Positions 1 through 64,000 of a stretch of 64,000 nt of DNA are shown piece by piece. The translations under genes were made by a program, and so were the position numbers. The DNA comes from an uncultured Alphaproteobacteria bacterium. Lineage in GTDB: Bacteria > Pseudomonadota > Alphaproteobacteria > Sphingomonadales > Sphingomonadaceae. Every line of letters begins with the position of its first letter. Within the stretch, counting starts at the first letter, position 1. The notes beneath the pieces were generated by a model. That model did not search any database, was not told the origin of the DNA, and was given only the letters and a program-made list of their open reading frames with translations. The stretch lies in NCBI GenBank assembly GCA_963802055.1, contig CAWDHC010000005.1:859168-923167 (forward strand), read 5' to 3'.

Positions 1-2
1 GG

Positions 3-380
3 TCGATAGACCGGCAATTGCACGACAGCGCACAGCCGCTAGGCCAATATTATGCCGAACTTGTCCAGTCATCGCTGAACCAAAATCCGTTTGGTGGCGG
101 GATTATCCGGCGGCTATTTAACTATTATCCGCGTTGCAAAACCCGCAAAGCGCACACCAAATTTCTGGAGCTAACCAGTGACCAGCCCCAATTAGCGGAT
201 GAACCAATGGAGCGGGTGAATTCCTTGCTGGGTCGCAAAAAGGCGATATTGTCGCGCACGCGCAAGCATTTGCAGCTTAAAGCATTGCTCGAAATATGGC
301 TCTACTTTCACGTGCCGTTGACCTTCGCGCTGATCGCAGCCTTGGCCGCGCATATCATCAGCGTCTTTTTCTACTGGTGA
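3..380 (+). CDS. C-terminal part of a membrane protein of the multiheme cluster (5'-truncated by window edge); ferric-reductase/cytochrome b-like final helix
   Basis: Frame is open from position 3. Ends WLYFHVPLTFALIAALAAHIISVFFYW, a hydrophobic helix with H-x13-H. Stop lies 7 bp before the next gene. Confidence 0.65.
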   Translation, partial: SIDRQLHDSAQPLGQYYAELVQSSLNQNPFGGGIIRRLFNYYPRCKTRKAHTKFLELTSDQPQLADEPMERVNSLLGRKKAILSRTRKHLQLKALLEIWLYFHVPLTFALIAALAAHIISVFFYW

Positions 381-387
381 TGAAGAC

Positions 388-2193
388 ATGAGCTTCCTTG
401 TCCGCCAAATATCACGCACCGCCGATGGCCGGGAAATTATTCGGCCCTATCGCTATGACAGCCAAGAAGTAATCATTGGCCGGGATGCCGCCTGTGAGGT
501 GCATCTGGCGGACCTTGCGGTTGATCTAAAACATGCGCGCATGACTTTGCTGAACGGCAACAAAATAGAGGTGGCCGCTCTTGGCGCGCTCGGTTTTGAA
601 GCAGATGGCACCAAGACGCAAAGCATTAGGATCAGCGCCGCGAGCGGAGCCGAATTGCGATTTGGTAGCCATCTTCTGACAATTGGCCGTGAAGATGGCG
701 CGATACTAGTGACCGTGGAGCGGGTCGAAGCTTTGTCTGATGCTGCCGAGGAACGTGATGAAATTGGGCTGTTCACGCTCAAGGGCTTATTGCCGGGGCG
801 GCGGATCGGCGCTTGGGCTTTTTTCCTGTTGGTGCTGGCTGCATTTCTGGCTTGGCCAATCCATAGTTTTTACCAAAGTCAGAAAGCCGAACGAGAGAGT
901 TCTGCATTCCAGGCAGATATTTTGTGGAGCAGCGGGCGGCTCTCTACTGCCCATGCCAGCTTAGAAAATAGCTGCAAATCATGCCATACTGAGGCGTTTG
1001 TCGCGGTTAAGGATTCGTCCTGCATGTCCTGTCATAAAAATGTTCATGACCATGCTGATCCTCTGAAATTAAAGACCGCAAAGGGTCCGCCTGATTGGGA
1101 AGGCCGAGCGATGCGAACGGTCGCCGAGCAATTCAACCGCCCCGAAGGCCGCTGCGTTGAATGCCATACCGAGCATGAAGGCGCTGGCCCGATGGCGGCA
1201 ACGAAGCAGGAGTTTTGCAGCTCGTGTCATGCCGATATGGACACGCGCCTGACCGGAACCAAGATCGCCAATGCTGCCGATTTTGGCACCGCCCATCCGC
1301 AGTTCAAGCCGCTTGTCGCGCTCGCCCCCGGCTTGCCGCCAATGATGCAACGCATATCGCTCGACAAAAAGCCGAGCGACAATAGCGGCCTGAAATTTCC
1401 GCATGATATGCATTTGTCGCAGAATAATGGCGTTGCCCGCATGGCCCAAAGACTGGGGAGCAAATTTGGATTTGGCGATGATCTGGAATGTGCTGATTGT
1501 CATACCAAGACAGCCGACGGCGTGCGTTTTATGCCCGTTACGATGGAGGCGAATTGTTCGATGTGCCATTCTTTGGGTATCGAGCGCATTGCCGGAACAG
1601 TGCGCACGCTGCGCCATGGTGACCCGAAAATGGTGATCGCCGATATTCGCGGATTTTACCGCAGCGGCGGGCCGTTTCGCAAGCCTGCGCAGCAGCTTTT
1701 GGAAGGCCGTGCCCGGCCCGGGCAATATGCAGCAAGTCGGCCCTATTATGCCTATTTTGGCAGTGTGAATTATGGTCGTGCGGATACCGCAGTGCGGGCA
1801 ATTTTCTCAAAGGGCGGGGCTTGTTATGATTGCCACACCGTCTTTACGCCGTCTGCCGGTTCAGACAATTGGGAGGTGCAGCCTGTTCACCAAAGCATGC
1901 GCTACATGGAAAAAGGCTGGTTTGACCACAATGCGCATAAGACCGAAACCTGCAGTTCCTGTCATAAAGCCGGGCGTTCGAATAGTTCGGCGGATCTTCT
2001 GCTGCCTGATTTGAAAAGTTGCCGCAGCTGCCATGGAGGTGAGGCTTCCAATGCAGATGTTCCTTCCAGCTGCGCCATGTGCCATAGTTATCACATCGGA
2101 GATGGAGCCCCTTGGGTGCCGAGCCACCGAGAGTATCCGGGCAGGAAAAGAGAAAAAGAGAGCGCTAAAATTTCGGTCAGGCGCGAAGAATGA
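388..2193 (+). CDS. FHA-domain / TM / decaheme c-type cytochrome (cytochrome c3-like family)
   Basis: N-terminal IIGRDAACEVHLADLAVDLKHA is FHA-like. TM segment IGAWAFFLLVLAAFLAWPI. Ten CxxCH motifs: CKSCH, CMSCH, CVECH, CSSCH, CADCH, CSMCH, CYDCH, CSSCH, CRSCH, CAMCH. Confidence 0.85.
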   Translation: MSFLVRQISRTADGREIIRPYRYDSQEVIIGRDAACEVHLADLAVDLKHARMTLLNGNKIEVAALGALGFEADGTKTQSIRISAASGAELRFGSHLLTIGREDGAILVTVERVEALSDAAEERDEIGLFTLKGLLPGRRIGAWAFFLLVLAAFLAWPIHSFYQSQKAERESSAFQADILWSSGRLSTAHASLENSCKSCHTEAFVAVKDSSCMSCHKNVHDHADPLKLKTAKGPPDWEGRAMRTVAEQFNRPEGRCVECHTEHEGAGPMAATKQEFCSSCHADMDTRLTGTKIANAADFGTAHPQFKPLVALAPGLPPMMQRISLDKKPSDNSGLKFPHDMHLSQNNGVARMAQRLGSKFGFGDDLECADCHTKTADGVRFMPVTMEANCSMCHSLGIERIAGTVRTLRHGDPKMVIADIRGFYRSGGPFRKPAQQLLEGRARPGQYAASRPYYAYFGSVNYGRADTAVRAIFSKGGACYDCHTVFTPSAGSDNWEVQPVHQSMRYMEKGWFDHNAHKTETCSSCHKAGRSNSSADLLLPDLKSCRSCHGGEASNADVPSSCAMCHSYHIGDGAPWVPSHREYPGRKREKESAKISVRREE

Positions 2194-2203
2194 GGAGGGG
2201 CTT

Positions 2204-3049
2204 TTGCTGATTGCACAAATCACCGATATTCATTTGGGGTTCGATCCCGGCAATCCGGCGGAGTTCAACCGAAAACGTCTGGACCAAGTCCTGCGCCATA
2301 TTGAAGATGGGCCGAACAAACCGGATTTACTGTTAGCGACGGGCGATCTCGTTGATCTAGGCGATATTGATAGTTACCGCCGTTTGGAAAGCGCATTTAG
2401 CATGTGCAAATTCCCAGTCCATATGTGCCTTGGCAATCATGACGACCGCGCGAATTTCATAACCCACTTTCCTGACGTGCGGGTGGCAGATGGATTTGTG
2501 CAATATGCAATTGAGCTCGATGGCCTGCGGCTACTCATGCTCGATACTCTGGAGGAGGGGCGCCATGGAGGAGCATTTTGTTCGGTGCGGGCAAACTGGC
2601 TGCGACAGGAGCTATCGAAGGATCAGGCCACACCGACCATTATCGTGATGCACCACCCCCCCGTTGAGGTGGGCATCGATTGGATGAACACCGACCCCAG
2701 CGAGCCTTGGGTGAGCAATTTTTCGGACGCAATTGCCGGAGCCAGCAATATTAAAGGCATATTATGCGGGCATGTGCACAGGGCGATCGCCGCCCCTTGG
2801 CGCGGAACAGCCGTTGCCGTATGCGCGTCCACTGCGCCGCAAGTCACGCTTGATCTGCGCCCTATCGACCTTGACCACCCCGACAATCGCCCGATGATCA
2901 TCGCTGATCCGCCAGCTTATGCGCTGCATTTCTGGAATGGACGCGAACTCGTCACCCATTTTCAAACAGCAGACCAGCATGTCATGCTGGCGAAACTGGA
3001 CGACAATCTTATGCCCTTGGTAAATCAGCTGCGCGCCGAACGACCTTGA
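2204..3049 (+). CDS. Metallophosphoesterase, CpdA/Icc-like cyclic-nucleotide phosphodiesterase
   Basis: Motifs TDIH, GDLVD, GNHD, HHPP, GHVH. Start moved to TTG 2204, 6 nt after GAGGAG (2192-2197); the ORF-track extension to 2033 overlaps the upstream gene. Confidence 0.85.
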   Translation: MLIAQITDIHLGFDPGNPAEFNRKRLDQVLRHIEDGPNKPDLLLATGDLVDLGDIDSYRRLESAFSMCKFPVHMCLGNHDDRANFITHFPDVRVADGFVQYAIELDGLRLLMLDTLEEGRHGGAFCSVRANWLRQELSKDQATPTIIVMHHPPVEVGIDWMNTDPSEPWVSNFSDAIAGASNIKGILCGHVHRAIAAPWRGTAVAVCASTAPQVTLDLRPIDLDHPDNRPMIIADPPAYALHFWNGRELVTHFQTADQHVMLAKLDDNLMPLVNQLRAERP

Positions 3050-3061
3050 TAGGTTTAGACC

Positions 3062-6000
3062 CTAGCGCTTAAAATTGGTCACTTTGGCATCGTCTGTCAC
3101 CATATAGGGCTCTCCCCTCGCATTCAGGAACAGCTTTTCCATTTCCGCGCGGGTAAATGGCCGGGATCCTAAGCGGCCGAATACGGCAATTTGGCCCCCG
3201 GTTTCATCAACTGCGCGGTCACGGTCGATGCCTTTTGATATGGCATAAGCTGGCCAGGGTGTTTTTGCCCAAGCGATCAGCTGCGGCTTAGGCGCAGGCG
3301 AGAAGCCATAAAAATTGGGTTGGCTGGATGGTGATGTGAGCTGAATAACCCTTATCCCGCCTTGGCCATTGGCAACATAGGCAAAGGCGGAGGCGTTGGT
3401 GGATGCCACGACGACATCTTCCACATCGGTCATATTGCCGCCAAAGGTCTCTTTGAGATATATTTCAGGTGCTTCGGGCTTGGTCACATTGACGATCACC
3501 AGCCCGTCGCTTTTACCGGCAACATATAAATATGTGCGTGCTACATAAAGTTTGCGGGCATCGGCCAGCGGGATTGTTCCCGCTTCGATAGCCACAGGAT
3601 CGGCAAGATTGGTGACATTAAACAGCTTCACGCCGTCTGCATCGGTCACCCATAGGTAGCGGAATTGCAATGCCGATGCCCTTGCATCCTTCATTTCGCG
3701 CACGGCGACTTTTTTCGGGTTCATCGGATCATTCAGATCGATAACCACCAATCCGACATCGGCAGTAACATAGGCATAATGGCCCCCAAGCGTAACATGC
3801 CGCGCGCCGTGCAAAATATCATCCTCATTCCAAGTCACCGCGCGCTTCAGGAAATTGTTGCGAAATTCTCCATCTGCCATCGTGTTAATATCTACAAGGA
3901 TCAAGCCCTCTTCGGCATCGGTGATGACCGCATAATTATAGATTGGGTGAAACGCCTGTTCCTGATTGGCCTCGCGCATTTCCGCAGTATTACGCAGCGG
4001 ATTGATGGGTTGATTGGTGGCCAGTGCCATGCAGGTGGCGTTCTTGGATTTTACCTGCGTATTCTGACCGAGCTTGGAAAATGGCGCGGAAATGATGCGT
4101 TCTGAAAAGCCCTTATTGGCAATCGAGGCAACGTCATAAACCTGAAAGCCTTTGCTGCCCTGTGCCACATACATATATTCGCCGCGCAGTTGCAGGCAGC
4201 CGACCTTATCGCCGGTTTGCTGAACTATATTCAGGAACTCTTCAGTGGATTCGGTGTCGCCGGAAAGTTTCTTATCAAAAGTCTTTCCGCGCACCCAGTT
4301 TTTCAATTCACGGTCATTTTGCTCGACATGTAGCTTGTAATAATCGGGATAAGCCTTGCTATGCAGATAGGAGCCTATCACCGTTTGCGGCTCTTCCCAT
4401 TCCGTGACCCGAACCGCTTCAAACCCGTTGCCTAGCCCGGTCCAGGCATTCAGCCCGACGAAATTCACATAATTGGTGCCCAAAAGCATCAACTGCGCCA
4501 TGATTGCGTTATTGTCTTTATTGGCAGACAAATGGCAATCCGTACATTGCTTGGTTTCGGTCTTGCGCACCGTATGCGGGAAATGCGGCGCGAAGGCTTG
4601 GCTGGAAAATCCGATCGCGCTAATCGGAGGTTGCTGGATATATATGCGCTCCCGGTTCACGTTGGTGGAGGAAAGTACGAGCGCTGATGTTGACCGCACC
4701 GGCGCAATTATATTGCCTTTGGTTGTCTGGTGACGGCCAAGCTGGAACATATCTTCACGGGCTATCTGCGGATTATATGTGGCGAAGTTACGGGTTTCTT
4801 CTTCTTCATATTTATGGGTTTTGGTCTTCCAATTTGCCTCGATCGGCAAATGGCATCCGCCGCAACTGGTCGTCCATGATAAGTGACAGGTAAAGCAGGT
4901 GAGCTTATCCTCGCCATGCGCCCGTTCGCTTATCGGTACATTGACTCCATAATTATAGTCACCGCTATCTGCTCCGGCCTTGCTCATCAATTTAGCCCGG
5001 GCGGACTTGGCGTTAAAATGCGGATTGCCGGGCGTTACGCTGTCTTTGACGAGGCTGACTTCCCATTCCAGATCGGGATCGACAATCGAACGCTGGATTA
5101 GCTTTTGGCTGCCATCTGCTTCATAAATCCATTCAAACCTGCGGCGTCCATCGGCATTGCGTAATACTGTCAGGTTGCTGCCCTCCGGCCGCGCGGCAGG
5201 GCCGGATGTTAGCAATGTGGGATAGGCATCGGGTGTGCCGTGGCAATCCTTACAACCAATCTCCACCGCATTAGCGACTTCTCCGTAAATCAAGCCATTG
5301 CCGTGGCTGTCCTGCGCAAAATGGCAATCGGCGCATTGCATGCCTTTTTCGGCGTGGATATCCATCATATGCACAGTTTTGCCAGGATTGACGCCGGGCT
5401 GTACAAACTTACCTTCGCCGTTTTTGCGCCATTTTTCTGGGTCTTTTGGGTCCACCTTTGCCCCGTCCGCATCCAGCAAATTGCCTTCCCGGTCGCGTTT
5501 GAAGATTGCGCGGAAATTCCAGCCATGGCCATGATAATCGGCAAATTGCGTATCGTCGAGTTCGGGGTTCAGATCATAAACATTGCGCAGAAAATCGAGG
5601 TCGCTCCATTTGCCCTTGGGCGAAGCGGCTTCGGGATTTCGGTCCAGCACTTTGAACTTTTCTTCGGCGGTCGGGTATTTCTGCTTTTTGGGCCACATCT
5701 TGTCGGCATCGGCTTCATAATCCCACATCGTGTAGCCCAGATAGCTGTTCAAGAAAATATTGGGCTGATGCATGTGGCAATTCATGCACTGTGATGTTGG
5801 AATTGCCCGGGTGAAGACATGCCGCAGGGGATGGCCTTTTTCCTTTACTGGTTCGGCGCGGTCACCGTCTTGGTGATCGCCGGGTTCCTTTACGGCACCA
5901 TGTTTATCTTGCGCTTCCGGTTCCAGCTTGCCCGATATCGTCGGATCAACTGTCTGCGTCTGGCCATCCCGGCCATATTGAGAATAAATCAGGCTATGGC

Positions 6001-7057
6001 GCGGTTCGCGGTCATTGGCATAAATAACATGGCAGGCGGCGCAGCCGGAATGGCGATAATCACCCGGCTGGTCGTTGGTCCCCATAAACCATGTGAACGG
6101 ATCGTTGAGCCGGGTCTTGTGAATATTCAATATCGGGATAGCCACGCGCAGGCCTGTGCCCGGGCCGCGATTTGATTGCTTCAAGTCGGGCCTGCCGGGC
6201 TCTTCCAGCCTCTGTATGCTGCCAGTGGGATTGGGCAGGCCGACCTCGGCAAATTGCGTGTTTACATTGCGCCCGCCACGTTCAAATACGCGGAATACAT
6301 CGCCGGGCGGAACCACCGTCCACATCGGTAATGGATACAGAACCGACAACGCACCGCGCGCCTTTTGCTCGGCTGTTATGGTGCCTGGGGGGGAGCCGGG
6401 TGAAACGATCTTTGCGGCTTCACCGCGGCGCGTATAAGCCTCGCCTGCGATGTAGCTTTTGAATGGTAATATGCCGTTATTATAGGCAGCGCCGCCCCAA
6501 AGCATCGCGCCGGACGCCATGAGCGAACGCTCGCCCGCTTCAATCGTTTCCATATGGCATGCGCCGCAGCTCTCGCGAACAACACGGTAATCGGTGGGGT
6601 TGTTAAACCGAATGAACTCGGGCGATTCCTTGTTCAGCAAAGCATAGCTGCGTTTGGGATTGGCAGACGAGGGATAATGCCAGCTCTTTGGATATTTCGG
6701 CAGCACATGCGCTTTATCGCGGGCCGCGACATAGACAGGGTCATTATGTGGCAGTTCCGAATTGCCGCGTATATTTGCATTGCCGCCATGACAATCCGTG
6801 CAGCCCAAAAGCACAGCGGGGGAGACATGCATGGAAGCAACATCGGTCTGCACGTGGCACGATGTGCATCCATCTGACTTGGCAGCAACATCGACCAGTT
6901 CTTGATTGCGCGGCGCGGGCGGGAATACCGGATAAATCCGTTTGACGGGCTTCTCTGTGTCGCTGGCATATATGGTGCTGGTGGGCATCACCAAAAACGC
7001 CGTCAATAACGCCATCGCCAATATACACAGACGGAAAAGAGACAAAGCGCGGCGCAT
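3062..7057 (-). CDS. Exported decaheme cytochrome c with C-terminal LVIVD-repeat beta-propeller (1331 aa)
   Basis: Sec-type signal peptide and ten CxxCH motifs. C-terminal repeats YMYVAQGSKGFQVYDV, YAVITDAEEGLILVDI, YAYVTADVGLVVIDL, YLYVAGKSDGLVIVNV, FAYVANGQGGIRVIQL. Confidence 0.85.
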   Translation of the reverse strand: MRRALSLFRLCILAMALLTAFLVMPTSTIYASDTEKPVKRIYPVFPPAPRNQELVDVAAKSDGCTSCHVQTDVASMHVSPAVLLGCTDCHGGNANIRGNSELPHNDPVYVAARDKAHVLPKYPKSWHYPSSANPKRSYALLNKESPEFIRFNNPTDYRVVRESCGACHMETIEAGERSLMASGAMLWGGAAYNNGILPFKSYIAGEAYTRRGEAAKIVSPGSPPGTITAEQKARGALSVLYPLPMWTVVPPGDVFRVFERGGRNVNTQFAEVGLPNPTGSIQRLEEPGRPDLKQSNRGPGTGLRVAIPILNIHKTRLNDPFTWFMGTNDQPGDYRHSGCAACHVIYANDREPRHSLIYSQYGRDGQTQTVDPTISGKLEPEAQDKHGAVKEPGDHQDGDRAEPVKEKGHPLRHVFTRAIPTSQCMNCHMHQPNIFLNSYLGYTMWDYEADADKMWPKKQKYPTAEEKFKVLDRNPEAASPKGKWSDLDFLRNVYDLNPELDDTQFADYHGHGWNFRAIFKRDREGNLLDADGAKVDPKDPEKWRKNGEGKFVQPGVNPGKTVHMMDIHAEKGMQCADCHFAQDSHGNGLIYGEVANAVEIGCKDCHGTPDAYPTLLTSGPAARPEGSNLTVLRNADGRRRFEWIYEADGSQKLIQRSIVDPDLEWEVSLVKDSVTPGNPHFNAKSARAKLMSKAGADSGDYNYGVNVPISERAHGEDKLTCFTCHLSWTTSCGGCHLPIEANWKTKTHKYEEEETRNFATYNPQIAREDMFQLGRHQTTKGNIIAPVRSTSALVLSSTNVNRERIYIQQPPISAIGFSSQAFAPHFPHTVRKTETKQCTDCHLSANKDNNAIMAQLMLLGTNYVNFVGLNAWTGLGNGFEAVRVTEWEEPQTVIGSYLHSKAYPDYYKLHVEQNDRELKNWVRGKTFDKKLSGDTESTEEFLNIVQQTGDKVGCLQLRGEYMYVAQGSKGFQVYDVASIANKGFSERIISAPFSKLGQNTQVKSKNATCMALATNQPINPLRNTAEMREANQEQAFHPIYNYAVITDAEEGLILVDINTMADGEFRNNFLKRAVTWNEDDILHGARHVTLGGHYAYVTADVGLVVIDLNDPMNPKKVAVREMKDARASALQFRYLWVTDADGVKLFNVTNLADPVAIEAGTIPLADARKLYVARTYLYVAGKSDGLVIVNVTKPEAPEIYLKETFGGNMTDVEDVVVASTNASAFAYVANGQGGIRVIQLTSPSSQPNFYGFSPAPKPQLIAWAKTPWPAYAISKGIDRDRAVDETGGQIAVFGRLGSRPFTRAEMEKLFLNARGEPYMVTDDAKVTNFKR

Positions 7058-8988
7058 CAGTAGCTCACTACCACATTTGCGAGCACGGAATAATATTGTT
7101 TGTTGCGCGCGCGATTGGCAAATAAATCGTTAAATCCTTTGCCGGGCTTCAGCGCCGCCACCGACAGGCGCCCAACAATATTCTGGGTTGCCTTGGGCCG
7201 CCATATTGCTGACGCCGACAAATCAAAGCCGATGTCTTTGGGAATGCTGCCCTCGGCTCGGAGAACTGTTAGATTGGATGTATTAGCAAACCACAAATGA
7301 TTGGCATTGGCGGACAGGCGCAATGTTGGTGTCAGATCAAAATCAGCGCCGAGGCCGAGCAAGATCGTTCCGGGATTGTTAAAATTGGACTGTCCTTGTT
7401 CCTTTGATGAACGCAATGAGTTCAAAATGCCGTTGCGGCCATTGATGCTCACCGCGCGGCCGCCGCCCGCAAAGGGGATCGTTTGGCGGATCCAGTAACT
7501 GGTGTCTGCGCCTGCAAAAATCGGGTTCTCAAAAATTGCGTCGAAACCATTTTCCTGATTATCAAATGGATCACTATCCCCACTGGCATACAGCCCGGAC
7601 AACCGAAGGCGAATCCAGTTCAGGTCATAACTGGCCTCTGCGGCTCCAAAAAAAGCACGGATTTGCCCGGGCTGCCCTGTGAAAAAATTATTGCGGTCGG
7701 ACCCAAGCGCCCCATAGAGCGAGGCCGTCAGGTTGATCCGCCCAATGCGGCCATCTGCGTTATAGCCCAGATACACCACGTCATAATTGCGGCCGCGCAA
7801 AGTGCCCAGCAAGGCGGGGCGCACGGGAAATCCGTTGTCATCCACCTCAATCTGGTTCTTCTCACGGTTCATATTATACACAACGGTAATCTGGCTGGTC
7901 AGACCCGGTAACGGCAGATCTTGACGATACAGATTGGCCACAAACACCCAGTCATTGCGAGGGCGTTGCACGATGCTGTTTAGTCCCGAATTGGTATCTT
8001 TTTCCAAACGCCAGAATGCGGCCAGATTATACTGAAACCGGTTATTGTCGCGGTTGCCAAATAGCCGGACACCGAGCTGCTGATCGTTAAAGAGGAAGCC
8101 GCGAAAATCGCTTTGAAACGGTTGAATGCCAACGCGGATCGATTTAAAATCATAATGGTCAGATGTGTTGCGCAAGTGATAGTCGACAAAAAACTCCTGC
8201 ACACCCAGGAAATAATCGAACCGATGCGAAGGCTTGGATGGCTGCACGAACAATACGCGCTTTTCCGGCACATTCACATAGTTGGCGTTGAGCGCGAGGG
8301 TAATTCGATATTCGATTTCAGGGGGCTTGAATGCGGTCATTCCCTTAATCAACGCCGCGCCAACAATAAAGGTTTGCGAATAAACCTGACTAGAATCGCG
8401 GCCAAATACATCCAGATTGCCCGCCTGCTCGGTGGTCTGGACACCCACCGGAATTGGGAATGTGCGTGGTTCAATAACGGTATCACTCACCGCCGAACCG
8501 ACAAAAAACCAGTCGTCGCCTTTTATCGGCAGCCAAGGCACTTTATCGCGGTTGATCGGCCTGTCGCCCTTATACGTGTTTTGGCCATAAGGGTCGGTCC
8601 AGCGCTCCTTGACGAGGCCAAGCGATTCCACCAATCGCCAGCGGTCCGGCACCGGAAATTCATCGCCGGGAAAGGCTTCAGGCGGCGGCGGACGCACCGC
8701 TCCCGCATTATCTTGCGTAACTTTATCGGGCAACCAACGCCGATATCCTGGCCTTTTTCGTCCTTTGATCTGTGCATCTTCGGCATCAGGAAGCAACTCG
8801 CTGCCGGGTTCATCTGCCTGCTTGGCCTTTGAATCATCTTTTATTTCGGACTTACCCGAGGCGGCATCCCGCTCGGCTGTGGCGAGCAACTCATCAAGCA
8901 GCGCCTGCTCTGCAAATGCAGCCCGATGCTCTGCTTGAATGTGATATCCGTTTGCCAGTGTAGCAGGCATGTCAGCAAGCAGCATCAT
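7057..8988 (-). CDS. Conserved hypothetical protein, probable outer-membrane beta-barrel (porin-like)
   Basis: Many alternating amphipathic strands and terminal aromatic residue (YSVLANVVVSY). ATG at 8988 overlaps the upstream stop (ATGA). No clear signal peptide. Confidence 0.6.
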   Translation of the reverse strand: MMLLADMPATLANGYHIQAEHRAAFAEQALLDELLATAERDAASGKSEIKDDSKAKQADEPGSELLPDAEDAQIKGRKRPGYRRWLPDKVTQDNAGAVRPPPPEAFPGDEFPVPDRWRLVESLGLVKERWTDPYGQNTYKGDRPINRDKVPWLPIKGDDWFFVGSAVSDTVIEPRTFPIPVGVQTTEQAGNLDVFGRDSSQVYSQTFIVGAALIKGMTAFKPPEIEYRITLALNANYVNVPEKRVLFVQPSKPSHRFDYFLGVQEFFVDYHLRNTSDHYDFKSIRVGIQPFQSDFRGFLFNDQQLGVRLFGNRDNNRFQYNLAAFWRLEKDTNSGLNSIVQRPRNDWVFVANLYRQDLPLPGLTSQITVVYNMNREKNQIEVDDNGFPVRPALLGTLRGRNYDVVYLGYNADGRIGRINLTASLYGALGSDRNNFFTGQPGQIRAFFGAAEASYDLNWIRLRLSGLYASGDSDPFDNQENGFDAIFENPIFAGADTSYWIRQTIPFAGGGRAVSINGRNGILNSLRSSKEQGQSNFNNPGTILLGLGADFDLTPTLRLSANANHLWFANTSNLTVLRAEGSIPKDIGFDLSASAIWRPKATQNIVGRLSVAALKPGKGFNDLFANRARNKQYYSVLANVVVSY

Positions 8989-10944
8989 ATGCCTTGGCAA
9001 ACATTCTGCTGCGACGTATCCAGAAACGGCGCGAAAGGGCAGCCGATAAAACGCAGCCGAACGCCGTTCACGACGATCTGATCACTGCGAATGGCAGTCG
9101 GCGCGTTGCTTATACTACCCAGTTTTATGCTGGCATTATGCGCGCCCAAAAACGCAGCCATATCATCCTGATCAATCCCGTCGCCCGATACCCCAAGCCC
9201 GCCAATGAGAGTTGATCCGCGATAGACAGGAACCGATCCGGGAAAAATCTGCATGCCATTTTGCAGACGGTTCTGGCCCGTTGCTGCATCCGGCGTGGTG
9301 GTGCAACGGGCTGGCGTGTCGGGGTTGCTGCCTAGTAAAAATCCAACATGGGTTTTGATATTGTCGACAATCAAAGCCGATTGCAGCCCGGTTGAAAATG
9401 GGCTGAAGCCATTAATATCACGCGAAAACGGCCCTGCCGGACGGGTAACTTCGCCATCAGGAAAATAGGGTCGGGATATGTTGGCGATGGCGCGGTTGCT
9501 CCATCCTGTCTGTCCGGTAAAAATAGCAGACGAACCAAAGAATATGCGCGCCTTGCCCAAAAACAGATTTACATCAGGATTGATGTTCGCAGCAAGATCA
9601 GATGCCGAGTTTGGGTTAGAGAAAAAAGCGGCAGTGCGGGCTTTTTGTAGTGATACATCCGTGCCGAACACCGGCGCATCAGGGCCGCGCACAATGCCGA
9701 GCACGGCGCCATGGCTATCAACCAGACTGATCGTCATTTGTGCGCGGCTGTCTGATGGGCGGCGTATCTGGCCGCGTGCGCGTGACATGATGGTGAAGGC
9801 TTCTTCGAGCAAGGCGGTCGCTTCTGCGGCGCTGAGCGGTGTGGTGACCGAGGCTGCGTCAGTCCCGGGGCGAATGGGGAAGCGGTTTGTGCCCGAACCG
9901 TTGGTCAACACATAGGCATCCCGATTGGAAAATTCGCTGGCCGTAGACGCGCGGATGCCCGATGCCTCCGCGCCAAATATGGTGCCGGCTAAGATAGCTC
10001 CGCTGGTATAGCCCGGCACGGCGGTCAGATTTCCGATGCTGCCGTTGATTGCGGCGAAGCTGGCGGGTGCGCCGCCGCGCAGGCCACTCGCGTCCGCATC
10101 GCTATAGCGCAGCAACGTGCCGTCCACGCTGATCCGCTCGGCGCGAATGTCAACGGGGGAAGAAAAATCCTGCGTGGCGGCCAAGGCGATGAATTCTTCA
10201 TCATCCTGATCGACATTCAGGATGTCGGGATCAAATCCATAGACCCCGTCTGCCATGATCCCGACGCCGCCAACCACCGCACCATTTTTATATAGCGGAA
10301 AGCCTCCTGCATCCGCCGCCAGCCCCAGCGGGGAGCGCTTCGGACCGATCAGGGCGGCGCTTCCCAAATTGCCAAACCGCTGGCTCAGATCAGAACAGGG
10401 CAGCTGGCTGAATTGCACACCATAAAGCGGGCCACTTTCCAAACCGGTCGTGGATGGGGCCGGGGGAAAATGCTGCTGCACAATCTGGCTTGCGGTCCGG
10501 GTGGAAAAAGCATTGCCGGAGCTGGAGAGATACGCGCCCGTTATTGCCTTTGCGATTGCCCCGGCAACGGCGGCAGGAGCAGGCAGGTTCAGCCCTTGCA
10601 ATTCCGTATTGAACGAAGCTCCGCCCGGTGCATCGGGTATCTTGAGCCCCAAATTCGCGCCGTTCATCACGAACACGCCCAGCACATTGCCCACGCGGTC
10701 CACCACAGCGATGGTTGCGGGCAAGTTGCGGGCTTGCGCCTCTGCAACAGCGCGTGAAATAACCCGTTCAACATCTGATACCGATAATGCTTCTGCCAAT
10801 GGGTCCGCAAATAGCCGCCCTGCTGAAGGTGGCGGCGGTGGCGGCGGTGCTCCCGCCGCCGGATGAGCCGCTGCTGCCACCGCCGCCGCAGGAGCTGACG
10901 ATAAGCGCGCAACTGGTAATGATAGCTGTCAGGTCTTTGCGCAT
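8985..10944 (-). CDS. Heme-binding lipoprotein with two GlcG/HbpS-like domains; apparent +1 frameshift at ~10851-10854
   Basis: ATG 10944 with GAGGT RBS gives MRKDLTAIITSCALIVSSC-GGGGSSGSSGGG (lipoprotein signal). The body is in the +1 frame (APPPPPPPSAGRLFADP...) with two repeats such as TIAVVDRVGNVL..AKAITG..GGFPLYKNGAVVGGVG and TISLVDSHGAVL..QKARTA..GSVPVYRGSTLIGGLGVSGDG. Span is 653x3+1 nt. Confidence 0.8.
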
Positions 10945-10946
10945 AG

Positions 10947-12332
10947 TTACCTCAGTGACCGAATTGAGCGGGAAGCTGCGCCTAATGCGCTGCGGAAATC
11001 ATCAGGACGATAGCCATTAGGATCGCGCACCGCATCATAAGCTTGTTGGACATTAACCCGGATGCCCGCTGCGGCACCTTGCGTGACCGTACCAGAGCGG
11101 ACGAGCGCACTCAGCAACGTATCCACCGCCATCACCGCCTGTACCGAGCCTTCATAATCGGTGAAGCGGGCGGAAATGGCGTTGCCGGATATCGTCTCGA
11201 TAATGGCAAAGGCTTGAGAGCTGCCGAAGCTGCCGGAGGAAAATGCGTTGGCGAGATTGTCAGATGCACTTGCCAGCTTGCGGGCAGCAGCAACAGCCGA
11301 GCCACGATCTAACGCGAGCGCTGCGTGGAAATTGCGGCTGGCGCTTTCAAACTGCCCTGCTGATTCCGGCGCGACAACGCGGGCTGCTGCCGAAAGCATG
11401 ATGATATTCTCATCGTTGAAGGGCGGCATGCCCTCTGGAATGGGCCGGCCAGGATTGCCCACGCCGGTTTTTACCGCTTCTGCCTGATCGTAAATTCGGC
11501 GGTGACAGCTATGGCAGTCGAAGAAGTAAAATTCAGGGAATACACCTTCTGTTCCGCGCCCAGGGATGGCGTATAATTCGAGCGCCCGCTTCAGCGACAA
11601 TGCCTGACCAATGGCCCATAATTGCACGTTATCACTGCGGCGTTTTCGGGCAACATAATCGCCGTCTTCATCATGATGTTGTTGCAATGTCGAGAATAGA
11701 TCTAGCTCAAACGAAATACGCGGATGTCCTGCTGCCATGATCCGGTGGTTAACGAACTGGCCGGGGCGGTCGCTGCCGAAATGGCAATCCAGACAGACGG
11801 CAGCGCGGGTCTTTGGATTGTCGAGCGGGACCATGCCTCGGGCGACATTGGCGGCATGTGAATTGCCCACCGCATAATGGCTGGCAATCCAACCCGCTGC
11901 GCCGCCATGGCAGGATTTGCAACCAACGCCGTCGTTAAGCTGTTTGCCGTTCGCTCCGGGGTCCGCATGGCAGCCAAGGCACATAGGTGCAGAAGTGGCG
12001 CTGCCAATGCCTAATACACGCGCTATTTGGGCACTACGTTTGCTTGAGAGAACAGAGAAGGCCTGACTATGCCGCCCAGCGGGGGAAGATGGCTCTTGCC
12101 AACGCAGCAATTCATCTTGGCGAACCACCTCGCCATCTGCCTCAAACCGGCCGTGACAGGTCGAGCCCGCGCAAGAGGCAACACCGAGATGTTGATTGCC
12201 ACCTGCATCGGCAAATGCCGGGGGCAAAATGGCGAAGGCCATTGCCACGAGGGCGCAAAGACACAATAGCAATTGGGCGGCCAGCTTGCCGCTGCTTCTT
12301 GCAAAATTCTGGCTGTGACTATCGTCAGCCAT
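10947..12332 (-). CDS. Exported cytochrome c554-like multiheme protein (4 CxxCH + 1 CX4CH)
   Basis: Signal peptide ending AFA. Motifs CAGSTCH, CLGCH, CKSCH, CLDCH, CHSCH, then a helical C-terminal half. Confidence 0.8.
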   Translation of the reverse strand: MADDSHSQNFARSSGKLAAQLLLCLCALVAMAFAILPPAFADAGGNQHLGVASCAGSTCHGRFEADGEVVRQDELLRWQEPSSPAGRHSQAFSVLSSKRSAQIARVLGIGSATSAPMCLGCHADPGANGKQLNDGVGCKSCHGGAAGWIASHYAVGNSHAANVARGMVPLDNPKTRAAVCLDCHFGSDRPGQFVNHRIMAAGHPRISFELDLFSTLQQHHDEDGDYVARKRRSDNVQLWAIGQALSLKRALELYAIPGRGTEGVFPEFYFFDCHSCHRRIYDQAEAVKTGVGNPGRPIPEGMPPFNDENIIMLSAAARVVAPESAGQFESASRNFHAALALDRGSAVAAARKLASASDNLANAFSSGSFGSSQAFAIIETISGNAISARFTDYEGSVQAVMAVDTLLSALVRSGTVTQGAAAGIRVNVQQAYDAVRDPNGYRPDDFRSALGAASRSIRSLR

Positions 12333-12350
12333 TTACAGTGTTCCCTATTC

Positions 12351-12372
12351 ATCATTGCCGGATTATTGCCGG
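12351..12372. repeat. 11-bp direct repeat x2 (atcattgccgg / attattgccgg) in the leader of the multiheme operon
   Basis: 10/11 identity, 11-bp period, between the predicted promoter and ATG 12332. Confidence 0.6.
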
Positions 12373-12404
12373 TCTTGGTGTGACCCACTGCGAAATAAAA
12401 ACTG

Positions 12405-12433
12405 ACTATCCAGACGAATGCGCCGTATTTCAA
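12405..12433 (-). promoter_or_regulatory. Putative sigma70-type promoter of the multiheme operon
   Basis: Minus strand TTGAAA (12433-12428), 17 nt, GATAGT (12410-12405), about 70 nt upstream of ATG. Confidence 0.45.
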
Positions 12434-12434
12434 G

Positions 12435-12468
12435 CCCTTTAATATCGCGGCCCCTTTAATATCGCGGC
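12435..12468. repeat. Perfect 17-bp tandem duplication ccctttaatatcgcggc x2
   Basis: Identical units at 12435-12451 and 12452-12468, directly upstream of the putative -35 box. Confidence 0.9.
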
Positions 12469-12482
12469 GGAGCCAATTTCGT

Positions 12483-13838
12483 TTAGACCACACCAAATGC
12501 CAACATAGCATCTGCAACTTTTTTGAAACCAGCGATATTTGCCCCGCGTACATAATCACAATGGCCGCCGCCGATCTGCCCGTATTTGACGCATTGGCCG
12601 TGAATTCCGTCCATAATATCGATCAGCAATTGTTGCAGCTGGTCTTCTTTCCAGGAAATCCGAGCGCTGTTCTGGCTCATTTCCAGCCCTGAGACAGCGA
12701 CACCGCCAGCATTTGCCGCCTTGCCCGGTGCGAATAATATTTTGGCAGCTTTGAAAATATGCACACCGGCAAGGTCCGTTGGCATATTCGCGCCTTCACT
12801 CACCGCAATACAGCCATTTTCAACCAGCATTTTAGCGTCATCTCCGAGCAGCTCATTTTGCGTGGCACAGGGCAAAGCAACATCGCATTTCACGCCCCAT
12901 GGGGTTTTCCCTTCATGATAGCTGGAGCCGGAAAACGCATCAACATATTCACTAATCCGGCCGCGCCGGACATTTTTAAGGGCTTTGATCCAATCAATTT
13001 TTTCCTGCGATATTCCGTCGGGATCATGAATAAAGCCACCGCTATCAGACAGCGTCACAACCTTGCCGCCCAGCTGTGTTACTTTTTCGGCGGCATGGGT
13101 GGCTACATTGCCTGATCCCGAAATAACGGCTATTTTACCTTCCAGATTATCGCCTTTGGTTTTTAGCATATTGGCTAGGAAATATACCGCGCCATAACCA
13201 GTCGCCTCGGTTCGGATCAGCGACCCACCATATTCCAAGCCTTTGCCCGTTAATACGCCTGTAAACTGGTTGGTGATGCGTTTATATTGGCCGAACATAT
13301 ATCCGATTTCGCGCCCGCCTACGCCAATATCGCCCGCTGGCACATCAACATCCGCGCCGACATGACGGTATAATTCGGTCATGAAAGATTGGCAGAACCG
13401 CATAACCTCATGGTCGCTTTTGCCTTTGGGATTGAAATTCGATCCTCCCTTTGCTCCGCCCATGGGCAAGCCAGTTAGTGCGTTTTTGAAAGTCTGCTCA
13501 AAGGCCAGAAATTTTAAGACGCTTTCCGTTACCGAAGGATGGAAGCGGATACCGCCTTTATAGGGGCCGATCGCATTGTTGTTTTGAACGCGCCAGCCGC
13601 GCTGAACACGGACATTGCGATTGTCATCTTCCCAGCATACTCGAAATGAAATGACGCGGTCGGGCTCGGCAATGCGCCTTAATATTTGTTCCCGGTGATA
13701 GCGCTCTTTATCTTCGATAAAATCAAAAATATCCTCTGCAACTTCTTGTACAGCCTGAATAAATTCAGTTTGCCCCGGATTTCGCTTTGCCACGCCCTGC
13801 ATAAATGTTGGCAGGTCTACATGTTCTGTTTCAGCCAT
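12483..13838 (-). CDS. gdhA: NADP-specific glutamate dehydrogenase
   Basis: GPYKGGIRFHP, LPMGGAKGG, DVPAGDIGVG, ATGYG, GSGNVA, EGANMP, PGKAANAGGV. Confidence 0.95.
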   Translation of the reverse strand: MAETEHVDLPTFMQGVAKRNPGQTEFIQAVQEVAEDIFDFIEDKERYHREQILRRIAEPDRVISFRVCWEDDNRNVRVQRGWRVQNNNAIGPYKGGIRFHPSVTESVLKFLAFEQTFKNALTGLPMGGAKGGSNFNPKGKSDHEVMRFCQSFMTELYRHVGADVDVPAGDIGVGGREIGYMFGQYKRITNQFTGVLTGKGLEYGGSLIRTEATGYGAVYFLANMLKTKGDNLEGKIAVISGSGNVATHAAEKVTQLGGKVVTLSDSGGFIHDPDGISQEKIDWIKALKNVRRGRISEYVDAFSGSSYHEGKTPWGVKCDVALPCATQNELLGDDAKMLVENGCIAVSEGANMPTDLAGVHIFKAAKILFAPGKAANAGGVAVSGLEMSQNSARISWKEDQLQQLLIDIMDGIHGQCVKYGQIGGGHCDYVRGANIAGFKKVADAMLAFGVV

Positions 13839-13905
13839 AACCTATCCTCTTCCTTGCTTTCAAACTACATAAAACATGCGGAGCGAACCCGGATTTCCAT
13901 ACCGA

Positions 13906-15342
13906 TTATTGGTTTCTCCTGATGACCAGATTGCGAATTTCAGTCATATCTTCCATCGCAAAGCGTATGCCTTCACGGCCCAGTCCTGAATCCTTGACGC
14001 CGCCATAAGGCATGTTGTCTACGCGGTAGCTGGGAACATCATTGATAACGATGCCGCCCACATCCAGCCTGTCCCAAGCGTCCAGCGATTTGAACAAATC
14101 GCGGGTAAAGATGCCTGCCTGCAAGCCAAATTTGCTGTCATTTACTTCATCAAGCGCGGCATTGAAATCGGTGAAGCGTGACAATATGGCCAGTGGGCCA
14201 AATGCTTCTTCGCGGTTGGCCTTGGCATCTCGCGGCACATTTTCCAGCAATGTCGCCTGCAACATCGCGCCCTCGCGCTTGCCGCCGCATAGCAATTTTG
14301 CGCCCGCTGCTATCGCTTCTTGTATCCAGCCATCCAGTCGCTCGGCCTCACTTACTGCGATCATCGGCCCGATGAAAGTATCGCGTTCTTTGGGATCGCC
14401 TGAAATCAACGTGCTTGCCCGCGCTGTCAGCATGTCTCGGAAACGGTCATAGACGCTGTCATGAATGATAATCCGCTGCACCCCGATGCAACTTTGACCG
14501 GATTGGTAGAATGCGCCGAAAATTACGCGCTCCAAAGCGTCCTCCAAATCCGCATCGGCATCAATGATAACGGCTGCATTGCCGCCCAGTTCCAATACGA
14601 CTTTCTTCTTGCCTGATTTCGCTTTCAGCGCCCATCCGACATCCGGCGAGCCGGTAAAGGATAGCAGCTTGAGGCGGTCATCTTCGGTGAACATATCTGC
14701 ACCATCCCGGCTGGCGGGCAGAATGGAAAAAGCGCCTTCGGGAAGGTTGGTTTCAGCCAATATCTCGCCCATGATAATCGCGCCCAACGGGGTCCGGCTG
14801 GCGGGTTTCATCACAAACGGGCAGCCGACCGCCAGGGCAGGAGCAATTTTATGCGCGGCCAGATTAAGCGGAAAATTAAACGGAGAAATGAAGCTGCACG
14901 GCCCGATAGGAACGCGTTTCCACATCCCTTGATAGCCTTTTGCCCGCGCCGAAATATCGAGCGGCTGCACTTCGCCGGTCATCCGCACGGATTCTTCGGC
15001 AGCAATGCGGAATGTGTCAATCAGGCGGGAAACTTCACCTTCGCTATCCTTAATCGGCTTGCCTGCTTCAACGCACAAAGAATAAGCCAGCTCGTCAAAT
15101 CGCTCCTTGAACCGAGCGACGCAGTGCATCAACACATCTTGCCGCTCATAGCTTGCCATGCGCGCCATCGGCTCTGCTGCGCGGACGGTGCCCGCGATTG
15201 CCGCGTCAATTGTTGCCGCATCTGCCTGTGCAACGCGAAAGGCCACTTCTCCGGTAAATTTGTCTGTCACCGCCAAATCCGCATTTGGCTGATGCGCCTT
15301 GTTGTTCAAATATAACGGATATACGTCTTTTAAAATGCTCAT
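13906..15342 (-). CDS. Aldehyde dehydrogenase, ALDH21/RNP123-like (candidate NADP+ succinic semialdehyde dehydrogenase)
   Basis: PFNFPLNL, MKPASRTP, FTGSPDVG, LELGGNA, catalytic QSCIG, EAFGP, PYGGVKDSGLGREG. Subfamily assignment is from recall, not a search. Confidence 0.85.
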   Translation of the reverse strand: MSILKDVYPLYLNNKAHQPNADLAVTDKFTGEVAFRVAQADAATIDAAIAGTVRAAEPMARMASYERQDVLMHCVARFKERFDELAYSLCVEAGKPIKDSEGEVSRLIDTFRIAAEESVRMTGEVQPLDISARAKGYQGMWKRVPIGPCSFISPFNFPLNLAAHKIAPALAVGCPFVMKPASRTPLGAIIMGEILAETNLPEGAFSILPASRDGADMFTEDDRLKLLSFTGSPDVGWALKAKSGKKKVVLELGGNAAVIIDADADLEDALERVIFGAFYQSGQSCIGVQRIIIHDSVYDRFRDMLTARASTLISGDPKERDTFIGPMIAVSEAERLDGWIQEAIAAGAKLLCGGKREGAMLQATLLENVPRDAKANREEAFGPLAILSRFTDFNAALDEVNDSKFGLQAGIFTRDLFKSLDAWDRLDVGGIVINDVPSYRVDNMPYGGVKDSGLGREGIRFAMEDMTEIRNLVIRRNQ

Positions 15343-16989
15343 AATTTGGCGCTTAGCTCTTTGATTTCATGATTGAGGATGCGGTCGTTTTCGCTGTAAT
15401 CAACCGGGCAGTCAATTAAATGAACACCGGGCGTATCCCGGCAATGCGCCAGTAGCTCGGTTAGATGCGTCGCACTTTCTGCACGGTAGCCATTTGCGCC
15501 ATAGCTTTCGGCGTATTTGACAAAATCCGGGTTGCCATAGTTCAGCCCCCAATCGGCAAAACCCATATTGGCCTGTTTCCAGCGGATCATGCCATAGCTA
15601 TCGTCCCGCAGGATCAGCACGGTCAGGTTCAGCCCAAGCCGAACCGCCGTTTCCATTTCCTGGCTGTTCATCATAAAGCCGCCATCGCCGCAGATCGCCA
15701 TAACTTTACGGTCCGGATATACCATAGCCGACATCATGGCAGACGGCAGGCCCGCGCCCATAGTTGCCAGCGCATTATCCAGCAAAACTGTATTTGGCTT
15801 ATGCGCGGTATAGCCGCGGGCAAACCAGATTTTGTAAACACCATTGTCGAGGCAAATGATACCGTCGCTGGGCATGCAATCACGCACCTGTTGCACCAGA
15901 TGGGGCGGGAAGATGGGGAAACGGGCGTCGCCTGATAAGCTATCGGTATGGGCGACTTCCGCATTGCGATAGGCGATCATGTCATCACATTTCCAGCTTC
16001 CGCTTGGAACAATATCTTCTTTCATTTGCCAAATCGCATTGGCTATATCGCCGATGATTTCGACGCCGGGAAAGTAAACCGGGTCAACCTCTGCGGTCTT
16101 GCTGGAAATATGGATGACCTGCGCGCCGCCGGCCTTCATAAAGAACGGCGGCTTTTCGATTACATCATGGCCAATATTGACGATGCAGTCGGACGCTTCC
16201 ACGGCGCGGTGGACGAAGTCTCCTGCCGAAAGCGCCGCGCATCCCAAGAATTTTGGATGGCGTTCATCGATCACACCCTTGCCCAGCTGGGTCGTGAGAA
16301 ACGGGATGCCGGTTTTTTCGATAAACTGCAGCAGCATCCGGCTGGTCATTGTCCGGTTCGCCCCTGCGCCAATAACGAGCACCGGCGCTTTGGCATTTTC
16401 TAACGCCTGCACCGCCGCGCGCACCGCTTTGGGGTCTGCGCTGGGTCGGCGCGAAACACTGCGCTTGATTGGCACGGCATCGGTTTGTTCGTCGGCTATA
16501 TCTTCTGGCAATTCGATATGCACAGCCCCCGGCTTCTCTTCCTCAGCCAACCGAAACGCTTCACGAACGCGGCTGGGGATATTATCGGATGCCGCCATTT
16601 GGTGTGTATATTTGGTAATCGGACCCATCATCGCAACTACATCGAGTATCTGGAAACGCCCCTGCTTGGATTTCTTGATCGGCTTTTGTCCGGTGATCAT
16701 CATCATCGGCATCCCGCCCAAAGTGGCATAGGCCGCAGCCGTCACCAAATTGGTTGCGCCTGGACCAAGTGTCGCCAAGCACACTCCAGTCTTGCCGGTA
16801 TGGCGCCCATAGGTCGCAGCCATAAACCCAGCTCCTTGTTCGTGCCGGGTCAGGATCAGCCTGATCTGTTTCGACCGCGAAAGGCTATCCAAAAAATCCA
16901 GATTCTTCTTCGCCAGGCACTCCAAATATATATTCAACGCCTTCATCTTCGAGGCATTTGATAAACAGGTCCGATGCTTTCTGGCTCAT
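15339..16989 (-). CDS. ThDP-dependent enzyme of the acetolactate synthase-like family; apparent +1 frameshift at ~16905-16908
   Basis: ATG 16989 gives MSQKASDLFIKCLEDEGVEYIFGVPGEE, then the +1 frame continues NLDFL..RHEQGAGFMA..GPGATN. ThDP motif GDGGFMMN..N. Span is 550x3+1 nt. Confidence 0.85.
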
Positions 16990-17013
16990 GACTTCCCCTC
17001 TGTAAGCTGTGTA

Positions 17014-20000
17014 TCAATTGCTCGGTTTGGCGGCCTCCGAGCAGCTGTCATCCCCGGCAGGACAGGCTGCGGGCCACAGATCATCATTGCCCGTTCCGGT
17101 CACTGGTTCATCAATTAAGGGCGGATATCCGTATGTTTCAAATTCTTTGAGTTCGAGTAGAGTGCTGGCCAGCAAAAGGCCAAAGCCCTCATCTATCACG
17201 ATAGGGTCGTTGATACGGTCTTCGCTGATTGTGGGCAGGTTTTCTGTTTGGCTGCATGCACTAATCGCTATAATCTGACATCCATTGATGGTTGACGCTG
17301 CCGCAAAGCCGCTTGCGGTCTGGCTTAGGACGTCGTTGATATATACCAGCGGAATAGTTTGTAAGCCCGTCACAAACCCTGTCGCGCCGCTGACCTGTGC
17401 ATTGATTGCAATCAAGCCGTCGGGATTGGCAATGGTCAAATTCAGACTATTTGCGGTGATGCCGCGGCGGTCCCTGTACAATATGCTGGTGCCGCTATTT
17501 TGAACGAGAATGTTGTTTCTGGCGGAAATATTCACATTATCCGCGCTTATCACGCCAGCGGTGTTGATATTGCCATCATTCGCATCCAGCCGTGCGTTGA
17601 TGGCCGAAACACTTGAAAGTGACGCGAGATCGGTCATGGCGGACTGGGTGGCCGCGGTGATGTCATTCGCATTAAGCGTCAATGCTCCTGCCAGAGCGCC
17701 CGCTGGGCCGCTTAGCGCCAATGAGCCTTGGCCAGCGATGATTTCCAGCGAATTGTCCGCTGTAATATTTACCGCATTCGCATTTCCAAAACCGCTAAAG
17801 GCAGCGGCCCCAATAACCCGAACCGACCCGGGCGTGGTGACGCTGAACGAACCATTGGCCGCTATGTTACCAGCCGCGTTATTGGCCCTGCTGGTGATGG
17901 CAAATCCATCCAAAATCACGCTGGGAACGACGGGTGGCGCAGGCGGAACCGCAGCGGTATTTAACCAGTTGATCGCGATATCGTTTGCGAAAATGCGGGA
18001 CAATTCTGTTGCCGATAGGCTATATCCAGTGCTGACCCCGCCGCCACCTATGGTCATTTGCTCACCGGCATTGTTGCTTAAATTGACCAATTGCGTTGTA
18101 CCAATGCTGCCCAACTGCGCGGTAGGACTGATCTGAATATTGCCAGACCGTACCGATATTACCGGCGCCACAGCATTGGCCAAAAAGCTCGCCAACCCGC
18201 CAGACGTCACGTCAAGTGATGTCCCGCCTGTTGCGATTCCAGCCAGACTGGCATTTTGGCCTGCTTGGACAATGATCTGGTTTCCATTTGTAGACGCCAA
18301 ATTAACATTGCCGCCTGCATCGAAGTTTAACAATCCGGCCGCGCTTGCGTTGCCAGCTACGATATTGCCATTTGCCGCAATTACGTTCACGCTGCCGCCT
18401 GCTGCAGCGAGATTGCCAGTGGTAATGTCGTTAACCGCGGTCAGGCTAATATTACCCAGATTTGACGAGACGAGCCCGCCGCTTATATTTCCTGCGGTAG
18501 CGGTTACGCTGATCGACTGCGCTGCACTCAGATTAGTGAATGAGGCATTCACACCTTGCAACGCTATCGACAATGCGCTGCTGCTATTTCCCAAAATGAC
18601 ATCGCCTCCAGCATTTAACTGAACGGCAGTACCCGGCACCGCAATGCTGCCAAAATTAATCCCGCCGCCTGCATTGACCTGAAACGGAACAGCCGCGCCT
18701 TGGGTGTAGGAGAGCACGGAAATGTTTCCGGGAAGCGCATAAATTGGCTCAGCCGCTCCGCCTATCCCCGCAACAGTTGTAAGTTGCCCGCCAGTATTAA
18801 TCGCGCCGGCCGCGATATTGGTGCCTATAGTGATGCCAATATCATTGGCAGAGGTCAGATTGCCATTGCCCGTCAGGCTGCCGTTTGCTGCATCAATCTG
18901 CAACAAATTGCTGGATAGCGATGAATTGCGAAGGGAAACATCGCCTTCAACGCTGGTCAAATTGATTTGATTTATTCCGGCGATGGACGAAGCCGAACCG
19001 AGCGGATCGCCGATTATTAAATCCCGCCGGGCGGTGGCCAAAAAGATATTCGCATTGACATTGCCGCCTTCGATATAGGCCTGCACCGGAACGCCAGATC
19101 GCCCAAGCGTATCAACCCGCTGCCCTATTTCGACACGGTTAGTGGCGGCTAATCTGCCCAAACAGAGATTGCCTTGCAAGCATTGTCCGCCGAGCAGGCC
19201 AAAGTCGTTGGACTGGCCCGTGGCAGCGATTGTCGCATTTGACGGCGCATTGTTAATATCCGCCTGTATTGAGCCTGCAGAAATCGTTCCGCCCAGCCCG
19301 TCAATCGCATCGGCAGTCAGGGTAACGGATGAGTTGGAGCCATCCAAATTGCCGCGCGTCACGATCGAAGCAATTGGTGTTACCAGCGCAGACGATAATT
19401 GCGCCGACAGACCGCCCGCAGCAAGCACCATTTTGGCCGCATTGTTAAACGGGCTTGCGGGATTTAGCGGAACAGTCGGATTGAAAGCCGATATTACAAC
19501 AGCGCCTGCCTGAATTATTATATCATCGCCGGTAGCAAATCCCACCAGATCATTTGCACGCACATTAGCGGCGCTGGTAACAACGACATTGCCCCCGGCA
19601 AAAGCAACCACATCGCCCACAGAAGTAATGGTGCCGGTCAGTGCCGCATGATATAATGGGTCATAGAAAATACCCAAGCCTGCGATATTCTGATAGCCAG
19701 CGTCGACCCGGATTTGGAGCGGGGGATTACCAACGCCGCTTGCAGTTAGTACAGCATTGTTTAGTGTTGCATTTAGCCGTGCGGCCAAGCTGATGTGATC
19801 GACACCTGTGATATCATTGATGCTGATATTGCCGGTTGTCTGGACATATATTTCACTGCCTGACCGAATTCTCGAACCGGGCTGGCTTACAAAATCACCC
19901 CCCGCATTGGCATAAATTGATCCGGCAGAATCTATCGAAAACACTCCGCTATTGTTGCTGTGATTGACCATTATGGATTGGCTAGCCGTCAGGTTGGTGC

Positions 20001-21339
20001 CGCCGCCAACGACAAATTGCCCACTATCCTGGAAATTAAAACCAATATCTGCGGCGGTTAAATTGGCGCTGCCATCCACCCGCACTGCGCCACCATTGCC
20101 CGCCCCGATGTCAATCTGCTGGCCCGCATTAAGGGTCAGATTATAGCGATAACCTGTTGCACCGGTGCCCACCAACACATTAGCTGCTGCAGGCATTTCC
20201 GCATTAATGGAACCGCTAGCGGTTGCTCCGGTGTCGGATGTAAAAGAACCGCCGGTAAAGTTTATATCAGCGGTGATGCCGTTTGCAGGAGAAGGGTCGA
20301 CAGTCACTTGCGGGAAGGCCGCCGTGCCGCCGACCGCAACATTATGGCCCGCACTTAAGACAACTTCTCCGTTTGAGATGATGGCAGTGGATGCTGCGCG
20401 GTATCCGGCAGTGCCGCCCAGCAGCATTGTGATGGCATTATTCTTAGGCACAGCGACCATGTAGATGGCGCGTGCGTCCGGGTTGCCAGCCACGGGTGTT
20501 GAGGCGTCTCCCGTCGTGGTGCCGGTATGGACAACGCCATTGGCGTCATCTGTCCCGGTTTTGATCGAAATTCCAAATAGACCATTGCTGATCTGCAACT
20601 GCCCCTGTTCACCCCCAATATAGCCCACAGACCCGTCAACATCGACCGTGCCGCTTTGCACTACGCTAGGCGCGAACATGGCTAAATAGCTGCTGGTGCT
20701 CAGTTCATTTAGCGCAGTAACTTGTGCGCCATTTTCCACAACTATGCTAGAATTGGGGGTGATCGCACCCGTGAAATTGATGCTGCCACTGTTTCCGACG
20801 AACAGGTCGGCATTGGCGATGGCGCTGGTTGAAAGTAATAAACTACCGACATCAAAAGTCGAAGTGCTGCCCAATATGATCCCGCCCGGCGTGTAGAACC
20901 AGATGCTGCCAGCGCGTTGGGTCACGGCAGAGCCAGCCACTGAAACTACATTTCCGTCAAAACGAACCGGCCGATTGTTCACCGGATTGCTCGCGTCATC
21001 TATCGGCAAAATCCGGTTTAATACTGCAAAATCAACGACAACGCTGCCAGTCGAACGAAAGGTCGCGGTTGTGTTTTGCGCCTGGAACAAAATCTCGCCT
21101 GTTCCGCTAGTGTCATTTGGTTGCCAGTTAATCACCGCAGTTGGCGTGGAGATCGATATCTCGGTCGTATTTGGGCCAGTGGAAAAAGAAACTCCGCCTG
21201 CCTCAATAGTCGGCGTTCCTTGAAAAGACTGGGCATTGGCATCTGTCGCTGCTGCGCCAATGGTAAGCGCGATTAAGCATGCGCCAGCCAGCAAGCTACT
21301 AGATGATTTTCGAAACTGTATCCGGTCAAATTTTGACAT
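17014..21339 (-). CDS. Large exoprotein, TpsA / filamentous-hemagglutinin-like beta-helix protein (1441 aa)
   Basis: Signal peptide ending ANA, secretion-domain-like AVINW, long G/A/N/S/T-rich beta-helix repeats. ATG 21339 overlaps the TpsB stop (TAATG). Confidence 0.8.
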   Translation of the reverse strand: MSKFDRIQFRKSSSSLLAGACLIALTIGAAATDANAQSFQGTPTIEAGGVSFSTGPNTTEISISTPTAVINWQPNDTSGTGEILFQAQNTTATFRSTGSVVVDFAVLNRILPIDDASNPVNNRPVRFDGNVVSVAGSAVTQRAGSIWFYTPGGIILGSTSTFDVGSLLLSTSAIANADLFVGNSGSINFTGAITPNSSIVVENGAQVTALNELSTSSYLAMFAPSVVQSGTVDVDGSVGYIGGEQGQLQISNGLFGISIKTGTDDANGVVHTGTTTGDASTPVAGNPDARAIYMVAVPKNNAITMLLGGTAGYRAASTAIISNGEVVLSAGHNVAVGGTAAFPQVTVDPSPANGITADINFTGGSFTSDTGATASGSINAEMPAAANVLVGTGATGYRYNLTLNAGQQIDIGAGNGGAVRVDGSANLTAADIGFNFQDSGQFVVGGGTNLTASQSIMVNHSNNSGVFSIDSAGSIYANAGGDFVSQPGSRIRSGSEIYVQTTGNISINDITGVDHISLAARLNATLNNAVLTASGVGNPPLQIRVDAGYQNIAGLGIFYDPLYHAALTGTITSVGDVVAFAGGNVVVTSAANVRANDLVGFATGDDIIIQAGAVVISAFNPTVPLNPASPFNNAAKMVLAAGGLSAQLSSALVTPIASIVTRGNLDGSNSSVTLTADAIDGLGGTISAGSIQADINNAPSNATIAATGQSNDFGLLGGQCLQGNLCLGRLAATNRVEIGQRVDTLGRSGVPVQAYIEGGNVNANIFLATARRDLIIGDPLGSASSIAGINQINLTSVEGDVSLRNSSLSSNLLQIDAANGSLTGNGNLTSANDIGITIGTNIAAGAINTGGQLTTVAGIGGAAEPIYALPGNISVLSYTQGAAVPFQVNAGGGINFGSIAVPGTAVQLNAGGDVILGNSSSALSIALQGVNASFTNLSAAQSISVTATAGNISGGLVSSNLGNISLTAVNDITTGNLAAAGGSVNVIAANGNIVAGNASAAGLLNFDAGGNVNLASTNGNQIIVQAGQNASLAGIATGGTSLDVTSGGLASFLANAVAPVISVRSGNIQISPTAQLGSIGTTQLVNLSNNAGEQMTIGGGGVSTGYSLSATELSRIFANDIAINWLNTAAVPPAPPVVPSVILDGFAITSRANNAAGNIAANGSFSVTTPGSVRVIGAAAFSGFGNANAVNITADNSLEIIAGQGSLALSGPAGALAGALTLNANDITAATQSAMTDLASLSSVSAINARLDANDGNINTAGVISADNVNISARNNILVQNSGTSILYRDRRGITANSLNLTIANPDGLIAINAQVSGATGFVTGLQTIPLVYINDVLSQTASGFAAASTINGCQIIAISACSQTENLPTISEDRINDPIVIDEGFGLLLASTLLELKEFETYGYPPLIDEPVTGTGNDDLWPAACPAGDDSCSEAAKPSN

Positions 21340-23123
21340 TATAGGCTCCACGGGAACAACTTCACGGTCAATGACATCAGAAAACGGACATCGCCTTTGC
21401 GGCTCAACAGTCCTGCCGTTTTTAAAGGAGCTGCGGCGGTCAAATCAAGCCGGGCACTTTTGCCCAAAGCTGCCCGAACGCCGCCGCCCAAAGAATATAG
21501 ATGGGTTCTGTTGCGCGCATAAGGCGCGGTTAAAATATCCTTGTTCCAAACCTTTGCAGCATCAAAAAAAGTAAAGGGTTGCACGGCCAGATCCTTGATG
21601 GATTTGGGTTGCAGAGAAAATAAGCGCAGTTCAGCTTGCGAACCCAAGCCGCTATCACCCAGCAACACGCCCGCATCATAACCGCGGCCGACCGTGTAAT
21701 TCCCCGCACTGAACTCTTCGTAACTGACCAGCGATTTTGGCGCAAATTGCCCGCGCATTGACAGCGACAAAGCAACATCGGGTATCGGCCTATATTCGAT
21801 ATAGGCTTGGCCGCGCGCCACAAAGCTGGAAGTATCGGCCTCTATTCGGCTAAGCGGCGTAAATGGTGGCAGGCAGCGCAAAAAGCCCGCGCCGCAGGCT
21901 GGGCTTGCACCAAGTCCGCTTATGCCTTGCCGCAATTCTGTTGACCCCCCAAAGCGCCAATGGGGTTCCGCCCCAGTATAGCCCCTTGCACTGGAAAGGC
22001 TTGCAGGATCTCTGACATCAAAATCAACGCGGCCATAAGCAATGCGTAGCTGATCTCTGGTCAAAGGCGTCGTGCCAAATCGTGTTTCTTGGTCAATCCA
22101 GTCGAATCCAGCCGATACGACCAGATTTTTTGATTGGCTGCGGATGACGGGATAGCTTGCCGACAGCGACGCGATTAGAGTTTTTGATGTGATCGGTGCG
22201 GGCGGATTGAGCGTCGGTGAAGACCATGCGTGCGTGACATCTGCCGACACACGAAGTCCGTTGTTACCAATCAGAAAGCTATGTCCCGCCTGCAAGATGG
22301 TTTGCTCTTTGCTATCCACTGTGTTGAAAATACTCAGCGTGGTTTGATCACCAAGGCCGGTTATACCATTTATTCTCGCTCCCAGAAGGCCGCCAAAGCG
22401 CCCGGTGTCGACGGATCCCAAATTCTGAACATTGGCTTCCAGTTCAAATCGCCGATAGCTAACCGCTACCTCGCCAATCACTTCGCCAGGGACGGTTCCG
22501 GCTGGTCGCAAGGTCATCCGCACATCATAACCCGGAATGTCTCGGGCCAGCAGCATGGCCCGCTCGGCCTCGACAAAGTTGAAAATGTTTTTGTTGGTTA
22601 AAGATTCTAGAAATGCAACCAACCGTCCTTCCGACGGCCCAGCATCGCCGCGCACCTGCACCTTTACAAGCCTTGCCAGCAATACATCGAATTTCAACGT
22701 GCCGCCCGGCGCAATGCGCTGCGGCACCACTTGCACCGCCGCCAGATAGCCGGCACGCCGCAATGTCGTCGCGGCACGGTCTCGTATTTCGCATAGCTGG
22801 GCAATCGGCAGGGTTTTTCCGGCCTCATCACGCCAGCTGCTATCCAAGGATGCAGGAGCAATGCCGGAAAGCCCCGAAAATTCAACGCTTGAAAATGATA
22901 TCTGCACATTGGCATAAGCCGGATCGGCGAACGGGCAGGGTGCTCGTTCGATATCGCCATCGACTTTCAGGCGGCTGCGCTGCACTTCGACGTCAGGCAG
23001 TTCTTTGCTTTCCAGCTCGTCTCTTGTCGGTGCAATGTTGCTTTGTGCGGCAACTGCAGTCGGCATGAAAAAACTGGCACCAGCCAACGCAACATATGCG
23101 AATCGAAAAGCGTTGTCTGGCAT
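21339..23123 (-). CDS. ShlB/FhaC/HecB-family TpsB outer-membrane transporter
   Basis: Signal peptide, POTRA-like region, N.GS..TG motif (NLGSVDTG), GRGY loop motif, terminal beta-strand VRFLMSLTVKLF. Confidence 0.88.
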   Translation of the reverse strand: MPDNAFRFAYVALAGASFFMPTAVAAQSNIAPTRDELESKELPDVEVQRSRLKVDGDIERAPCPFADPAYANVQISFSSVEFSGLSGIAPASLDSSWRDEAGKTLPIAQLCEIRDRAATTLRRAGYLAAVQVVPQRIAPGGTLKFDVLLARLVKVQVRGDAGPSEGRLVAFLESLTNKNIFNFVEAERAMLLARDIPGYDVRMTLRPAGTVPGEVIGEVAVSYRRFELEANVQNLGSVDTGRFGGLLGARINGITGLGDQTTLSIFNTVDSKEQTILQAGHSFLIGNNGLRVSADVTHAWSSPTLNPPAPITSKTLIASLSASYPVIRSQSKNLVVSAGFDWIDQETRFGTTPLTRDQLRIAYGRVDFDVRDPASLSSARGYTGAEPHWRFGGSTELRQGISGLGASPACGAGFLRCLPPFTPLSRIEADTSSFVARGQAYIEYRPIPDVALSLSMRGQFAPKSLVSYEEFSAGNYTVGRGYDAGVLLGDSGLGSQAELRLFSLQPKSIKDLAVQPFTFFDAAKVWNKDILTAPYARNRTHLYSLGGGVRAALGKSARLDLTAAAPLKTAGLLSRKGDVRFLMSLTVKLFPWSL

Positions 23124-23362
23124 TTATTCCCCCCGTATTTCGCCGATCATATACGCAGAATTAATGCGACAGGATCAACGAACGCGTTGCTTCGTCATTA
23201 TGAAAGCGCCTATTCAACGCTTCTGAAAACCACCTTGCGACCGAGGCACCGAAACACAGTTGGCAATTATTTTGCCCTTCACTGGATTCGGTCGCCAATT
23301 TCTACGTCAAAATAAGGATTTGTGCAATTGTTTCGCCCACAGACGAACCGTCTCTAATCTCA

Positions 23363-24121
23363 CTAAGGGGAGGGCGGTGATTGCACAAATGTTTCGGCCA
23401 GCAACTCGCTTTGCGATTGGCATCCTTTTGCCAGCAAGCCCCCTGCCAATATGTCAAGCTGTTCGCTGCCGGAGACTTGCATGCGCACCAAATCTACTGA
23501 AATCAGATCTTTGCTTCCGGCAGGGCCAATCAGATAACGACCACCATCAACAGGGGCAATCTCGCTGGGCCATGCGGCGGTAGATTGCCCTTTGCGGAAG
23601 CTAACCGAAGCCTTTGCACCAGATTTCGCATCTTGCGCCGAAAGGTTAAAAATCGCGGAACTATCACTGCGCCAAAATTGAAGCTGGGAAAAATCCGCGA
23701 CGCAGGATGTCCCGCTTTTGGAAATATCGACAAACCATAAATTAGGGCTTCGCGCTTTAGCACCCGAAGATGACGAGCCACGAACGGCTCCTGTGCGTGC
23801 GCGCCGCACGTTGCTGGTCTTGGCGATTTTCGCTAGGCTGCTGCTGGCAACTTTTCCTGCGCTCACGGCGCTGGACGTACTGAAGCTGCCCGGCCCGCGC
23901 AAAATCCGGGTTCCGCGTTCATCAAGCACCGTCAATGTTTCGCCCGCGTTCAACTTAATGGTGCCGTTAACCGGAAGCTTTGTGCCCGGCTTATAACTTT
24001 GCCCAGCCGGACCGCTATATTTGATCACGATTGGCCCAGCGCTAGCCGCCATGGTTAAGCCAAATGCCGGCAATGCAAACCCTAGCGCCACAAACGCCAA
24101 TCTATTTTTAATCCAAGCCAT
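23363..24121 (-). CDS. Exported hypothetical protein (FecR-like N-terminal beta domain suspected)
   Basis: Signal peptide ending ASA, then IKLNAGETLTVLDERGTRILRGPG. ATG 24121 has a well-spaced AGGA RBS and overlaps the cyclase 3' end. Confidence 0.7.
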   Translation of the reverse strand: MAWIKNRLAFVALGFALPAFGLTMAASAGPIVIKYSGPAGQSYKPGTKLPVNGTIKLNAGETLTVLDERGTRILRGPGSFSTSSAVSAGKVASSSLAKIAKTSNVRRARTGAVRGSSSSGAKARSPNLWFVDISKSGTSCVADFSQLQFWRSDSSAIFNLSAQDAKSGAKASVSFRKGQSTAAWPSEIAPVDGGRYLIGPAGSKDLISVDLVRMQVSGSEQLDILAGGLLAKGCQSQSELLAETFVQSPPSP

Positions 24122-26147
24122 ACACATATCCTACCTCTGAATTTTGAACTCTGTAAAGCAAATTTTCGGCTGCGGCATCGTCTGGATGGGCCAGCGACAA
24201 TGCCTTCAAATCCGCGATAGCCTGAGCATAATCGGTATTTAGCAACGCTATGGCTGCAGCCAATTGATCGCGCTGTTGTGCGGGAATATCGGGACATGGT
24301 TCAAATATATCCACGGGCAAGGCCCGCCCGCGCAAACGAACACGGCCCAATGGACGCCACCAATCGAGGCCTGATCGCTCGGCGGCTTCGCGGCTCGCTA
24401 AGACTCCGGTATTGGTCTGCTTATTGGCGCTTTCCAGCCGCGATGCGGTGTTCATGCTATCACCCAGTGCGGTATATTGAATGCGGCCTTCGCCGCCGAA
24501 ATTGCCAATAACCGCCTCCCCAAAATGCAGGCCGACGCGGGTTTTGCCAATAGGGGGCAGGCCATCGGGAACAGCATTGCGAAATACTTCGCCCGCTTGC
24601 CATAATTCATAAGCGGCCTTTGCTGCCCGCTCGCCATCGTCGGGGTAAGAAATCGGCGCACCCCAAAAAGAGACGGTGGCATCGCCCACGAATTTGTCGA
24701 TCGTCCCTCCATGTTTTAAAATGACCGAACACAGCATATCCAGATAGCGGTTCAGCAAGGTCGCCACCATTTCCGGTTCTATCTGATGCGATAATTTGGT
24801 GAAGCCTTCGAGATCACTAAAAACAACAAAAATTTCGCGCTTCTCGCCGTGCAATGCGAGCCGGTCTGGCTCGTCCAATATTTGCTGGGCAATGTCTCTG
24901 GGTAAATATTTGCCCAAGGCCGATTGGGCAAAGCGCCGCTGATGAGAACTGACCTCGCGCACCGCCATGCTAATCGCAGAAAAGGCGATGATCCACCCTA
25001 TCAGCCAGCCGAAAGCCGACATATGTTGCGTATCCAACCCCTGCGCATGCGCAACAATTGGCAATCCTCCGAAAAAAATAATCTGAACCAATACCGAGAC
25101 TGCAACGCGGTAGCCGCCATTTTGCAGGCTGGTCAGCCCCCCCGCAACCACAACCAATATCGCCAACGCCCATTTCGCCCAAGGCGGCGTAGCGGGCAAT
25201 TTTTTGCCATCCAGCAATTGTGCGAGCATATGGGCATGCACATCGAGGCCGATCATCGGCGCTTGTGTATTTAACCGCAGGGGCGTTTCAAATTCGTCGA
25301 CATCAATAATATCGCCGCCAATCAGAACATATTTGCCGCGTATTTGTTCCGCTAGGGCAGGGGCCAGATCCGGGTCCGCAAGCAAATCAATCGGCAAGGA
25401 TGCAAAAACCGGGCGGTCTTCAAATTTAGGTTCGCGAAAGGCAATCGACCCTTGGTAATTTAGCATGTGCGTCGATGCATTTTTGTCCACTGAATCCCGC
25501 ATTGATCGGGCGAGGATTGGCGGCAATCCCTCTTGGATATGCGGCCAACTGCGCACAACATTGTCGATATCTGTTTCGATACGGATACTGGCTGGGCGGG
25601 CATTGCTGCCGTCCAGAGATTTCATGAATTCATCCAAGAACGCTTGCTGGCGCGGCTGGATATTATTCTGGTTGGTGGCGGCGTTCGCATAAGCCAGATA
25701 GGTGGGTGTTTTCATCGCGCGCATCGCGGCTTGCAACTGGGCGTCTTCGTCCTGTGGCTGATCGATCAATATGTCGATGCCGATCGCAGCGGCCTCCATC
25801 GTGTCAATATTGGCCAATGCTTTTGCCAATGTCGCGCGGTCCAGCGGCGAGCGCTTTTTTGTGTCGATCAAAGTGTCGTCATTGTAAACAATTTTGACAA
25901 TCCTGCTGTCCTGATCGACCAAGGGCGCGAGATAGCTGGTGCGCAAATCATATAAAGCGCGCTCGGCATTGCTGATCAGCATGATATCCCAGCTAAATCG
26001 GGAAATCAGCACAGCCAGAACCAGCAAGACAGACATTAGCAAAAGCCGCAGCCAACCCAGCTCATTTCGCACACGCAGAATTTTGCGCATGGCTGCTGAA
26101 CTTGCTGTTGCAGCTACTGGGCCATCAACGCGGTCTTGCTGTTGCAC
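24108..26147 (-). CDS. CHASE2-domain class III adenylate cyclase
   Basis: N-terminal TM, periplasmic CHASE2-like region, three TMs, then FSDLEGFT, DKFVGD, RVGLHFG, YTALGDSMNTASRLE. Lys + Thr at the specificity positions indicates ATP use. Start could be 26090. Confidence 0.9.
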   Translation of the reverse strand: MQQQDRVDGPVAATASSAAMRKILRVRNELGWLRLLLMSVLLVLAVLISRFSWDIMLISNAERALYDLRTSYLAPLVDQDSRIVKIVYNDDTLIDTKKRSPLDRATLAKALANIDTMEAAAIGIDILIDQPQDEDAQLQAAMRAMKTPTYLAYANAATNQNNIQPRQQAFLDEFMKSLDGSNARPASIRIETDIDNVVRSWPHIQEGLPPILARSMRDSVDKNASTHMLNYQGSIAFREPKFEDRPVFASLPIDLLADPDLAPALAEQIRGKYVLIGGDIIDVDEFETPLRLNTQAPMIGLDVHAHMLAQLLDGKKLPATPPWAKWALAILVVVAGGLTSLQNGGYRVAVSVLVQIIFFGGLPIVAHAQGLDTQHMSAFGWLIGWIIAFSAISMAVREVSSHQRRFAQSALGKYLPRDIAQQILDEPDRLALHGEKREIFVVFSDLEGFTKLSHQIEPEMVATLLNRYLDMLCSVILKHGGTIDKFVGDATVSFWGAPISYPDDGERAAKAAYELWQAGEVFRNAVPDGLPPIGKTRVGLHFGEAVIGNFGGEGRIQYTALGDSMNTASRLESANKQTNTGVLASREAAERSGLDWWRPLGRVRLRGRALPVDIFEPCPDIPAQQRDQLAAAIALLNTDYAQAIADLKALSLAHPDDAAAENLLYRVQNSEVGYVYGLD

Positions 26148-26174
26148 GGTTTGTTTTGCAGATTCAGCCAGCGC

Positions 26175-29100
26175 TTAAATTCCGCTTAAAAATGGCCGTG
26201 CGCCATCGCCGATGATTGCGAAGCCTGACCAATAATAGGGGTGCGATGTCGCCGCATCGTCCATCAAGCCAATTTGCGCCTTCTGCATAGCTTCAGCCAC
26301 AGACAGTCCGCGTGCTTGAAACAAGCCGGAAATAAGCTGCGCAGTCGCGTTATATTCATCAGGCGCAGGCCAATGGCTCGCAATCACACTGCGGCCGCCT
26401 GCGCCTATAAATGCCCGCACCAGGCCGTCCAGAGAAGTGCCGCCACCGCTGCCCAGTCCGGCTTCGCGGGTTGCAGCAGAGCTGGCCTGTCCGGCGGTAT
26501 CACAGGCGGATAGGATCACGACATCAGCATCCATTTTTAGGTCAAATATTTCCGAAAAGGATAGCAAGCCATCAGAATCAGCGCCGCCAATGGAGGTGAG
26601 CAACGATGGCCGCGCAGGGCAGCCGGCGCGCGGCGCGGTTACAAAGCCATGGGTCGCAAAATGCACGATGCGGAAATTGTTCAAATCAGCTTTTGACTTA
26701 ATGGCGGCATCGGTGAACTTTTCACCGGTCAGAACACTGGCTCCCCCAGACCCGACAAAATTTGCCGCGCTGTTGAGCTCGGCGGGGTCAATAGGCCGGT
26801 TCCAATTGGCCAATGGCCAGTTGCAATCGAGCGGATCGAAAGCGGATGCTTTGCTTTGGGCGGGTACCACTTGCGCAAATACGGGGGAGTTATTGCCATA
26901 GCCTAGATATTGCTTTTGTGCTGATGATTTGGGGGCAAGCCGTGCTTCGCGGAAACTGCGTGCAGAAATGGCCGTGCTCACCGCTGTTCTGCGGCCAAGC
27001 CACTCCACACCGCGAAAATCAAACTCGTCTGCCGAAGGATCCTGTATGCGGGCGGCATAGGCATCTGCACTTGCTTGGTCGGCAACAAGCAAGTTGACAG
27101 GAAGCTGGAGCATCGCGCCATCGGGTTCAAAAATAAGATGTTTTGTTTGAGAAAGCGGTCCGGAAACTGGACTAAATAGATCAAGATATAATTTGCGGGC
27201 GAGTGGGACATCAAAGGCGTAAGTGGTTGCCTGATCATTTTCCCATGTTGAAATTGTCTCGCGCAAATTGGCGACTTCGGTTGCAAGCTGTGACGCGGAA
27301 ATTGGCAAGGCGTAACCCGTTGCCATTTGAGCATCAACATACATGCCATATACGGCATCACCGGCGACCAGCATTTTGAAATAGGCTTCTCCCGGTTTCA
27401 AACTGCCGCGCAAATCGGCTAATGAAAGGGTCTTTTTTGATACTGCGCGAAATTGCGGATAGGCCGCCAACGCCACCAGAGTGTCGGTTTGTTGCTGGGC
27501 CAGAAGATTAAGATCATCTTGTTGAATAACAACCAACGGCGCGTCGCTTTTGTTAACCTGCGCCAATTTGGTGAGGCGGGCAAGTTCTATGCGGCCGCGT
27601 TCAATATCACGCGCCAATGTGACCGATTGACGAAACAGCCGCGCAGCATCGCCGTCTCCGGCGCTTAGCTCGCGCGATAATAACTCCACCGAGTCCGCCG
27701 CCCCGGGTCTCAACAGGGCTTGGGCGGCAAGGAACATATCATCCGCATAGGCCGAATTTTGCGGCATGCCCTCGCTGAGTAAATCGAAATAGGGCTTAAT
27801 CTGATTTCCTATGCCAGCAATACTGCTCTGGCTTGCCGTGGTGCTGGTGATGACTTTTTTGAACATATCCAGTGCCGCGACTTTTTCACCGCGCCGGGCG
27901 AGGAAAGAAGCATAACGCGCGCGAACGCTATTGACGGCATTGGTTTCCGGATAGGTTGTTTCCAGCATCTCAAGCGCCGATTGCATGAGCCCGCGTGCGG
28001 ATGCAAAATCTCCGTTCGTTTCATCGGCCAGGGCCATTTCCGTCATGATCTGCGCACGCAACCGGGCGATGGAGGTGACGCGGCCATCGCGAATGGCAAT
28101 CGCATCGCGCAAAGCTTGCTCCATATAGCGCCGCGCCGCCTTGCTATCCCCCTGCAGGCGAAACAGGGTTCCGCGCAATTGTGTCGCCTGCGCATCGATA
28201 ATCGCCGCCCGCTCATCTGCGGTCAGCTTGGTTTCCTGCTTGACGCCAAGATTAGACGCGGCCGGGCTGCTGGCGTTAAATTCCGCAGCCACTTGTTCGC
28301 CGATTTCGGCGCCCTGTCCATTGTCTATACTGGCTTGATCGACGAGACCGACGGGGCGTTCCAATATCGCAAGCGCCGGGCCCAAATCTCCTTTATTCAT
28401 CAAATGCATTGCTTCAAAATTGCGCCGCAAACGAAGCTGCACGCGGTCCGTCACGGGGATTTTCGACGCCTCCGCAAACAACGCCTCTGCCTGATCGAAT
28501 TCGCCAAGATTAGACAATTGTAATGCGCGGTTGATGACATATTCATGCAAGCGCTGCTGCCGTTGGACCGCTGTTTCATCCGAAGCGCTCATTTGCTTGT
28601 CAGCTGTTTGATGCTGTAATGTATCAAATTGATGCTGTAATGTATCAAAAAACTGTGCGGCTTCGGTATAATTCCCGCTGTTGTTGCGCCGATATCCCTC
28701 GGCCAGCGCGGCTTGCGCATTTAGCGTTGCCGCCTGCGTCCGTGCAAAGGCGGCATCATCGCCGTTTCCGGTGGTCGCAATATCCAGTTTGCCCGGCAGC
28801 AACTTATCGGCAATCACCGTGCGAAGCCCAAGCTGCAATGCACTGTCATAAGCGCTGAGGCCTTGCGCAAAATAACTATTCTTGCCTGCTTGATGCCGAT
28901 AGATGACATAACCGCCGTCGCAAGTTTTTTTCGACACTTGGCTTAGGTCCGTAATGGCCGCTTCCACCCATTCACCGCAATTTGAAGAGCGCCCGCGCGC
29001 ACGGTTAAGGCGTTCGTCAAAAGACGATGTACCATCACGCAGAGCAAAAATTTGGCCGATGGGCTGCTCTGCGTCCCGGCACACCAGCGCCCATGAACGG

Positions 29101-29279
29101 TCAAACATTCCTTCAAAGGCAAGATCACTGGATTTGGCCTGCGCCTGACACAAGGCACCGCCGCCGCTACCAATGCGAAAACTATCCATCAAACTGGGCT
29201 GTGATGCCTGCGCAGATGCGCCCTGAGGGGCCAATAGCCCCCCGACAATGGCCAAGCACATTAAGGTTATATTTCGCAC
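26175..29279 (-). CDS. Exported TPR-like + CHAT (caspase/HetF-like) cysteine protease
   Basis: Signal peptide (MRNITLMCLAIVGGLLAPQGASA), helical repeats, IFEPDG..L, VHFATHG (catalytic His), VILSACDT (catalytic Cys), HPYYWSGF. Confidence 0.9.
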   Translation of the reverse strand: MRNITLMCLAIVGGLLAPQGASAQASQPSLMDSFRIGSGGGALCQAQAKSSDLAFEGMFDRSWALVCRDAEQPIGQIFALRDGTSSFDERLNRARGRSSNCGEWVEAAITDLSQVSKKTCDGGYVIYRHQAGKNSYFAQGLSAYDSALQLGLRTVIADKLLPGKLDIATTGNGDDAAFARTQAATLNAQAALAEGYRRNNSGNYTEAAQFFDTLQHQFDTLQHQTADKQMSASDETAVQRQQRLHEYVINRALQLSNLGEFDQAEALFAEASKIPVTDRVQLRLRRNFEAMHLMNKGDLGPALAILERPVGLVDQASIDNGQGAEIGEQVAAEFNASSPAASNLGVKQETKLTADERAAIIDAQATQLRGTLFRLQGDSKAARRYMEQALRDAIAIRDGRVTSIARLRAQIMTEMALADETNGDFASARGLMQSALEMLETTYPETNAVNSVRARYASFLARRGEKVAALDMFKKVITSTTASQSSIAGIGNQIKPYFDLLSEGMPQNSAYADDMFLAAQALLRPGAADSVELLSRELSAGDGDAARLFRQSVTLARDIERGRIELARLTKLAQVNKSDAPLVVIQQDDLNLLAQQQTDTLVALAAYPQFRAVSKKTLSLADLRGSLKPGEAYFKMLVAGDAVYGMYVDAQMATGYALPISASQLATEVANLRETISTWENDQATTYAFDVPLARKLYLDLFSPVSGPLSQTKHLIFEPDGAMLQLPVNLLVADQASADAYAARIQDPSADEFDFRGVEWLGRRTAVSTAISARSFREARLAPKSSAQKQYLGYGNNSPVFAQVVPAQSKASAFDPLDCNWPLANWNRPIDPAELNSAANFVGSGGASVLTGEKFTDAAIKSKADLNNFRIVHFATHGFVTAPRAGCPARPSLLTSIGGADSDGLLSFSEIFDLKMDADVVILSACDTAGQASSAATREAGLGSGGGTSLDGLVRAFIGAGGRSVIASHWPAPDEYNATAQLISGLFQARGLSVAEAMQKAQIGLMDDAATSHPYYWSGFAIIGDGARPFLSGI
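28608..28649. repeat. Perfect in-frame 21-bp tandem duplication (FDTLQHQ x2) in the CHAT gene
   Basis: ttgatgctgtaatgtatcaaa at 28608-28628 and 28629-28649. Confidence 0.9.
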
Positions 29280-29494
29280 GTAATCCCCCTCGTTACCACC
29301 ATAGTCATTAAAACTATTATGATGGCAAATGATTTAGTCGCGACCTGTTGTTCACCCATTATTTTTTGATTCGAGCAGACGGTACTCTAAAACAAAACTC
29401 CGGTTAAGCGTTCATTTCACAAGGGATGACTTGATTGTAGATAGGTTTTGGCCCAAATTTTTAAAATGTAATTCCGCCTAACCTTGGCTTTGAA

Positions 29495-29518
29495 CGCAAG
29501 ATACAGGACGTATTTGCG
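29495..29518 (+). promoter_or_regulatory. Possible Ada-box-like site (CGCAA-N14-TTGCG) upstream of ada
   Basis: CGCAAGAT...TTTGCG resembles the E. coli ada promoter (GCGCAAGAT...TTTGCG, from memory). Confidence 0.3.
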
Positions 29519-29541
29519 GGGAATCTGTTTAGGGTGCCTGT

Positions 29542-30591
29542 ATGACAAAAATTGATTCCGATACCGCATGGGCTGCTTTTCTGCGACGGGACCGCTCGTT
29601 TGACGGGCAGTTTGTCGGCGCGGTGAAAACGACATGGATTTATTGCAAGCCAAGCTGCCCGGTGCGCCACCCGCTGCAAAAGAACGTCGTGTTTTATGCG
29701 TCAAATGAGGAGGCCAAGGCGGCAGGGTTTCGCGCCTGTATGCGCTGCCGCCCTGATGATGTGGCACGAGACGAGATTGCGGTGGCGAAGGCGACGGCGT
29801 TGTTATCAGGCGACGATCCACCCGCTTTGGCGGCGCTCGCATCATCAGTGGGCTATGCACCGCACCATTTTCACCGGCTGTTCAAGCGGCATTTGGGGGT
29901 GACGCCAGCAGCCTATGCGCGCGGGCTTCGGGCCGAGCGGGCGGCCAAGGCACTTGCATCGGGCGGGCGCATCACCGATGCCATCTATGATGCAGGCTAT
30001 AATACGCCCAGCAGATTTTATGCCGATATGAAGGGAGCATTGGGCATGACACCGAACGCATGGAAAAATGGCGGCGCAGGGGCGGTCATCCGTTTTGCGG
30101 TGGTGGATACCTCGTTGGGGCGGATGCTGGTTGCGGCGACCGACAAGGGGATATGCCGTCTCTCCTTTGGTGAAGACGAAACCGCACTCAAACAGCGCTT
30201 TCCAGCTGCGACGATTGCGCCGGGCGGGGCGGCGATGGACGATTTGGTCACAGGTGCGATTGCGGCAGTGGAGCGGCCATATGCTATGCCAGATTTGCCG
30301 TTGGATGTGGCGGGGACCGAATTTCAACAAGCGATCTGGGCTGAGCTGCGCCGTATTCCGGTGGGCGAAACGCGCAGTTATGCCGATATTGCCGCTGCTA
30401 TTGGCAAGCCTAAAGCGGTTCGCGCGGCGGGAAGCGCGAATGGTGCGAACAATGTGGCCGTGCTCATTCCCTGCCACCGGGTGGTGCGCAGCGATGGCGC
30501 GCTGGGCGGCTATGCTTATGGTTTGGCAATTAAGCGGGAATTGTTGCGGCGCGAACAGATTGGCGTGCCCGCTGATGGCCAGTTGCTATAG
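29542..30591 (+). CDS. ada: Bifunctional Ada regulator / O6-methylguanine-DNA methyltransferase
   Basis: Zn motif CKPSC..CMRC, AraC HTH (YAPHHFHRLFKR), active site IPCHRVV. Confidence 0.93.
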   Translation: MTKIDSDTAWAAFLRRDRSFDGQFVGAVKTTWIYCKPSCPVRHPLQKNVVFYASNEEAKAAGFRACMRCRPDDVARDEIAVAKATALLSGDDPPALAALASSVGYAPHHFHRLFKRHLGVTPAAYARGLRAERAAKALASGGRITDAIYDAGYNTPSRFYADMKGALGMTPNAWKNGGAGAVIRFAVVDTSLGRMLVAATDKGICRLSFGEDETALKQRFPAATIAPGGAAMDDLVTGAIAAVERPYAMPDLPLDVAGTEFQQAIWAELRRIPVGETRSYADIAAAIGKPKAVRAAGSANGANNVAVLIPCHRVVRSDGALGGYAYGLAIKRELLRREQIGVPADGQLL

Positions 30592-30597
30592 AGTATC

Positions 30598-31551
30598 GTG
30601 AATATGATCGATAAGGGGGCAAGCAACATGGCATATACCAGCCGCGTTTCAGTGTTAAAGGCTGTCTGGGCGCATCCGTTATTTTTGCTGCTGGCGGGGC
30701 TTGGCGTTATCATCTGCTGCATTGCGCTGGCGGGCGCTGTGTTTCAGGTATTGGTTCCAGCACCAGTGCAAAGCGATGCGCTTAATCTGTCTTATTCATG
30801 CTTGGCGGCGGGGCTCAGCCTTTGGGGCTATTGGCTGTTCACGCGCATTGTGGAGGGAGCGCCTTTCGCAGATTTTGCCTTGGCGGGCAGCGGGCGGGAA
30901 TTTCTGTTCGGTGCGGGTATTGGCGGCGGTGTTATGGCCATTGTCGTCGGTATCATGGCGCTATTTGGCGGCTATGTCATAACGGGGCATAATGGCGCGG
31001 AAATTTTGGTGGGCGTGCTGTCGGTCGCAATTATCAGCGGAATCGTGGAAGAGATTTTGTTTCGCGGCATCATTTTTCGTTTCTGTGAGCAATGGCTGGG
31101 TAGCGCGGCGGCATTGTCGATCTCGGCTGTGTTATTTGGCGCGGCACATTTGAACAATCCCAACTCCAGCTGGCTGGCGGCGGCGGCTATTGCGATAGAA
31201 GCAGGCATTATGCTGGGCGCAATTTATATGCTCACACGGCGGCTATGGGCGGCCATTGGCCTGCACATGGCGTGGAACAGCGTGCAGGGCGGATTATTTG
31301 GAATTGCGGTATCGGGAACAGACGTGCCAGGCCTATTGATAAGCGAAACGCGCGGGAATGAGCTTCTGACCGGCGGGGCATTTGGTGCGGAGGCTTCTTT
31401 GCCCGCTATGGTTTTTTGCACGCTGGTTGGCGGATATTTCCTGTTCCGCGCATGGCAAAAAGGGCGATTTATAGGGGCCAGCTGGTACCGGCTCAAAACG
31501 GGGCAGGCCGTGCCCGTTGTTGAACCGGATATGGCATCGGATATTGGTTAA
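30598..31551 (+). CDS. CPBP (CAAX/Abi) family intramembrane metalloprotease
   Basis: Multiple TMs; EEILFRG, FGAAH, HMAWN motifs. Confidence 0.9.
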   Translation: MNMIDKGASNMAYTSRVSVLKAVWAHPLFLLLAGLGVIICCIALAGAVFQVLVPAPVQSDALNLSYSCLAAGLSLWGYWLFTRIVEGAPFADFALAGSGREFLFGAGIGGGVMAIVVGIMALFGGYVITGHNGAEILVGVLSVAIISGIVEEILFRGIIFRFCEQWLGSAAALSISAVLFGAAHLNNPNSSWLAAAAIAIEAGIMLGAIYMLTRRLWAAIGLHMAWNSVQGGLFGIAVSGTDVPGLLISETRGNELLTGGAFGAEASLPAMVFCTLVGGYFLFRAWQKGRFIGASWYRLKTGQAVPVVEPDMASDIG

Positions 31552-31819
31552 CCAGCGGCCGACAGTAAATGTTAAGCCTGCACCGATAAGGCCGGAACAG
31601 GGCCTGAGACGGCAGCGCAAATCTGAACTGTAGGGCCTGTAAACAATTGCTTGCGATCCTGTCTTGGAACGGGACACGTCAAATTTATTCGACATTTCAA
31701 GCTTAATACTAACAAGTTGTTCACCTTTTTTTGCGATTACACTTCTCAATCTGTGACCGAATACCGTCTGCCGTCTGCGGCGGGCGAGAATTTGGGGGCG
31801 GCATGAAAAGGAAGCAAAG

Positions 31820-32461
31820 ATGCGCAATTTGATGAAAAACAAAGCTGTTCTGGCACTCACCGCTGGTTCGATCGCTGTTGCGGGCTGCGCCGGAGGATTG
31901 GGCGGAAGCCAGCTTCCCCCCGCGCCTGCCACCGCTGCGCAGCAAGGGCCAAGCGATGAATATCTGATTGGTCCGGGCGATGCGCTCACCATATTTGTTT
32001 GGAGAAATCCGGAATTGGGCGCGAAGGTGCAAGTGCGCCCTGATGGCCGAATCACCACGCCGCTGATTACCGATATGCCCGCCGTTGGCAAAACGTCGAC
32101 GATGCTGGCGCAGGATATTAAGCTGCAGCTTTCGCAATATATTAACGACCCGATCGTTTCGGTGATCGTCAACAGCTTTGTTGGCGGTGTGCAGAATGTG
32201 AAGATTGTGGGGGCTACCGAAAAGCCTGCCTCGATCCCTTATAGTGCGAATATGACCGTGCTGGATGCGATGATTGCGGTCGGCGGCCTTTCAGAATTTG
32301 CGGCGGGCAACCGTGCCCGGCTGATCCGTTATAACCGCGCCACCGGGCGTCAGCAGGAATATGGTCTGCGGCTCGGTGATTTGCTCAAGCGCGGAGACAG
32401 CCGCGCCAATGTGCAATTGCAGCCCGGCGACCAGATAATCATCCCGGAAAGCTCGTTTTGA
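31820..32461 (+). CDS. XrtA/PEP-CTERM system polysaccharide export lipoprotein (Wza-like)
   Basis: Lipobox VAGC; YLIGPGD.L.I.VW, VRPDGRIT.PL, LQPGD.IIIPES. Confidence 0.9.
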   Translation: MRNLMKNKAVLALTAGSIAVAGCAGGLGGSQLPPAPATAAQQGPSDEYLIGPGDALTIFVWRNPELGAKVQVRPDGRITTPLITDMPAVGKTSTMLAQDIKLQLSQYINDPIVSVIVNSFVGGVQNVKIVGATEKPASIPYSANMTVLDAMIAVGGLSEFAAGNRARLIRYNRATGRQQEYGLRLGDLLKRGDSRANVQLQPGDQIIIPESSF

Positions 32462-32511
32462 CGCATGCTTGCCGACCAATCCTTGATTTATTCGAAAGCT
32501 AAGAAACCAAT

Positions 32512-34041
32512 ATGAACGGCTTATATGACGAAATTCGAATAGCAATTCACAGTGTCTGGAACAGGCGCTGGCTCGGACTTGCCATTGCTTGGGCGGTCTG
32601 TGTGCTAGGCTGGCTGGCCGTCGCGATGATCCCGAATAGCTATGAATCAGAAGCCCGAATCCAGGTGCAGATGCAGTCGATATTGTCTGACAAAGTCGGC
32701 ATTTCCACTGCCGATCAACGGCGCAATATTCAGCAGTTAGAACAGACGCTCACTTCTTCGGTTAATCTGGAAAAGGTCATACGCGGAACCGAACTGGGTC
32801 AAAATGCTGTTTCCGACCGCGAGCTGGCCGGGAAAATCGAGAGCTTGGGCAAAAAAATTAAGGTCAAGTCCGAGCAAGACAATTTCTTCACAATATCCGT
32901 AGCGCAGCACAGCCCCAAACTCGCACGCGATGTAGTTCAAAAGCTGATCGATGTGGCCGAGGAAGACAATATTGCGGGCGACCGAAAGGAAACCAGCCAG
33001 ACATTGCGGTTTTTGGATGCCCAAATTGCAGCCCGCCAGCTGGAACTGCAAGAGGCGGACACCAAGCGCGTCGAATATGAAACTAAGAATTTAGGCCTGT
33101 TGCCCGGCGTCGGTTCGGTATCGCAGCGGCTAGAAGCTTCCCGCGCCGAGTTGAGCCAGATCGATTTGCAGCTTATTCAGGCCCGCAGTGCACTTGCCGC
33201 ATTGAACGGTCAGTTGGCGGGAACACCGCGCACGCTGTCCACATCGTCCTATGGCGGCGGCTTCAGCAGTGCCAGCCCTTCGCAGGCTGCATTGAGCAGC
33301 GCATTGGCTGATTTGGGGGCGATGCGGGCACGCGGGTTAACCGATGCGCATCCTGATGTGATCGCCCAAAAGAATCAGATCGCCAATTTGCGGGCGCAAG
33401 CCCATGCCAATCCGGGTACGGCAGGAGGCGGCCCTAATAGTTCGCCGAATCCAGCATTTTCATCGCTTCAGAGCATGTTGGCGGAGCGCGGGGCGGCTGT
33501 CACTGCGCTGCAATCCCGCAAAGCTTCGCTCGGGGCGGATATGGCACAATTGGCGTCGAAGCAGACTGCTGAGCCGGGCGTTGCATCGGAAATGTCACGG
33601 ATCAACCGTGATTATGAAACGTTGAAAGCGCAATATGACAAGCTGGTAGCCGACCGCGACAATGTGCGCATGCGCGGGCAGGTCGAAAGCCAGACCGATG
33701 CTGTGCAGTTTAACGTCATTAACCGTCCGACGCTTTCCAGTGTTCCGGCGGCCCCCAACCGCCCATTATTGCTCGCTCTCGTGCTGTTTGCGGGATTGGG
33801 CGCAGGCGTGGGCGCGGCTTTTGCATTGGGCCATTTGCAAACAAGCTATCCCACTGCGGCAAAGCTGGAGCGGGCGAGCGGCCTGCCGGTTATAGGTTCC
33901 ATATCGCAAATGCTCACCGGGACGCAGCGCGACGAGCGCAAGCGGAAGCTGAAATTATTTTACGGCGGCGCGGCGGCTTTGGGCGGTGTTTTTGCATTGC
34001 TGCTGGTTGCCGAGTTTATCCAACGCAGCGTGACGACTTGA
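32512..34041 (+). CDS. XrtA system polysaccharide chain-length determinant (Wzz/Wzc N-terminal-like)
   Basis: Two TM anchors around a long coiled coil; HPDVI motif; P..PNRPLLL. Confidence 0.88.
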   Translation: MNGLYDEIRIAIHSVWNRRWLGLAIAWAVCVLGWLAVAMIPNSYESEARIQVQMQSILSDKVGISTADQRRNIQQLEQTLTSSVNLEKVIRGTELGQNAVSDRELAGKIESLGKKIKVKSEQDNFFTISVAQHSPKLARDVVQKLIDVAEEDNIAGDRKETSQTLRFLDAQIAARQLELQEADTKRVEYETKNLGLLPGVGSVSQRLEASRAELSQIDLQLIQARSALAALNGQLAGTPRTLSTSSYGGGFSSASPSQAALSSALADLGAMRARGLTDAHPDVIAQKNQIANLRAQAHANPGTAGGGPNSSPNPAFSSLQSMLAERGAAVTALQSRKASLGADMAQLASKQTAEPGVASEMSRINRDYETLKAQYDKLVADRDNVRMRGQVESQTDAVQFNVINRPTLSSVPAAPNRPLLLALVLFAGLGAGVGAAFALGHLQTSYPTAAKLERASGLPVIGSISQMLTGTQRDERKRKLKLFYGGAAALGGVFALLLVAEFIQRSVTT

Positions 34042-34054
34042 GAGGCGCAAGACA

Positions 34055-35035
34055 ATGAACAAACATAGCTCTATCAAATCTTCCGGCTCGCTTCTTGAGA
34101 GAGCCTCTGAGCTGTATGATTTCGGCGCCATAATGCGCAGCGGGGGTGCTGCTGTTGCGCCTGCCGCGCCGCCTGTAGCCCAGCCAAGCACTGAAGCTTC
34201 ATTTTCTGAAACTCCCCTTTCTGCCCCCCCTGTTCCTGCGCCATTGCAGGCAACCAAAGCAGAAGTTTTGGATCGCGCTGCCGCGCCCAAATCATCCAGT
34301 GGCCGATTTGCTAAGATTGACCGAGACTTGCTGCGGACGGGTAATTTTCTCAACCCAGATGCTCCTGTTTCCGGCCTGTCGGAAGAATTTCGGATCGTGA
34401 AGCGCCAGCTGCTATTGGCGGCGCGGGGCGGCAAGGGATATGAGCCGATCGAACATGGCGAACGTATATTGATATGTTCCGCCCATCCCAATGAAGGCAA
34501 AACATATTGCTCGATCAATCTGGCGCTTTCTATGGCCAGCGAGAAGGACAACCGCGTTCTTTTAGTGGACGCAGATTTTGCGAAGCCCAGTATCTTGTCA
34601 ACATTGGGCATAGCGCCGAGCCCAGGGCTGATGGATGCGTTGGCCGATAGCAATTGTGATGCCGAAAGCTTCGTCATTGAAACCGATATTGAAGGCCTTT
34701 CGGTGTTGCCTGCGGGCGCGCAAACCAATCAGGATACGGAATATCTCGCCGCATCACGGACCGCTCAGATTATCGATGATCTCACCCGTCATGATCCTTC
34801 GCGTATCATCATATTCGATTCTCCCCCAGCACTGGCGGCATCGCCAGCATCGGTTTTGGCGCTGCATGTTGGCCAGACCGTGATGGTGGTGAATGCCGAT
34901 TCCACAACGGACAGCGCCCTGCGCGATGCGCTTAGTCTGCTGAGCGGCTGTGAGCATATACAGCTGCTTCTTAACCGCGCAAAATTCTCTCCCACTGGCC
35001 GAAAATTCGGCAATTATTATGGATATGGAGCATGA
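34055..35035 (+). CDS. XrtA-associated BY-type tyrosine autokinase
   Basis: Walker A SAHPNEGKT, LLVDADF, IIIFDSPP, C-terminal Tyr cluster GNYYGYG. Confidence 0.88.
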   Translation: MNKHSSIKSSGSLLERASELYDFGAIMRSGGAAVAPAAPPVAQPSTEASFSETPLSAPPVPAPLQATKAEVLDRAAAPKSSSGRFAKIDRDLLRTGNFLNPDAPVSGLSEEFRIVKRQLLLAARGGKGYEPIEHGERILICSAHPNEGKTYCSINLALSMASEKDNRVLLVDADFAKPSILSTLGIAPSPGLMDALADSNCDAESFVIETDIEGLSVLPAGAQTNQDTEYLAASRTAQIIDDLTRHDPSRIIIFDSPPALAASPASVLALHVGQTVMVVNADSTTDSALRDALSLLSGCEHIQLLLNRAKFSPTGRKFGNYYGYGA

Positions 35036-36762
35036 TCATGCAAAACCGGAATTCCAAAAAATTAATCATCGCCAGCTTGCTAACTGGCTTTGCAGCGACC
35101 TTACCGCAGATGGCGCAGGCGCAGCAACTCGATTCCCAATGGTCGGCGATGGACGAGAGCAGCGACAGTGCAGACCCACAAGGCGATGGCGCACGCACGA
35201 GCAAGCGCGGCAGTTCAGGGCGCAGCAGCGGCAAGCGCGTTGAAATCAGCCCTTACATTGAGGCGCAGCAGGTGCTTGTGGCAGACCTGAAAAATGGCGG
35301 CGATGTGCTGACTTATTCAACAGTTGCTGTAGGCGTAGATGCTTCGGTGCAAACCCACCGCGCAGAGGCGCAAGTGAATCTCCGCTACGAACGGATTATC
35401 GGTTATGATGACAAAGTCGACGATTCTGACATCATATCCGGCATTGCCCGTGGGTCGCTTAAAGTCGCGCCGGGGCTTAGCTTTGATGCTGGCGGTGTCG
35501 CCACGCGGTCGAAGGTTGATGGCCGGGGCGCATCGCCGACCAATCTTGTCGGCAATCCGGACAATATAACGCAGGTTTATTCGGTTTATGCTGGCCCCAC
35601 ATATTCCGCGCAAATTGGCGAGTTGAGCGTGAATGCTGCTTATCGGCTTGGCTATACCAAGGTTGAGAGCAAAGATGTTGGTTCCCTACCTCCCGGCCAA
35701 TTCGCTAATGATACATTTGATGACAGCGTCAGTCACAGCGCAAGTGCTTCGGTGGGCATGCAGCCTGGCGGATTATTGCCAGTCGGCTGGTCCGTCGGCG
35801 TGGGCTATGAGCGCGAAGATGCAGGGCAGCTGGATGGCCGCTACGAAGGCAAGTTTGTGCGCGGCGATGTGACCTTGCCGATCGCCGATGGCCTGGCCAT
35901 TGTTGGCGGCGTTGGTTATGAAAAAATTGAGATAAGCGAGCGGGACGCGCTGCGCGATGTTGCTGGTGATCCGGTGACGGGCAGCGACGGCCGTTTAGTG
36001 ACCGACCCGGCCTCGCCGCGCCTGATCGCTTATGAAGAAGATGGCATCATCTGGGATGCAGGGGTGATGTGGCGGCCCAGCAGCAGAACAACGTTTAATG
36101 CCTATTATGGGCAGCGTTATGGAACCGACACATTCGGCGGCAACTTCAATTATTCGGCGGGGAATGACTGGGCCGCAAATATTTCGGTTTATGATAGCGT
36201 CACAGGCTTTGGCAATCAGCTGAATGACAATCTGGCGGCCATGCCTACCAGTTTCCGCGCCGCTCGCAACCCGCTATCGGGGGACATTGGCAGCTGCGCA
36301 TTCGGCCAAAGCGGCGGATTCTGCCTTAACAACGCTTTGCAATCGACCTCATCGGCTTCGTTCCGCACACGCGGTATAACCGCTGCCTTGGCCTCCACTG
36401 TCGGCGGATGGGATGTCGGCGTTGCGGCGGGCTATGACCGGCGCAAATTCCTGACATCTGCCTTGGGCGCGCGGGCTGATTTGTCCAGCATTGTCGATCA
36501 AAACTATTTTGCAGTGGCGTCATTGGGCAAAGATTTGGACGCTCGCTCACGCGTTGATACCAATGTCTATGCAAGCTATTTTGACCCCGGCTTTGCGGGC
36601 GCAGATGGTGTCTTGGGAGTTGGTTTTAACGCAGGCTATTATCGCCAGATTGTGCGTGGGCTGTCTGCTTCAGCCGCTGTCGGGCTGGATAGTTATCGGC
36701 AGGAAAATTTTGATAGCTCGACGATCGGGTCGGCTCTGCTTGGTCTGCGCTACAGCTTTTAA
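35032..36762 (+). CDS. PEP-CTERM-system-associated outer-membrane beta-barrel (TIGR03016-like)
   Basis: Signal peptide, beta-strand pattern, terminal LGLRYSF, and its position in the operon. Confidence 0.75.
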   Translation: MIMQNRNSKKLIIASLLTGFAATLPQMAQAQQLDSQWSAMDESSDSADPQGDGARTSKRGSSGRSSGKRVEISPYIEAQQVLVADLKNGGDVLTYSTVAVGVDASVQTHRAEAQVNLRYERIIGYDDKVDDSDIISGIARGSLKVAPGLSFDAGGVATRSKVDGRGASPTNLVGNPDNITQVYSVYAGPTYSAQIGELSVNAAYRLGYTKVESKDVGSLPPGQFANDTFDDSVSHSASASVGMQPGGLLPVGWSVGVGYEREDAGQLDGRYEGKFVRGDVTLPIADGLAIVGGVGYEKIEISERDALRDVAGDPVTGSDGRLVTDPASPRLIAYEEDGIIWDAGVMWRPSSRTTFNAYYGQRYGTDTFGGNFNYSAGNDWAANISVYDSVTGFGNQLNDNLAAMPTSFRAARNPLSGDIGSCAFGQSGGFCLNNALQSTSSASFRTRGITAALASTVGGWDVGVAAGYDRRKFLTSALGARADLSSIVDQNYFAVASLGKDLDARSRVDTNVYASYFDPGFAGADGVLGVGFNAGYYRQIVRGLSASAAVGLDSYRQENFDSSTIGSALLGLRYSF

Positions 36763-36797
36763 GCGCCAGCCTAAATTTAAGGATCGGAGAAACAAAC

Positions 36798-37982
36798 ATG
36801 TATGATCAATTTTACGGACTAAACGGACGGCCATTTCAGCTGACCCCCGATCCGCAATATTATTTTGAAAGCGGCACGCACCGCAAGGCATTGTCCTATC
36901 TTGGCTATGGCTTGGCGCAGGGCGAAGGCTTTATTGTCATTACTGGCGATGTCGGCGCGGGTAAATCAACGCTCGTCAGCCATTTGATGAGGACTATCGA
37001 CAAATCGCGTTTGACCGCCGCCAATATCGTCACCAGCCATCTGAATGGCAATGATATGGTGCAAATGGCTGCTGAAAGCTTTGGCATTCATACGCAAGGT
37101 CAGGATAAAGCGACGACTTTGAAAGCGATAGAATATTATCTGCATGATGAAGCCCGCGCCGGTCGCCGCTGCTTGTTGATTGTCGATGAAGCGCAGAATC
37201 TGTCTGTCGATGCGATTGAAGAATTGCGAATGCTGTCTAACTTCCAATTGGGATCGCAGGCGTTGTTGCAGATATTCCTGCTCGGACAGCCGGAATTTCG
37301 CGATCTGGTGCAAAAATCACCGGAGCTGGAGCAATTGCGCCAGCGGATTATTGCCACCCATCATCTCGACCCGATGGAAGCGGACGAAATTGAGCCTTAT
37401 ATCATCCACCGTTTGACGATGGCTGGATGGAACGGACGGCCCCAATTTGTCGGCGATGCGTTTGCGGTCCTTTTTGCCGAAACCCAGGGCGTGCCGCGCA
37501 AGATCAATACGTTGATGAGCCGCGTGTTGCTGATGGGTGCGGTTGAGCAATTGAACCAGATTGACGGCGGACTGGTTGCCGCCGTGGTAGCCGATATGGC
37601 CGGGCAGCCTTTTGAATATGAAGCGCCGCTTGCTGCCCATGGCGAGGTGGCTTTGCCCGTGCCAGCAGTAGCAGAGATCGCGCCTGAACCCGTATTTGAA
37701 ATTGCGAGCACGGAACCGGAAATCAGCGCGCCATTTACTTTGTCGGTGGTCGAAGATGAGCCTGTCGCGGCCAGCGAACTGCCAGAAACGGTTGATTTTT
37801 CCGCAAGCGTAAACGAGGATGCCGCTGTCGCCAGCGATGCGGATGTGCGGATAGCCGCGCTGGAGCGCCGCGTTGCAGATCAAGAGGATGCGTTGCGCCG
37901 TGTATTGTCCATGATGATTGATTGGATGGGCAAGGAAACTGCGGTAGAAACCCGTTTGAAAGATGCCACGCGCGCGGCCTGA
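36798..37982 (+). CDS. XrtA/PEP-CTERM-associated ExeA-like AAA ATPase
   Basis: PF.LTPDP, GDVGAGKST, LLIVDEAQNL, LLGQPE, GVPRKIN. Confidence 0.9.
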   Translation: MYDQFYGLNGRPFQLTPDPQYYFESGTHRKALSYLGYGLAQGEGFIVITGDVGAGKSTLVSHLMRTIDKSRLTAANIVTSHLNGNDMVQMAAESFGIHTQGQDKATTLKAIEYYLHDEARAGRRCLLIVDEAQNLSVDAIEELRMLSNFQLGSQALLQIFLLGQPEFRDLVQKSPELEQLRQRIIATHHLDPMEADEIEPYIIHRLTMAGWNGRPQFVGDAFAVLFAETQGVPRKINTLMSRVLLMGAVEQLNQIDGGLVAAVVADMAGQPFEYEAPLAAHGEVALPVPAVAEIAPEPVFEIASTEPEISAPFTLSVVEDEPVAASELPETVDFSASVNEDAAVASDADVRIAALERRVADQEDALRRVLSMMIDWMGKETAVETRLKDATRAA

Positions 37983-38031
37983 GGCCAAAAAGCAGTACTC
38001 CCCCGCGTATAGGCAAAAGGACTAGTATATC

Positions 38032-38877
38032 GTGCTGAATGCGCTTTCTGTTGATGTAGAAGATTGGTTTCAAGTTGGCGCGTTTGAGACGGTGATTTCG
38101 CGCGATGATTGGGATAGCTTGGAATGCCGGGTGGAGCGCAATAGCGACGCCGTTTTGGAGCTGTTTGATACCGCAGGCGTGAAGGGCACGTTTTTCACTT
38201 TGGGCTGGGTGGCAGAGCGCTATCCGGCGTTGATCAGGCGGATAGTAGATGCTGGCCACGAAATAGCGAGCCACGGCTATGCGCATGAAAGGGTATTTAA
38301 CTTCACTCCAAATGAATTCGCAGCCGATATTGAAAAGGCGCGTAAACTAATTGAGGATGCCTCTGGCACTATGGTTTCGGGCTATCGTGCGCCGAGCTTC
38401 TCAATCGACCAGCGCACACCTTGGGCGCATGAAATTCTGGCCGAACAAGGCTATGAATATTCCTCTAGTGTCGCGCCCGTTAAGCACGATCATTATGGGT
38501 GGGCCACCGCGCCCCGCTTTGCCTTTCGCCCAGTTGCTGGGTCCGATTTCCTGGAAATTCCTGTCACAACGGCCACCATCGGTTCACGGCGGCTGGCGGC
38601 TGGCGGCGGCGGGTTTTTCCGCATGTTGCCTTATCAATTTTCGCGTTGGGCGATTAATCAGGTGAATGACCGGGATGACCGCCCGGCAATCATCTATTTT
38701 CATCCTTGGGAAATTGACCCCGGCCAACCGCGCGTGGCCAATGCACCGATCAAATCTAAGATCAGACATTATACCAAATTGGACGTTATGGCAGCGAAAC
38801 TGACGCGCTTGGCGCAGGAGTTTCAGTGGGAACGGCTCGATGCAGTCGTGGCCCGTGAACAGGAGAGATTTGCATGA
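38032..38877 (+). CDS. XrtA system polysaccharide deacetylase
   Basis: SVDVEDWFQV, HEIASHGYAH, GYRAPSFSI, YFHPWEIDP. Confidence 0.92.
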   Translation: MLNALSVDVEDWFQVGAFETVISRDDWDSLECRVERNSDAVLELFDTAGVKGTFFTLGWVAERYPALIRRIVDAGHEIASHGYAHERVFNFTPNEFAADIEKARKLIEDASGTMVSGYRAPSFSIDQRTPWAHEILAEQGYEYSSSVAPVKHDHYGWATAPRFAFRPVAGSDFLEIPVTTATIGSRRLAAGGGGFFRMLPYQFSRWAINQVNDRDDRPAIIYFHPWEIDPGQPRVANAPIKSKIRHYTKLDVMAAKLTRLAQEFQWERLDAVVAREQERFA

Positions 38878-39959
38878 ACGCGCCGATGATCCGTGGGAAA
38901 ATTGCCCTGCGTTCGGCCGATTTGGATGATGCCAATGAATGCGCCCGTATAGATGCCTGGGTGCTGGCAAGCGAAGGTGGCTCGCCATTCCACCGGCCCA
39001 AATGGCTAAAAGCAATCGAAGCGGCGACCGGCCAGCAGGCGCATTGCCTGATCGCGGAACGCAGTGGGAGTGAAGGCAATGGGGAGATCGCAGGATTGCT
39101 GCCGCTCCACATCATGCATTCGCCGCTCTTTGGCCGCGCATTGGTGTCTTCAGGCTTTGCCGTGGGCGGCGGGATATTGTCCAGCAGCAACGCGGCGACC
39201 AAGCGACTTGCGGAAGCCGCTTGGAGTTTTGCCGAGCGCTGGAGCTGCCCAACAGTGGAGCTGCGCGGCGGGGCATTGCCGGGCGGAGAATGGATTCAAA
39301 AATCCGATGCCCATGCCAATTTTGCCCGCTTGCTTGCCGCGAATGAAGAGGATGAATTGCTGGCGATCCCGCGCAAACAGCGGGCGGAAGTGCGCAAGGG
39401 CTTGCAAAATGGGCTGACCATCCAAACCGGAAATGCCCCGCGTGACCGGGATTGGCATTATGCGGTTTATGCAGAATCCGTCCGCAATTTGGGCACGCCG
39501 GTTTTCCCCAAAGCGCTGATGGATCAGGTGCTCAATGCCTTTGGTGATGAGGCCGATATACTGACGGTATTAGAAGGTGATCGCCCCGTGGCCAGCGTGC
39601 TCAGCCTATATCATAACGGCGTCGTCATGCCCTATTGGGGCGGCGGCATTTGGGACGCGCGGCGGCTGCGCGCGAATGATGTGATGTATTATGCGCTGAT
39701 GAACCATGGCCGCGCAAGAGGCTGCCACAGCTTCGATTTTGGCCGCTCAAAAACCGGATCAGGCGCTTATCATTTCAAAAGGAACTGGGGCTTTGAACCA
39801 GCGCCATTGGCCTATGCGGTCCGAACAGCCGATGGCAGCGAGCCGCGCGACGTGAACCCGAACAGCCCCAAATATAGGGCGCAGATCGCCATCTGGCAGA
39901 AATTGCCGCTCGGCATTGCGAACCGCCTTGGCCCGTGGATTGCGAAAGGTTTGGGATGA
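38874..39959 (+). CDS. FemAB-family XrtA/PEP-CTERM-associated GNAT protein
   Basis: RKQRAEVRKG, NLGTPVFP, FDFGRSK..G...FK.NWGFEP. Confidence 0.88.
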   Translation: MNAPMIRGKIALRSADLDDANECARIDAWVLASEGGSPFHRPKWLKAIEAATGQQAHCLIAERSGSEGNGEIAGLLPLHIMHSPLFGRALVSSGFAVGGGILSSSNAATKRLAEAAWSFAERWSCPTVELRGGALPGGEWIQKSDAHANFARLLAANEEDELLAIPRKQRAEVRKGLQNGLTIQTGNAPRDRDWHYAVYAESVRNLGTPVFPKALMDQVLNAFGDEADILTVLEGDRPVASVLSLYHNGVVMPYWGGGIWDARRLRANDVMYYALMNHGRARGCHSFDFGRSKTGSGAYHFKRNWGFEPAPLAYAVRTADGSEPRDVNPNSPKYRAQIAIWQKLPLGIANRLGPWIAKGLG

Positions 39960-41182
39960 TGGGCGAGATATTATTCCTGGCGCACCGGATTCCTTGGCCC
40001 GCGGATCGCGGCGATAAAATCCGGTCTTATAATATCTTGCGGCATCTGGCGGCGCTTGCCCCAGTGCATGTCGCGGCTTTTGCCGATGATGACCGCGATA
40101 TGGGTTTTGTGGCCGAAATGAAGCCCAATTTCGCTTCGGTTCATGCCGAATTGCGCGATAAGCCGCAATGGCGGGCGGGCATGGAAGCGTTGGCTTGCGG
40201 CGGCGCGGTCTCTGTAAATAGCTTCGCATCTGCGGCCATGAAAAGCTGGATTGATGGGCTGCTAGCGACCGGACGCATCAGCCATATATTCTGCTTTTCC
40301 GGGCAGATGGCGCAATATGTCCCAGCCGATTTCGCCGGCCGTTTCGTCATGGATTTTGTCGATGTCGATAGTGCAAAATTTGAAAGCTACGCGGGTGAGG
40401 GCAATCCACTCATGCGCTGGGTCAATGCGCGCGAGGGGCGCAAACTCTCCGCCTTTGAACATGCCACCGCCAATCGCGCAGATGCTAGTCTTTTTGTAAG
40501 CGAAGCAGAGGCCGCGTTATTTCGGTCCCGCTCTGGCATGGGTAAAGATAAAGTGCACGCGCTGGGCAATGGCATCGACACGGTTTTCTATGACCCGCAG
40601 GCGGAAATTCCGCAGCTAAATGAAACCCCCAAAGGCCGCATAATAGCCTTTACCGGACAGATGGATTACCGACCGAATATCGAAGCTGTCTGTGATTTTG
40701 CCGACCATATACTGCCCGCCATTCGGGCCGTCCATCCCGACGCCGTTTTTGCGATTGTCGGCCGAAATCCCGCAGCAGCGGTTTTGGACCTTGCCAAAAA
40801 AGACGGCGTAATTGTGACTGGCGCGGTGGACGATGTGCGCAGCTGGTTGTCTGCTGCGGAAATTATCGTTGCACCGCTTCGCATAGCGCGCGGCATCCAG
40901 AATAAAGTGCTGGAAGCGATGGCAATGGCCAAGCCCGTAGTGGCATCTGCCTGCGCCGCAGAAGGCATTGACGCACAAGATGGCGTGCATTTTAGGGTGG
41001 CGCAAAATGTTTCCGACGAAGCTGCTTTTGTGGCGCAATTACTGTCCAATCGCAGCGAAGCCAATAAGCTGGGACAGCGGGCACGTGGCCATGTGTCCCG
41101 GCATTATAGCTGGGCCGGGCAGTTGGGGGATTTAGCGCGTTTGATGGATATGCCCGGTTCCATGGCAGAAGCTGCCGAATGA
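39956..41182 (+). CDS. PEP-CTERM/XrtA system GT4 glycosyltransferase (TIGR03087-like)
   Basis: HRIPWPADRGDKIRS, FTGQMDYRPN, APLRIARGIQNKVLEAMA. ATG 39956 overlaps the upstream stop. Confidence 0.9.
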   Translation: MMGEILFLAHRIPWPADRGDKIRSYNILRHLAALAPVHVAAFADDDRDMGFVAEMKPNFASVHAELRDKPQWRAGMEALACGGAVSVNSFASAAMKSWIDGLLATGRISHIFCFSGQMAQYVPADFAGRFVMDFVDVDSAKFESYAGEGNPLMRWVNAREGRKLSAFEHATANRADASLFVSEAEAALFRSRSGMGKDKVHALGNGIDTVFYDPQAEIPQLNETPKGRIIAFTGQMDYRPNIEAVCDFADHILPAIRAVHPDAVFAIVGRNPAAAVLDLAKKDGVIVTGAVDDVRSWLSAAEIIVAPLRIARGIQNKVLEAMAMAKPVVASACAAEGIDAQDGVHFRVAQNVSDEAAFVAQLLSNRSEANKLGQRARGHVSRHYSWAGQLGDLARLMDMPGSMAEAAE

Positions 41183-42723
41183 CCGCATTGTCAGCCAAAT
41201 TTGGCGCATTGTTTGGGCAAGACCCGGCAAAATCGCGCAGCATTTGGCAGGCAGCATTGCGCTTGCTTGCCGCGGTATGGGCCGGATTGCTGCTGTTATT
41301 CTGGCGTGATGCGGCAGATATGGCGACGATCTGGTGGAATAGTTCGACTTTCAACCATTGCCTGCTGATCCTGCCGATCTTGGTTTGGCTAGTGATGCAG
41401 CGCAGCGAGCAATTGGCGAAGCTTACACCGCAAACCTATTGGCCGGCTTTGTTCTACGTGGGTGCAGGCGCGGGCGGGTGGTTGCTGGGCGATGCCGCAG
41501 GCGTTGCTGCCGCACGGCAATTGGGGTTGCTGATGATGCTGCAAGGCAGCGCGGCGACTATGCTCGGCCGAGAAGTGACGCGCGGGCTTTTATTTCCCTT
41601 ATTCTATATGTTTTTCTTGCTGCCATTTGGTGAAGAAGCCGTGCCGGTGCTGCAAACTGTTACCGCAAAAATGTGCATGACCTTGCTTGGGTGGAGCAAT
41701 ATTCCGGCGCATATAGACGGCATATTTATTTCAACACCGTCTGGATATTTCAAGGTGGCAGAAGCTTGTTCGGGCGTGAAATTTCTGGTCGCGATGGTGG
41801 CTTATGGCGCGCTGGTATCCAACCTGTGCTTCAAAAGCTGGGCGCGGCGGATTGTCTTTATGGCGGTGTGCGTGGCCGTGCCCATCTTTGCGAATAGCCT
41901 GCGGGCATTTGGCACCATCTATATCGCGCATCACACTACAATCGCGTTCGCTGCGGGGTTTGACCATGTATTTTATGGCTGGATATTCTTTGCCATCGTG
42001 CTCGCTCTGGTCATGGCGGCGGGCTGGCGCTTTTTTGATAAAGACGCTGGTGATCTTGGTTTTGACCCCTCAACTTGGAAGCCGGTCGCAAAAAGCCGGA
42101 TGACATTCGCTGCCGCTTTCGCAGGCATATTGGCGGTGGCGGCACTGCCTTGGGGTTGGTCAGCCATTGTTGCCGCGCAAATCTCGCCCGTTCCAAAGCA
42201 GATATTTTTGCCAAGGGTGAACGGCTGGCAAGTCATTGCTTATGCCCCGCAGACATCTTGGAAGCCGCGATTTGACGGTGCGGCTCATGAGTTAATCGGG
42301 CGCTATCAAAACGCAGATGGCAAAACCGCTGATCTGTATATTGCGGTATTTGACCGTCAGAATGAGGGCAGCGAGCTGGTTGGCTTTGGCCAAGGCGCAG
42401 CGGACCCCGATAGCGCATGGGCATGGACCGCCCAGATGACCGCGCCGCCTTATGGCAAGGCAGAACGGATCAAAGCGCCCGGCCCGGTATCTCGAGATGT
42501 CATAAGCTATTACCGTGTTGGCGGCGTGACCAGCGGGTCGAATAGCGAGATTAAATTGGCCACTTTGAAGGCAAGGCTTTTGGGTGGCAATCAGCAAGCA
42601 ACGGCGATACTTGTCTCTGCAGAATATGAAAATGGCAAAAGCCCGCGCGGCGTAATAGACCAATTTACAAAAGATTTGGGAAATCTGGATAATTTGGCTG
42701 ACCGTATAGCCGGAATCGACTAG
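41179..42723 (+). CDS. xrtA: Exosortase A with C-terminal EpsI domain
   Basis: Multi-TM protein with catalytic Cys (VAEACSG), Arg (ANSLR) and His (DHVFYGW), followed by a soluble EpsI-like domain. Confidence 0.9.
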   Translation: MTALSAKFGALFGQDPAKSRSIWQAALRLLAAVWAGLLLLFWRDAADMATIWWNSSTFNHCLLILPILVWLVMQRSEQLAKLTPQTYWPALFYVGAGAGGWLLGDAAGVAAARQLGLLMMLQGSAATMLGREVTRGLLFPLFYMFFLLPFGEEAVPVLQTVTAKMCMTLLGWSNIPAHIDGIFISTPSGYFKVAEACSGVKFLVAMVAYGALVSNLCFKSWARRIVFMAVCVAVPIFANSLRAFGTIYIAHHTTIAFAAGFDHVFYGWIFFAIVLALVMAAGWRFFDKDAGDLGFDPSTWKPVAKSRMTFAAAFAGILAVAALPWGWSAIVAAQISPVPKQIFLPRVNGWQVIAYAPQTSWKPRFDGAAHELIGRYQNADGKTADLYIAVFDRQNEGSELVGFGQGAADPDSAWAWTAQMTAPPYGKAERIKAPGPVSRDVISYYRVGGVTSGSNSEIKLATLKARLLGGNQQATAILVSAEYENGKSPRGVIDQFTKDLGNLDNLADRIAGID

Positions 42724-42732
42724 GCAAACACT

Positions 42733-44625
42733 ATGTGCGGTATAGCAGGCATTTTTCACATCGAAACAGCAAAGCCTGTTGACCCCGAACGGGTCCGCAG
42801 GATGACGGATGCTATTGCCCATCGCGGGCCAGATGGCGCAGGGGTTTGGACCGCGCCCGGCGTGGGGCTTGGGCATCGGCGGTTATCGATTATTGATCTC
42901 GAAGGCGGGGCGCAGCCGATGCTCTCGGCGGACGAGCGCGTTGCAGTTAGCTTTAATGGCGAAATCTATAATTTTCGGGAATTGCGCCGTGAGCTGGAAG
43001 CTGCGGGTTATGTCTTTCACAGCGGCAGCGACACCGAATGTATCCTGCATGGCTGGCGGCATTGGGGGGCGGATTGCGTATCGCATTTTCACGGCATGTT
43101 TGCCTTTGCCGTTTATGATGCAAAAGAGCGGCAGTTATTTTTGGCGCGTGACAGGCTGGGCGTAAAGCCGCTTTATTATGCGCCGCTTTCTGACGGCAGC
43201 GTGATTTTTGGTTCGGAACTTAAGGCATTATTGGCGCATCCGGCCCTTCGGCGTGAGCCGGATATGCTCGCGGTGGATGACTATCTGGCCTTTGGCTATG
43301 TGCCTGATCATGCCTGTATGGTTAGCGGCGTAAAAAAGCTGCCAGCTGGCCATGTGATGCTGCTGCAACAGGGCAAGCCATTGCCTGCGCCAACAGAATA
43401 TTGGGACATTGATTTTTCTAATCGGGTCAAAGGCAGCCAGGAAGAGCTGGAAGAAGAATTGCTGCGGTTGATGCGGCAGGCGGTGGTTTCGCGCATGGTT
43501 GCCGACGTGCCTTTGGGCGCGTTTTTATCGGGCGGGGTGGATAGCTCTGCCGTGGTGGCGTTGATGGCCGAGGCATCGAAGCAGCCTGTAAAAACGTGCT
43601 CGATCGGATTTGATGTCGGCGCGTTGGATGAAAGCGAATATGCAGAGCAAATAGCCAAGCGCTTCGTGACGGACCATCGCAGCCGCAAAGTCGGCTCATC
43701 GGACTTTGAACTGATGGACATGCTGGCTCATCATTTTGATGAACCCTTTGCCGATGCGTCTGCCTTGCCGACTTACCGGGTGTGCCAATTGGCGCGGGAG
43801 AATGTGACGGTGGCGCTTTCTGGTGACGGCGCAGATGAAGCTTTGGCGGGCTATCGCCGTCATGTGTTCCACCATAATGAAGAGCGGGTGCGCGGAATAT
43901 TTCCGCAGAGTGTGCGGGCACCATTGCTGGGGACACTCGGAAAATTTTACCCCAAAGCCGACTGGGCACCGCGCCCCTTGCGAGCGAAAACTACTCTATT
44001 GTCGCTCGCGCGTTCCGGTGCGGAAGGCTATGCGGAGGCCGTGGGGGTGACCGGCCCGGCGATGCGCCAGCGACTTTATTCGGGTCGTGCGCGGAGCTAT
44101 CTTGGCGATTATCACAGCGAAGCGCATATGCACCGGTTGATGGAAAACGCGCCCGCACGCAGCGGGCTTGATCAGGCCCAATATGCCGATATGAAAATGT
44201 GGCTGCCCGGCGACATTCTAACCAAAGTGGACCGCACCAGCATGGCGGTCGGGCTGGAAGCGCGGGAGCCATTGCTTGATCACCGTTTGATGGAATTTGC
44301 CGCCAGCTTGCCAGAATCGATGCGGGTGCGGCGCGGGCAGGGCAAATTTCTGTTGAAGAAGACGATGGAGCGCTATTTGCCGCATGACATACTCTATCGC
44401 CCGAAAATGGGCTTTGTAACGCCGATTTCGGAATGGCTAAAAGGTCCGTTGGCGCAAACCGCCTTGGGCATTGGTTCTAGCCCGGCCTTGGCGCAGCTGG
44501 ACTGGTTTGATGGAGCCGCGCTGACCAAGGCCGCGCAGGATCATATGGCGGGACGCAGCAATAATGGCCGTTTATTATGGCAGATGATTATGCTGGAAAA
44601 ATCTATGGCGAAGATATTTGGCTGA
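42733..44625 (+). CDS. XrtA/PEP-CTERM system amidotransferase (AsnB-like)
   Basis: MCGIAG, HRGPD, LGHRRLSIID, FNGEIYN, LSGGVDSS, SGDGADE, KVDRTSMA. Confidence 0.92.
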   Translation: MCGIAGIFHIETAKPVDPERVRRMTDAIAHRGPDGAGVWTAPGVGLGHRRLSIIDLEGGAQPMLSADERVAVSFNGEIYNFRELRRELEAAGYVFHSGSDTECILHGWRHWGADCVSHFHGMFAFAVYDAKERQLFLARDRLGVKPLYYAPLSDGSVIFGSELKALLAHPALRREPDMLAVDDYLAFGYVPDHACMVSGVKKLPAGHVMLLQQGKPLPAPTEYWDIDFSNRVKGSQEELEEELLRLMRQAVVSRMVADVPLGAFLSGGVDSSAVVALMAEASKQPVKTCSIGFDVGALDESEYAEQIAKRFVTDHRSRKVGSSDFELMDMLAHHFDEPFADASALPTYRVCQLARENVTVALSGDGADEALAGYRRHVFHHNEERVRGIFPQSVRAPLLGTLGKFYPKADWAPRPLRAKTTLLSLARSGAEGYAEAVGVTGPAMRQRLYSGRARSYLGDYHSEAHMHRLMENAPARSGLDQAQYADMKMWLPGDILTKVDRTSMAVGLEAREPLLDHRLMEFAASLPESMRVRRGQGKFLLKKTMERYLPHDILYRPKMGFVTPISEWLKGPLAQTALGIGSSPALAQLDWFDGAALTKAAQDHMAGRSNNGRLLWQMIMLEKSMAKIFG

Positions 44626-44627
44626 CC

Positions 44628-45371
44628 CTAATCGGGGTAGATCGCATCCATAAAATACAGCCCATCTGGCGGGGCATTATGGCCGAGCCTTGCGCGGTCT
44701 TTGGCATCTAGCGCGGCTTGTAGATCATCCGCCGACCATTTTCCGCGCCCCACCAGCGCAAGGCAGCCCACCATAGAACGCACCTGATGATGCAAAAATG
44801 ACCGAGCCGCTGCCGCGATGATGATATTGTCGCCATCCTGCCGCACATCCAGACGGTCCAGCGTTTTAATGGGGCTGTCTGATTGGCATTCGGTGGAACG
44901 GAACGTGGTGAAATCATGCAAGCCAACCAGCAATTGCGCGGCATTATGCATTGCATCAGAGTTTAACGGGAATGGAATTTGCCAAGCCTTGCCCCGCTCC
45001 AGCGCCAATGGGGCGCGGCGGTTCACTATGCGATATTCATAGGCGCGGCCCACGCAGCTGAAGCGCGCATGCCATTCCGCTTCGACCATTTCGCAGGCAA
45101 TAACCGCGACCGGATGAGGCCGCAAATGCGCGTTGATAGCGCCCATGATGCGAAAGGCGGTAAGCTGAGTATCCAGATCAAAATGGCCGCGCATTGCCTT
45201 AGCGTGCACGCCAGCATCCGTGCGTCCGGCAGCAAAGACCGCGATGTTCTTGCCTGTTGTTTTGAACAACGCACCCTCGATGGCGGCTTGCACCGAGGGG
45301 CCGTTATTCTGGCGCTGCCAGCCGACATACGGCCCACCATCATATTCAATGGTGATCGCAAAGCGCGGCAT
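44628..45371 (-). CDS. truA: tRNA pseudouridine(38-40) synthase
   Basis: [39 protein letters not shown] 45371 overlaps the fmt stop. Confidence 0.95.
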
Positions 45372-46273
45372 TAGAGGCGCGTGCCGATGGGGATAATATT
45401 CCCGCGAAGAAACTCGGTTAGCGGCATTGCGGGTTTGCCCGCGCGCTGGATGATGATGGGGCGGATCGCGCCCTTGCCGCAAGCAATCGTCAACTGGTCG
45501 TCGAGAATGGTTCCCGCAGATCCGTCGCCTTCGACAATTTCCGCCGACAATATCCGGTAGCGCTGTCCTTCAAATTCAAACCAAGCGCCGGGAGCAGGGT
45601 TGAAGGCACGGACTTGCCGTTCAGCCGCGCCTGCGCCGACTGAGAAATCGAGCCGCGTTTCGGCCTTGTCGATTTTAGATGCGTAGGTCACTCCTGCTTC
45701 CGCCTGAATTTGGGCCGGATGCAACGCCAAATCCTCCAGCACTTTTACCATCAAATTCGCGCCCAAGTCGGCCAGCTCGGCGGTAAGCTCGCCGCATGTT
45801 TTACCCGCAATATCGGTAGCGACACAAGCACGCACGGGGCCTGTATCAAGCCCAGCCTCCATTTGCATCACCATCACGCCGGTCTGCTCGTCGCCTGCCA
45901 ATATCGCGCGTTGCACTGGGGCCGCGCCGCGCCAGCGGGGAAGCAGGGAGCCGTGGACATTGAGGCAGCCATGCACGGGGGCATCCAATATCGCGCGCGG
46001 CAAAATCAAGCCATAAGCCGCCACAATCGCCGCATCCAAATTCAGCGCGGCAAAAGCGGCCTGCTCATCCTCGCCCTTTAAGGACAAAGGATGGCGCACT
46101 TCCAAGCCGAGTTCTTCGGCCCGATTATGGACAGCAGACGGCGTTAGCTTCTTGCCGCGATTTGCGGGGCGCGGCGGCTGGGTGTAAACGGCGACCACCT
46201 CATGCCCCGCAGCGACCAACGCATCCAGCGTTGGTACGGCAAATTCCGGAGTTCCCATGAAGGCGATGCGCAT
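45371..46273 (-). CDS. fmt: Methionyl-tRNA formyltransferase
   Basis: [36 protein letters not shown]. Confidence 0.96.
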
Positions 46274-46315
46274 TTGTTATTTTCCTTTGTTGCAGTTGCC
46301 CCTAAAGCCCTCCTC

Positions 46316-46912
46316 ATGGCATCGCAAGAAATAGACGCATTGGCGCAAGCCTTATCGAAGCTACCCGGGCTTGGTCCCCGTTCAGCGCGGCGGGTGGTGC
46401 TGCATTTGATGAAAAAGCGCGAAAGTGTGATGCAGCCCTTGCTGCGGGCATTGACCAACGTGAACGAACATCTAGTAACATGTGATACATGCGGCAATGT
46501 TGACACCGTTAACCCCTGTGGCATTTGCTGCGATCCGCGGCGAGATACGCGCTCGATCTGCGTGGTAGAGGAAGTTTCGGACCTTTGGGCGCTGGATCGG
46601 TCGCGGCTATTTCCCGGCAAATACCATATATTGGGCGGGCGGCTCTCTGCTTTAGATGGCGTGCGGCCAGAAGATTTGAATATCGACGGCCTTGTAAACC
46701 GCATCGCGGCTGGCGGTGTTGACGAAGTGGTGCTGGCGATGAATGCAACGCTCGATGGCCAAACCACGGCGCATTATCTGGCCGAGCGGCTGGAGAATTA
46801 CCCTGTCCGCTTGACCCAATTGGCGCATGGCTTGCCTGTGGGAGGAGAGCTGGATTATCTGGATGATGGCACATTAGCGCAGGCGCTGCGGGCAAGGCGG
46901 CCTGTTGGGTGA
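46316..46912 (+). CDS. recR: Recombination mediator RecR
   Basis: [12 protein letters not shown]4 zinc finger CDTC..CGIC, Toprim region, [14 protein letters not shown]. Start set at ATG 46316. Confidence 0.95.
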
Positions 46913-46918
46913 GGCGGC

Positions 46919-46947
46919 CTTGACCATCGGCTCGTCAATCCCTATCT
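46919..46947 (+). promoter_or_regulatory. RpoH (sigma32)-like promoter upstream of def, probably leaderless
   Basis: CTTG (46919-22), 18 nt, CCTATCT (46941-47). ATG follows 7 nt later with no SD. Confidence 0.55.
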
Positions 46948-46954
46948 GGCCGAT

Positions 46955-47521
46955 ATGGCAATTTTATCTATCCTTGAAGTCCCCCATCCGCTGCTGAAAA
47001 CTATATCACAGCCCGTCACAGTATTTGATGATGGCCTGCGCCAGCTGGTCGATGATATGTTTGAAACCATGTATGATGCGCCGGGCATTGGCCTTGCCGC
47101 TGTGCAGGTGGGCGTGGCAAAGCGCGTGCTGGTGATTGATCTGCAAACGCCCGCCCCGCATGATCATGGGCATGACCATGAACATGGCGCGCATTGTGAC
47201 CATGACCATGAGGTAATCCGCGACCCGCGGATTTTCATAAACCCCGAAATTCTTGATCCTTCAGAAGACCTGACGATTTACAATGAAGGCTGCTTGTCTG
47301 TTCCTGATCAATATGCCGACGTGGAACGCCCCGCCACCATCCGCGCCCGCTGGCAGGATCTGGACGGCAAAGTGCATGAAGAAGATATGGGCGATCTGAT
47401 GGCCACTTGCTTGCAACATGAGATGGACCATTTGGAAGGCATATTGTTCATCGACCATCTCAGCCGGATGAAACGGCAGATGGTTCTAAAAAAACTAGAG
47501 AAACAGCGTAAGGCGGCTTAA
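46955..47521 (+). CDS. def: Peptide deformylase with His-rich insertion
   Basis: GIGLAAVQ, EGCLS, QHEMDHL. Confidence 0.96.
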   Translation: MAILSILEVPHPLLKTISQPVTVFDDGLRQLVDDMFETMYDAPGIGLAAVQVGVAKRVLVIDLQTPAPHDHGHDHEHGAHCDHDHEVIRDPRIFINPEILDPSEDLTIYNEGCLSVPDQYADVERPATIRARWQDLDGKVHEEDMGDLMATCLQHEMDHLEGILFIDHLSRMKRQMVLKKLEKQRKAA

Positions 47522-47543
47522 TTTTTTTAGTTGATCTAGTCCT

Positions 47544-48776
47544 TCAGGGTTTGAACGCTTGCGGGGCGGCTTCAACCGTCACGAATTTACCGGGCTGAAT
47601 TTCCTGCACCTCCAGCATTCTTTCCGATAATCCGTCCCGCGTGAAGCGGAATGCGCCATCCACACCGATAAAACCGTCCGCTGCTGTTAAGCGTTCGATT
47701 GGGAAAGTCGTCCCCAATTTCCAATTTTGCGCCACGCGAATAGTGAGCAGGATGGAATCATAGCCAAGGCTGGCGAGCCGCAATGGCGCTTTGCCATAGC
47801 GGGCGCGATATTTGTCCGCAAAGGAGCGATAATAGCCATCAGAAACACTGGCGAACCATGCGCCGTTCATGACCGGGCTGCTCGCCAGGCGGCCGTTTAT
47901 ATTCCACAATTCAGTTCCTAAGACCCGAGCGCTTTCCATGCCATGACTGTGCAATGAAGCGGCGATTGCCAATGGCGCTGATCCGGTGTCCGTCAACAGC
48001 ACCGCGTCGATTTTGCCGCCTGCCTGCAATTGGGCCGCTTGCAATTTGCTTGTCGCCGCGTCGATTGAGGCGGTTGACCCGTCAATTTCCTGCACGCTGA
48101 CCAAAGTTCCACCCGCATTTTTCACCGAGCGGATAAAGTTTGAGCTTGCCCTTTGGCCATAGACATTTTTCGATATGATGGCGCCAAATCGGTTCAGACC
48201 GCGTGATTTGGCATAGCGAACGATACGATCAATGGCTTGATTTGGCAAATGGCCAAGCAGGAAGACATTTTGGTTGGCAACGCCTGCATCGTTGGAAAAG
48301 CTGATGATTGGAACGTTTTTAGGCTGCGCTATGCCCGCGACTGTCACGACATTATCGCCGCGAAGTGGGCCTAATATCAGCTTATTTCCCTCGGCCATCG
48401 CAAGCTGCGCTGCGCCTGCTGCGTCATTGGCGGTATCATAGGTTTTAAGAGTGATGCTGGTATTTTTGGTGTCCACCAAGGCCATTGCTGCTGCATTGGC
48501 AAGTGCACGGCCAACATCGCCATCTGGCCCTGTGATCGGCAGCAGCAGGGCGACATGATGCTTGCCATCTGCTGGGACCACAATTGCAGGCTCAGGCGCG
48601 GCGGCTGGCACTTGCCCGCCGCGCGGCACGACCGTTTGGCAAGCGGCAAGCAGCGCGAGTGAGGACAGCGCACAAAGCTGTATCGCCTTTTTTGCAGGAT
48701 GGCCTGCAGGCGCGGCGCTGAAGGGCGCATGACATTGTTGCGGATTAAATTTCTTTGCTGCAAAGCTTGCCGTCAT
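47544..48776 (-). CDS. Penicillin-binding protein activator (LpoA-like) lipoprotein, periplasmic-binding-protein fold
   Basis: Lipobox LAAC, VALLLP.TG, LILGPL, ASLGYDS, FIGVDGAFRF; divergent from rsmI. Start is uncertain. Confidence 0.8.
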   Translation of the reverse strand: MTASFAAKKFNPQQCHAPFSAAPAGHPAKKAIQLCALSSLALLAACQTVVPRGGQVPAAAPEPAIVVPADGKHHVALLLPITGPDGDVGRALANAAAMALVDTKNTSITLKTYDTANDAAGAAQLAMAEGNKLILGPLRGDNVVTVAGIAQPKNVPIISFSNDAGVANQNVFLLGHLPNQAIDRIVRYAKSRGLNRFGAIISKNVYGQRASSNFIRSVKNAGGTLVSVQEIDGSTASIDAATSKLQAAQLQAGGKIDAVLLTDTGSAPLAIAASLHSHGMESARVLGTELWNINGRLASSPVMNGAWFASVSDGYYRSFADKYRARYGKAPLRLASLGYDSILLTIRVAQNWKLGTTFPIERLTAADGFIGVDGAFRFTRDGLSERMLEVQEIQPGKFVTVEAAPQAFKP

Positions 48777-49662
48777 GACCTTATCCACTCCTGAAAAACC
48801 CGATAACTCAAACCGATATGATTCGGGACTCTACATTGTAGCGACCCCAATCGGCAACCTGTCTGATATATCTGCCCGCGCCATTGCTCTATTTGAAGCA
48901 GCGGAAATTGTGGCCGTCGAGGACAGCCGGGTCACAGGAAAGCTATTGCACCATCTTGGACTGAAGAAGAAAATGCGGCGCTATAACGACCATAGCAGCG
49001 CCGCAGACCGGGAAAATCTGATTCAATTGGCCCGCGAATATGTGGTCGTTCTGGCATCAGATGCGGGCACGCCTCTAATTTCCGATCCGGGCTATAAATT
49101 GGTCCGTGATGCCCGTGCGGCTGGCGTTATGGTCAGCACGGCACCGGGGCCCAATGCTGCAATTGCTGCGCTTTCGATCTGTGGTTTGCCGACGGATCGA
49201 TTTTTATTCGGCGGATTTCTGCCTTCCAAAAAGCAGGCACGGGCACTGGCGATAGCCAATCTGAAATCTATTGATGCCACTTTGGTTTTCTACGAAAGCG
49301 GGCCGCGATTGGGGGCGATGCTCTCGGCCTTGGCGCAGGGGCTGGGGGCAAGGGACGCGGCGATAGCGCGGGAGCTGACCAAGAAATTTGAAGAGGTAGT
49401 CACAGGGACAGTGCACGAGCTTGCCGAGCGATATGCAGCCGAAGAACCCAAAGGCGAGATTGTCGTAATTATCGGCCCGCCAGTTGATCTGGGCGCAGCG
49501 GAATCGGGAGATTTCAATGCGGCTCTCGCCGAAGCGCTCGCACGATTGCCAACCGCAAAGGCAGCGGGCGAAATTGCAAAAAGATTTGGGCTGGAACGCA
49601 GCGATGTTTATGCCCGCGCCACTGAAATGAAATCCGCCATGCTGAAATTTGGAGGCGAATGA
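48775..49662 (+). CDS. rsmI: 16S rRNA (cytidine1402-2'-O)-methyltransferase
   Basis: LYIVATPIGNL.D, SDAGTPLISDPG, FYESGPR, RELTKKFEE. Confidence 0.95.
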   Translation: MTLSTPEKPDNSNRYDSGLYIVATPIGNLSDISARAIALFEAAEIVAVEDSRVTGKLLHHLGLKKKMRRYNDHSSAADRENLIQLAREYVVVLASDAGTPLISDPGYKLVRDARAAGVMVSTAPGPNAAIAALSICGLPTDRFLFGGFLPSKKQARALAIANLKSIDATLVFYESGPRLGAMLSALAQGLGARDAAIARELTKKFEEVVTGTVHELAERYAAEEPKGEIVVIIGPPVDLGAAESGDFNAALAEALARLPTAKAAGEIAKRFGLERSDVYARATEMKSAMLKFGGE

Positions 49663-50015
49663 GCCGCAAAGCTGCCGAAAAGCGCGGCCGCCGCGCTGAA
49701 ACGATAGCGGCTTGGTGGCTGCGGTTGCACGGATGGCGCATTGTTGGCCAGCGCGTGCGCAACCCGCGCGGCGAGGTTGATTTGATCGCGCGGCGCGGCA
49801 AAACGCTCGCTTTTGTCGAGGTGAAGGCGCGAGTGAAGGACAGTGACGTGGCCACCGCCATTGATGCAAGCCGGCTTAAGCGTGTGGCAGCGGCGGCGGA
49901 ATCTTTGGTGCACAGATTTGGCGATGGGGCAGAGAATATCCGTATCGACGTGATATTGGTTGCGCCCCGGCGTTTGCCGCGCCATTTGGTCAATGTCTGG
50001 GATGGAATAAATTAA
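49659..50015 (+). CDS. YraN family protein
   Basis: G..AE, GEVDLIA, LAFVEVKAR; typical rsmI-yraN-gshB context. Confidence 0.9.
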   Translation: MSRKAAEKRGRRAETIAAWWLRLHGWRIVGQRVRNPRGEVDLIARRGKTLAFVEVKARVKDSDVATAIDASRLKRVAAAAESLVHRFGDGAENIRIDVILVAPRRLPRHLVNVWDGIN

Positions 50016-50027
50016 GGAGCACCCGCT

Positions 50028-50982
50028 ATGTCACTGAAAACAGCATTCCAGATGGACCCGATGGAGAGCATCGGTATCAAGGGCGATAGCAGCTTTGCGC
50101 TGATGCTGAGCGCGCAGGAGCGCGGCTATGACATTTGGCATTATGATGTCGAAACGCTCAGCCTTGATGCGAATGACCGGCCTTACGGCATGGGCGCATC
50201 CGGTGCATGATGTGCAGCGCGTGGCGGGCCAGCATTTCCGCTTTGGCGCGCCCAAACGCATCGACCTTGGCCGCGATATTGACGTGGTGATGATGCGGCA
50301 AGACCCGCCTTTCCATGTCGGCTATATCACCGCGACACATTTGCTGGAGCGGATTGAAGGCGAGACTTTAGTGGTAAACAACCCTGTGAGCGTGCGCAAT
50401 GCACCGGAAAAGGTGCTGGTGCTCGATTATCGCCAATATATGCCGCCAACGCTAATCACCCGCTCTTTGGACGAGATTAAAGCGTTCCAAAAGACGCATG
50501 GCGCGGTGGTTATCAAGCCGCTGCATGGCAATGGCGGCAAGGCCATTTTCCGCATTCCAGCGCAGGGCGATAATCTGGGTGCGCTCATCGAAGTGTTCAA
50601 CAATACTTGGCCTGAACCGCATATGGTGCAGCCGTTTTTGCCGGACGTAGCCAAGGGCGATAAGCGCATTGTCTTGATCGACGGCGAAGTCGCAGGCGCA
50701 ATCAACCGCCGCCCGGGCGAGGGCGAGTTTCGCAGCAATCTGGCCGTGGGCGGTAGCGCAGAAGCATGTGCGCTCACCCCGCGCGAAGAAGAAATCTGCG
50801 CCGCAATGGGGCCAAGACTGAAAGAGCTAGGCCTGATTTTTGTCGGAATTGACGTGATTGGCGGGCAATGGCTGACCGAAATTAACGTGACGTCGCCGAC
50901 GGGTATTGTCGCCATTGATGGCTTTAACGGAACCGATACGCCGGGCATGATCTGGGATGCTTGCCGGGCGCGGCTAAAATAG
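50028..50982 (+). CDS. gshB: Glutathione synthetase; apparent +1 frameshift at ~50181
   Basis: AFQMDP..GDSSFALM in frame 0; MRQDPPF, PEK, KPLHGNGG, GDKRI, FRSNL, EINVTSPTG in the +1 frame. Span is 318x3+1 nt. Confidence 0.92.
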
Positions 50983-50999
50983 ACTGACCAGTTTAACGC

Positions 51000-51908
51000 T
51001 CAAGCTCTGGGATGCGCGTTAATATATTCATCCAGCAACATCGCGGTATCGACCGCCGTATAAACTTGCGTTGAACTTAAACTGGCATGGCCCAACAGCT
51101 CTTGCAAGCTCCGCAAATCTGCGCCGCCCGCAAGCAAATGCGTGGCGAAGCTGTGGCGCAGGGCATGGGGTGTGGTTTTGTCAGACAGGTTCAGGCGGCC
51201 CCTTGCGCCTTGCACGGCGCGGCGGATGAGGGCGGGGGAGAGCGGCCCGCCACGTGCCCCGCGAAACAGCGGCTGGTCCTTGGCTGGCGGATAGGGGCAG
51301 AGGGCGAGATAGTCTTCGATAGCGGTTTTAACCTGTGGTAATAACGGCACTATGCGTGTCTTGTCGCGCTTACCGAGCACGCGGATCGTGTCGGAAAGTG
51401 GCAACACATTGCCCATCATCCCGGTGGCTTCGCTGATCCGAAGGCCGCTGCCATAAAGCAGAAGCAATACCGCCCAGTCCCGTGCACCTATCCAGCTTTC
51501 GCGGGCCGTTTCCGCGATGTCTTCGGCCAAGGCGAGCACATCATCTGGGCTAACAGGGCGGGGCAGGCTGCGTGGCACACGGGGGCCTTTTAGCGCGGGC
51601 AGGGTGGCGCCCTCGCCAAGAGCAAAGCGCAGGAAATTTCTGATGGCGGAAAGCTCCCGCGCGGTGCTGCGGTTGGTGAGGCCGTCTGTTCTGCGATGCG
51701 CCAAAAACGCCCGGATGTCTGCTGAACTGAGCGCCGCCAAAGTGTTGCGGTCTGCCAAATGCCCCCAATGTTCGCCAAGGAACGAGACAAGCCGCTGCGC
51801 CGTTGCCACATAAGCAAGCACGGTCGCGCCAGATTGGCGGCGATTATCCGCGAGGTAACTACGATATTCGGCGATTAGGGCAGGATGATGGGTGGCTTCA
51901 TCGTTCAT
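51000..51908 (-). CDS. xerC: Tyrosine recombinase XerC
   Basis: LYGSGLRISE, GKRDKTR.VP, HALRHSFATHLL.GGADLR..QELLGH..LSSTQVY; housekeeping context. Confidence 0.88.
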   Translation of the reverse strand: MNDEATHHPALIAEYRSYLADNRRQSGATVLAYVATAQRLVSFLGEHWGHLADRNTLAALSSADIRAFLAHRRTDGLTNRSTARELSAIRNFLRFALGEGATLPALKGPRVPRSLPRPVSPDDVLALAEDIAETARESWIGARDWAVLLLLYGSGLRISEATGMMGNVLPLSDTIRVLGKRDKTRIVPLLPQVKTAIEDYLALCPYPPAKDQPLFRGARGGPLSPALIRRAVQGARGRLNLSDKTTPHALRHSFATHLLAGGADLRSLQELLGHASLSSTQVYTAVDTAMLLDEYINAHPRA

Positions 51909-51920
51909 GAGCGGACGCTA

Positions 51921-53081
51921 TCACGGTGATGCCTCTGCCTCAACCGCGACGATTTGCGGTAATATCGCGTCCAGCAGCGGCATGCCCTTTGCGGTGATGG
52001 TCAAATGGTCGCCAGCCAGCACAAGCATATCCAGCGCGGCGATTTTTTGCGCGGCGATATTATCGATCAGCGCGCCGTATGGCACGCCCGTTCGCGCCGA
52101 TATATCCGCCAAATTGACGCCTTCACGCAGCCGCAGCCCCATCAGCAACGCTTCCATCGCCCGCGTAGCCGGATCGAGCGCCTCTTCGGACACTATGCCA
52201 TGCTGATTGCGGGCCATAGCCGCCAGATAATTTTCCGGCTTTTTATGCCGCTGTGTCGCCATGCTCAGCCGCCGCCCATGTGCGCCGGGGCCAATGCCGA
52301 TATAATCCTGATAGCGCCAATAGATCAGGTTATGGCGGCTTTCTTCGCCAATGCGGGCATGGTTGCTAATCTCATAAGCGGGCAGGCCAGCACCGGCCAT
52401 CATGTCCTGCGTGATGTCATATAATTCAGCGCCGTGGTCATCATCAGCGGGGGTGAATACGCCCTTGCGAACATCGCTGGCAAAGCGCGTGCCTTCTTCA
52501 ATGGTGAGCTGATATAGCGACAAATGGCCGGTTCCAAAGCCAATGGCGCGGCGCAATTCTTCGCGCCACTCCGCCGCGCTTTGGCTGGGCCGAGCATAGA
52601 TTAAATCAAATGTTACGCGGCCAAATTCGCGTTGCGCGGTGGCGAGGGCTTGCAGGCTTTCGGCGACATTATGTGCCCGCCCCAAAAAGGCCAGCGCATC
52701 ATCATCCAGCGCCTGAAGCCCCAATGACACGCGGTTCACGCCCGCCGCCGCGAGATCCGCAAAGCGAGCGGCCTCAACCGATGACGGATTGGCCTCCAGC
52801 GTGATTTCTATATCGGGCGCAAAGCCCCAATGTTGCTGCGCTGCGTTGATTAAAGCTGCTACGGTGGCGGGCGGCATCAAGCTGGGGGTGCCGCCGCCGA
52901 AGAATATGGAAGATAGCTTGCGGCCAGTGGTAAGCGCGGCTTCATGCGCCATATCGGCCAGCAGTGCCTCTAGCCAAGCCTGTTGGTCAATACCTTCGCG
53001 CACATGGCTGTTAAAATCACAATAGGGGCATTTGGAAACGCAGAATGGCCAGTGGATATATAGGGCAAGAGGCTGCGTCAT
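51921..53081 (-). CDS. hemW: Radical SAM heme chaperone HemW
   Basis: YIHWPFCVSKCPYCDF, FFGGGTPS, EANP, YEISN. Confidence 0.92.
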   Translation of the reverse strand: MTQPLALYIHWPFCVSKCPYCDFNSHVREGIDQQAWLEALLADMAHEAALTTGRKLSSIFFGGGTPSLMPPATVAALINAAQQHWGFAPDIEITLEANPSSVEAARFADLAAAGVNRVSLGLQALDDDALAFLGRAHNVAESLQALATAQREFGRVTFDLIYARPSQSAAEWREELRRAIGFGTGHLSLYQLTIEEGTRFASDVRKGVFTPADDDHGAELYDITQDMMAGAGLPAYEISNHARIGEESRHNLIYWRYQDYIGIGPGAHGRRLSMATQRHKKPENYLAAMARNQHGIVSEEALDPATRAMEALLMGLRLREGVNLADISARTGVPYGALIDNIAAQKIAALDMLVLAGDHLTITAKGMPLLDAILPQIVAVEAEASP

Positions 53082-53087
53082 CGCGGC

Positions 53088-53715
53088 TTAAAATACCGCC
53101 GCGACCAGTTTTGCGAAAGCATCTGCGCGGTGGCTTATCGCGTGTTTTTCGGCAGGGTCGATCTCTGCAAAGCTTTGACTTGCGCCCGTGGGCACAAATA
53201 CCGGATCATAACCAAAACCTAATGTTCCGCGCGGGGGCCAGCATAGCGATCCATGCACGCGGCCTTCGAAAACTTCCTCATGCCCATCTGGCCATGCGAT
53301 TGCCAAGGTGCAGATGAAATAGGCGCTGCGGTCAGTTTCTGGCCCCAATTCCGCCAGCTTTCCTTCTACCTTACCCATCGCCATATACCAATCCCGCCCG
53401 GGGCCGCCCTCGTAATGCTGCCGCTCTGCCCAATCGGCCGTGTAAACGCCTGGCGCGCCGCCCAATGCAGCCACGCATAAGCCGCTGTCATCCGACAAAG
53501 CGGGCAGGCCGCTGCCTTGCGCCGATGCATGGGCTTTAATCAGCGCATTTTCGGGAAAAGGTCGTTCCGGTTTCTTCCGGCTCCGGCAGGCCAAGATCAC
53601 CCGCAGAAACAAGGTCCATCCCAAAGGGCGCAAGCAGGGCGGAAATTTCCTTCAGTTTACCCGCATTATGCGTGGCCAGAACGAGTTTGCCGGGTGGGAG
53701 TTTGCGGATGGTCAT
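53088..53715 (-). CDS. rdgB: RdgB/HAM1 non-canonical purine NTP pyrophosphatase; apparent +1 frameshift at ~53553-53559
   Basis: LATHNAGK..E..PEPEETGTTF in frame 0; ENALIKA, ALSDDSGL, FGYDPVF, SHR in the +1 frame. Span is 209x3+1 nt. Confidence 0.92.
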
Positions 53716-53728
53716 GCAATATGTCCTC

Positions 53729-53766
53729 AAAAAAACTACGCCGCTCCAGCCGTCGCTGGTGCAGCG
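53729..53766 (-). terminator. Intrinsic-terminator-like hairpin between rph and rdgB
   Basis: Minus strand cgctgc-a-ccagc-gacg-gctgg-a-gcggcg followed by tagTTTTTTT. Confidence 0.5.
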
Positions 53767-53790
53767 TGGATGTTTAATCAAAACGATTTT

Positions 53791-54504
53791 CTACCTAACA
53801 GCAGCAGCCTGCGCCGCAAAAATTTTGTCACAGCCCATCCGGCCCAAACGCAGCAAGCGCAGCAGCGCTTCCTCGTCATAAGTCGCGCCTTCAGCAGTGG
53901 CCTGCACCTCGGCAATTTTGCCGCCTTCGATCAGCACAAAATTGGCGTCGGCATCCGCCTTGCTGTCTTCGTCATAATCCAGATCGAGCACGGGCGTGCC
54001 ATTGTAAATGCCGCAGCTGATGGCGGCGACATGAGCGATGATCGGGTCGTGCTTGATCGCGCCGGATTTCAGCAGGCCATCCACCGCAAGCCGCATCGCT
54101 ACCCATGCGCCGGAAATGGAGGCCGTGCGCGTGCCGCCATCGGCTTGGATCACATCGCAATCGAGCGTGATTTGATGTTCGCCAAGCTTTTTCATATCGA
54201 CGACAGCGCGTAAGGACCGCCCAATAAGCCGCTGAATTTCCTGTGTCCGGCCAGATTGCTTGCCTTTGGCGGCCTCACGCTGGCTGCGGGTGTGGGTGGA
54301 GCGTGGCAGCATGGAATATTCGCCCGTGACCCAGCCCTCACCCTTGCCGCGCATCCAAGGCGGCAGGCGGTCTTCCACGCTGGCGGTCACCAAAACCCGG
54401 GTATCACCAAAGCTGATGAGGCAAGAGCCTTCGGCATGTTTGGTAAAACCAGTTTCGATGGTGAGGGCGCGCATTTCGTCTGGGGCCCGGCCTGATGGAC
54501 GCAT
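53791..54504 (-). CDS. rph: Ribonuclease PH
   Basis: [39 protein letters not shown]. Confidence 0.96.
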
Positions 54505-54601
54505 GATATTCTCCTAATTTTGAATTGGCCATTATCTGACTTGGGGCCATAGCCGGATGGTCAGGCTTTGCAAGTTCGTCGCTTTCGATTATCAGAAGTT
54601 T

Positions 54602-55645
54602 ATGACGATCCCGCCGATCACCGAACTCAACGACCGTACGCGGAATATTTTCCGCATGGTGGTGGAAAGCTATCTTGATAACGGCGCTCCTGTGGGTAGC
54701 CGCACGATCAGCAAATTTGCAGGTTTAAACCTTTCCCCGGCCTCGATCCGCAATGTTATGTCTGATCTGGAAGAGGTGGGTTTGCTGTCTGCGCCGCATA
54801 CCAGCGCGGGGCGGATGCCGACCGATTCTGGCTTGCGGCTGTTTGTCGATGGCATGATGCAGGCTTCCGAACCTTCTGCAGAAGAGCGCCGTGCGATTGA
54901 ATCGCAGTTAAGCGGGGAAGGCCCGCTCGAAGAGGCGTTGGCGGCAGCGACTTCGGTATTGTCCGGGCTTTCGGCATGCGCTGGGCTGGTGCTCGTGCCA
55001 AAGCGGGAGGCCGTGCTGAAACAATTTAGCTTTGTGCGGATTTCGCCGTTGCAGGTGCTGGCGATTATGGTCGGTCAAGATGGCAGCGTGGAAAACCGCA
55101 TCCTCAATGTTGCCGCCGATGTGAGTGACAATATATTGGCGGAATCATCAAATTATATGACCGCGCGGCTATCTGGCCTGACCTTGTCTGCGGCCTTGGC
55201 GCGGATCGATACCGAGATACGAGCCGAAAAAGCGGAGCTGGATAAGGCAAGCGCGGCTTTGGTGCGCAGCGGCCTGGCGATATGGTCGCTAGATGGCAAT
55301 GAACGGCCCGTGCTGATCGTGAAAGGCCAGTCCAATTTGCTCGATGATGCCGCCGCCGCAGATTTGGACCGGGTGCGGCAATTGCTGGATGAACTGGAAA
55401 GCAAAGAGGAGATAGCGCGGCTGGTCGATAGTGCCCGGGATGCGCAATCTGCTCGGATATTCATCGGCGCGGAAAATAATTTATTTTCACTGTCCGGTTC
55501 TTCGGTCATCGCCGCGCCTTACCGCGATGAAGGCGGCAGGGTTGTGGGTGTGGTTGGCGTGATTGGGCCCACGCGGCTGAATTATGCGCGGATCGTGCCG
55601 ATGGTCGATTTTACCGCGCAGGCGCTCAGCCGCTTGATGAAGTAG
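54602..55645 (+). CDS. hrcA: Heat-inducible transcription repressor HrcA
   Basis: PVGSRTIS, SPASIRNVMSDLE, PHTSAGRMPT, GVIGPTRLNY. Start set at ATG 54602. Confidence 0.95.
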   Translation: MTIPPITELNDRTRNIFRMVVESYLDNGAPVGSRTISKFAGLNLSPASIRNVMSDLEEVGLLSAPHTSAGRMPTDSGLRLFVDGMMQASEPSAEERRAIESQLSGEGPLEEALAAATSVLSGLSACAGLVLVPKREAVLKQFSFVRISPLQVLAIMVGQDGSVENRILNVAADVSDNILAESSNYMTARLSGLTLSAALARIDTEIRAEKAELDKASAALVRSGLAIWSLDGNERPVLIVKGQSNLLDDAAAADLDRVRQLLDELESKEEIARLVDSARDAQSARIFIGAENNLFSLSGSSVIAAPYRDEGGRVVGVVGVIGPTRLNYARIVPMVDFTAQALSRLMK

Positions 55646-55666
55646 CGCCCTAAAAAACAAACGCGG

Positions 55667-55694
55667 CTTGATCTAAAATAAACTGCGCATATAT
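55667..55694 (+). promoter_or_regulatory. RpoH-like promoter of grpE
   Basis: CTTG, 17 nt, CATATAT (one mismatch to the alphaproteobacterial CTTG-N17/18-CYTATNT consensus). Confidence 0.55.
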
Positions 55695-55759
55695 GCAGCG
55701 CATATGCAAGCGCACAACCAATGGCCTTCTCGCCAGACAGAACAGGTAAAAGCAGGACT

Positions 55760-56344
55760 ATGACTGACGACACTTCAAAAACAACAGATGAAGCCGCCGA
55801 ACAAGAGATGGCCAGAAAAGAGCTGGAAGGCGTGCCGGAGCATTTGAAGGATGATGGGGGCGATGCTGCCGCTGCCGACGAACTTGCGCTGCTGAAGGAA
55901 AAGCTCGCCGAGACGGAACAAGAAGTTTTATACGCCAAGGCCGACACCCAAAATGTGCGCCGCCGGATGGAGAAAGAAGCCGCCGATGCGCGCGCTTATG
56001 CCGCCACCAACTTTGCCCGCGATGTGTTGTCTGTGGCCGATAACCTGACCCGTGCGTTGGAGGCTATACCAATCGACCTGCGCGAAGATGAAAAATTTAA
56101 AGGCTTGGTTGTTGGCTTGGAAGCGACAGGCCGTGAGCTGGACAGCGTGTTTGCCAAAAATGGCATTACGCGGATAGCCGCCATGGGCCTGCCGCTCGAT
56201 CCTAATCAGCATCAGGCAATGGTGGAAATTCCCACTGCTGATAAAGAACCCGGCATCGTCGTAGCAGAAATGCAGGCGGGCTATATGATCAAGGACCGAC
56301 TTTTGCGGCCGGCGATGGTTGGGGTTTCGAAGAAGGTTGATTGA
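55760..56344 (+). CDS. grpE: Nucleotide exchange factor GrpE
   Basis: ADTQNVRRR, LSVADNL.RA, DPNQHQA, GYMIKDRLLRPAMV. ATG 55760 follows an AGGA RBS. Confidence 0.95.
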   Translation: MTDDTSKTTDEAAEQEMARKELEGVPEHLKDDGGDAAAADELALLKEKLAETEQEVLYAKADTQNVRRRMEKEAADARAYAATNFARDVLSVADNLTRALEAIPIDLREDEKFKGLVVGLEATGRELDSVFAKNGITRIAAMGLPLDPNQHQAMVEIPTADKEPGIVVAEMQAGYMIKDRLLRPAMVGVSKKVD

Positions 56345-56792
56345 GAATTTGCTTTAGTTCATTCGCGATTTGAGCGATATCTCGGTTTAATGCTAACCAA
56401 TCATCCTCCGAAACGAGTCTGCGCATGGGAAGTCGATCATGGGCATGGTGGTTAGGGATGAATTGAGCGTGGCTAATTTCGTTTATTAAAACGATTTTCA
56501 TTTGAGCATGCACCAAATCGTTTCGAATATTCATTAGGCTCTCAACTCGGTCGAGCAATTCAGTCATTTTATCAATATGTTTTTGTGAGAAACTAGGCAT
56601 GGGCTTAGCCTTGCGTAGCTTCTCCATCTTGCAGCTTAGCATTTCGCGGCCAACCCCAAGTTTAAATATGAGGAGCAGGCCTGCGATGCTGGCCTCAATT
56701 TTTGCGAAATGGTCCAACGTCCGGCTGCGCTCTTTTTCAAACTTGCTGGCATCGTCGCGGCTGGCTAGCGAGATAGAGTTCTGCGTGTCCAT
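56289..56792 (-). CDS. Small helical hypothetical protein with HEPN-type R-x4-H motif
   Basis: FAKIEASI and IRNDLVHA; AT-rich coding region; 3' end overlaps grpE by 56 nt. Confidence 0.55.
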   Translation of the reverse strand: MDTQNSISLASRDDASKFEKERSRTLDHFAKIEASIAGLLLIFKLGVGREMLSCKMEKLRKAKPMPSFSQKHIDKMTELLDRVESLMNIRNDLVHAQMKIVLINEISHAQFIPNHHAHDRLPMRRLVSEDDWLALNRDIAQIANELKQILNQPSSKPQPSPAAKVGP

Positions 56793-56860
56793 GCTGTCCT
56801 CGTAGTGAAAAATGGCTAATAACTGATTACCGCTTGCCTCTGTATTAGTACATAAATTTT

Positions 56861-56935
56861 GTCATTGCGAGCGAAGCGCGGCAATCCAGAGCAGCGCTGA
56901 ACAACACTGGATTGCCGCGCTTCGCTCGCAATGAC
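56861..56935. repeat. REP-like palindromic element: perfect 29-bp inverted repeat with 17-nt loop
   Basis: gtcattgcgagcgaagcgcggcaatccag (56861-89) is the exact reverse complement of 56907-35. Resembles CGTC-tagged / RPE-like alphaproteobacterial repeats. Confidence 0.9.
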
Positions 56936-56959
56936 GATTTCGATAACTACAGCACGCAC

Positions 56960-57424
56960 CTAAAACGGCAACACCCCGTCATATTGCGACAGCGGCGGCG
57001 CACCGGCCACCTTCACCCCGGCGCGCAGCAGGAAGATATGGCGGATAATCTCCGCTTGTTGTTCCAGCCCATATTGCGTCAGCGTCCAGCCCGGTTTCAG
57101 GCTGTAATCATAGCGGCAAAATGGATGGCGGCGCAGCGGCAGGAATATGCCTGACTGATGTTGCCACACATGGGTCATCTCATGGATGAACAGGCCTTGC
57201 AGAGACATGTCCTGCGCACAAAAATCATCGCAAAATAAATCACTTTTTGGATGAAACCACAAATGTCCATCCGGCGCCATGGTGATCCGGCGCGGTTGAA
57301 ACCACCACCAGCGGCGGTTGTGAATGCGCACGCGGTCCAAATCGATTGCGTCATGGAAGATCGAGCGCACAAGCGCCTTTTCCCGCGTCGTTAGCGCTCG
57401 TCCAGATGCATGCGGCCCGAACAT
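56960..57424 (-). CDS. Small zinc metallopeptidase-like protein (HExxH)
   Basis: LFIHEMTHVWQHQ and downstream LEQQAE (possible third ligand). Confidence 0.7.
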   Translation of the reverse strand: MFGPHASGRALTTREKALVRSIFHDAIDLDRVRIHNRRWWWFQPRRITMAPDGHLWFHPKSDLFCDDFCAQDMSLQGLFIHEMTHVWQHQSGIFLPLRRHPFCRYDYSLKPGWTLTQYGLEQQAEIIRHIFLLRAGVKVAGAPPLSQYDGVLPF

Positions 57425-57427
57425 GCG

Positions 57428-57901
57428 TTAGGTAACGGCCTTGCGTTCATCAGGGATGGTGCCGTCCATTTCTTCGACCACGGCATCGACCAAGATGCGG
57501 TCCCCATTGGAAAATACAAATTCTAGCCCAATCTCGCCCAAACGGCGCGCTTTCAAATTCACGCCCCAGACCATGACATGCTTGCCGCCGGGTTTGAAAA
57601 CCACTTTGCCCTTCGCGGGTATCGTGACTTTTTTCAGCGGCGTCATAGACATCGCGCCCGTTTCTTTATCGACGCCGCTTTCATGCATTTCTGTGCGAAT
57701 GGCCGAATCCGTCACCACAAACATCAGATCAACATCCTCCTGATTGCCATGCACGGTAAAATAAAGGGCAGATGGGTTGCTATCCACCGGCGACAAAACC
57801 AGCTTGGCTTCGTCAACGCGCAATTTGTGGGGTGGCGCGCAGGAAGCTAGTGCCATGCAAGCGATTATTCCCACCAAAGTCCTTATCCCAGAGCGCATCA
57901 T
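57428..57901 (-). CDS. Copper chaperone PCu(A)C-family lipoprotein
   Basis: Lipobox LASC; EMHE...MSM...PGGKHVM copper motif. Confidence 0.88.
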   Translation of the reverse strand: MMRSGIRTLVGIIACMALASCAPPHKLRVDEAKLVLSPVDSNPSALYFTVHGNQEDVDLMFVVTDSAIRTEMHESGVDKETGAMSMTPLKKVTIPAKGKVVFKPGGKHVMVWGVNLKARRLGEIGLEFVFSNGDRILVDAVVEEMDGTIPDERKAVT

Positions 57902-57977
57902 TATTGCCTTTCCTTGCTTTTTTTGTCCAAAAATGAACCAAAGCAGCCATTTTTATGTAATCTACATCCCCCTAGCA

Positions 57978-58005
57978 CTTGTGCCAAGCAAAATGGCCCT
58001 TATAT
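57978..58005 (+). promoter_or_regulatory. RpoH (sigma32) promoter of dnaK-dnaJ
   Basis: CTTG (57978-81), 17 nt, CTTATAT (57999-58005): exact match to the consensus. Confidence 0.7.
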
Positions 58006-58096
58006 CGCCGGAGCAAATGCATCTTCTTTTGTGCTCGGTGCCTGATGGGCTGACGCAGAGAAACAGTTTATAGTTTAAAATTTGGGGTAAGACAAA

Positions 58097-60004
58097 ATGG
58101 CTAAAGTTATTGGCATTGATTTGGGTACAACCAACAGCTGCGTAGCAGTTATGGATGGCGGCAAGCCAAAGGTTATAGAAAATTCGGAAGGCGCGCGCAC
58201 GACGCCGTCTATCGTCGCCTTTACCAAGGATGGTGAGCGCCTGATCGGGCAGCCTGCCAAACGGCAAGCGGTGACCAATCCTGAAAGCACCGTCTATGCG
58301 GTAAAGCGCCTTATTGGCCGCCCATTTGATGATCCGATGACCAAGAAAGATATGGAATTGGTTCCCTATGCCATCGTCAAAGGCAAAAATGGCGACGCAT
58401 GGGTTGAAGCCGGCGGCGAAAAATATTCGCCATCGCAAATTTCCGCCTTCATCTTGCAAAAAATGAAAGAAACCGCAGAGGCTTATCTTGGCGAGAAGGT
58501 AACGCAGGCGGTCATCACTGTTCCAGCGTATTTCAACGATGCCCAGCGTCAGGCCACAAAAGATGCCGGCCAGATTGCGGGCCTTGAAGTGCTGCGTATT
58601 ATCAACGAGCCGACCGCTGCAGCGCTGGCTTATGGCATGGACAAGAATGAAAATAAAACCATCGCGGTTTATGACCTTGGCGGCGGTACATTCGATATCT
58701 CGATCCTTGAAGTTGGCGACGGTGTGTTTGAAGTTAAGTCCACAAACGGCGATACATTCCTTGGTGGCGAAGATTTTGATGCCAAGCTGGTCCAGTTTCT
58801 GGCGGAAGATTTCAAGAAAGCCGAGAGCATTGACCTGACCAAGGACAAATTGGCGCTACAGCGTTTGAAGGAAGCTGCGGAAAAGGCGAAGATTGAATTG
58901 TCTTCGGCGCAGTCAACCGAAATCAACCTGCCGTTCATTACTGCAGACCAAAATGGTCCTAAGCATCTGGTGAAAAACATCACCCGCGCAGATCTTGAAA
59001 AGCTGGTTGATGATTTGATCAAGCGCACGCTGGAACCTTGCAAAAAGGCGTTGGCAGATGCGGGCATGAAGTCCGGCGAAATTGATGAAGTTGTGATGGT
59101 TGGCGGCATGACCCGTATGCCAAAAGTCCGCGACGTTGTTAAAAACTTCTTTGGCAAAGAGCCGCATACCGGTGTGAACCCGGATGAAGTTGTTGCCATG
59201 GGCGCGGCCATTCAGGCGGGCGTATTGCAGGGCGACGTAAAGGACGTATTGCTGCTGGATGTCACTCCATTGTCGCTTGGTATCGAAACATTGGGCGGCG
59301 TATTTACCCGCATGATTGACCGCAACACCACGATCCCGACGAAAAAATCGCAGGTTTACTCAACGGCTGATGATAATCAGAACGCGGTGACCATTCGTGT
59401 GTTCCAGGGCGAGCGTGAAATGGCGGCAGATAACAAAATTCTTGGTAATTTTGATCTTGTCGGCATCCCGCCTGCACCGCGCGGCGTGCCGCAAATTGAG
59501 GTTACTTTTGACATTGACGCCAACGGCCTTGTCAGCGTGACCGCGAAAGACAAGGGCACTGGCAAAGAGCAGCAGATCAAAATTCAGGCATCAGGCGGCT
59601 TGTCCGATGCGGATATTGATCAGATGGTTCAGGATGCCGAGAAATTTGCCGAAGACGACAAGAAGCGCCGGGCAGAAGCCGAAGCAAAGAACAATGCCGA
59701 AAGCCTAGTCCACAGCACCGAAAAGCAGCTGGAAGAGCATGGTGACAAGATTGACGCCGCTCTGAAAGGCGAAATTGAGGCCGCAGTCGCGGAAACCAAA
59801 ACCGCAATTGAAAGCGGTAATCCTGATGCCATGACCGAAAAGTCAAATGCCTTGGCGCAAGTTGCGATGAAGCTTGGCGAAGCGATTTACAAGGAAGAGC
59901 AAGCCAAAGCTGCGCCGCAAGACGGCGGAGCGGAAAATGCCGCTGATGATAATGTCGTTGACGCCGAGTTTTCGGAAGTCGACGAAGAAGCAGACGCGAA
60001 GTAA
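58097..60004 (+). CDS. dnaK: Molecular chaperone DnaK
   Basis: [48 protein letters not shown]. Confidence 0.98.
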
Positions 60005-60014
60005 TCAGGCTTCA

Positions 60015-60061
60015 CGCCGTTCGTCACCCCGGCCAAGGCTGGGGTGACGGCGGCGGCTTTT
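60015..60061 (+). terminator. GC-rich hairpin with short U-tract between dnaK and dnaJ (partial terminator or degenerate CGTC repeat)
   Basis: cgtcacccc/ggggtgacg stem followed by gctttt. Confidence 0.5.
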
Positions 60062-60074
60062 GGGGAAGAGCTTT

Positions 60075-61197
60075 ATGAGCTTAGATATTGATTATTACGA
60101 GCTGCTCGAAATAGAGCGCGCTGCGGATGATAAGACGATTAAATCGTCCTACCGCAAAATTGCGATGCAGTGCCATCCTGATCGCAACCCAGGCTGCGCC
60201 AGATTCCGAAGCAAAGTTCAAAGCCATCAGCGAAGCTTATGATGTCTTGAAAGACCCACAAAAGCGCGCCGCTTATGACCAATATGGCAAAGCGGCTTTT
60301 GAAAATGGCGGCTTTAGCAATGGCGGGGGCGGCGGCGGACACGGCTTTGGCGATTTCGCTGATATTTTCGAAAACTTTTTTGGCGGCGGTGGCCGTCAAC
60401 GTGGGCCAGCGCGCGGTGCGGATTTGCGCTATGATATGGAAATCTCGCTGGACGAGGCTTTTCACGGCAAATCTGCTGATGTGACCATTGATGTCGCGGA
60501 GATATGCGGCGAATGCACTGGCTCTGGTGCAGCTGCGGGTTCGGGGTCAAGCGGCTGCCACACCTGCAATGGCCATGGCAAGGTGCGGGCGCAGCAAGGC
60601 TTTTTTGTAGTTGAGCGCACATGTCCGACCTGCCAAGGGCGCGGCGAAGTTATCAAAGACCCATGCCGCAAATGCCGGGGCGAGGGGCGCGTCGATGAAC
60701 GCAAAACCATCACTATTGAAGTTCCGCCTGGTGTCGATGAAGGCACGCGCATTCGTGTTGCGGGCAAGGGGGAAGCGGGGCCGCGCGGCGCTGCTGCTGG
60801 TGATTTATATATTTTTATCCATTTGGCGCGCCATAAAATGTTTGACCGTGATGGCACGACCCTATTTTGCCGCGCCCCAATCAGCTTCACCAAAGCGGCG
60901 CTGGGCGGCGAGATTGATATTCCCGGCCTTGACGGCGAAAAACATGTGATCAACATTCCAGCAGGCATTCAATCCGGCAAACAAGTGCGCCAGCGCGGTG
61001 CGGGCATGCCTGTGCTGCAAGGGCGCGGTCATGGCGATATGGTCATTCAGATCGACGTGGAAACACCGACCAAATTGACCGCACGTCAAAAGGAAATTTT
61101 GCGCGAATTTTGCGAAACGGAAACCGGCGAGGAATGCCCTGCATCCACAGGTTTTTTTGATAAGGTCAAAAATATCTGGGATGATTTGACCGATTAG
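60075..61197 (+). CDS. dnaJ: Molecular chaperone DnaJ; apparent +1 frameshift at ~60199-60201
   Basis: [15 protein letters not shown] in frame 0; [21 protein letters not shown] region and four CxxCxGxG repeats in the +1 frame. Span is 374x3+1 nt. Confidence 0.93.
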
Positions 61198-61206
61198 AAG
61201 ACCGGT

Positions 61207-62013
61207 TTACCGCCCATCGGAAGACCAATGGGGCGGGTCGCTTGCCAATTTGATGACGCCGTAGCTTTTGCCAATTGCGTGCAACGCGGAATTTTGCTCA
61301 CCACCATATGGCGCGCCTAATGTGATGCGGTTGCCGCCCGCGTCTTTTACGGTAATGTTTCCGCTCCATTTAATCTGCATGTCTATGGCCTCGCCCTGAA
61401 TATGGCGCGATTCAAGCGACGCGATATGCTTCATGGCAAAAAGCGCCGCCATGTCTTTCGCCGCTTTTTTCGATGCAGACAGATCGCCATGGTCCCATCT
61501 AATCGGGCAGTCTGGCCTTATCGGGACAGCGGCCGGGTTCATGTCATTCTGGCTTATTTGCCAGCAATAATGCATCAGATGAGCACGGCTCGCATTGCGG
61601 CGAGTGGAACCGACGATGACGCTTGCCCCCGCTGCACGAAGGGCATTGATGAAGCGAGCGGTCCTATCCCTAAAGGCCGGGCTAAGGTCTGATACCAACA
61701 CGCTATTTGGGTAGCGGCCTTGATTGGCATGCCACCAGTCTGCGCCGCTGAGCTGGGCCGAAGGCAGCAAAGAATTGAGCGCGATGATCGTGCGTCCGCC
61801 GGGATCAACGCGGCCATTGGGGCTGTCTATGCCGAACATGACGGTCTGGAAAAGGCGGATTGCGCTGATGGTGCCTGGGCCGATTTGGCCGTCTTCGGTC
61901 AAGCGCTGAATTGAGAGCGACACGGCATATTGGTTGAGTAATTTTTGCACGATTTTAACGTCGGCATTCTGGTTCACGCCGCCATTGCCCACCGATTTTA
62001 CCAACGCTGGCAT
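61207..62013 (-). CDS. Peptidoglycan-binding domain + peptidase M15-like catalytic domain (endolysin-like)
   Basis: DVKIVQKLLN..DGQIGPGTISAIRLFQ (PG-binding); SRHIQGEAID and DPPHWS (Zn ligands); no signal peptide. Confidence 0.78.
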   Translation of the reverse strand: MPALVKSVGNGGVNQNADVKIVQKLLNQYAVSLSIQRLTEDGQIGPGTISAIRLFQTVMFGIDSPNGRVDPGGRTIIALNSLLPSAQLSGADWWHANQGRYPNSVLVSDLSPAFRDRTARFINALRAAGASVIVGSTRRNASRAHLMHYCWQISQNDMNPAAVPIRPDCPIRWDHGDLSASKKAAKDMAALFAMKHIASLESRHIQGEAIDMQIKWSGNITVKDAGGNRITLGAPYGGEQNSALHAIGKSYGVIKLASDPPHWSSDGR

Positions 62014-62056
62014 ATTTGTTCTTTCCACTTATTCGAATTGTGCTCCGCACGCGAGC

Positions 62057-64000
62057 CTATCCAAGTGCGGCTACTTCCTTGCGCAAATCCTGAATCAACG
62101 ATGTAATTCTGCGCAATCGGGGTTCTTCCCTGTCCAAAATGGATTGAAATGCGCGTTTTTTGAAGCTCAGGGCCATCTCGTCATCGATCGCCGCGCTGTC
62201 AGATGATGACGAAATAACGATGTCTATCAACCGTTCGGCGCCATGGAGCCGTCCCCAAAGATAGTCATTTTCGCGGTAGGAGCGGCTGAAAAAAGCGCCA
62301 AAATTGTTAAACTCAATCCCCTTTAATGTAGCCGCCGCTCCGCCTTTTCGGATGGTCAGCGCATCTTCAGGCGATATCCGGTCGACCTTCACCGGGTCAA
62401 ATTCATCGAGGCCTTCGCCTTGCAGCAGGGGCAGCGTGGCGATGTCGTAAAGGGGATAGCCCAAATAGCCGAGCAGCATGATTTTTTGCGGTTCATCGTT
62501 CAGTCCCAAAAACGCAGTCAGGAGCTTTTCATCCACCAACCGGTCGGTATCAATCAACTCCCGTTTTTGGGCCATCATGTCGATTAACCGGCCCGCATCT
62601 TCACAACCATTTTTTACCGCTTCCGCAAAGTCGCTCCCCATATAATCCGATGTTTCGCGGACCAGATAAAGCGACAAGCACTCATATATGGTATCTCGAA
62701 CTGCGCTGACACCGTCCACTGTATCGGCGGTGTCCAGCGCCCTGCTTTGCTCTACTTCGTCGGCGAGCCTGCGGGTTAAAAAGCGCAATCTGCGCACGCG
62801 GAAGCGCACATCATGGTCTCGGAAAAATTGAATGGATTGCGGTGTCGCGCCGATGCCTTTGTCGCCAGACATGGTTTCAAGGCCGCGGGCGCGTATCTCG
62901 GTCCACATCGATTTGCGCAGGCAGCGGAAATGATCCGCAGGCATGTCGGGTTGCCCGCGCTTTGCCAGTGCGATCATATCATCGACCACGCCAACGATTT
63001 TCAAATGGCCATAAGCCGGATAGCTATATCCCGCAGCATTCGCCGCCTTTCGGTTTGCGGTGGCACGCCATTTTTCCACCCGGGCGGTGGTCGGCTTCGA
63101 TAGAAACCAGGTTTTGCCCAGCATTTGCCGTATGCTGCGCTCAATTTCCACATGCAAGCCATCGGTAACAAGGCGCATGCGCTCGATCCGTTCGGTGCGG
63201 CCATCTATCTTATCTAGGCTATCGCGAATAGGCTGTTCGCGCGGTATGTTGGAAGATGCGCCCAATATTGTCGCGAACCATCCCGGTTGCTGGACACTGA
63301 TTGGTTCCCCCGGCTTGCGGTTGTAGCGAAAACTTGGCCGCCCAGGTTTGGGATCGATATAGACGATGCGCCGGTCAATCTCCCGGCGGGCGGGGCGATT
63401 GCGCAATGCACCAATCGCCTGATTAAAAGGGGCATTCGCCAGTACGGACCCATCGATGAGCATCGTGTCTGCTGCTGTGCCTGCCGCATATTGTTGCGGT
63501 AGTATGCGCTGTAAAAATTCGTCCCTGCCTTCCCACACGGTTTTTCGGGATTTGATAAGTCCGTCTAGCTCGCGTGCTGAAAATGCCGGAAATGCGCCGG
63601 GGAAGCTTGATGTCGCGCGGGCGGCGAATACCAGTTCCGGAATTTCTGCCAGCAAACCATCGGCCCGCCGCCGAGTAGAAAAGCTGATGGTAATGCGGTG
63701 CTCGGATTCGATGACCTGCTCCGGGCTGTTCAGCCGCAATATCTGGTCATGTCCCGCATAATCCGTCACGGTGACAAACAAATCAAGCGGCTGGTTATGG
63801 GGAATGAGCGGCATGCTTGCTTCGCTTTTATTCATGGCTTCAAACGCATCGAACAACAGCTTGGAGAGACCGCGCCCGCCAAATGGCGGCTTGAACCAAC
63901 GCGCCCGCACAAAACCAGATAGCTTTGCTGCAACTTCGTCCCGCGAATCCTTTGATACCGTCTGCGCGATCGCGCCGCCTCTGCGCCGCAAAAATAGCCA
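62057..64000 (-). CDS. Patatin-like phospholipase with DUF3376-type C-terminus (5'-truncated by window edge)
   Basis: ARATSSFPGAF, DGSVLANAP, FGAFFSRSYRENDYLWGRLHGAERL; frame is open to position 64000. Confidence 0.8.
   Translation of the reverse strand, partial: WLFLRRRGGAIAQTVSKDSRDEVAAKLSGFVRARWFKPPFGGRGLSKLLFDAFEAMNKSEASMPLIPHNQPLDLFVTVTDYAGHDQILRLNSPEQVIESEHRITISFSTRRRADGLLAEIPELVFAARATSSFPGAFPAFSARELDGLIKSRKTVWEGRDEFLQRILPQQYAAGTAADTMLIDGSVLANAPFNQAIGALRNRPARREIDRRIVYIDPKPGRPSFRYNRKPGEPISVQQPGWFATILGASSNIPREQPIRDSLDKIDGRTERIERMRLVTDGLHVEIERSIRQMLGKTWFLSKPTTARVEKWRATANRKAANAAGYSYPAYGHLKIVGVVDDMIALAKRGQPDMPADHFRCLRKSMWTEIRARGLETMSGDKGIGATPQSIQFFRDHDVRFRVRRLRFLTRRLADEVEQSRALDTADTVDGVSAVRDTIYECLSLYLVRETSDYMGSDFAEAVKNGCEDAGRLIDMMAQKRELIDTDRLVDEKLLTAFLGLNDEPQKIMLLGYLGYPLYDIATLPLLQGEGLDEFDPVKVDRISPEDALTIRKGGAAATLKGIEFNNFGAFFSRSYRENDYLWGRLHGAERLIDIVISSSSDSAAIDDEMALSFKKRAFQSILDREEPRLRRITSLIQDLRKEVAALG

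Follow-up and report, generated by a model that had tools for sequence, protein, structure and literature searches.

Conversion of 2-oxoglutarate to succinate by way of succinic semialdehyde (SSA) has been described in cyanobacteria, where an ALS-like ThDP enzyme (OgdA or KGD) is encoded beside an NADP-type aldehyde dehydrogenase (ALDH), SsaD. The comparators used here are Synechococcus PCC 7002 A2770/A2771, Synechocystis sll1981 and Microcystis MaKGD (PMC10418658). That paper reports that MaKGD is inactive on pyruvate and presents a model in which K386 forms a hydrogen bond and K471 a salt bridge, with Gln254 also contacting 2-oxoglutarate; the substrate was placed by docking, with an AlphaFold model as receptor, and the paper did not mutate these residues. 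The dehydrogenase step has a second point of reference in moss ALDH21 (PpALDH21). According to a preprint (bioRxiv 10.64898/2026.01.13.699213, which cites Kopecna et al., 2017), this protein is an NADP+-dependent SSA dehydrogenase that holds the carboxylate of SSA with Arg121, Arg457 and Tyr296, its Km for SSA is rather high at 181 uM, and its role in moss is placed in the GABA shunt. Here we describe a bacterial locus in which a ThDP enzyme, an ALDH and a glutamate dehydrogenase are encoded together, and we compare it with these systems.

Layout of the locus and an extra base in the ThDP gene

The locus lies in a 64-kb stretch of DNA (the window, meaning the whole 64,000 nt analysed) from a freshwater sphingomonad. 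All three genes are co-directional and on the minus strand (ORF list):

17014-21351: TpsA-like gene, upstream of the ThDP gene (ORF list)
16990..17013, minus strand: 24-nt gap from the stop of the TpsA-like gene to the ThDP start (ORF list and sequence)
15339..16989, minus strand: gene for the ThDP-dependent enzyme, ~548 aa if read through (Pfam, NCBIfam, tblastn)
13906..15342, minus strand: gene for an aldehyde dehydrogenase assigned to the ALDH21 family, 478 aa (Pfam Aldedh, PDB matches)
13839..13905, minus strand: ALDH-gdhA spacer, 67 nt, with GGAAGAGGA as ribosome-binding site ahead of gdhA (sequence)
12483..13838, minus strand: gdhA, NADP-specific glutamate dehydrogenase, 451 aa (NF006929, Pfam)

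The stop codon of the ThDP gene and the start codon of the ALDH gene share the ATGA at 15339-15342, and through this overlap the two are translationally coupled. The order, coordinates, overlap and 67-nt gap given in the initial annotation were all reproduced. A promoter/terminator scan of the spacer found no terminator-like hairpin, the signal being no higher than in shuffled sequence. Given that the TpsA-like gene stops only 24 nt before the ThDP start, a separate promoter would not fit outside the TpsA coding sequence; in relatives, other genes lie upstream and the gap is ~400 nt. The gdhA product scores 728 bits against NF006929 (cut-off 536) and contains both PF02812 ELFV_dehydrog_N and PF00208 ELFV_dehydrog. 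Searches with E. coli IlvH, IlvN and IlvC (tblastn) were blank across the 64-kb window, as the earlier remark that ilvH and ilvC are not nearby would lead one to expect, and E. coli IlvB and IlvI queries match just the ThDP gene there.

The ThDP gene had previously been treated as one intact gene, which overlooked a +1 frameshift that breaks the ORF from 16989. Three features describe it:

16891..16989, minus strand: 5' segment with start codon, first beta-strand, GVPGEE motif and premature TAG (translation; tblastn residues 1-33 in frame -2)
16903..16910, minus strand: site of the single-base insertion, GAAGAAGAAT in the window and GAAGAGAAT, encoding E-E-N, in relatives (metagenome contig alignment)
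15339..16946, minus strand: main ThDP ORF, 535 aa from an internal ATG (ORF list; HMM matches start at profile position 27)

The ATG at 16989 opens MSQKASDLFIKCLEDEGVEYIFGVPGEE and meets a TAG after 36 codons, and the rest of the protein is encoded in a different frame, at 15339-16946; a relative's protein aligned to the window by tblastn accordingly occupies frame -2 at 16989-16891 and frame -3 at 16943-15342. The frame moves after codon 28, at an extra A near 16906 (GAAGA[A]GAAT). In the 535-aa ORF, which is the sole long ThDP ORF, the 14 opening codons are read out of frame and merely fill, the authentic protein begins at Asn29, and the invariant F22-P25-G26-E27-E28 segment is missing. An HbpS-like lipoprotein gene 6 kb away also bears a single-base frameshift.

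We favour an assembly indel over a recent inactivating mutation of the strain as the source of the extra A, and think this reasonably probable. Two metagenome contigs from different studies (runs X1 and X3) do not have the base and otherwise show 0 and 2 mismatches, and beyond it the gene is intact, with no other stops and a protein 86% identical to those of relatives. The second one-base frameshift, in the HbpS-like gene, likewise fits indel errors in assembly. Somewhat doubtful, though to be taken seriously, is the alternative that the module is decaying here: the frameshift would be real and the ThDP gene a young pseudogene, a state compatible with the same ancestral function, and the two-partner-secretion cluster 24 nt upstream may have severed the gene from its own promoter. 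Decay would account for a frameshift that the assembled sequence itself contains, at a base outside any long homopolymer and in an upstream context unlike that of relatives, but it has to be set against the otherwise whole gene, the intact form carried by strains at at least 99% identity, and the nearby frameshift in another conserved gene, which suggests an error-prone assembly.

Families and active sites of the two enzymes

The ThDP protein has the three domains TPP_enzyme_N, TPP_enzyme_M and TPP_enzyme_C (Pfam), and full-length 549-aa homologues from Sphingorhabdus and Sphingopyxis are 83-86% identical to it. The 535-aa ORF scores 833 bits against NF006187/PRK08322 (cut-off 509) and passes no other NCBIfam model; the label "acetolactate synthase" derives from this match alone. 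The same model gives 866-878 bits for cyanobacterial KGD orthologues (found via four MaKGD peptide fragments; PMC10418658 supplement), 784 for a Thiofaba protein and 622 for PDB 13bb. Scores fall below the cut-offs of the AlsS models (NF006378, 408 vs 510; TIGR02418, 372 vs 551) and of the biosynthetic ALS model (TIGR00118, 321 vs 538). The initial annotation had suspected that the label conceals an enzyme of the 2-oxoglutarate decarboxylase type, and a family model that takes in the cyanobacterial KGD orthologues, together with the failing AlsS and biosynthetic-ALS models, supports that suspicion.

In the tree, the window clade (100/99) stands apart from a cyanobacterial-plus-gammaproteobacterial KGD clade (97/98) and from AlsS (100/100), and the order in which these three join has bootstrap values of 5-29. 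Identity to the assayed cyanobacterial KGDs is 41-44%. Three assignments were rejected: AlsS, on both cut-offs and the separate AlsS clade; an IlvB/IlvI/IlvG AHAS, on TIGR00118 and the lack of a small-subunit gene in the window; and an orthologue of Synechococcus OgdA, on the separate robust clade and low identity. The proposed resemblance to the cyanobacterial decarboxylase stands as far as common membership of NF006187 goes and does not extend to orthology with OgdA.

The active site also shows a mixed pattern. K386 and K471 (MaKGD numbering; docking-derived sites) are kept throughout the window clade, within DNGxYKxW and RWKQ, and these positions are A/Q in AlsS, Q/Q in IlvB and Q/W in IlvI (alignment). 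The ThDP-binding GDGGF...D motif, Met410 and Glu50 are conserved between the window enzyme and the KGDs. Three docking-predicted substrate or cofactor contacts are changed (Q254S, V382N, H385Y). None of the MaKGD signature peptides TTRHEQ, SNGFAAMG, TGDGGFM and FNDGGYGLIEWK matches the window protein exactly; their equivalents there are LTRHEQ, DNALATMG, CGDGGFM and QDDSLGMIRWKQ.

Searched against the PDB, the dehydrogenase (Pfam Aldedh) scores 726-730 bits with the Burkholderia ALDHs 5j6b, 5jry and 5kf0, compared with 565 bits for moss ALDH21 (5mz5). Its R106, Y279 and R440 align with R121, Y296 and R457 of PpALDH21, the catalytic C285 and E251 are present, and the KPASRTP motif of the cofactor region is identical in the two. 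By sequence it is a member of the ALDH21 family, as had been proposed, and it is probably an NADP+-dependent SSA dehydrogenase. A GabD/Sad-type SSA dehydrogenase was rejected (TIGR01780, 311 vs 646; NF008415, 289 vs 828; NF006915, 243 vs 730). The parallel with the partner of the cyanobacterial enzyme does not reach to the family level: cyanobacterial SsaD belongs to a different ALDH family.

Conserved pairing and a putative 2-oxoglutarate bypass

The pairing of the two genes recurs widely. In 63 metagenome loci the sequence continues for 1.5 kb or more past the ThDP gene, and in 42 of these (67%) the next gene downstream encodes an ALDH: 25 are ALDH21-type, 14 are of a second, ALDH21-like type that also has the triad, and 3 are other ALDHs. 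In the other 21 no ALDH was found near the ThDP gene (4-6 kb range), nor within 4-6 kb of the homologues from Pseudomonas pSTY, Tistrella and Palleronia (68-74% identical). Burkholderia multivorans and Sphingopyxis carry the same ThDP-ALDH21-type pair. The two proteins also occur fused (~1016-1150 aa) in bacteria (P0123), Riccia, Ceratopteris, Mesotaenium, Ostreobium, Coccomyxa, Hondaea and Rhodosorus, with halves 50-59% and 53-63% identical to the window's two proteins. Many algae, liverworts and ferns have ALDH21 joined to a window-clade ThDP domain, an arrangement of which we found no description in the literature searched.

The third gene is less constant. Its adjacency to the pair, noted earlier, extends no further than this locus and its nearest relatives, which are Sphingorhabdus-like: gdhA is absent beside the pair in Sphingopyxis, in Burkholderia and in all metagenome loci except one. 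An FMN glutamate-synthase-domain protein adjoins the ThDP gene in Leisingera (with RidA) and in five metagenome loci, such that two unrelated glutamate/2-oxoglutarate enzymes recur at this position; a GDH-family gene also lies beside SsaD-KGD in three loci of a KGD-motif scan, two of them named as cyanobacterial. We infer that gdhA functionally belongs with the pair. NADP-GdhA generally runs in the assimilatory direction.

The family memberships, the conserved SSA-binding triad, the two-gene adjacency and the natural fusion are directly established. Because it is coupled to an ALDH, the ThDP enzyme would be expected to release an aldehyde; the biochemistry of moss ALDH21, the two active-site lysines and the neighbouring glutamate/2-oxoglutarate enzymes point to SSA as product and 2-oxoglutarate as substrate, and the enzyme is probably a 2-oxoglutarate decarboxylase. 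In the intact module, as in near-identical environmental strains, the catabolic route would have three steps. First, GdhA would interconvert glutamate and 2-oxoglutarate with NADP+/NADPH. Second, the ThDP enzyme would decarboxylate 2-oxoglutarate non-oxidatively to SSA, with loss of CO2. Third, the translationally coupled ALDH21-type dehydrogenase would oxidize SSA to succinate with NADP+. Against this reading stand the low identity to the characterised KGDs, the three changed contacts, the loci and the 13bb subclade with neighbours other than an ALDH, the mostly missing gdhA, the usual assimilatory direction of NADP-GdhA, the rather high Km of the moss enzyme and the broken ThDP gene of this assembly. 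On balance we think it probable, from sequence comparison, that the locus encodes this variant of the known cyanobacterial bypass; if so, it would provide an NADPH-yielding route around 2-oxoglutarate dehydrogenase that is independent of CoA and lipoate.

The same decarboxylase-to-ALDH design could instead act on another anionic 2-oxo acid, with gdhA just a neighbour; candidates are 2-oxoadipate (giving glutarate semialdehyde), 4-hydroxy-2-oxoglutarate and oxaloacetate. The clade distinct from the assayed KGDs, its three changed pocket positions, the lineage-specific gdhA and a moss ALDH21 whose Km for SSA is not low would suit this, as would the differing contexts, such as carnitine and agmatine genes in Leisingera and an aromatic monooxygenase in Pseudomonas pSTY. 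We nevertheless regard it as unlikely: the sole characterised relative of the ALDH prefers SSA and its carboxylate triad is intact here, two different glutamate/2-oxoglutarate enzymes recur beside the ThDP gene, and both lysines that the docking model predicts to contact 2-oxoglutarate are conserved. That the label is correct, and the protein a catabolic-type acetolactate synthase or other ThDP carboligase with unrelated neighbours, is very improbable, since the name of NF006187 ("acetolactate synthase large subunit"), the same name on the closest solved structure (13bb) and the carboligase side activities common among ALS-like enzymes have to be weighed against the failed AlsS and TIGR00118 cut-offs, a window without ilvH, ilvN or ilvC, the reported inactivity on pyruvate of MaKGD from the same NCBIfam family, and the 4-nt ATGA overlap, 67% downstream-ALDH rate and fusions, which together argue for an aldehyde product.

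Comparison with known systems

AlsS (B. subtilis 4rjj, K. pneumoniae 1ozf) and IlvB/IlvI share with the window enzyme the three-domain ThDP fold, the GDGG-N/D motif and the catalytic Glu. They are only 33% (AlsS) and 28-31% (IlvI/IlvB) identical to it, form separate 100/100 clades and differ at the two pocket positions where the window clade has K/K; unlike AHAS, the window enzyme has no regulatory subunit or ilvH, ilvN or ilvC neighbour. The closest solved ThDP structure, PDB 13bb from Mycobacterium (481 bits, ~44% identity), falls in the same large clade and has K471, but it falls into a subclade apart, and its residue 386 is Met. Other genes adjoin the ThDP gene in that subclade: a 50%-identical relative lies between RraA-like and Lyase_1 genes, with no ALDH adjacent. 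No function on record was found for 13bb beyond its "acetolactate synthase" title.

The cyanobacterial OgdA/KGD-SsaD systems are alike in pairing an NF006187 ThDP enzyme with an NADP-type ALDH, in the 2-oxoglutarate to SSA to succinate chemistry (predicted for the window) and in the conserved active-site residues. They differ in that the window ThDP enzyme belongs to its own clade and lacks the NDGGYGLIEWK signature. An ALDH stands beside the ThDP gene in 68 of 110 loci of the KGD-motif scan, mostly cyanobacterial, and in the loci read it lies upstream of KGD, the reverse of the ThDP-ALDH order in the window. SsaD is ~31% identical to the window ALDH and has K/L/K where the latter has R/Y/R, and the window host is a heterotroph with gdhA attached.

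The plant ALDH21 (Physcomitrium patens ALDH21A1, PDB 5mz5/5mz8) resembles the window ALDH over its whole length (~56% identity), including the triad, the catalytic Cys and Glu and KPASRTP; the window protein differs in being bacterial and operon-encoded. The structural-genomics Burkholderia entries are its closest solved structures and carry no functional assignment. We take 5jry to be from Burkholderia multivorans and the paired ALDH of that species, 68% identical to the window's and directly 3' of a 66%-identical ThDP gene, to be in the family of the deposited proteins. The Burkholderia pair thus matches the window in both enzymes and in their order, and differs from it in having no adjoining gdhA.

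Gene layout and a frameshift in the first gene

The gene for the ThDP enzyme is followed on the minus strand by two further genes.

Genes of the cluster, with Pfam families in parentheses
15339-16946, minus strand: ThDP enzyme, main open reading frame (TPP_enzyme_N/M/C)
13906-15342, minus strand: aldehyde dehydrogenase, ALDH (Aldedh)
12483-13838, minus strand: glutamate dehydrogenase, gdhA (ELFV_dehydrog_N and ELFV_dehydrog)

The initial annotation had this layout right: the ThDP stop and the ALDH start share an ATGA, and gdhA comes after a spacer of 67 nt that contains a GGAAGAGGA ribosome-binding site. Its remark that ilvH and ilvC are absent nearby was also borne out, since tblastn with E. 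coli IlvH, IlvN and IlvC found no match within the entire 64-kb window. The G+C content of gdhA is 0.495, compared with 0.54 in its neighbours and 0.548 in the whole window. By Pfam, the cluster is flanked by a two-partner-secretion pair upstream and by a c554-like cytochrome and an HbpS-like protein downstream. Full-length ThDP homologues that are 83-86% identical occur in Sphingorhabdus, Sphingopyxis and other Sphingomonadaceae, and the order ThDP, ALDH, gdhA, c554-like cytochrome, HbpS-like, next gene is kept in four contigs (those encoding the 85%-identical ThDP protein) and in metagenome locus L140. On the upstream side the ThDP start follows the end of a TpsA-like gene by 24 nt (spacer 16990-17013; secretion cluster 17014-23123), while the nearest relatives have a PycTM-domain gene and an amine oxidase there, about 400 nt before the ThDP start. 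The secretion cluster is thus placed otherwise than in relatives and may influence transcription of the ThDP-ALDH-gdhA operon. A promoter and terminator scan gave counts not above those in shuffled sequence, and operon boundaries were not obtained.

The ThDP gene had been taken for an intact reading frame starting at 16989, which overlooked a frameshift. The frame from the ATG at 16989 reads MSQKASDLFIKCLEDEGVEYIFGVPGEE, the canonical N-terminus of this enzyme family, and then TAG; the remainder of the protein lies in another frame, from NLDFLDSL on. Used as a tblastn query, the 549-aa protein of a relative is split between frame -2 (16989-16891) and frame -3 (16943-15342). The window sequence is GAAGAAGAAT, and E-E-N would require GAAGAGAAT. 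Two near-identical freshwater-metagenome contigs from different studies have 0 and 2 mismatches here and are both one base short at 16906, so that strains at at least 99% identity carry an intact ThDP gene. The sole long ThDP reading frame that remains in the window begins at an internal ATG and is missing F22-P25-G26-E27-E28, residues that do not vary among 11 aligned clade members; a protein truncated in this way would, by inference, fail to fold or function in the normal way.

A second single-base frameshift is found in the HbpS-like gene near 10850-10880 (minus strand), judged against the N-terminus of a relative. Its lipoprotein signal and Gly/Ser linker (MRKDLTAIITSCALIVSSCGGGGSSGSSGGG...; 10840-10944, minus strand) are in one frame and its poly-Pro linker and body in a second, and the relative's 661-aa protein is continuous there; the metagenome contigs are patchy, and this site lies outside their cover. 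Two frameshifts within 6 kb, in genes that are otherwise well conserved, make an indel-prone assembly the likelier cause, and the ThDP frameshift is thus probably an assembly indel rather than a real mutation. True inactivation in this strain (a recent pseudogene, whatever the enzyme's function), in which the frameshift would be real, is a serious alternative of clearly lower probability. None of the sequencing runs searched for the window's own genome holds it (best share of words 0.32), and the frameshift calls for read-level confirmation before the gene enters any metabolic model. Programmed frameshifting was rejected, since no known slippery or stall context occurs at the site and the strains at least 99% identical simply lack the base.

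Family and active site of the ThDP enzyme

The ThDP enzyme passes only one model, NF006187/PRK08322 (833 bits; cut-off 509), and fails the AlsS models (408 against 510 and 372 against 551) as well as TIGR00118 (321 against 538 bits). Genuine cyanobacterial 2-oxoglutarate (2-OG) decarboxylases (KGD, or OgdA) were sought by scanning genome contigs for NDGGYGLIEWK, and the cyanobacterial matches contain all four peptide fragments of the assayed Microcystis enzyme (MaKGD), as taken from mutagenesis primers (supplement of PMC10418658). On NF006187, too, these KGDs reach 866-878 bits. An experimentally proven family of decarboxylases thus stands under the "acetolactate synthase" name, in agreement with the proposal that a decarboxylase is hidden under that name.

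Likeness to OgdA, also proposed, extends to this shared family and stops short of the clade. The window enzyme is only 41-44% identical to cyanobacterial KGD, compared with 44% to 13bb (a Mycobacterium structure named acetolactate synthase, the closest solved one), 33% to B. subtilis AlsS and 28-31% to E. coli IlvI and IlvB. Trees contain robust separate clades for the window enzyme and its relatives (100/99), for cyanobacterial and gammaproteobacterial KGD (97/98), for AlsS (100/100) and for AHAS (100/100). A quick tree of 55 sequences made the KGD and window clades sisters (SH-aLRT 96), but this was abandoned, as the finished careful tree gives the branching order of the window, KGD and AlsS clades bootstraps of 5-29. 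Orthology to OgdA is thus not supported, and evidence of other kinds has to carry the assignment of function. The exact KGD signature is also present in Gammaproteobacteria (for example, Thiofaba), Nitrospirota and Thermodesulfobacteriota (L006, L009, L018, L033, L054, L079, L090 and L103), and such proteins, where put into the tree, fall with cyanobacterial KGD except for the Nitrospiraceae one.

Active-site residues are given in MaKGD numbering (that of the locus L042 protein plus 3, consistent at five landmarks). Catalytic Glu50, Met410, Asp435 and Asp462 are conserved in the window enzyme, and Gln254, Val382 and His385 of MaKGD are replaced by Ser, Asn and Tyr. In a docking model of MaKGD, Lys386 forms a hydrogen bond with 2-OG and Lys471 a salt bridge (PMC10418658). 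Both lysines are kept throughout the window clade (in DNGxYKxW and RWKQ), whereas AlsS, IlvB and IlvI have A/Q, Q/Q and Q/W at 386/471. Position 471 presumably aligns with the AHAS tryptophan that lines the acceptor channel. Because the contacts come from docking, unaccompanied by mutagenesis in that paper, the kept lysines favour 2-OG as the substrate only in a suggestive way. The Mycobacterium-type 13bb subclade has Met at Lys386, and one of its relatives (L131 4328-8051) stands between RraA-like and Lyase_1 genes, with a transketolase as well; this suggests a different function inside the same large clade.

The partner dehydrogenase and its coupling

The best solved relatives of the ALDH are three Burkholderia structural-genomics ALDHs (726-730 bits), followed by moss ALDH21 (565 bits, about 56% identity). 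Among NCBIfam models none scored above its cut-off, and the GabD/Sad-type SSADH models were far under theirs. A 2026 preprint, which cites Kopecna et al. 2017 for residue roles, describes ALDH21 as a cytosolic NADP+ succinic semialdehyde (SSA) dehydrogenase of moss with a Km of 181 uM, in which Arg121, Arg457 and Tyr296 bind the SSA carboxylate (bioRxiv 10.64898/2026.01.13.699213). With a chain-to-native offset of 18, all three residues of this R/Y/R triad map correctly; they are R106, Y279 and R440 in the window ALDH, which also keeps catalytic C285 and E251 and the KPASRTP motif. The score against moss ALDH21, the triad and the catalytic pair uphold the earlier assignment to ALDH21. The ALDH that adjoins KGD in 68 of 110 loci of the KGD-motif scan is of the SsaD type, a different family; its identity is about 31% and its triad reads K/L/K.

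The ThDP-ALDH pair recurs beyond close relatives. In B. multivorans the ThDP gene (66% identical) has an ALDH21-type gene (68% identical) immediately after it; in Sphingopyxis DBS4 a small GIY-YIG insertion separates the two genes; and in Leisingera, Croceicoccus and Rhizobium a second, more distant ALDH21-like type with the R/Y/R triad follows the ThDP gene. A metagenome scan by clade alignment yielded 63 loci (59-96% identity, at least 1.5 kb of downstream sequence), where the gene 3′ of ThDP is of the ALDH21 type in 25, of the second type in 14 and directly another ALDH in three; in 21 no ALDH lies within 4 kb downstream. The homologues carried by Pseudomonas pSTY, Tistrella pTM2 and a Palleronia plasmid likewise have no ALDH nearby. 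The one on pSTY of Pseudomonas sp. VLB120 (L132 5995-7638; 72% identical), also matched on the P. putida S12 megaplasmid (match H3), is carried by solvent-tolerance megaplasmids, next to an FAD monooxygenase, transporters and srpABC efflux genes.

The two enzymes also occur as natural fusions. A cluster-representative search returned a bacterial ThDP-ALDH protein of 1016 aa and a eukaryotic one of 1019 aa adjoining RRP12, and a homologue search with the eukaryotic protein extended the list (P0274-P0302, named eukaryotes; L127 1384-4908). Fusions of about 1050-1150 aa are found in liverworts (Riccia, Calypogeia), ferns (Ceratopteris, Adiantum), the streptophyte alga Mesotaenium, green algae (Ostreobium, Bryopsis, Coccomyxa, Elliptochloris), the red alga Rhodosorus and the labyrinthulid Hondaea, under the UniRef name "NADP-dependent glyceraldehyde-3-phosphate dehydrogenase"; in Physcomitrium and Sphagnum the ThDP protein is a separate gene. 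Their ThDP halves share 50-59% identity with the window enzyme, against 37-41% with cyanobacterial KGD, and their ALDH halves 53-63% with the window ALDH. GMI[KQE]WKQ (ThDP half) and FYQSGQSC (ALDH half) are kept in the fusions checked, most of which also match DNGxYKxW and the Arg of E-V-x-R-L-I. Bacterial fusions of about 1015-1050 aa (L129 5001-8051, which is P0123; P0303-P0318) carry the second ALDH21-like type with the triad kept. Neither these fusions nor the pair in heterotrophic bacteria was described in the literature searched, which was incomplete and is no proof of novelty. An ALDH fused to, or translationally coupled with, the ThDP enzyme argues that the latter releases an aldehyde, and the sole characterised member of the partner family uses SSA (bioRxiv 10.64898/2026.01.13.699213).

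A candidate route from glutamate to succinate

Neighbouring genes bear on the substrate as well. The initial annotation had counted gdhA as part of the module; outside the window, gdhA follows the pair only in the nearest Sphingorhabdus-like relatives, and 62 other metagenome loci as well as Sphingopyxis and Burkholderia lack it there. A stand-alone FMN glutamate-synthase-domain protein, unrelated to GdhA, adjoins the ThDP gene in five metagenome loci and in Leisingera, where RidA comes after the ALDH, and the order of this protein, ThDP enzyme and ALDH recurs (L136 4413-9483; L169, L170, L190, L210, L218). A pyridine-nucleotide-disulphide oxidoreductase takes the place of the ALDH downstream in L169, L170 and L182 (L188 partial); of these, L169 and L170 have the glutamate-synthase-domain gene. 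Parallel to the gdhA adjacency in the window, SsaD-KGD can have a divergent GDH-family neighbour (427-431 aa), found in three loci of the KGD-motif scan, two of them named cyanobacterial.

GDH-family genes beside SsaD-KGD
L061, 3275-4558
L074, 4393-5688
L118, 106-1389

The recurrence of glutamate and 2-OG enzymes beside the ThDP gene supports 2-OG as its probable substrate, and the neighbours do not indicate the direction of GdhA.

Taken together, the cluster probably encodes a module Glu <-> 2-OG -> SSA -> succinate, a variant of the cyanobacterial OgdA/SsaD bypass that would be built from a ThDP enzyme of a clade separate from OgdA and a non-orthologous ALDH21-type SSADH. The same architecture could serve another anionic 2-oxo acid, as the three replaced MaKGD residues might allow, but this is unlikely beside the kept lysines and the glutamate-linked neighbours. 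A true acetolactate synthase or carboligase, as the label has it, is highly improbable in view of the failed AlsS and TIGR00118 models and the coupled or fused ALDH.

A broader reading is tentative: the window-clade ThDP enzyme and ALDH21 may form one unrecognised CoA- and lipoate-free route from 2-OG to succinate, ranging from proteobacteria (Sphingomonadaceae, Burkholderia, roseobacters, rhizobia) to eukaryotes, where liverworts, ferns, green algae, a red alga and a labyrinthulid would use a single bifunctional fusion of about 1100 aa. On this view a 2-OG decarboxylase, instead of or besides the GABA shunt, would be what really acts upstream of plant ALDH21. The pair of the Sphingorhabdus lineage would further be tied to gdhA directly upstream of a multihaem electron-conduit cluster, which NADPH from glutamate oxidation could feed.

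For the window itself the meaning is more modest: it probably encodes a bypass operon, and the assembly has a frameshift in the first gene. If the proposed function holds, thousands of "acetolactate synthase large subunit" genes in heterotrophic bacteria, lower plants and algae are 2-oxoglutarate decarboxylases, and plant ALDH21 gains a defined upstream partner. The 2-OG decarboxylase activity that has been reported from Bradyrhizobium (cited in PMC10418658) would also gain a candidate gene family. The distribution of a TCA-cycle shortcut that yields NADPH and needs neither lipoate nor CoA would likewise be far wider than is apparent from cyanobacteria.

Follow-up and report, generated by a model that had tools for sequence, protein, structure and literature searches.

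One of the closest described counterparts of the locus analysed here is found in Sinorhizobium meliloti, in which a signal perceived at the cell surface is relayed to cAMP and signalling through CyaK, CyaD1 and CyaD2 depends on the outer-membrane protein NsrA (PMC7529298, PMC13001267); the precedent of a Sinorhizobium CHASE2 cyclase with an outer-membrane partner, named in an earlier note on this DNA, is borne out by these papers. The gene preceding cyaK codes for a protein with FecR, TPR and beta-barrel parts. To our knowledge, NsrA/CyaK is the only worked example of CHASE2 sensing, and we know of no protease in the rhizobial pathway. Two further systems offer partial parallels: periplasmic LapG cleaves the two-partner secretion (TPS) adhesin CdrA from the cell, its target being the Cys-bearing C-terminal region (PMC4694147), and in the Burkholderia "BiofilmReg" operon a CHASE2 histidine kinase is encoded next to a periplasmic protein with LysM and FecR domains (PMC5192318). 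The earlier note had regarded the present system as undescribed, and indeed no open-access paper was found that links CHAT proteases with CHASE2 domains or with TPS. Nor do we know of any described periplasmic role of exported CHAT proteases.

The analysed window, a stretch of 64,000 nucleotides from a member of the Sphingomonadaceae, contains at 17014-29279 five intact genes, all on the minus strand, in the order CHAT-cyclase-p254-TpsB-TpsA. In common with the CyaK/NsrA system, the cyclase has the order TM segment, CHASE2, three TM segments and class III cyclase, a partner gene abuts the cyclase gene, and the set includes TPRs and an outer-membrane beta-barrel. However, NsrA unites FecR, TPR and barrel in one polypeptide, whereas separate proteins are encoded here: p254 corresponds in genomic position but is of a different family, which is not FecR-like, the barrel is the predicted fibre-exporting TpsB, and the TPRs form one polypeptide with the caspase-like protease. 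Identity of the cyclase is about 27-35% to CyaK and 31-32% over the full length to its Niveispirillum orthologue. The LapG/LapD-CdrA/CdrB system of Pseudomonas aeruginosa is similar in having a TpsB-exported TpsA fibre, a periplasmic cysteine protease and an inner-membrane cyclic-nucleotide signalling protein; it differs in that LapG is of another protease family (DUF920/C93) than CHAT, TpsA of the window has no TAAG site, the genes are clustered here, and LapD, a receptor for c-di-GMP, acts inside-out. Since the membrane protein of the present locus is a cyclase predicted to make cAMP, outside-in signalling would be expected. Assignment to the Lap type was rejected (CHAT protease, cyclase, no (T/P)AAG in TpsA), the likeness being one of logic alone. 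BiofilmReg likewise has a CHASE2 sensor and, encoded alongside, a small exported protein dedicated to it, but its output is a histidine kinase/response regulator, its partner carries LysM and FecR, and neither TPS nor protease is present.

Layout of the locus and its predicted products

The gene of the TPR-CHAT protease (26175-29279, minus strand; 1034 aa) lies 27 nt from that of the CHASE2 cyclase (24108-26147, minus strand; 679 aa), which overlaps the p254 gene (23363-24127, minus strand; 254 aa, or 252 aa in the database copy starting at Met3) by 20 nt (14 nt counted from the ATG); tpsB (21339-23123, minus strand; 594 aa) and tpsA (17014-21351, minus strand; 1445 aa) overlap by 13 nt. Five co-oriented genes with this 27-nt spacing and overlaps between the second and third genes and between tpsB and tpsA had been reported in the earlier note and were confirmed. 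That first reading left out the non-coding gap of 239 nt that separates p254 from tpsB (23124-23362, minus strand), the modularity of the cluster, and p254, not TpsA, as its common part. The gap measures approximately 100-350 nt in most orthologous loci and may contain a second promoter, so that the halves of the cluster are possibly transcribed separately; neither a conserved CRP/Clr-like palindrome nor an Rfam family was detected within it, and promoter- or terminator-like consensus matches at the locus showed no excess over shuffled sequences. The gene beyond tpsA, 67 nt off, encodes a TPP enzyme: the locus shows conserved chromosomal synteny, with genes for TPP enzymes and aldehyde dehydrogenases alongside, and does not lie in a defence island.

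The 679 aa of the cyclase correspond to the longest ORF; translation probably begins at Met20 (window position 26090, minus strand). According to hydropathy, four hydrophobic segments are present (residues 28-59, 323-341, 346-368 and 376-396), consistent with an N-terminal TM segment, a periplasmic CHASE2 domain (residues 43-337, window 25137-26021, minus strand; Pfam CHASE2, 1e-28), three TM segments (323-396) and a cytoplasmic class III domain of class IIIb (residues 436-581, window 24405-24842, minus strand; Pfam Guanylate_cyc, 2e-13), followed by a short TPR-like C-terminal tail. The closest solved relatives are P. aeruginosa CyaB (3r5g, 5e-29) and Spirulina CyaC. Residues D445, D489, K485, T559, N566 and R570 align with P. 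aeruginosa CyaB and are invariant (80/80); they make up the complete predicted catalytic set of two metal-binding Asp, transition-state Asn and Arg, and purine-specifying Lys with Asp/Thr, which is intact in all orthologues. Because of the Lys485/Thr559 specificity pair (class IIIb adenylate type), cAMP is the predicted product. Feedback through a cAMP receptor was considered and rejected: adjacency of a Crp/Fnr gene is limited to one metagenomic locus and a few loci of Sphingobium, and no cAMP receptor gene is consistently linked to the cluster.

The TPR-CHAT protein begins with a signal peptide (residues ~1-24, read from the translation), continues with an N-terminal and TPR-like region (~30-690; TPR matches in Pfam are weak) and ends in the CHAT domain (residues 692-1025, window 26205-27206, minus strand; Pfam CHAT, 1.4e-52). 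The predicted catalytic dyad (His877 and Cys926) and the HFATHG and LSACDTA motifs are retained in 57/57 orthologues, and the putative protease thus appears catalytically intact in every orthologue examined; a CHAT domain with a His-Cys dyad places it in the caspase-like clan CD. Comparison with solved structures gave no match. All TPS-linked CHAT homologues from elsewhere possess a signal peptide or a lipobox.

The p254 protein carries a signal peptide and represents an exported, uncharacterised family: no family was found in Pfam (to E=10), NCBIfam or PADLOC, and 26 diverse members matched neither a known family nor FecR. There are 167 close homologues, and the wider family comprises 1610 cluster representatives at E<=1e-3; the 226-aa protein of Niveispirillum is homologous (p226; hhalign 99%, 1.8e-18). 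A small beta domain (residues 33-83) is connected by a linker predicted to be disordered (89-120) to a C-terminal part (130-250), a beta-sandwich with two helices and an invariant Cys142/Cys236 pair (AF2 model, pLDDT 75.8). The linker contains the invariant R-x-G-A-V-R motif (residues 109-117, window 23777-23803, minus strand), of which G113, A114 and R116 are kept in 81/81 sequences. A FecR-like nature was rejected, as Pfam at E=10 and hhalign against NsrA gave no match and Foldseek returned generic Ig/FN3 matches alone, all above 1e-3. A role of RARTGAVRG solely as a CHAT-specific cleavage site was discarded as well: the motif is equally invariant in loci devoid of CHAT and TPS, and its function therefore cannot be that of a CHAT site only.

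TpsB is predicted to possess a signal peptide, POTRA and a barrel of the 16-strand Omp85-type family (Pfam ShlB 1.5e-15, above cut-off; Omp85 1.4e-4; POTRA_2 3e-4, at 21 bits slightly below the cut-off of 24 bits); the loop-6 G-R-G-Y motif is seen as "TVGRGYDAG" in the translation. The earlier identification of its neighbour as TpsA calls for one correction. TpsA has no match in Pfam or NCBIfam, even at E=10; its TPS identity rests on the overlap with tpsB and on a profile built from the N-termini of 27 orthologues, which matched the solved TPS domains of HxuA (4i84, 3.5e-7) and HMW1 (2odl, 1.7e-6) in the PDB. The TPS domain (residues ~40-340, window 20332-21234, minus strand) is a divergent member, since the canonical NPNL/NPNGI motifs are replaced. 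With a TpsB barrel plus POTRA, a TpsA TPS domain and adjacent genes, the pair falls into type Vb secretion. It resembles FhaB/FhaC, HMW1, HxuA/HxuB and ShlA/ShlB in its POTRA and Omp85-type TpsB, its TPS-domain/beta-helix TpsA and its overlapping genes, but differs in a TPS domain too divergent for Pfam, in the lack of toxin or haem-binding cargo, and in the linkage to CHAT and cyclase. A CdiBAI system was excluded (no VENN/ELYN, a conserved instead of variable C-terminus, and a TPP-enzyme gene coming next).

TpsA is predicted to be a long, TpsB-exported beta-helical surface fibre with a Gly/Ala/Ser/Asn-rich body (1445 aa here, 1400-2700+ aa in orthologues); VENN, ELYN, TAAG and PAAG motifs are missing, and three close Cys pairs occur (724/730, 1358/1366, 1430/1437). 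Past the conserved helix cap S-T-I-N-G-C...C, a C-terminal tail of ~75 aa follows (residues ~1369-1445, window 17017-17247, minus strand), which is predicted to be disordered and includes the terminal Cys pair and the nearly invariant motif PLIDEPVTGxGNDDLW (residues 1411-1426, window 17074-17121, minus strand). The C-terminus is conserved across 26 orthologues (alignment A3), and TpsA proteins of the Niveispirillum type end in a Pro/Ala linker and a conserved terminal motif. In the AF2 model of the C-terminal segment, the beta-helix is confident as far as the Cys cap, whereas pLDDT falls below 50 at segment residues 254-312 and to 46-53 in the last 20; the model was built on a shallow alignment, since the word-index search with this low-complexity region yielded 9 matches only. 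The tail is a candidate periplasmic handle or cleavage target of TPR-CHAT.

Co-conservation and modularity

A first scan of the locus with a single sequence had returned no matches. Lack of co-conservation had been set beforehand in the earlier note as one of the findings that would refute its proposal; the genes were found to be co-conserved. The cyclase and p254 genes lie side by side in 80/80 sphingomonad loci, and the five-gene set occurs in the same order and on the same strand in 57 of the 70 assessable sphingomonad species loci: CHAT and TpsB(A) are jointly present in these 57, jointly absent from 13, and never found singly, with TpsA following TpsB in 53/53 loci. The two-gene state is spread over at least seven separate clades of the cyclase tree, i.e. 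CHAT and TpsBA were jointly lost or gained at least seven separate times; as CHAT and tpsBA lie on opposite sides of the core pair, every such switch requires two events. Related CHASE2 cyclases were also sampled more broadly (a sample, no census): a p254-family gene directly follows the cyclase gene in at least 59 cases among the 80 listed, directly precedes it in at least three and is located nearby in at least five. Elsewhere among the Alphaproteobacteria, Azospirillaceae included, the five parts are found in two additional orders, TpsB-TpsA-CHAT-p226-cyclase (Niveispirillum and relatives) and TpsA-CHAT-cyclase-p254. The association was thus encountered in about 100 sampled loci from several alphaproteobacterial orders and in three gene orders, an arrangement far beyond chance; in consequence, the five genes very probably constitute one undescribed envelope-signalling device. 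Chance adjacency of unrelated genes, to which nothing but the 239-nt internal gap could be credited, is refuted by this conservation.

The device can be divided into parts that also occur apart. The cyclase-p254 pair stands alone, without CHAT and TPS, in at least 13 loci; seven Azospirillaceae loci combine a p254-family gene with TPS and CHAT with no cyclase within 10 kb, and both the Cys pair and the G-A-[VA]-R motif are retained in these p254-family proteins; CHAT-TpsB-TpsA triads without p254 or cyclase are present in other genomes, and those located inside T6SS clusters lack p254. The cyclase-only, five-gene and cyclase-less forms share no part but p254, which is therefore probably the adaptor. 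A single marginal Met of the cyclase was the only position, in p254 or cyclase, to combine conservation in five-gene loci with relaxation in at least four of the seven two-gene clades; a CHAT/TPS-specific interface footprint was not found in either protein. The earlier note had called clusters of CHAT, CHASE2 and hemagglutinin common in cyanobacteria, which was not confirmed: on Nostoc PCC 7120 pCC7120alpha, TpsA-CHAT alone was seen, with no CHASE2 within 9 kb.

A proposed trans-envelope signalling model and its alternatives

The interpretation favoured here, tentatively and at somewhat less than an even chance, is that of a modular envelope-signalling locus in which p254 joins two modules and the state of fibre and protease is converted into cAMP. 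The core module would consist of the inner-membrane CHASE2 class IIIb cyclase and its dedicated periplasmic p254, which would translate a periplasmic cue into cytoplasmic cAMP; the accessory module would comprise TPS together with the exported TPR-CHAT, TpsB forming the pore and TpsA the beta-helical surface fibre. The tail of TpsA would exit last and remain on the periplasmic side of TpsB, where TPR-CHAT might bind it and cleave either this tail or p254, or the two of them. Whether the fibre is engaged, pulled or shed would thus be relayed to p254, whose G-A-V-R linker motif would contact the CHASE2 domain and so set cyclase activity. Export signals are predicted in all four envelope partners and the CHASE2 domain lies between TM segments on the predicted periplasmic side, in agreement with the exported protease and envelope cyclase of the earlier note. 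The model draws further on the constant pairing of cyclase and p254, the joint presence or absence of CHAT and TpsBA, the recurrence in three gene orders, the p254-family genes kept in cyclase-less loci, the invariant active sites, the conserved motifs of TpsA tail and p254 linker, and the NsrA and LapG/CdrA precedents. Against it count the core pairs without CHAT and TPS, in which the p254 motif is just as conserved, the missing interface footprint, the triads devoid of p254 and cyclase, the lack of FecR similarity in p254, the 239-nt gap and the lack of a consistently linked cAMP receptor gene. Which protein is cleaved by which, and in what direction the signal flows, is what we infer here; the proteolysis-to-cAMP flow of the earlier note, in which CHAT cleaves and CHASE2 reads the product, is a plausible mechanism.

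If the coupling is real, surface contact or adhesion would be tied to cAMP in environmental Alphaproteobacteria. With regard to CHASE2 inputs, the locus encodes a candidate input (TPS fibre and protease), an adaptor (p254) and an output (cAMP) together; it is genetically compact and widely conserved, related species offer a natural "deletion series", and it provides a first context for the p254 family, for exported CHAT proteases and for conserved TpsA C-terminal tails. Real coupling would further suggest that some T6SS clusters may have a similar trigger. It is conceivable, if doubtful, that the CHAT-TpsB-TpsA triad is a general, unrecognised surface sensor in which the secreted fibre is threaded through its pore and its engagement leads to periplasmic tail cleavage and to lineage-specific outputs: cAMP via p254 and the CHASE2 cyclase in the present case and, in Sphingomonas parapaucimobilis and Caballeronia, T6SS firing. 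This would be a new trans-envelope signalling mode, its signal being the regulated proteolysis of a type Vb substrate.

Among the alternatives, adhesin release is a possible, though rather less than probable, explanation: TPR-CHAT would clip the periplasmic TpsA tail and shed the fibre, while cyclase and p254 would act as an independent sensor that is co-expressed or placed upstream, cAMP or p254 in the latter variant timing the activity of protease or tpsBA. LapG/CdrA constitutes a precedent (PMC4694147), but LapG and CHAT are not related proteases, and a TAAG site is missing from TpsA; tpsB has its own upstream intergenic region and a Crp/cNMP-binding gene adjoins some clusters, but no conserved CRP/Clr-type site precedes tpsB. 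The tail, predicted to be disordered, with its Cys pairs and conserved motif, the existence of cyclase-less CHAT-TPS triads and of core pairs without triad, and the missing interface footprint all agree with release. In contrast, CHAT directly adjoins the cyclase/p254 pair always, in three gene orders, and p254-family proteins remain with CHAT and TPS where the cyclase is absent, which argues for a link at the protein level, beyond shared expression.

Constitutive maturation or quality control, in which CHAT, as a dedicated processing protease, would trim a C-terminal pro-region of TpsA while the fibre is secreted or afterwards and p254 would serve as periplasmic chaperone or escort, with only an indirect link to the cyclase, is unlikely: it leaves unexplained why p254 is the constant neighbour of the cyclase clade (including the at least 13 TPS-less loci) and why CHAT is encoded 27 nt from the cyclase and not near tpsBA, and T6SS-embedded triads lack p254. 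What speaks for maturation is the strict co-inheritance of CHAT and TPS, the pro-domain-like organisation of the TpsA tail and the cyclase-less loci with TPS, CHAT and a p254-like protein. In Bordetella, the C-terminal pro-region of FhaB is processed by SphB1, CtpA and DegP.

CHAT proteases are effectors in some defence systems, and the cyclase domain scores 1.2e-31 on the PADLOC PycC model; anti-phage defence or abortive infection, by a Pycsar-like pyrimidine cyclase or by a CHAT effector as in type III-E CRISPR, is nevertheless highly improbable, given the purine-type Lys485/Thr559 pair, equally strong matches to adenylate cyclases in the PDB (5e-29), a protease predicted to be exported and not cytoplasmic, the absence of PADLOC matches for CHAT, p254, TpsB and TpsA, and the conserved synteny outside defence islands. 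Pycsar itself was rejected on the adenylate-type specificity residues and on the absence of an effector gene, no cNMP-binding TM or TIR effector being encoded in the cluster.

The CPBP/CAAX protease gene neighbouring the locus was considered as a sixth member of the set and rejected: CAAX homologues are found in 0/80 sphingomonad loci, and its proximity is therefore attributed to chance. A CPBP gene likewise comes after CHAT in S. parapaucimobilis.

Gene products of the cluster

Five intact ORFs are arranged head-to-tail on the minus strand and encode a TPR-CHAT protease (gene 1, 26175-29279, 1034 aa; Pfam CHAT 1.4e-52 and weak TPR matches), a CHASE2 cyclase (gene 2, 24108-26147, 679 aa; Pfam CHASE2 1e-28 and class III cyclase 2e-13), the exported protein p254 (gene 3, 23363-24127, 254 aa), TpsB (gene 4, 21339-23123, 594 aa; Pfam ShlB 1.5e-15 with POTRA_2) and TpsA (gene 5, 17014-21351, 1445 aa). 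Genes 1 and 2 are 27 nt apart, genes 2 and 3 overlap by 20 nt, a gap of 239 nt lies between genes 3 and 4, and genes 4 and 5 overlap by 13 nt. The five co-oriented genes with named domains described in an earlier note were borne out by the ORFs and, for genes 1, 2 and 4, by Pfam; p254 and TpsA matched no Pfam or NCBIfam family, permissive thresholds included.

The CHAT protease carries an N-terminal signal sequence, and its His877/Cys926 dyad was invariant (57 of 57 orthologues). The hydrophobic segments of the cyclase (residues 28-59 and three between 323 and 396) imply a periplasmic CHASE2 and a cytoplasmic cyclase domain. The best alignments of the catalytic domain were to Pseudomonas aeruginosa CyaB and Spirulina CyaC; both metal aspartates, Asn566, Arg570 and the specificity-determining Lys485/Thr559 pair were invariant in 80/80 sequences. 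Based on these invariant catalytic and specificity residues and on the alignment to known adenylate cyclases, an active class IIIb adenylate cyclase is predicted.

TpsB contains the loop-6 GRGY motif. The 1445-aa protein is a true, though divergent, TpsA: a profile built from the N-termini of 27 orthologues matched the TPS-domain structures of HxuA (3.5e-7) and HMW1 (1.7e-6). Orthologue lengths range from 1400 to more than 2700 aa; the last ~330 aa are conserved. In the AlphaFold model, a beta-helix extends up to a conserved S-T-I-N-G-C...C cap, followed by ~75 low-confidence, predicted disordered residues that bear an almost invariant motif, PLIDEPVTGxGNDDLW, and a Cys pair at the end. Neither a CDI pre-toxin motif in TpsA nor an immunity gene beside tpsA was found.

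The p254 family is large and uncharacterised (167 close matches; 1610 cluster representatives at E<=1e-3). The p254 model (pLDDT 75.8) comprises a signal peptide, a small beta domain, a predicted disordered linker of 30 residues with an invariant G-A-V-R motif, and a confidently modelled C-terminal part, made of a beta-sandwich and two helices, in which one Cys pair is invariant. No similarity to FecR was detected by hhalign, Pfam or Foldseek.

Conservation and modularity

Among 80 species-level sphingomonad loci fetched from the p254 alignment, the cyclase gene adjoined p254 in every case. Where enough flank was available, gene order and strand were constant, and CHAT and TpsB were both present (57 loci) or both absent (13), never one alone; TpsA followed TpsB in 53/53 loci. 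The neighbourhood conservation called for by the earlier note was thereby confirmed. The two-gene state, i.e. cyclase and p254 without CHAT and TPS, occurred in at least seven separate clades of a neighbour-joining tree of the cyclase, and included the window's nearest relatives (loci L001, L005 and L006), which share the downstream TPP-enzyme synteny. Since CHAT lies upstream and tpsBA downstream of the core pair, each gain or loss requires two events; that the coupling is nevertheless perfect argues for a mutual dependence of CHAT and the TPS system.

Other loci revealed deviating gene orders. A Niveispirillum plasmid carries TpsB, TpsA (TPS and MBG_2), TPR-CHAT, a 226-aa p254 homologue (hhalign 99%, 1.8e-18) and the CHASE2 cyclase in succession; a scan with this p254 subfamily recovered 22 loci, from Azospirillaceae, Rhizomicrobium/Micropepsales and other groups, and in 19 of them CHAT immediately precedes the p254-like gene. 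A third order, TpsA(MBG_2)-CHAT-cyclase-p254, was present in other sphingomonad loci, one MAG containing two systems. In a wider sample (not a census) of 80 related CHASE2 cyclases among the matches listed, a p254-family gene immediately followed the cyclase in 59, immediately preceded it in 3, was located nearby in 5 and was absent in 7 distant taxa. The pair was also observed in some Gammaproteobacteria (Competibacter/Contendobacter MAGs, loci L120, L124 and L125), with the adjoining p254-like gene on the opposite strand.

The modules also occur apart. TpsB-TpsA-CHAT triads devoid of cyclase and p254 are embedded in T6SS clusters on plasmids of Sphingomonas parapaucimobilis (L083/L115; flanked by tssH and tssK, and upstream of tagF, PP2C and Ser/Thr kinase genes) and Caballeronia grimmiae (L092; between tssJ and tssA), where they may feed a T6SS trigger. 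CHAT, CHASE2 and hemagglutinin clusters had been described in the earlier note as common in cyanobacteria; this was not confirmed on pCC7120alpha of Nostoc PCC 7120, where a TpsA-CHAT pair stands without cyclase or p254 and no CHASE2 gene lies within 9 kb. Seven Azospirillaceae loci with TPS, CHAT and p254-like genes had no CHASE2 cyclase within 10 kb, and their p254-like proteins retained the G-A-[VA]-R motif and the Cys pair. These loci (L100-L106) belong to Azospirillum sp. RU38E, Niveispirillum sp. SYP-B3756 and Oleisolibacter albus, two of the genomes having two apiece. As the sole element common to the cyclase-only, five-gene and cyclase-less forms, p254 is the natural candidate for physically connecting the CHASE2 sensor with the module of protease and fibre.

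CHAT and TpsB of the window resemble the proteins of the cyclase-less S. parapaucimobilis locus more closely than those of Niveispirillum. The cyclases of the window's lineage and Niveispirillum align over their full length (31-32%). On a sampling too thin for a claim, this hints that one and the same sensor pair was combined with different CHAT-TPS modules.

Proposed signalling model and alternatives

The best-supported, if still tentative, reading is outside-in signalling from the fibre to cAMP. The last-exported, predicted disordered tail of TpsA would remain periplasmic, TPR-CHAT would dock and cut there, p254 would pass the state of fibre or tail to CHASE2, and the cAMP level would change as the cyclase output. 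Precedents exist for the separate halves: CyaK signalling requires NsrA, a FecR+TPR+barrel protein (PMC7529298, PMC13001267), and the TPS adhesin CdrA is cut by LapG (PMC4694147). The complete route from proteolysis to cAMP is possible, with somewhat less than even chances. The co-conservation of the five genes favours this proposal of the earlier note; a simple version, cleavage of p254 by CHAT, is disfavoured, because the p254 motif is equally conserved in loci without CHAT, no residue of p254 or cyclase, save one marginal Met of the cyclase, was found to relax upon CHAT/TPS loss, and p254-less triads exist elsewhere.

The main rival, a regulated adhesin release coupled to the cyclase by regulation only, is rather unlikely, and a constitutive maturation is improbable. 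A defence role is very improbable: the cyclase domain resembles the PADLOC Pycsar-cyclase (PycC) model, but this similarity reflects the shared cyclase fold, and no effector was present. Mere chance adjacency is next to negligible. The match to the PycC model (24405-24842; 1.2e-31) means that automated defence-system finders could mislabel this gene as Pycsar, despite its adenylate-type specificity residues.

A cNMP-binding or Crp/Fnr-type gene, possibly encoding the cognate cAMP receptor, adjoins the cluster in a single Rhodospirillales-like lineage from metagenomes and on a few Sphingobium plasmids (L086/L087, 12741-13496, minus strand; L082, 5954-6592, plus strand); it is not conserved among the loci, and none lies near the window's cluster.

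Apart from p254, every domain can be assigned to a known family, and there is precedent for CHASE2 cyclases that have an envelope partner. In agreement with the earlier note's view of the mechanism as undescribed, no paper linking CHAT with CHASE2 or two-partner secretion was found in the open-access literature, the sole overlap being a report of caspase-CHASE2 fusion proteins of cyanobacteria (PMC2853523). The hypothesis is clearly defined and can be tested, and related species provide natural gene-loss series.

Neighbouring genes

By its homologues, the source of the DNA falls within the Sphingomonadales, near Sphingorhabdus-like MAGs. The flanking genes are unrelated to the cluster: a TPP enzyme, an aldehyde dehydrogenase and a glutamate dehydrogenase follow on the same strand, and an Ada-type methyltransferase/regulator and a CPBP (CAAX) intramembrane protease (29542-31551, plus strand) diverge from its 5' end, succeeded by a Wzz/tyrosine-kinase-type polysaccharide export cluster (32512-~45000, plus strand). 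A CPBP gene also follows CHAT in S. parapaucimobilis; the association is probably due to chance, since no CAAX homologue was located near the cluster at any of the 80 orthologous loci. A run of multihaem cytochrome genes (388-12332), with Cytochrome_C7/c3 and MtrC-like domains, an HbpS-like protein, a c554-like protein and a 1331-aa LVIVD-repeat/cytochrome protein, suggests an extracellular or periplasmic electron transfer that would be unusual in a sphingomonad.
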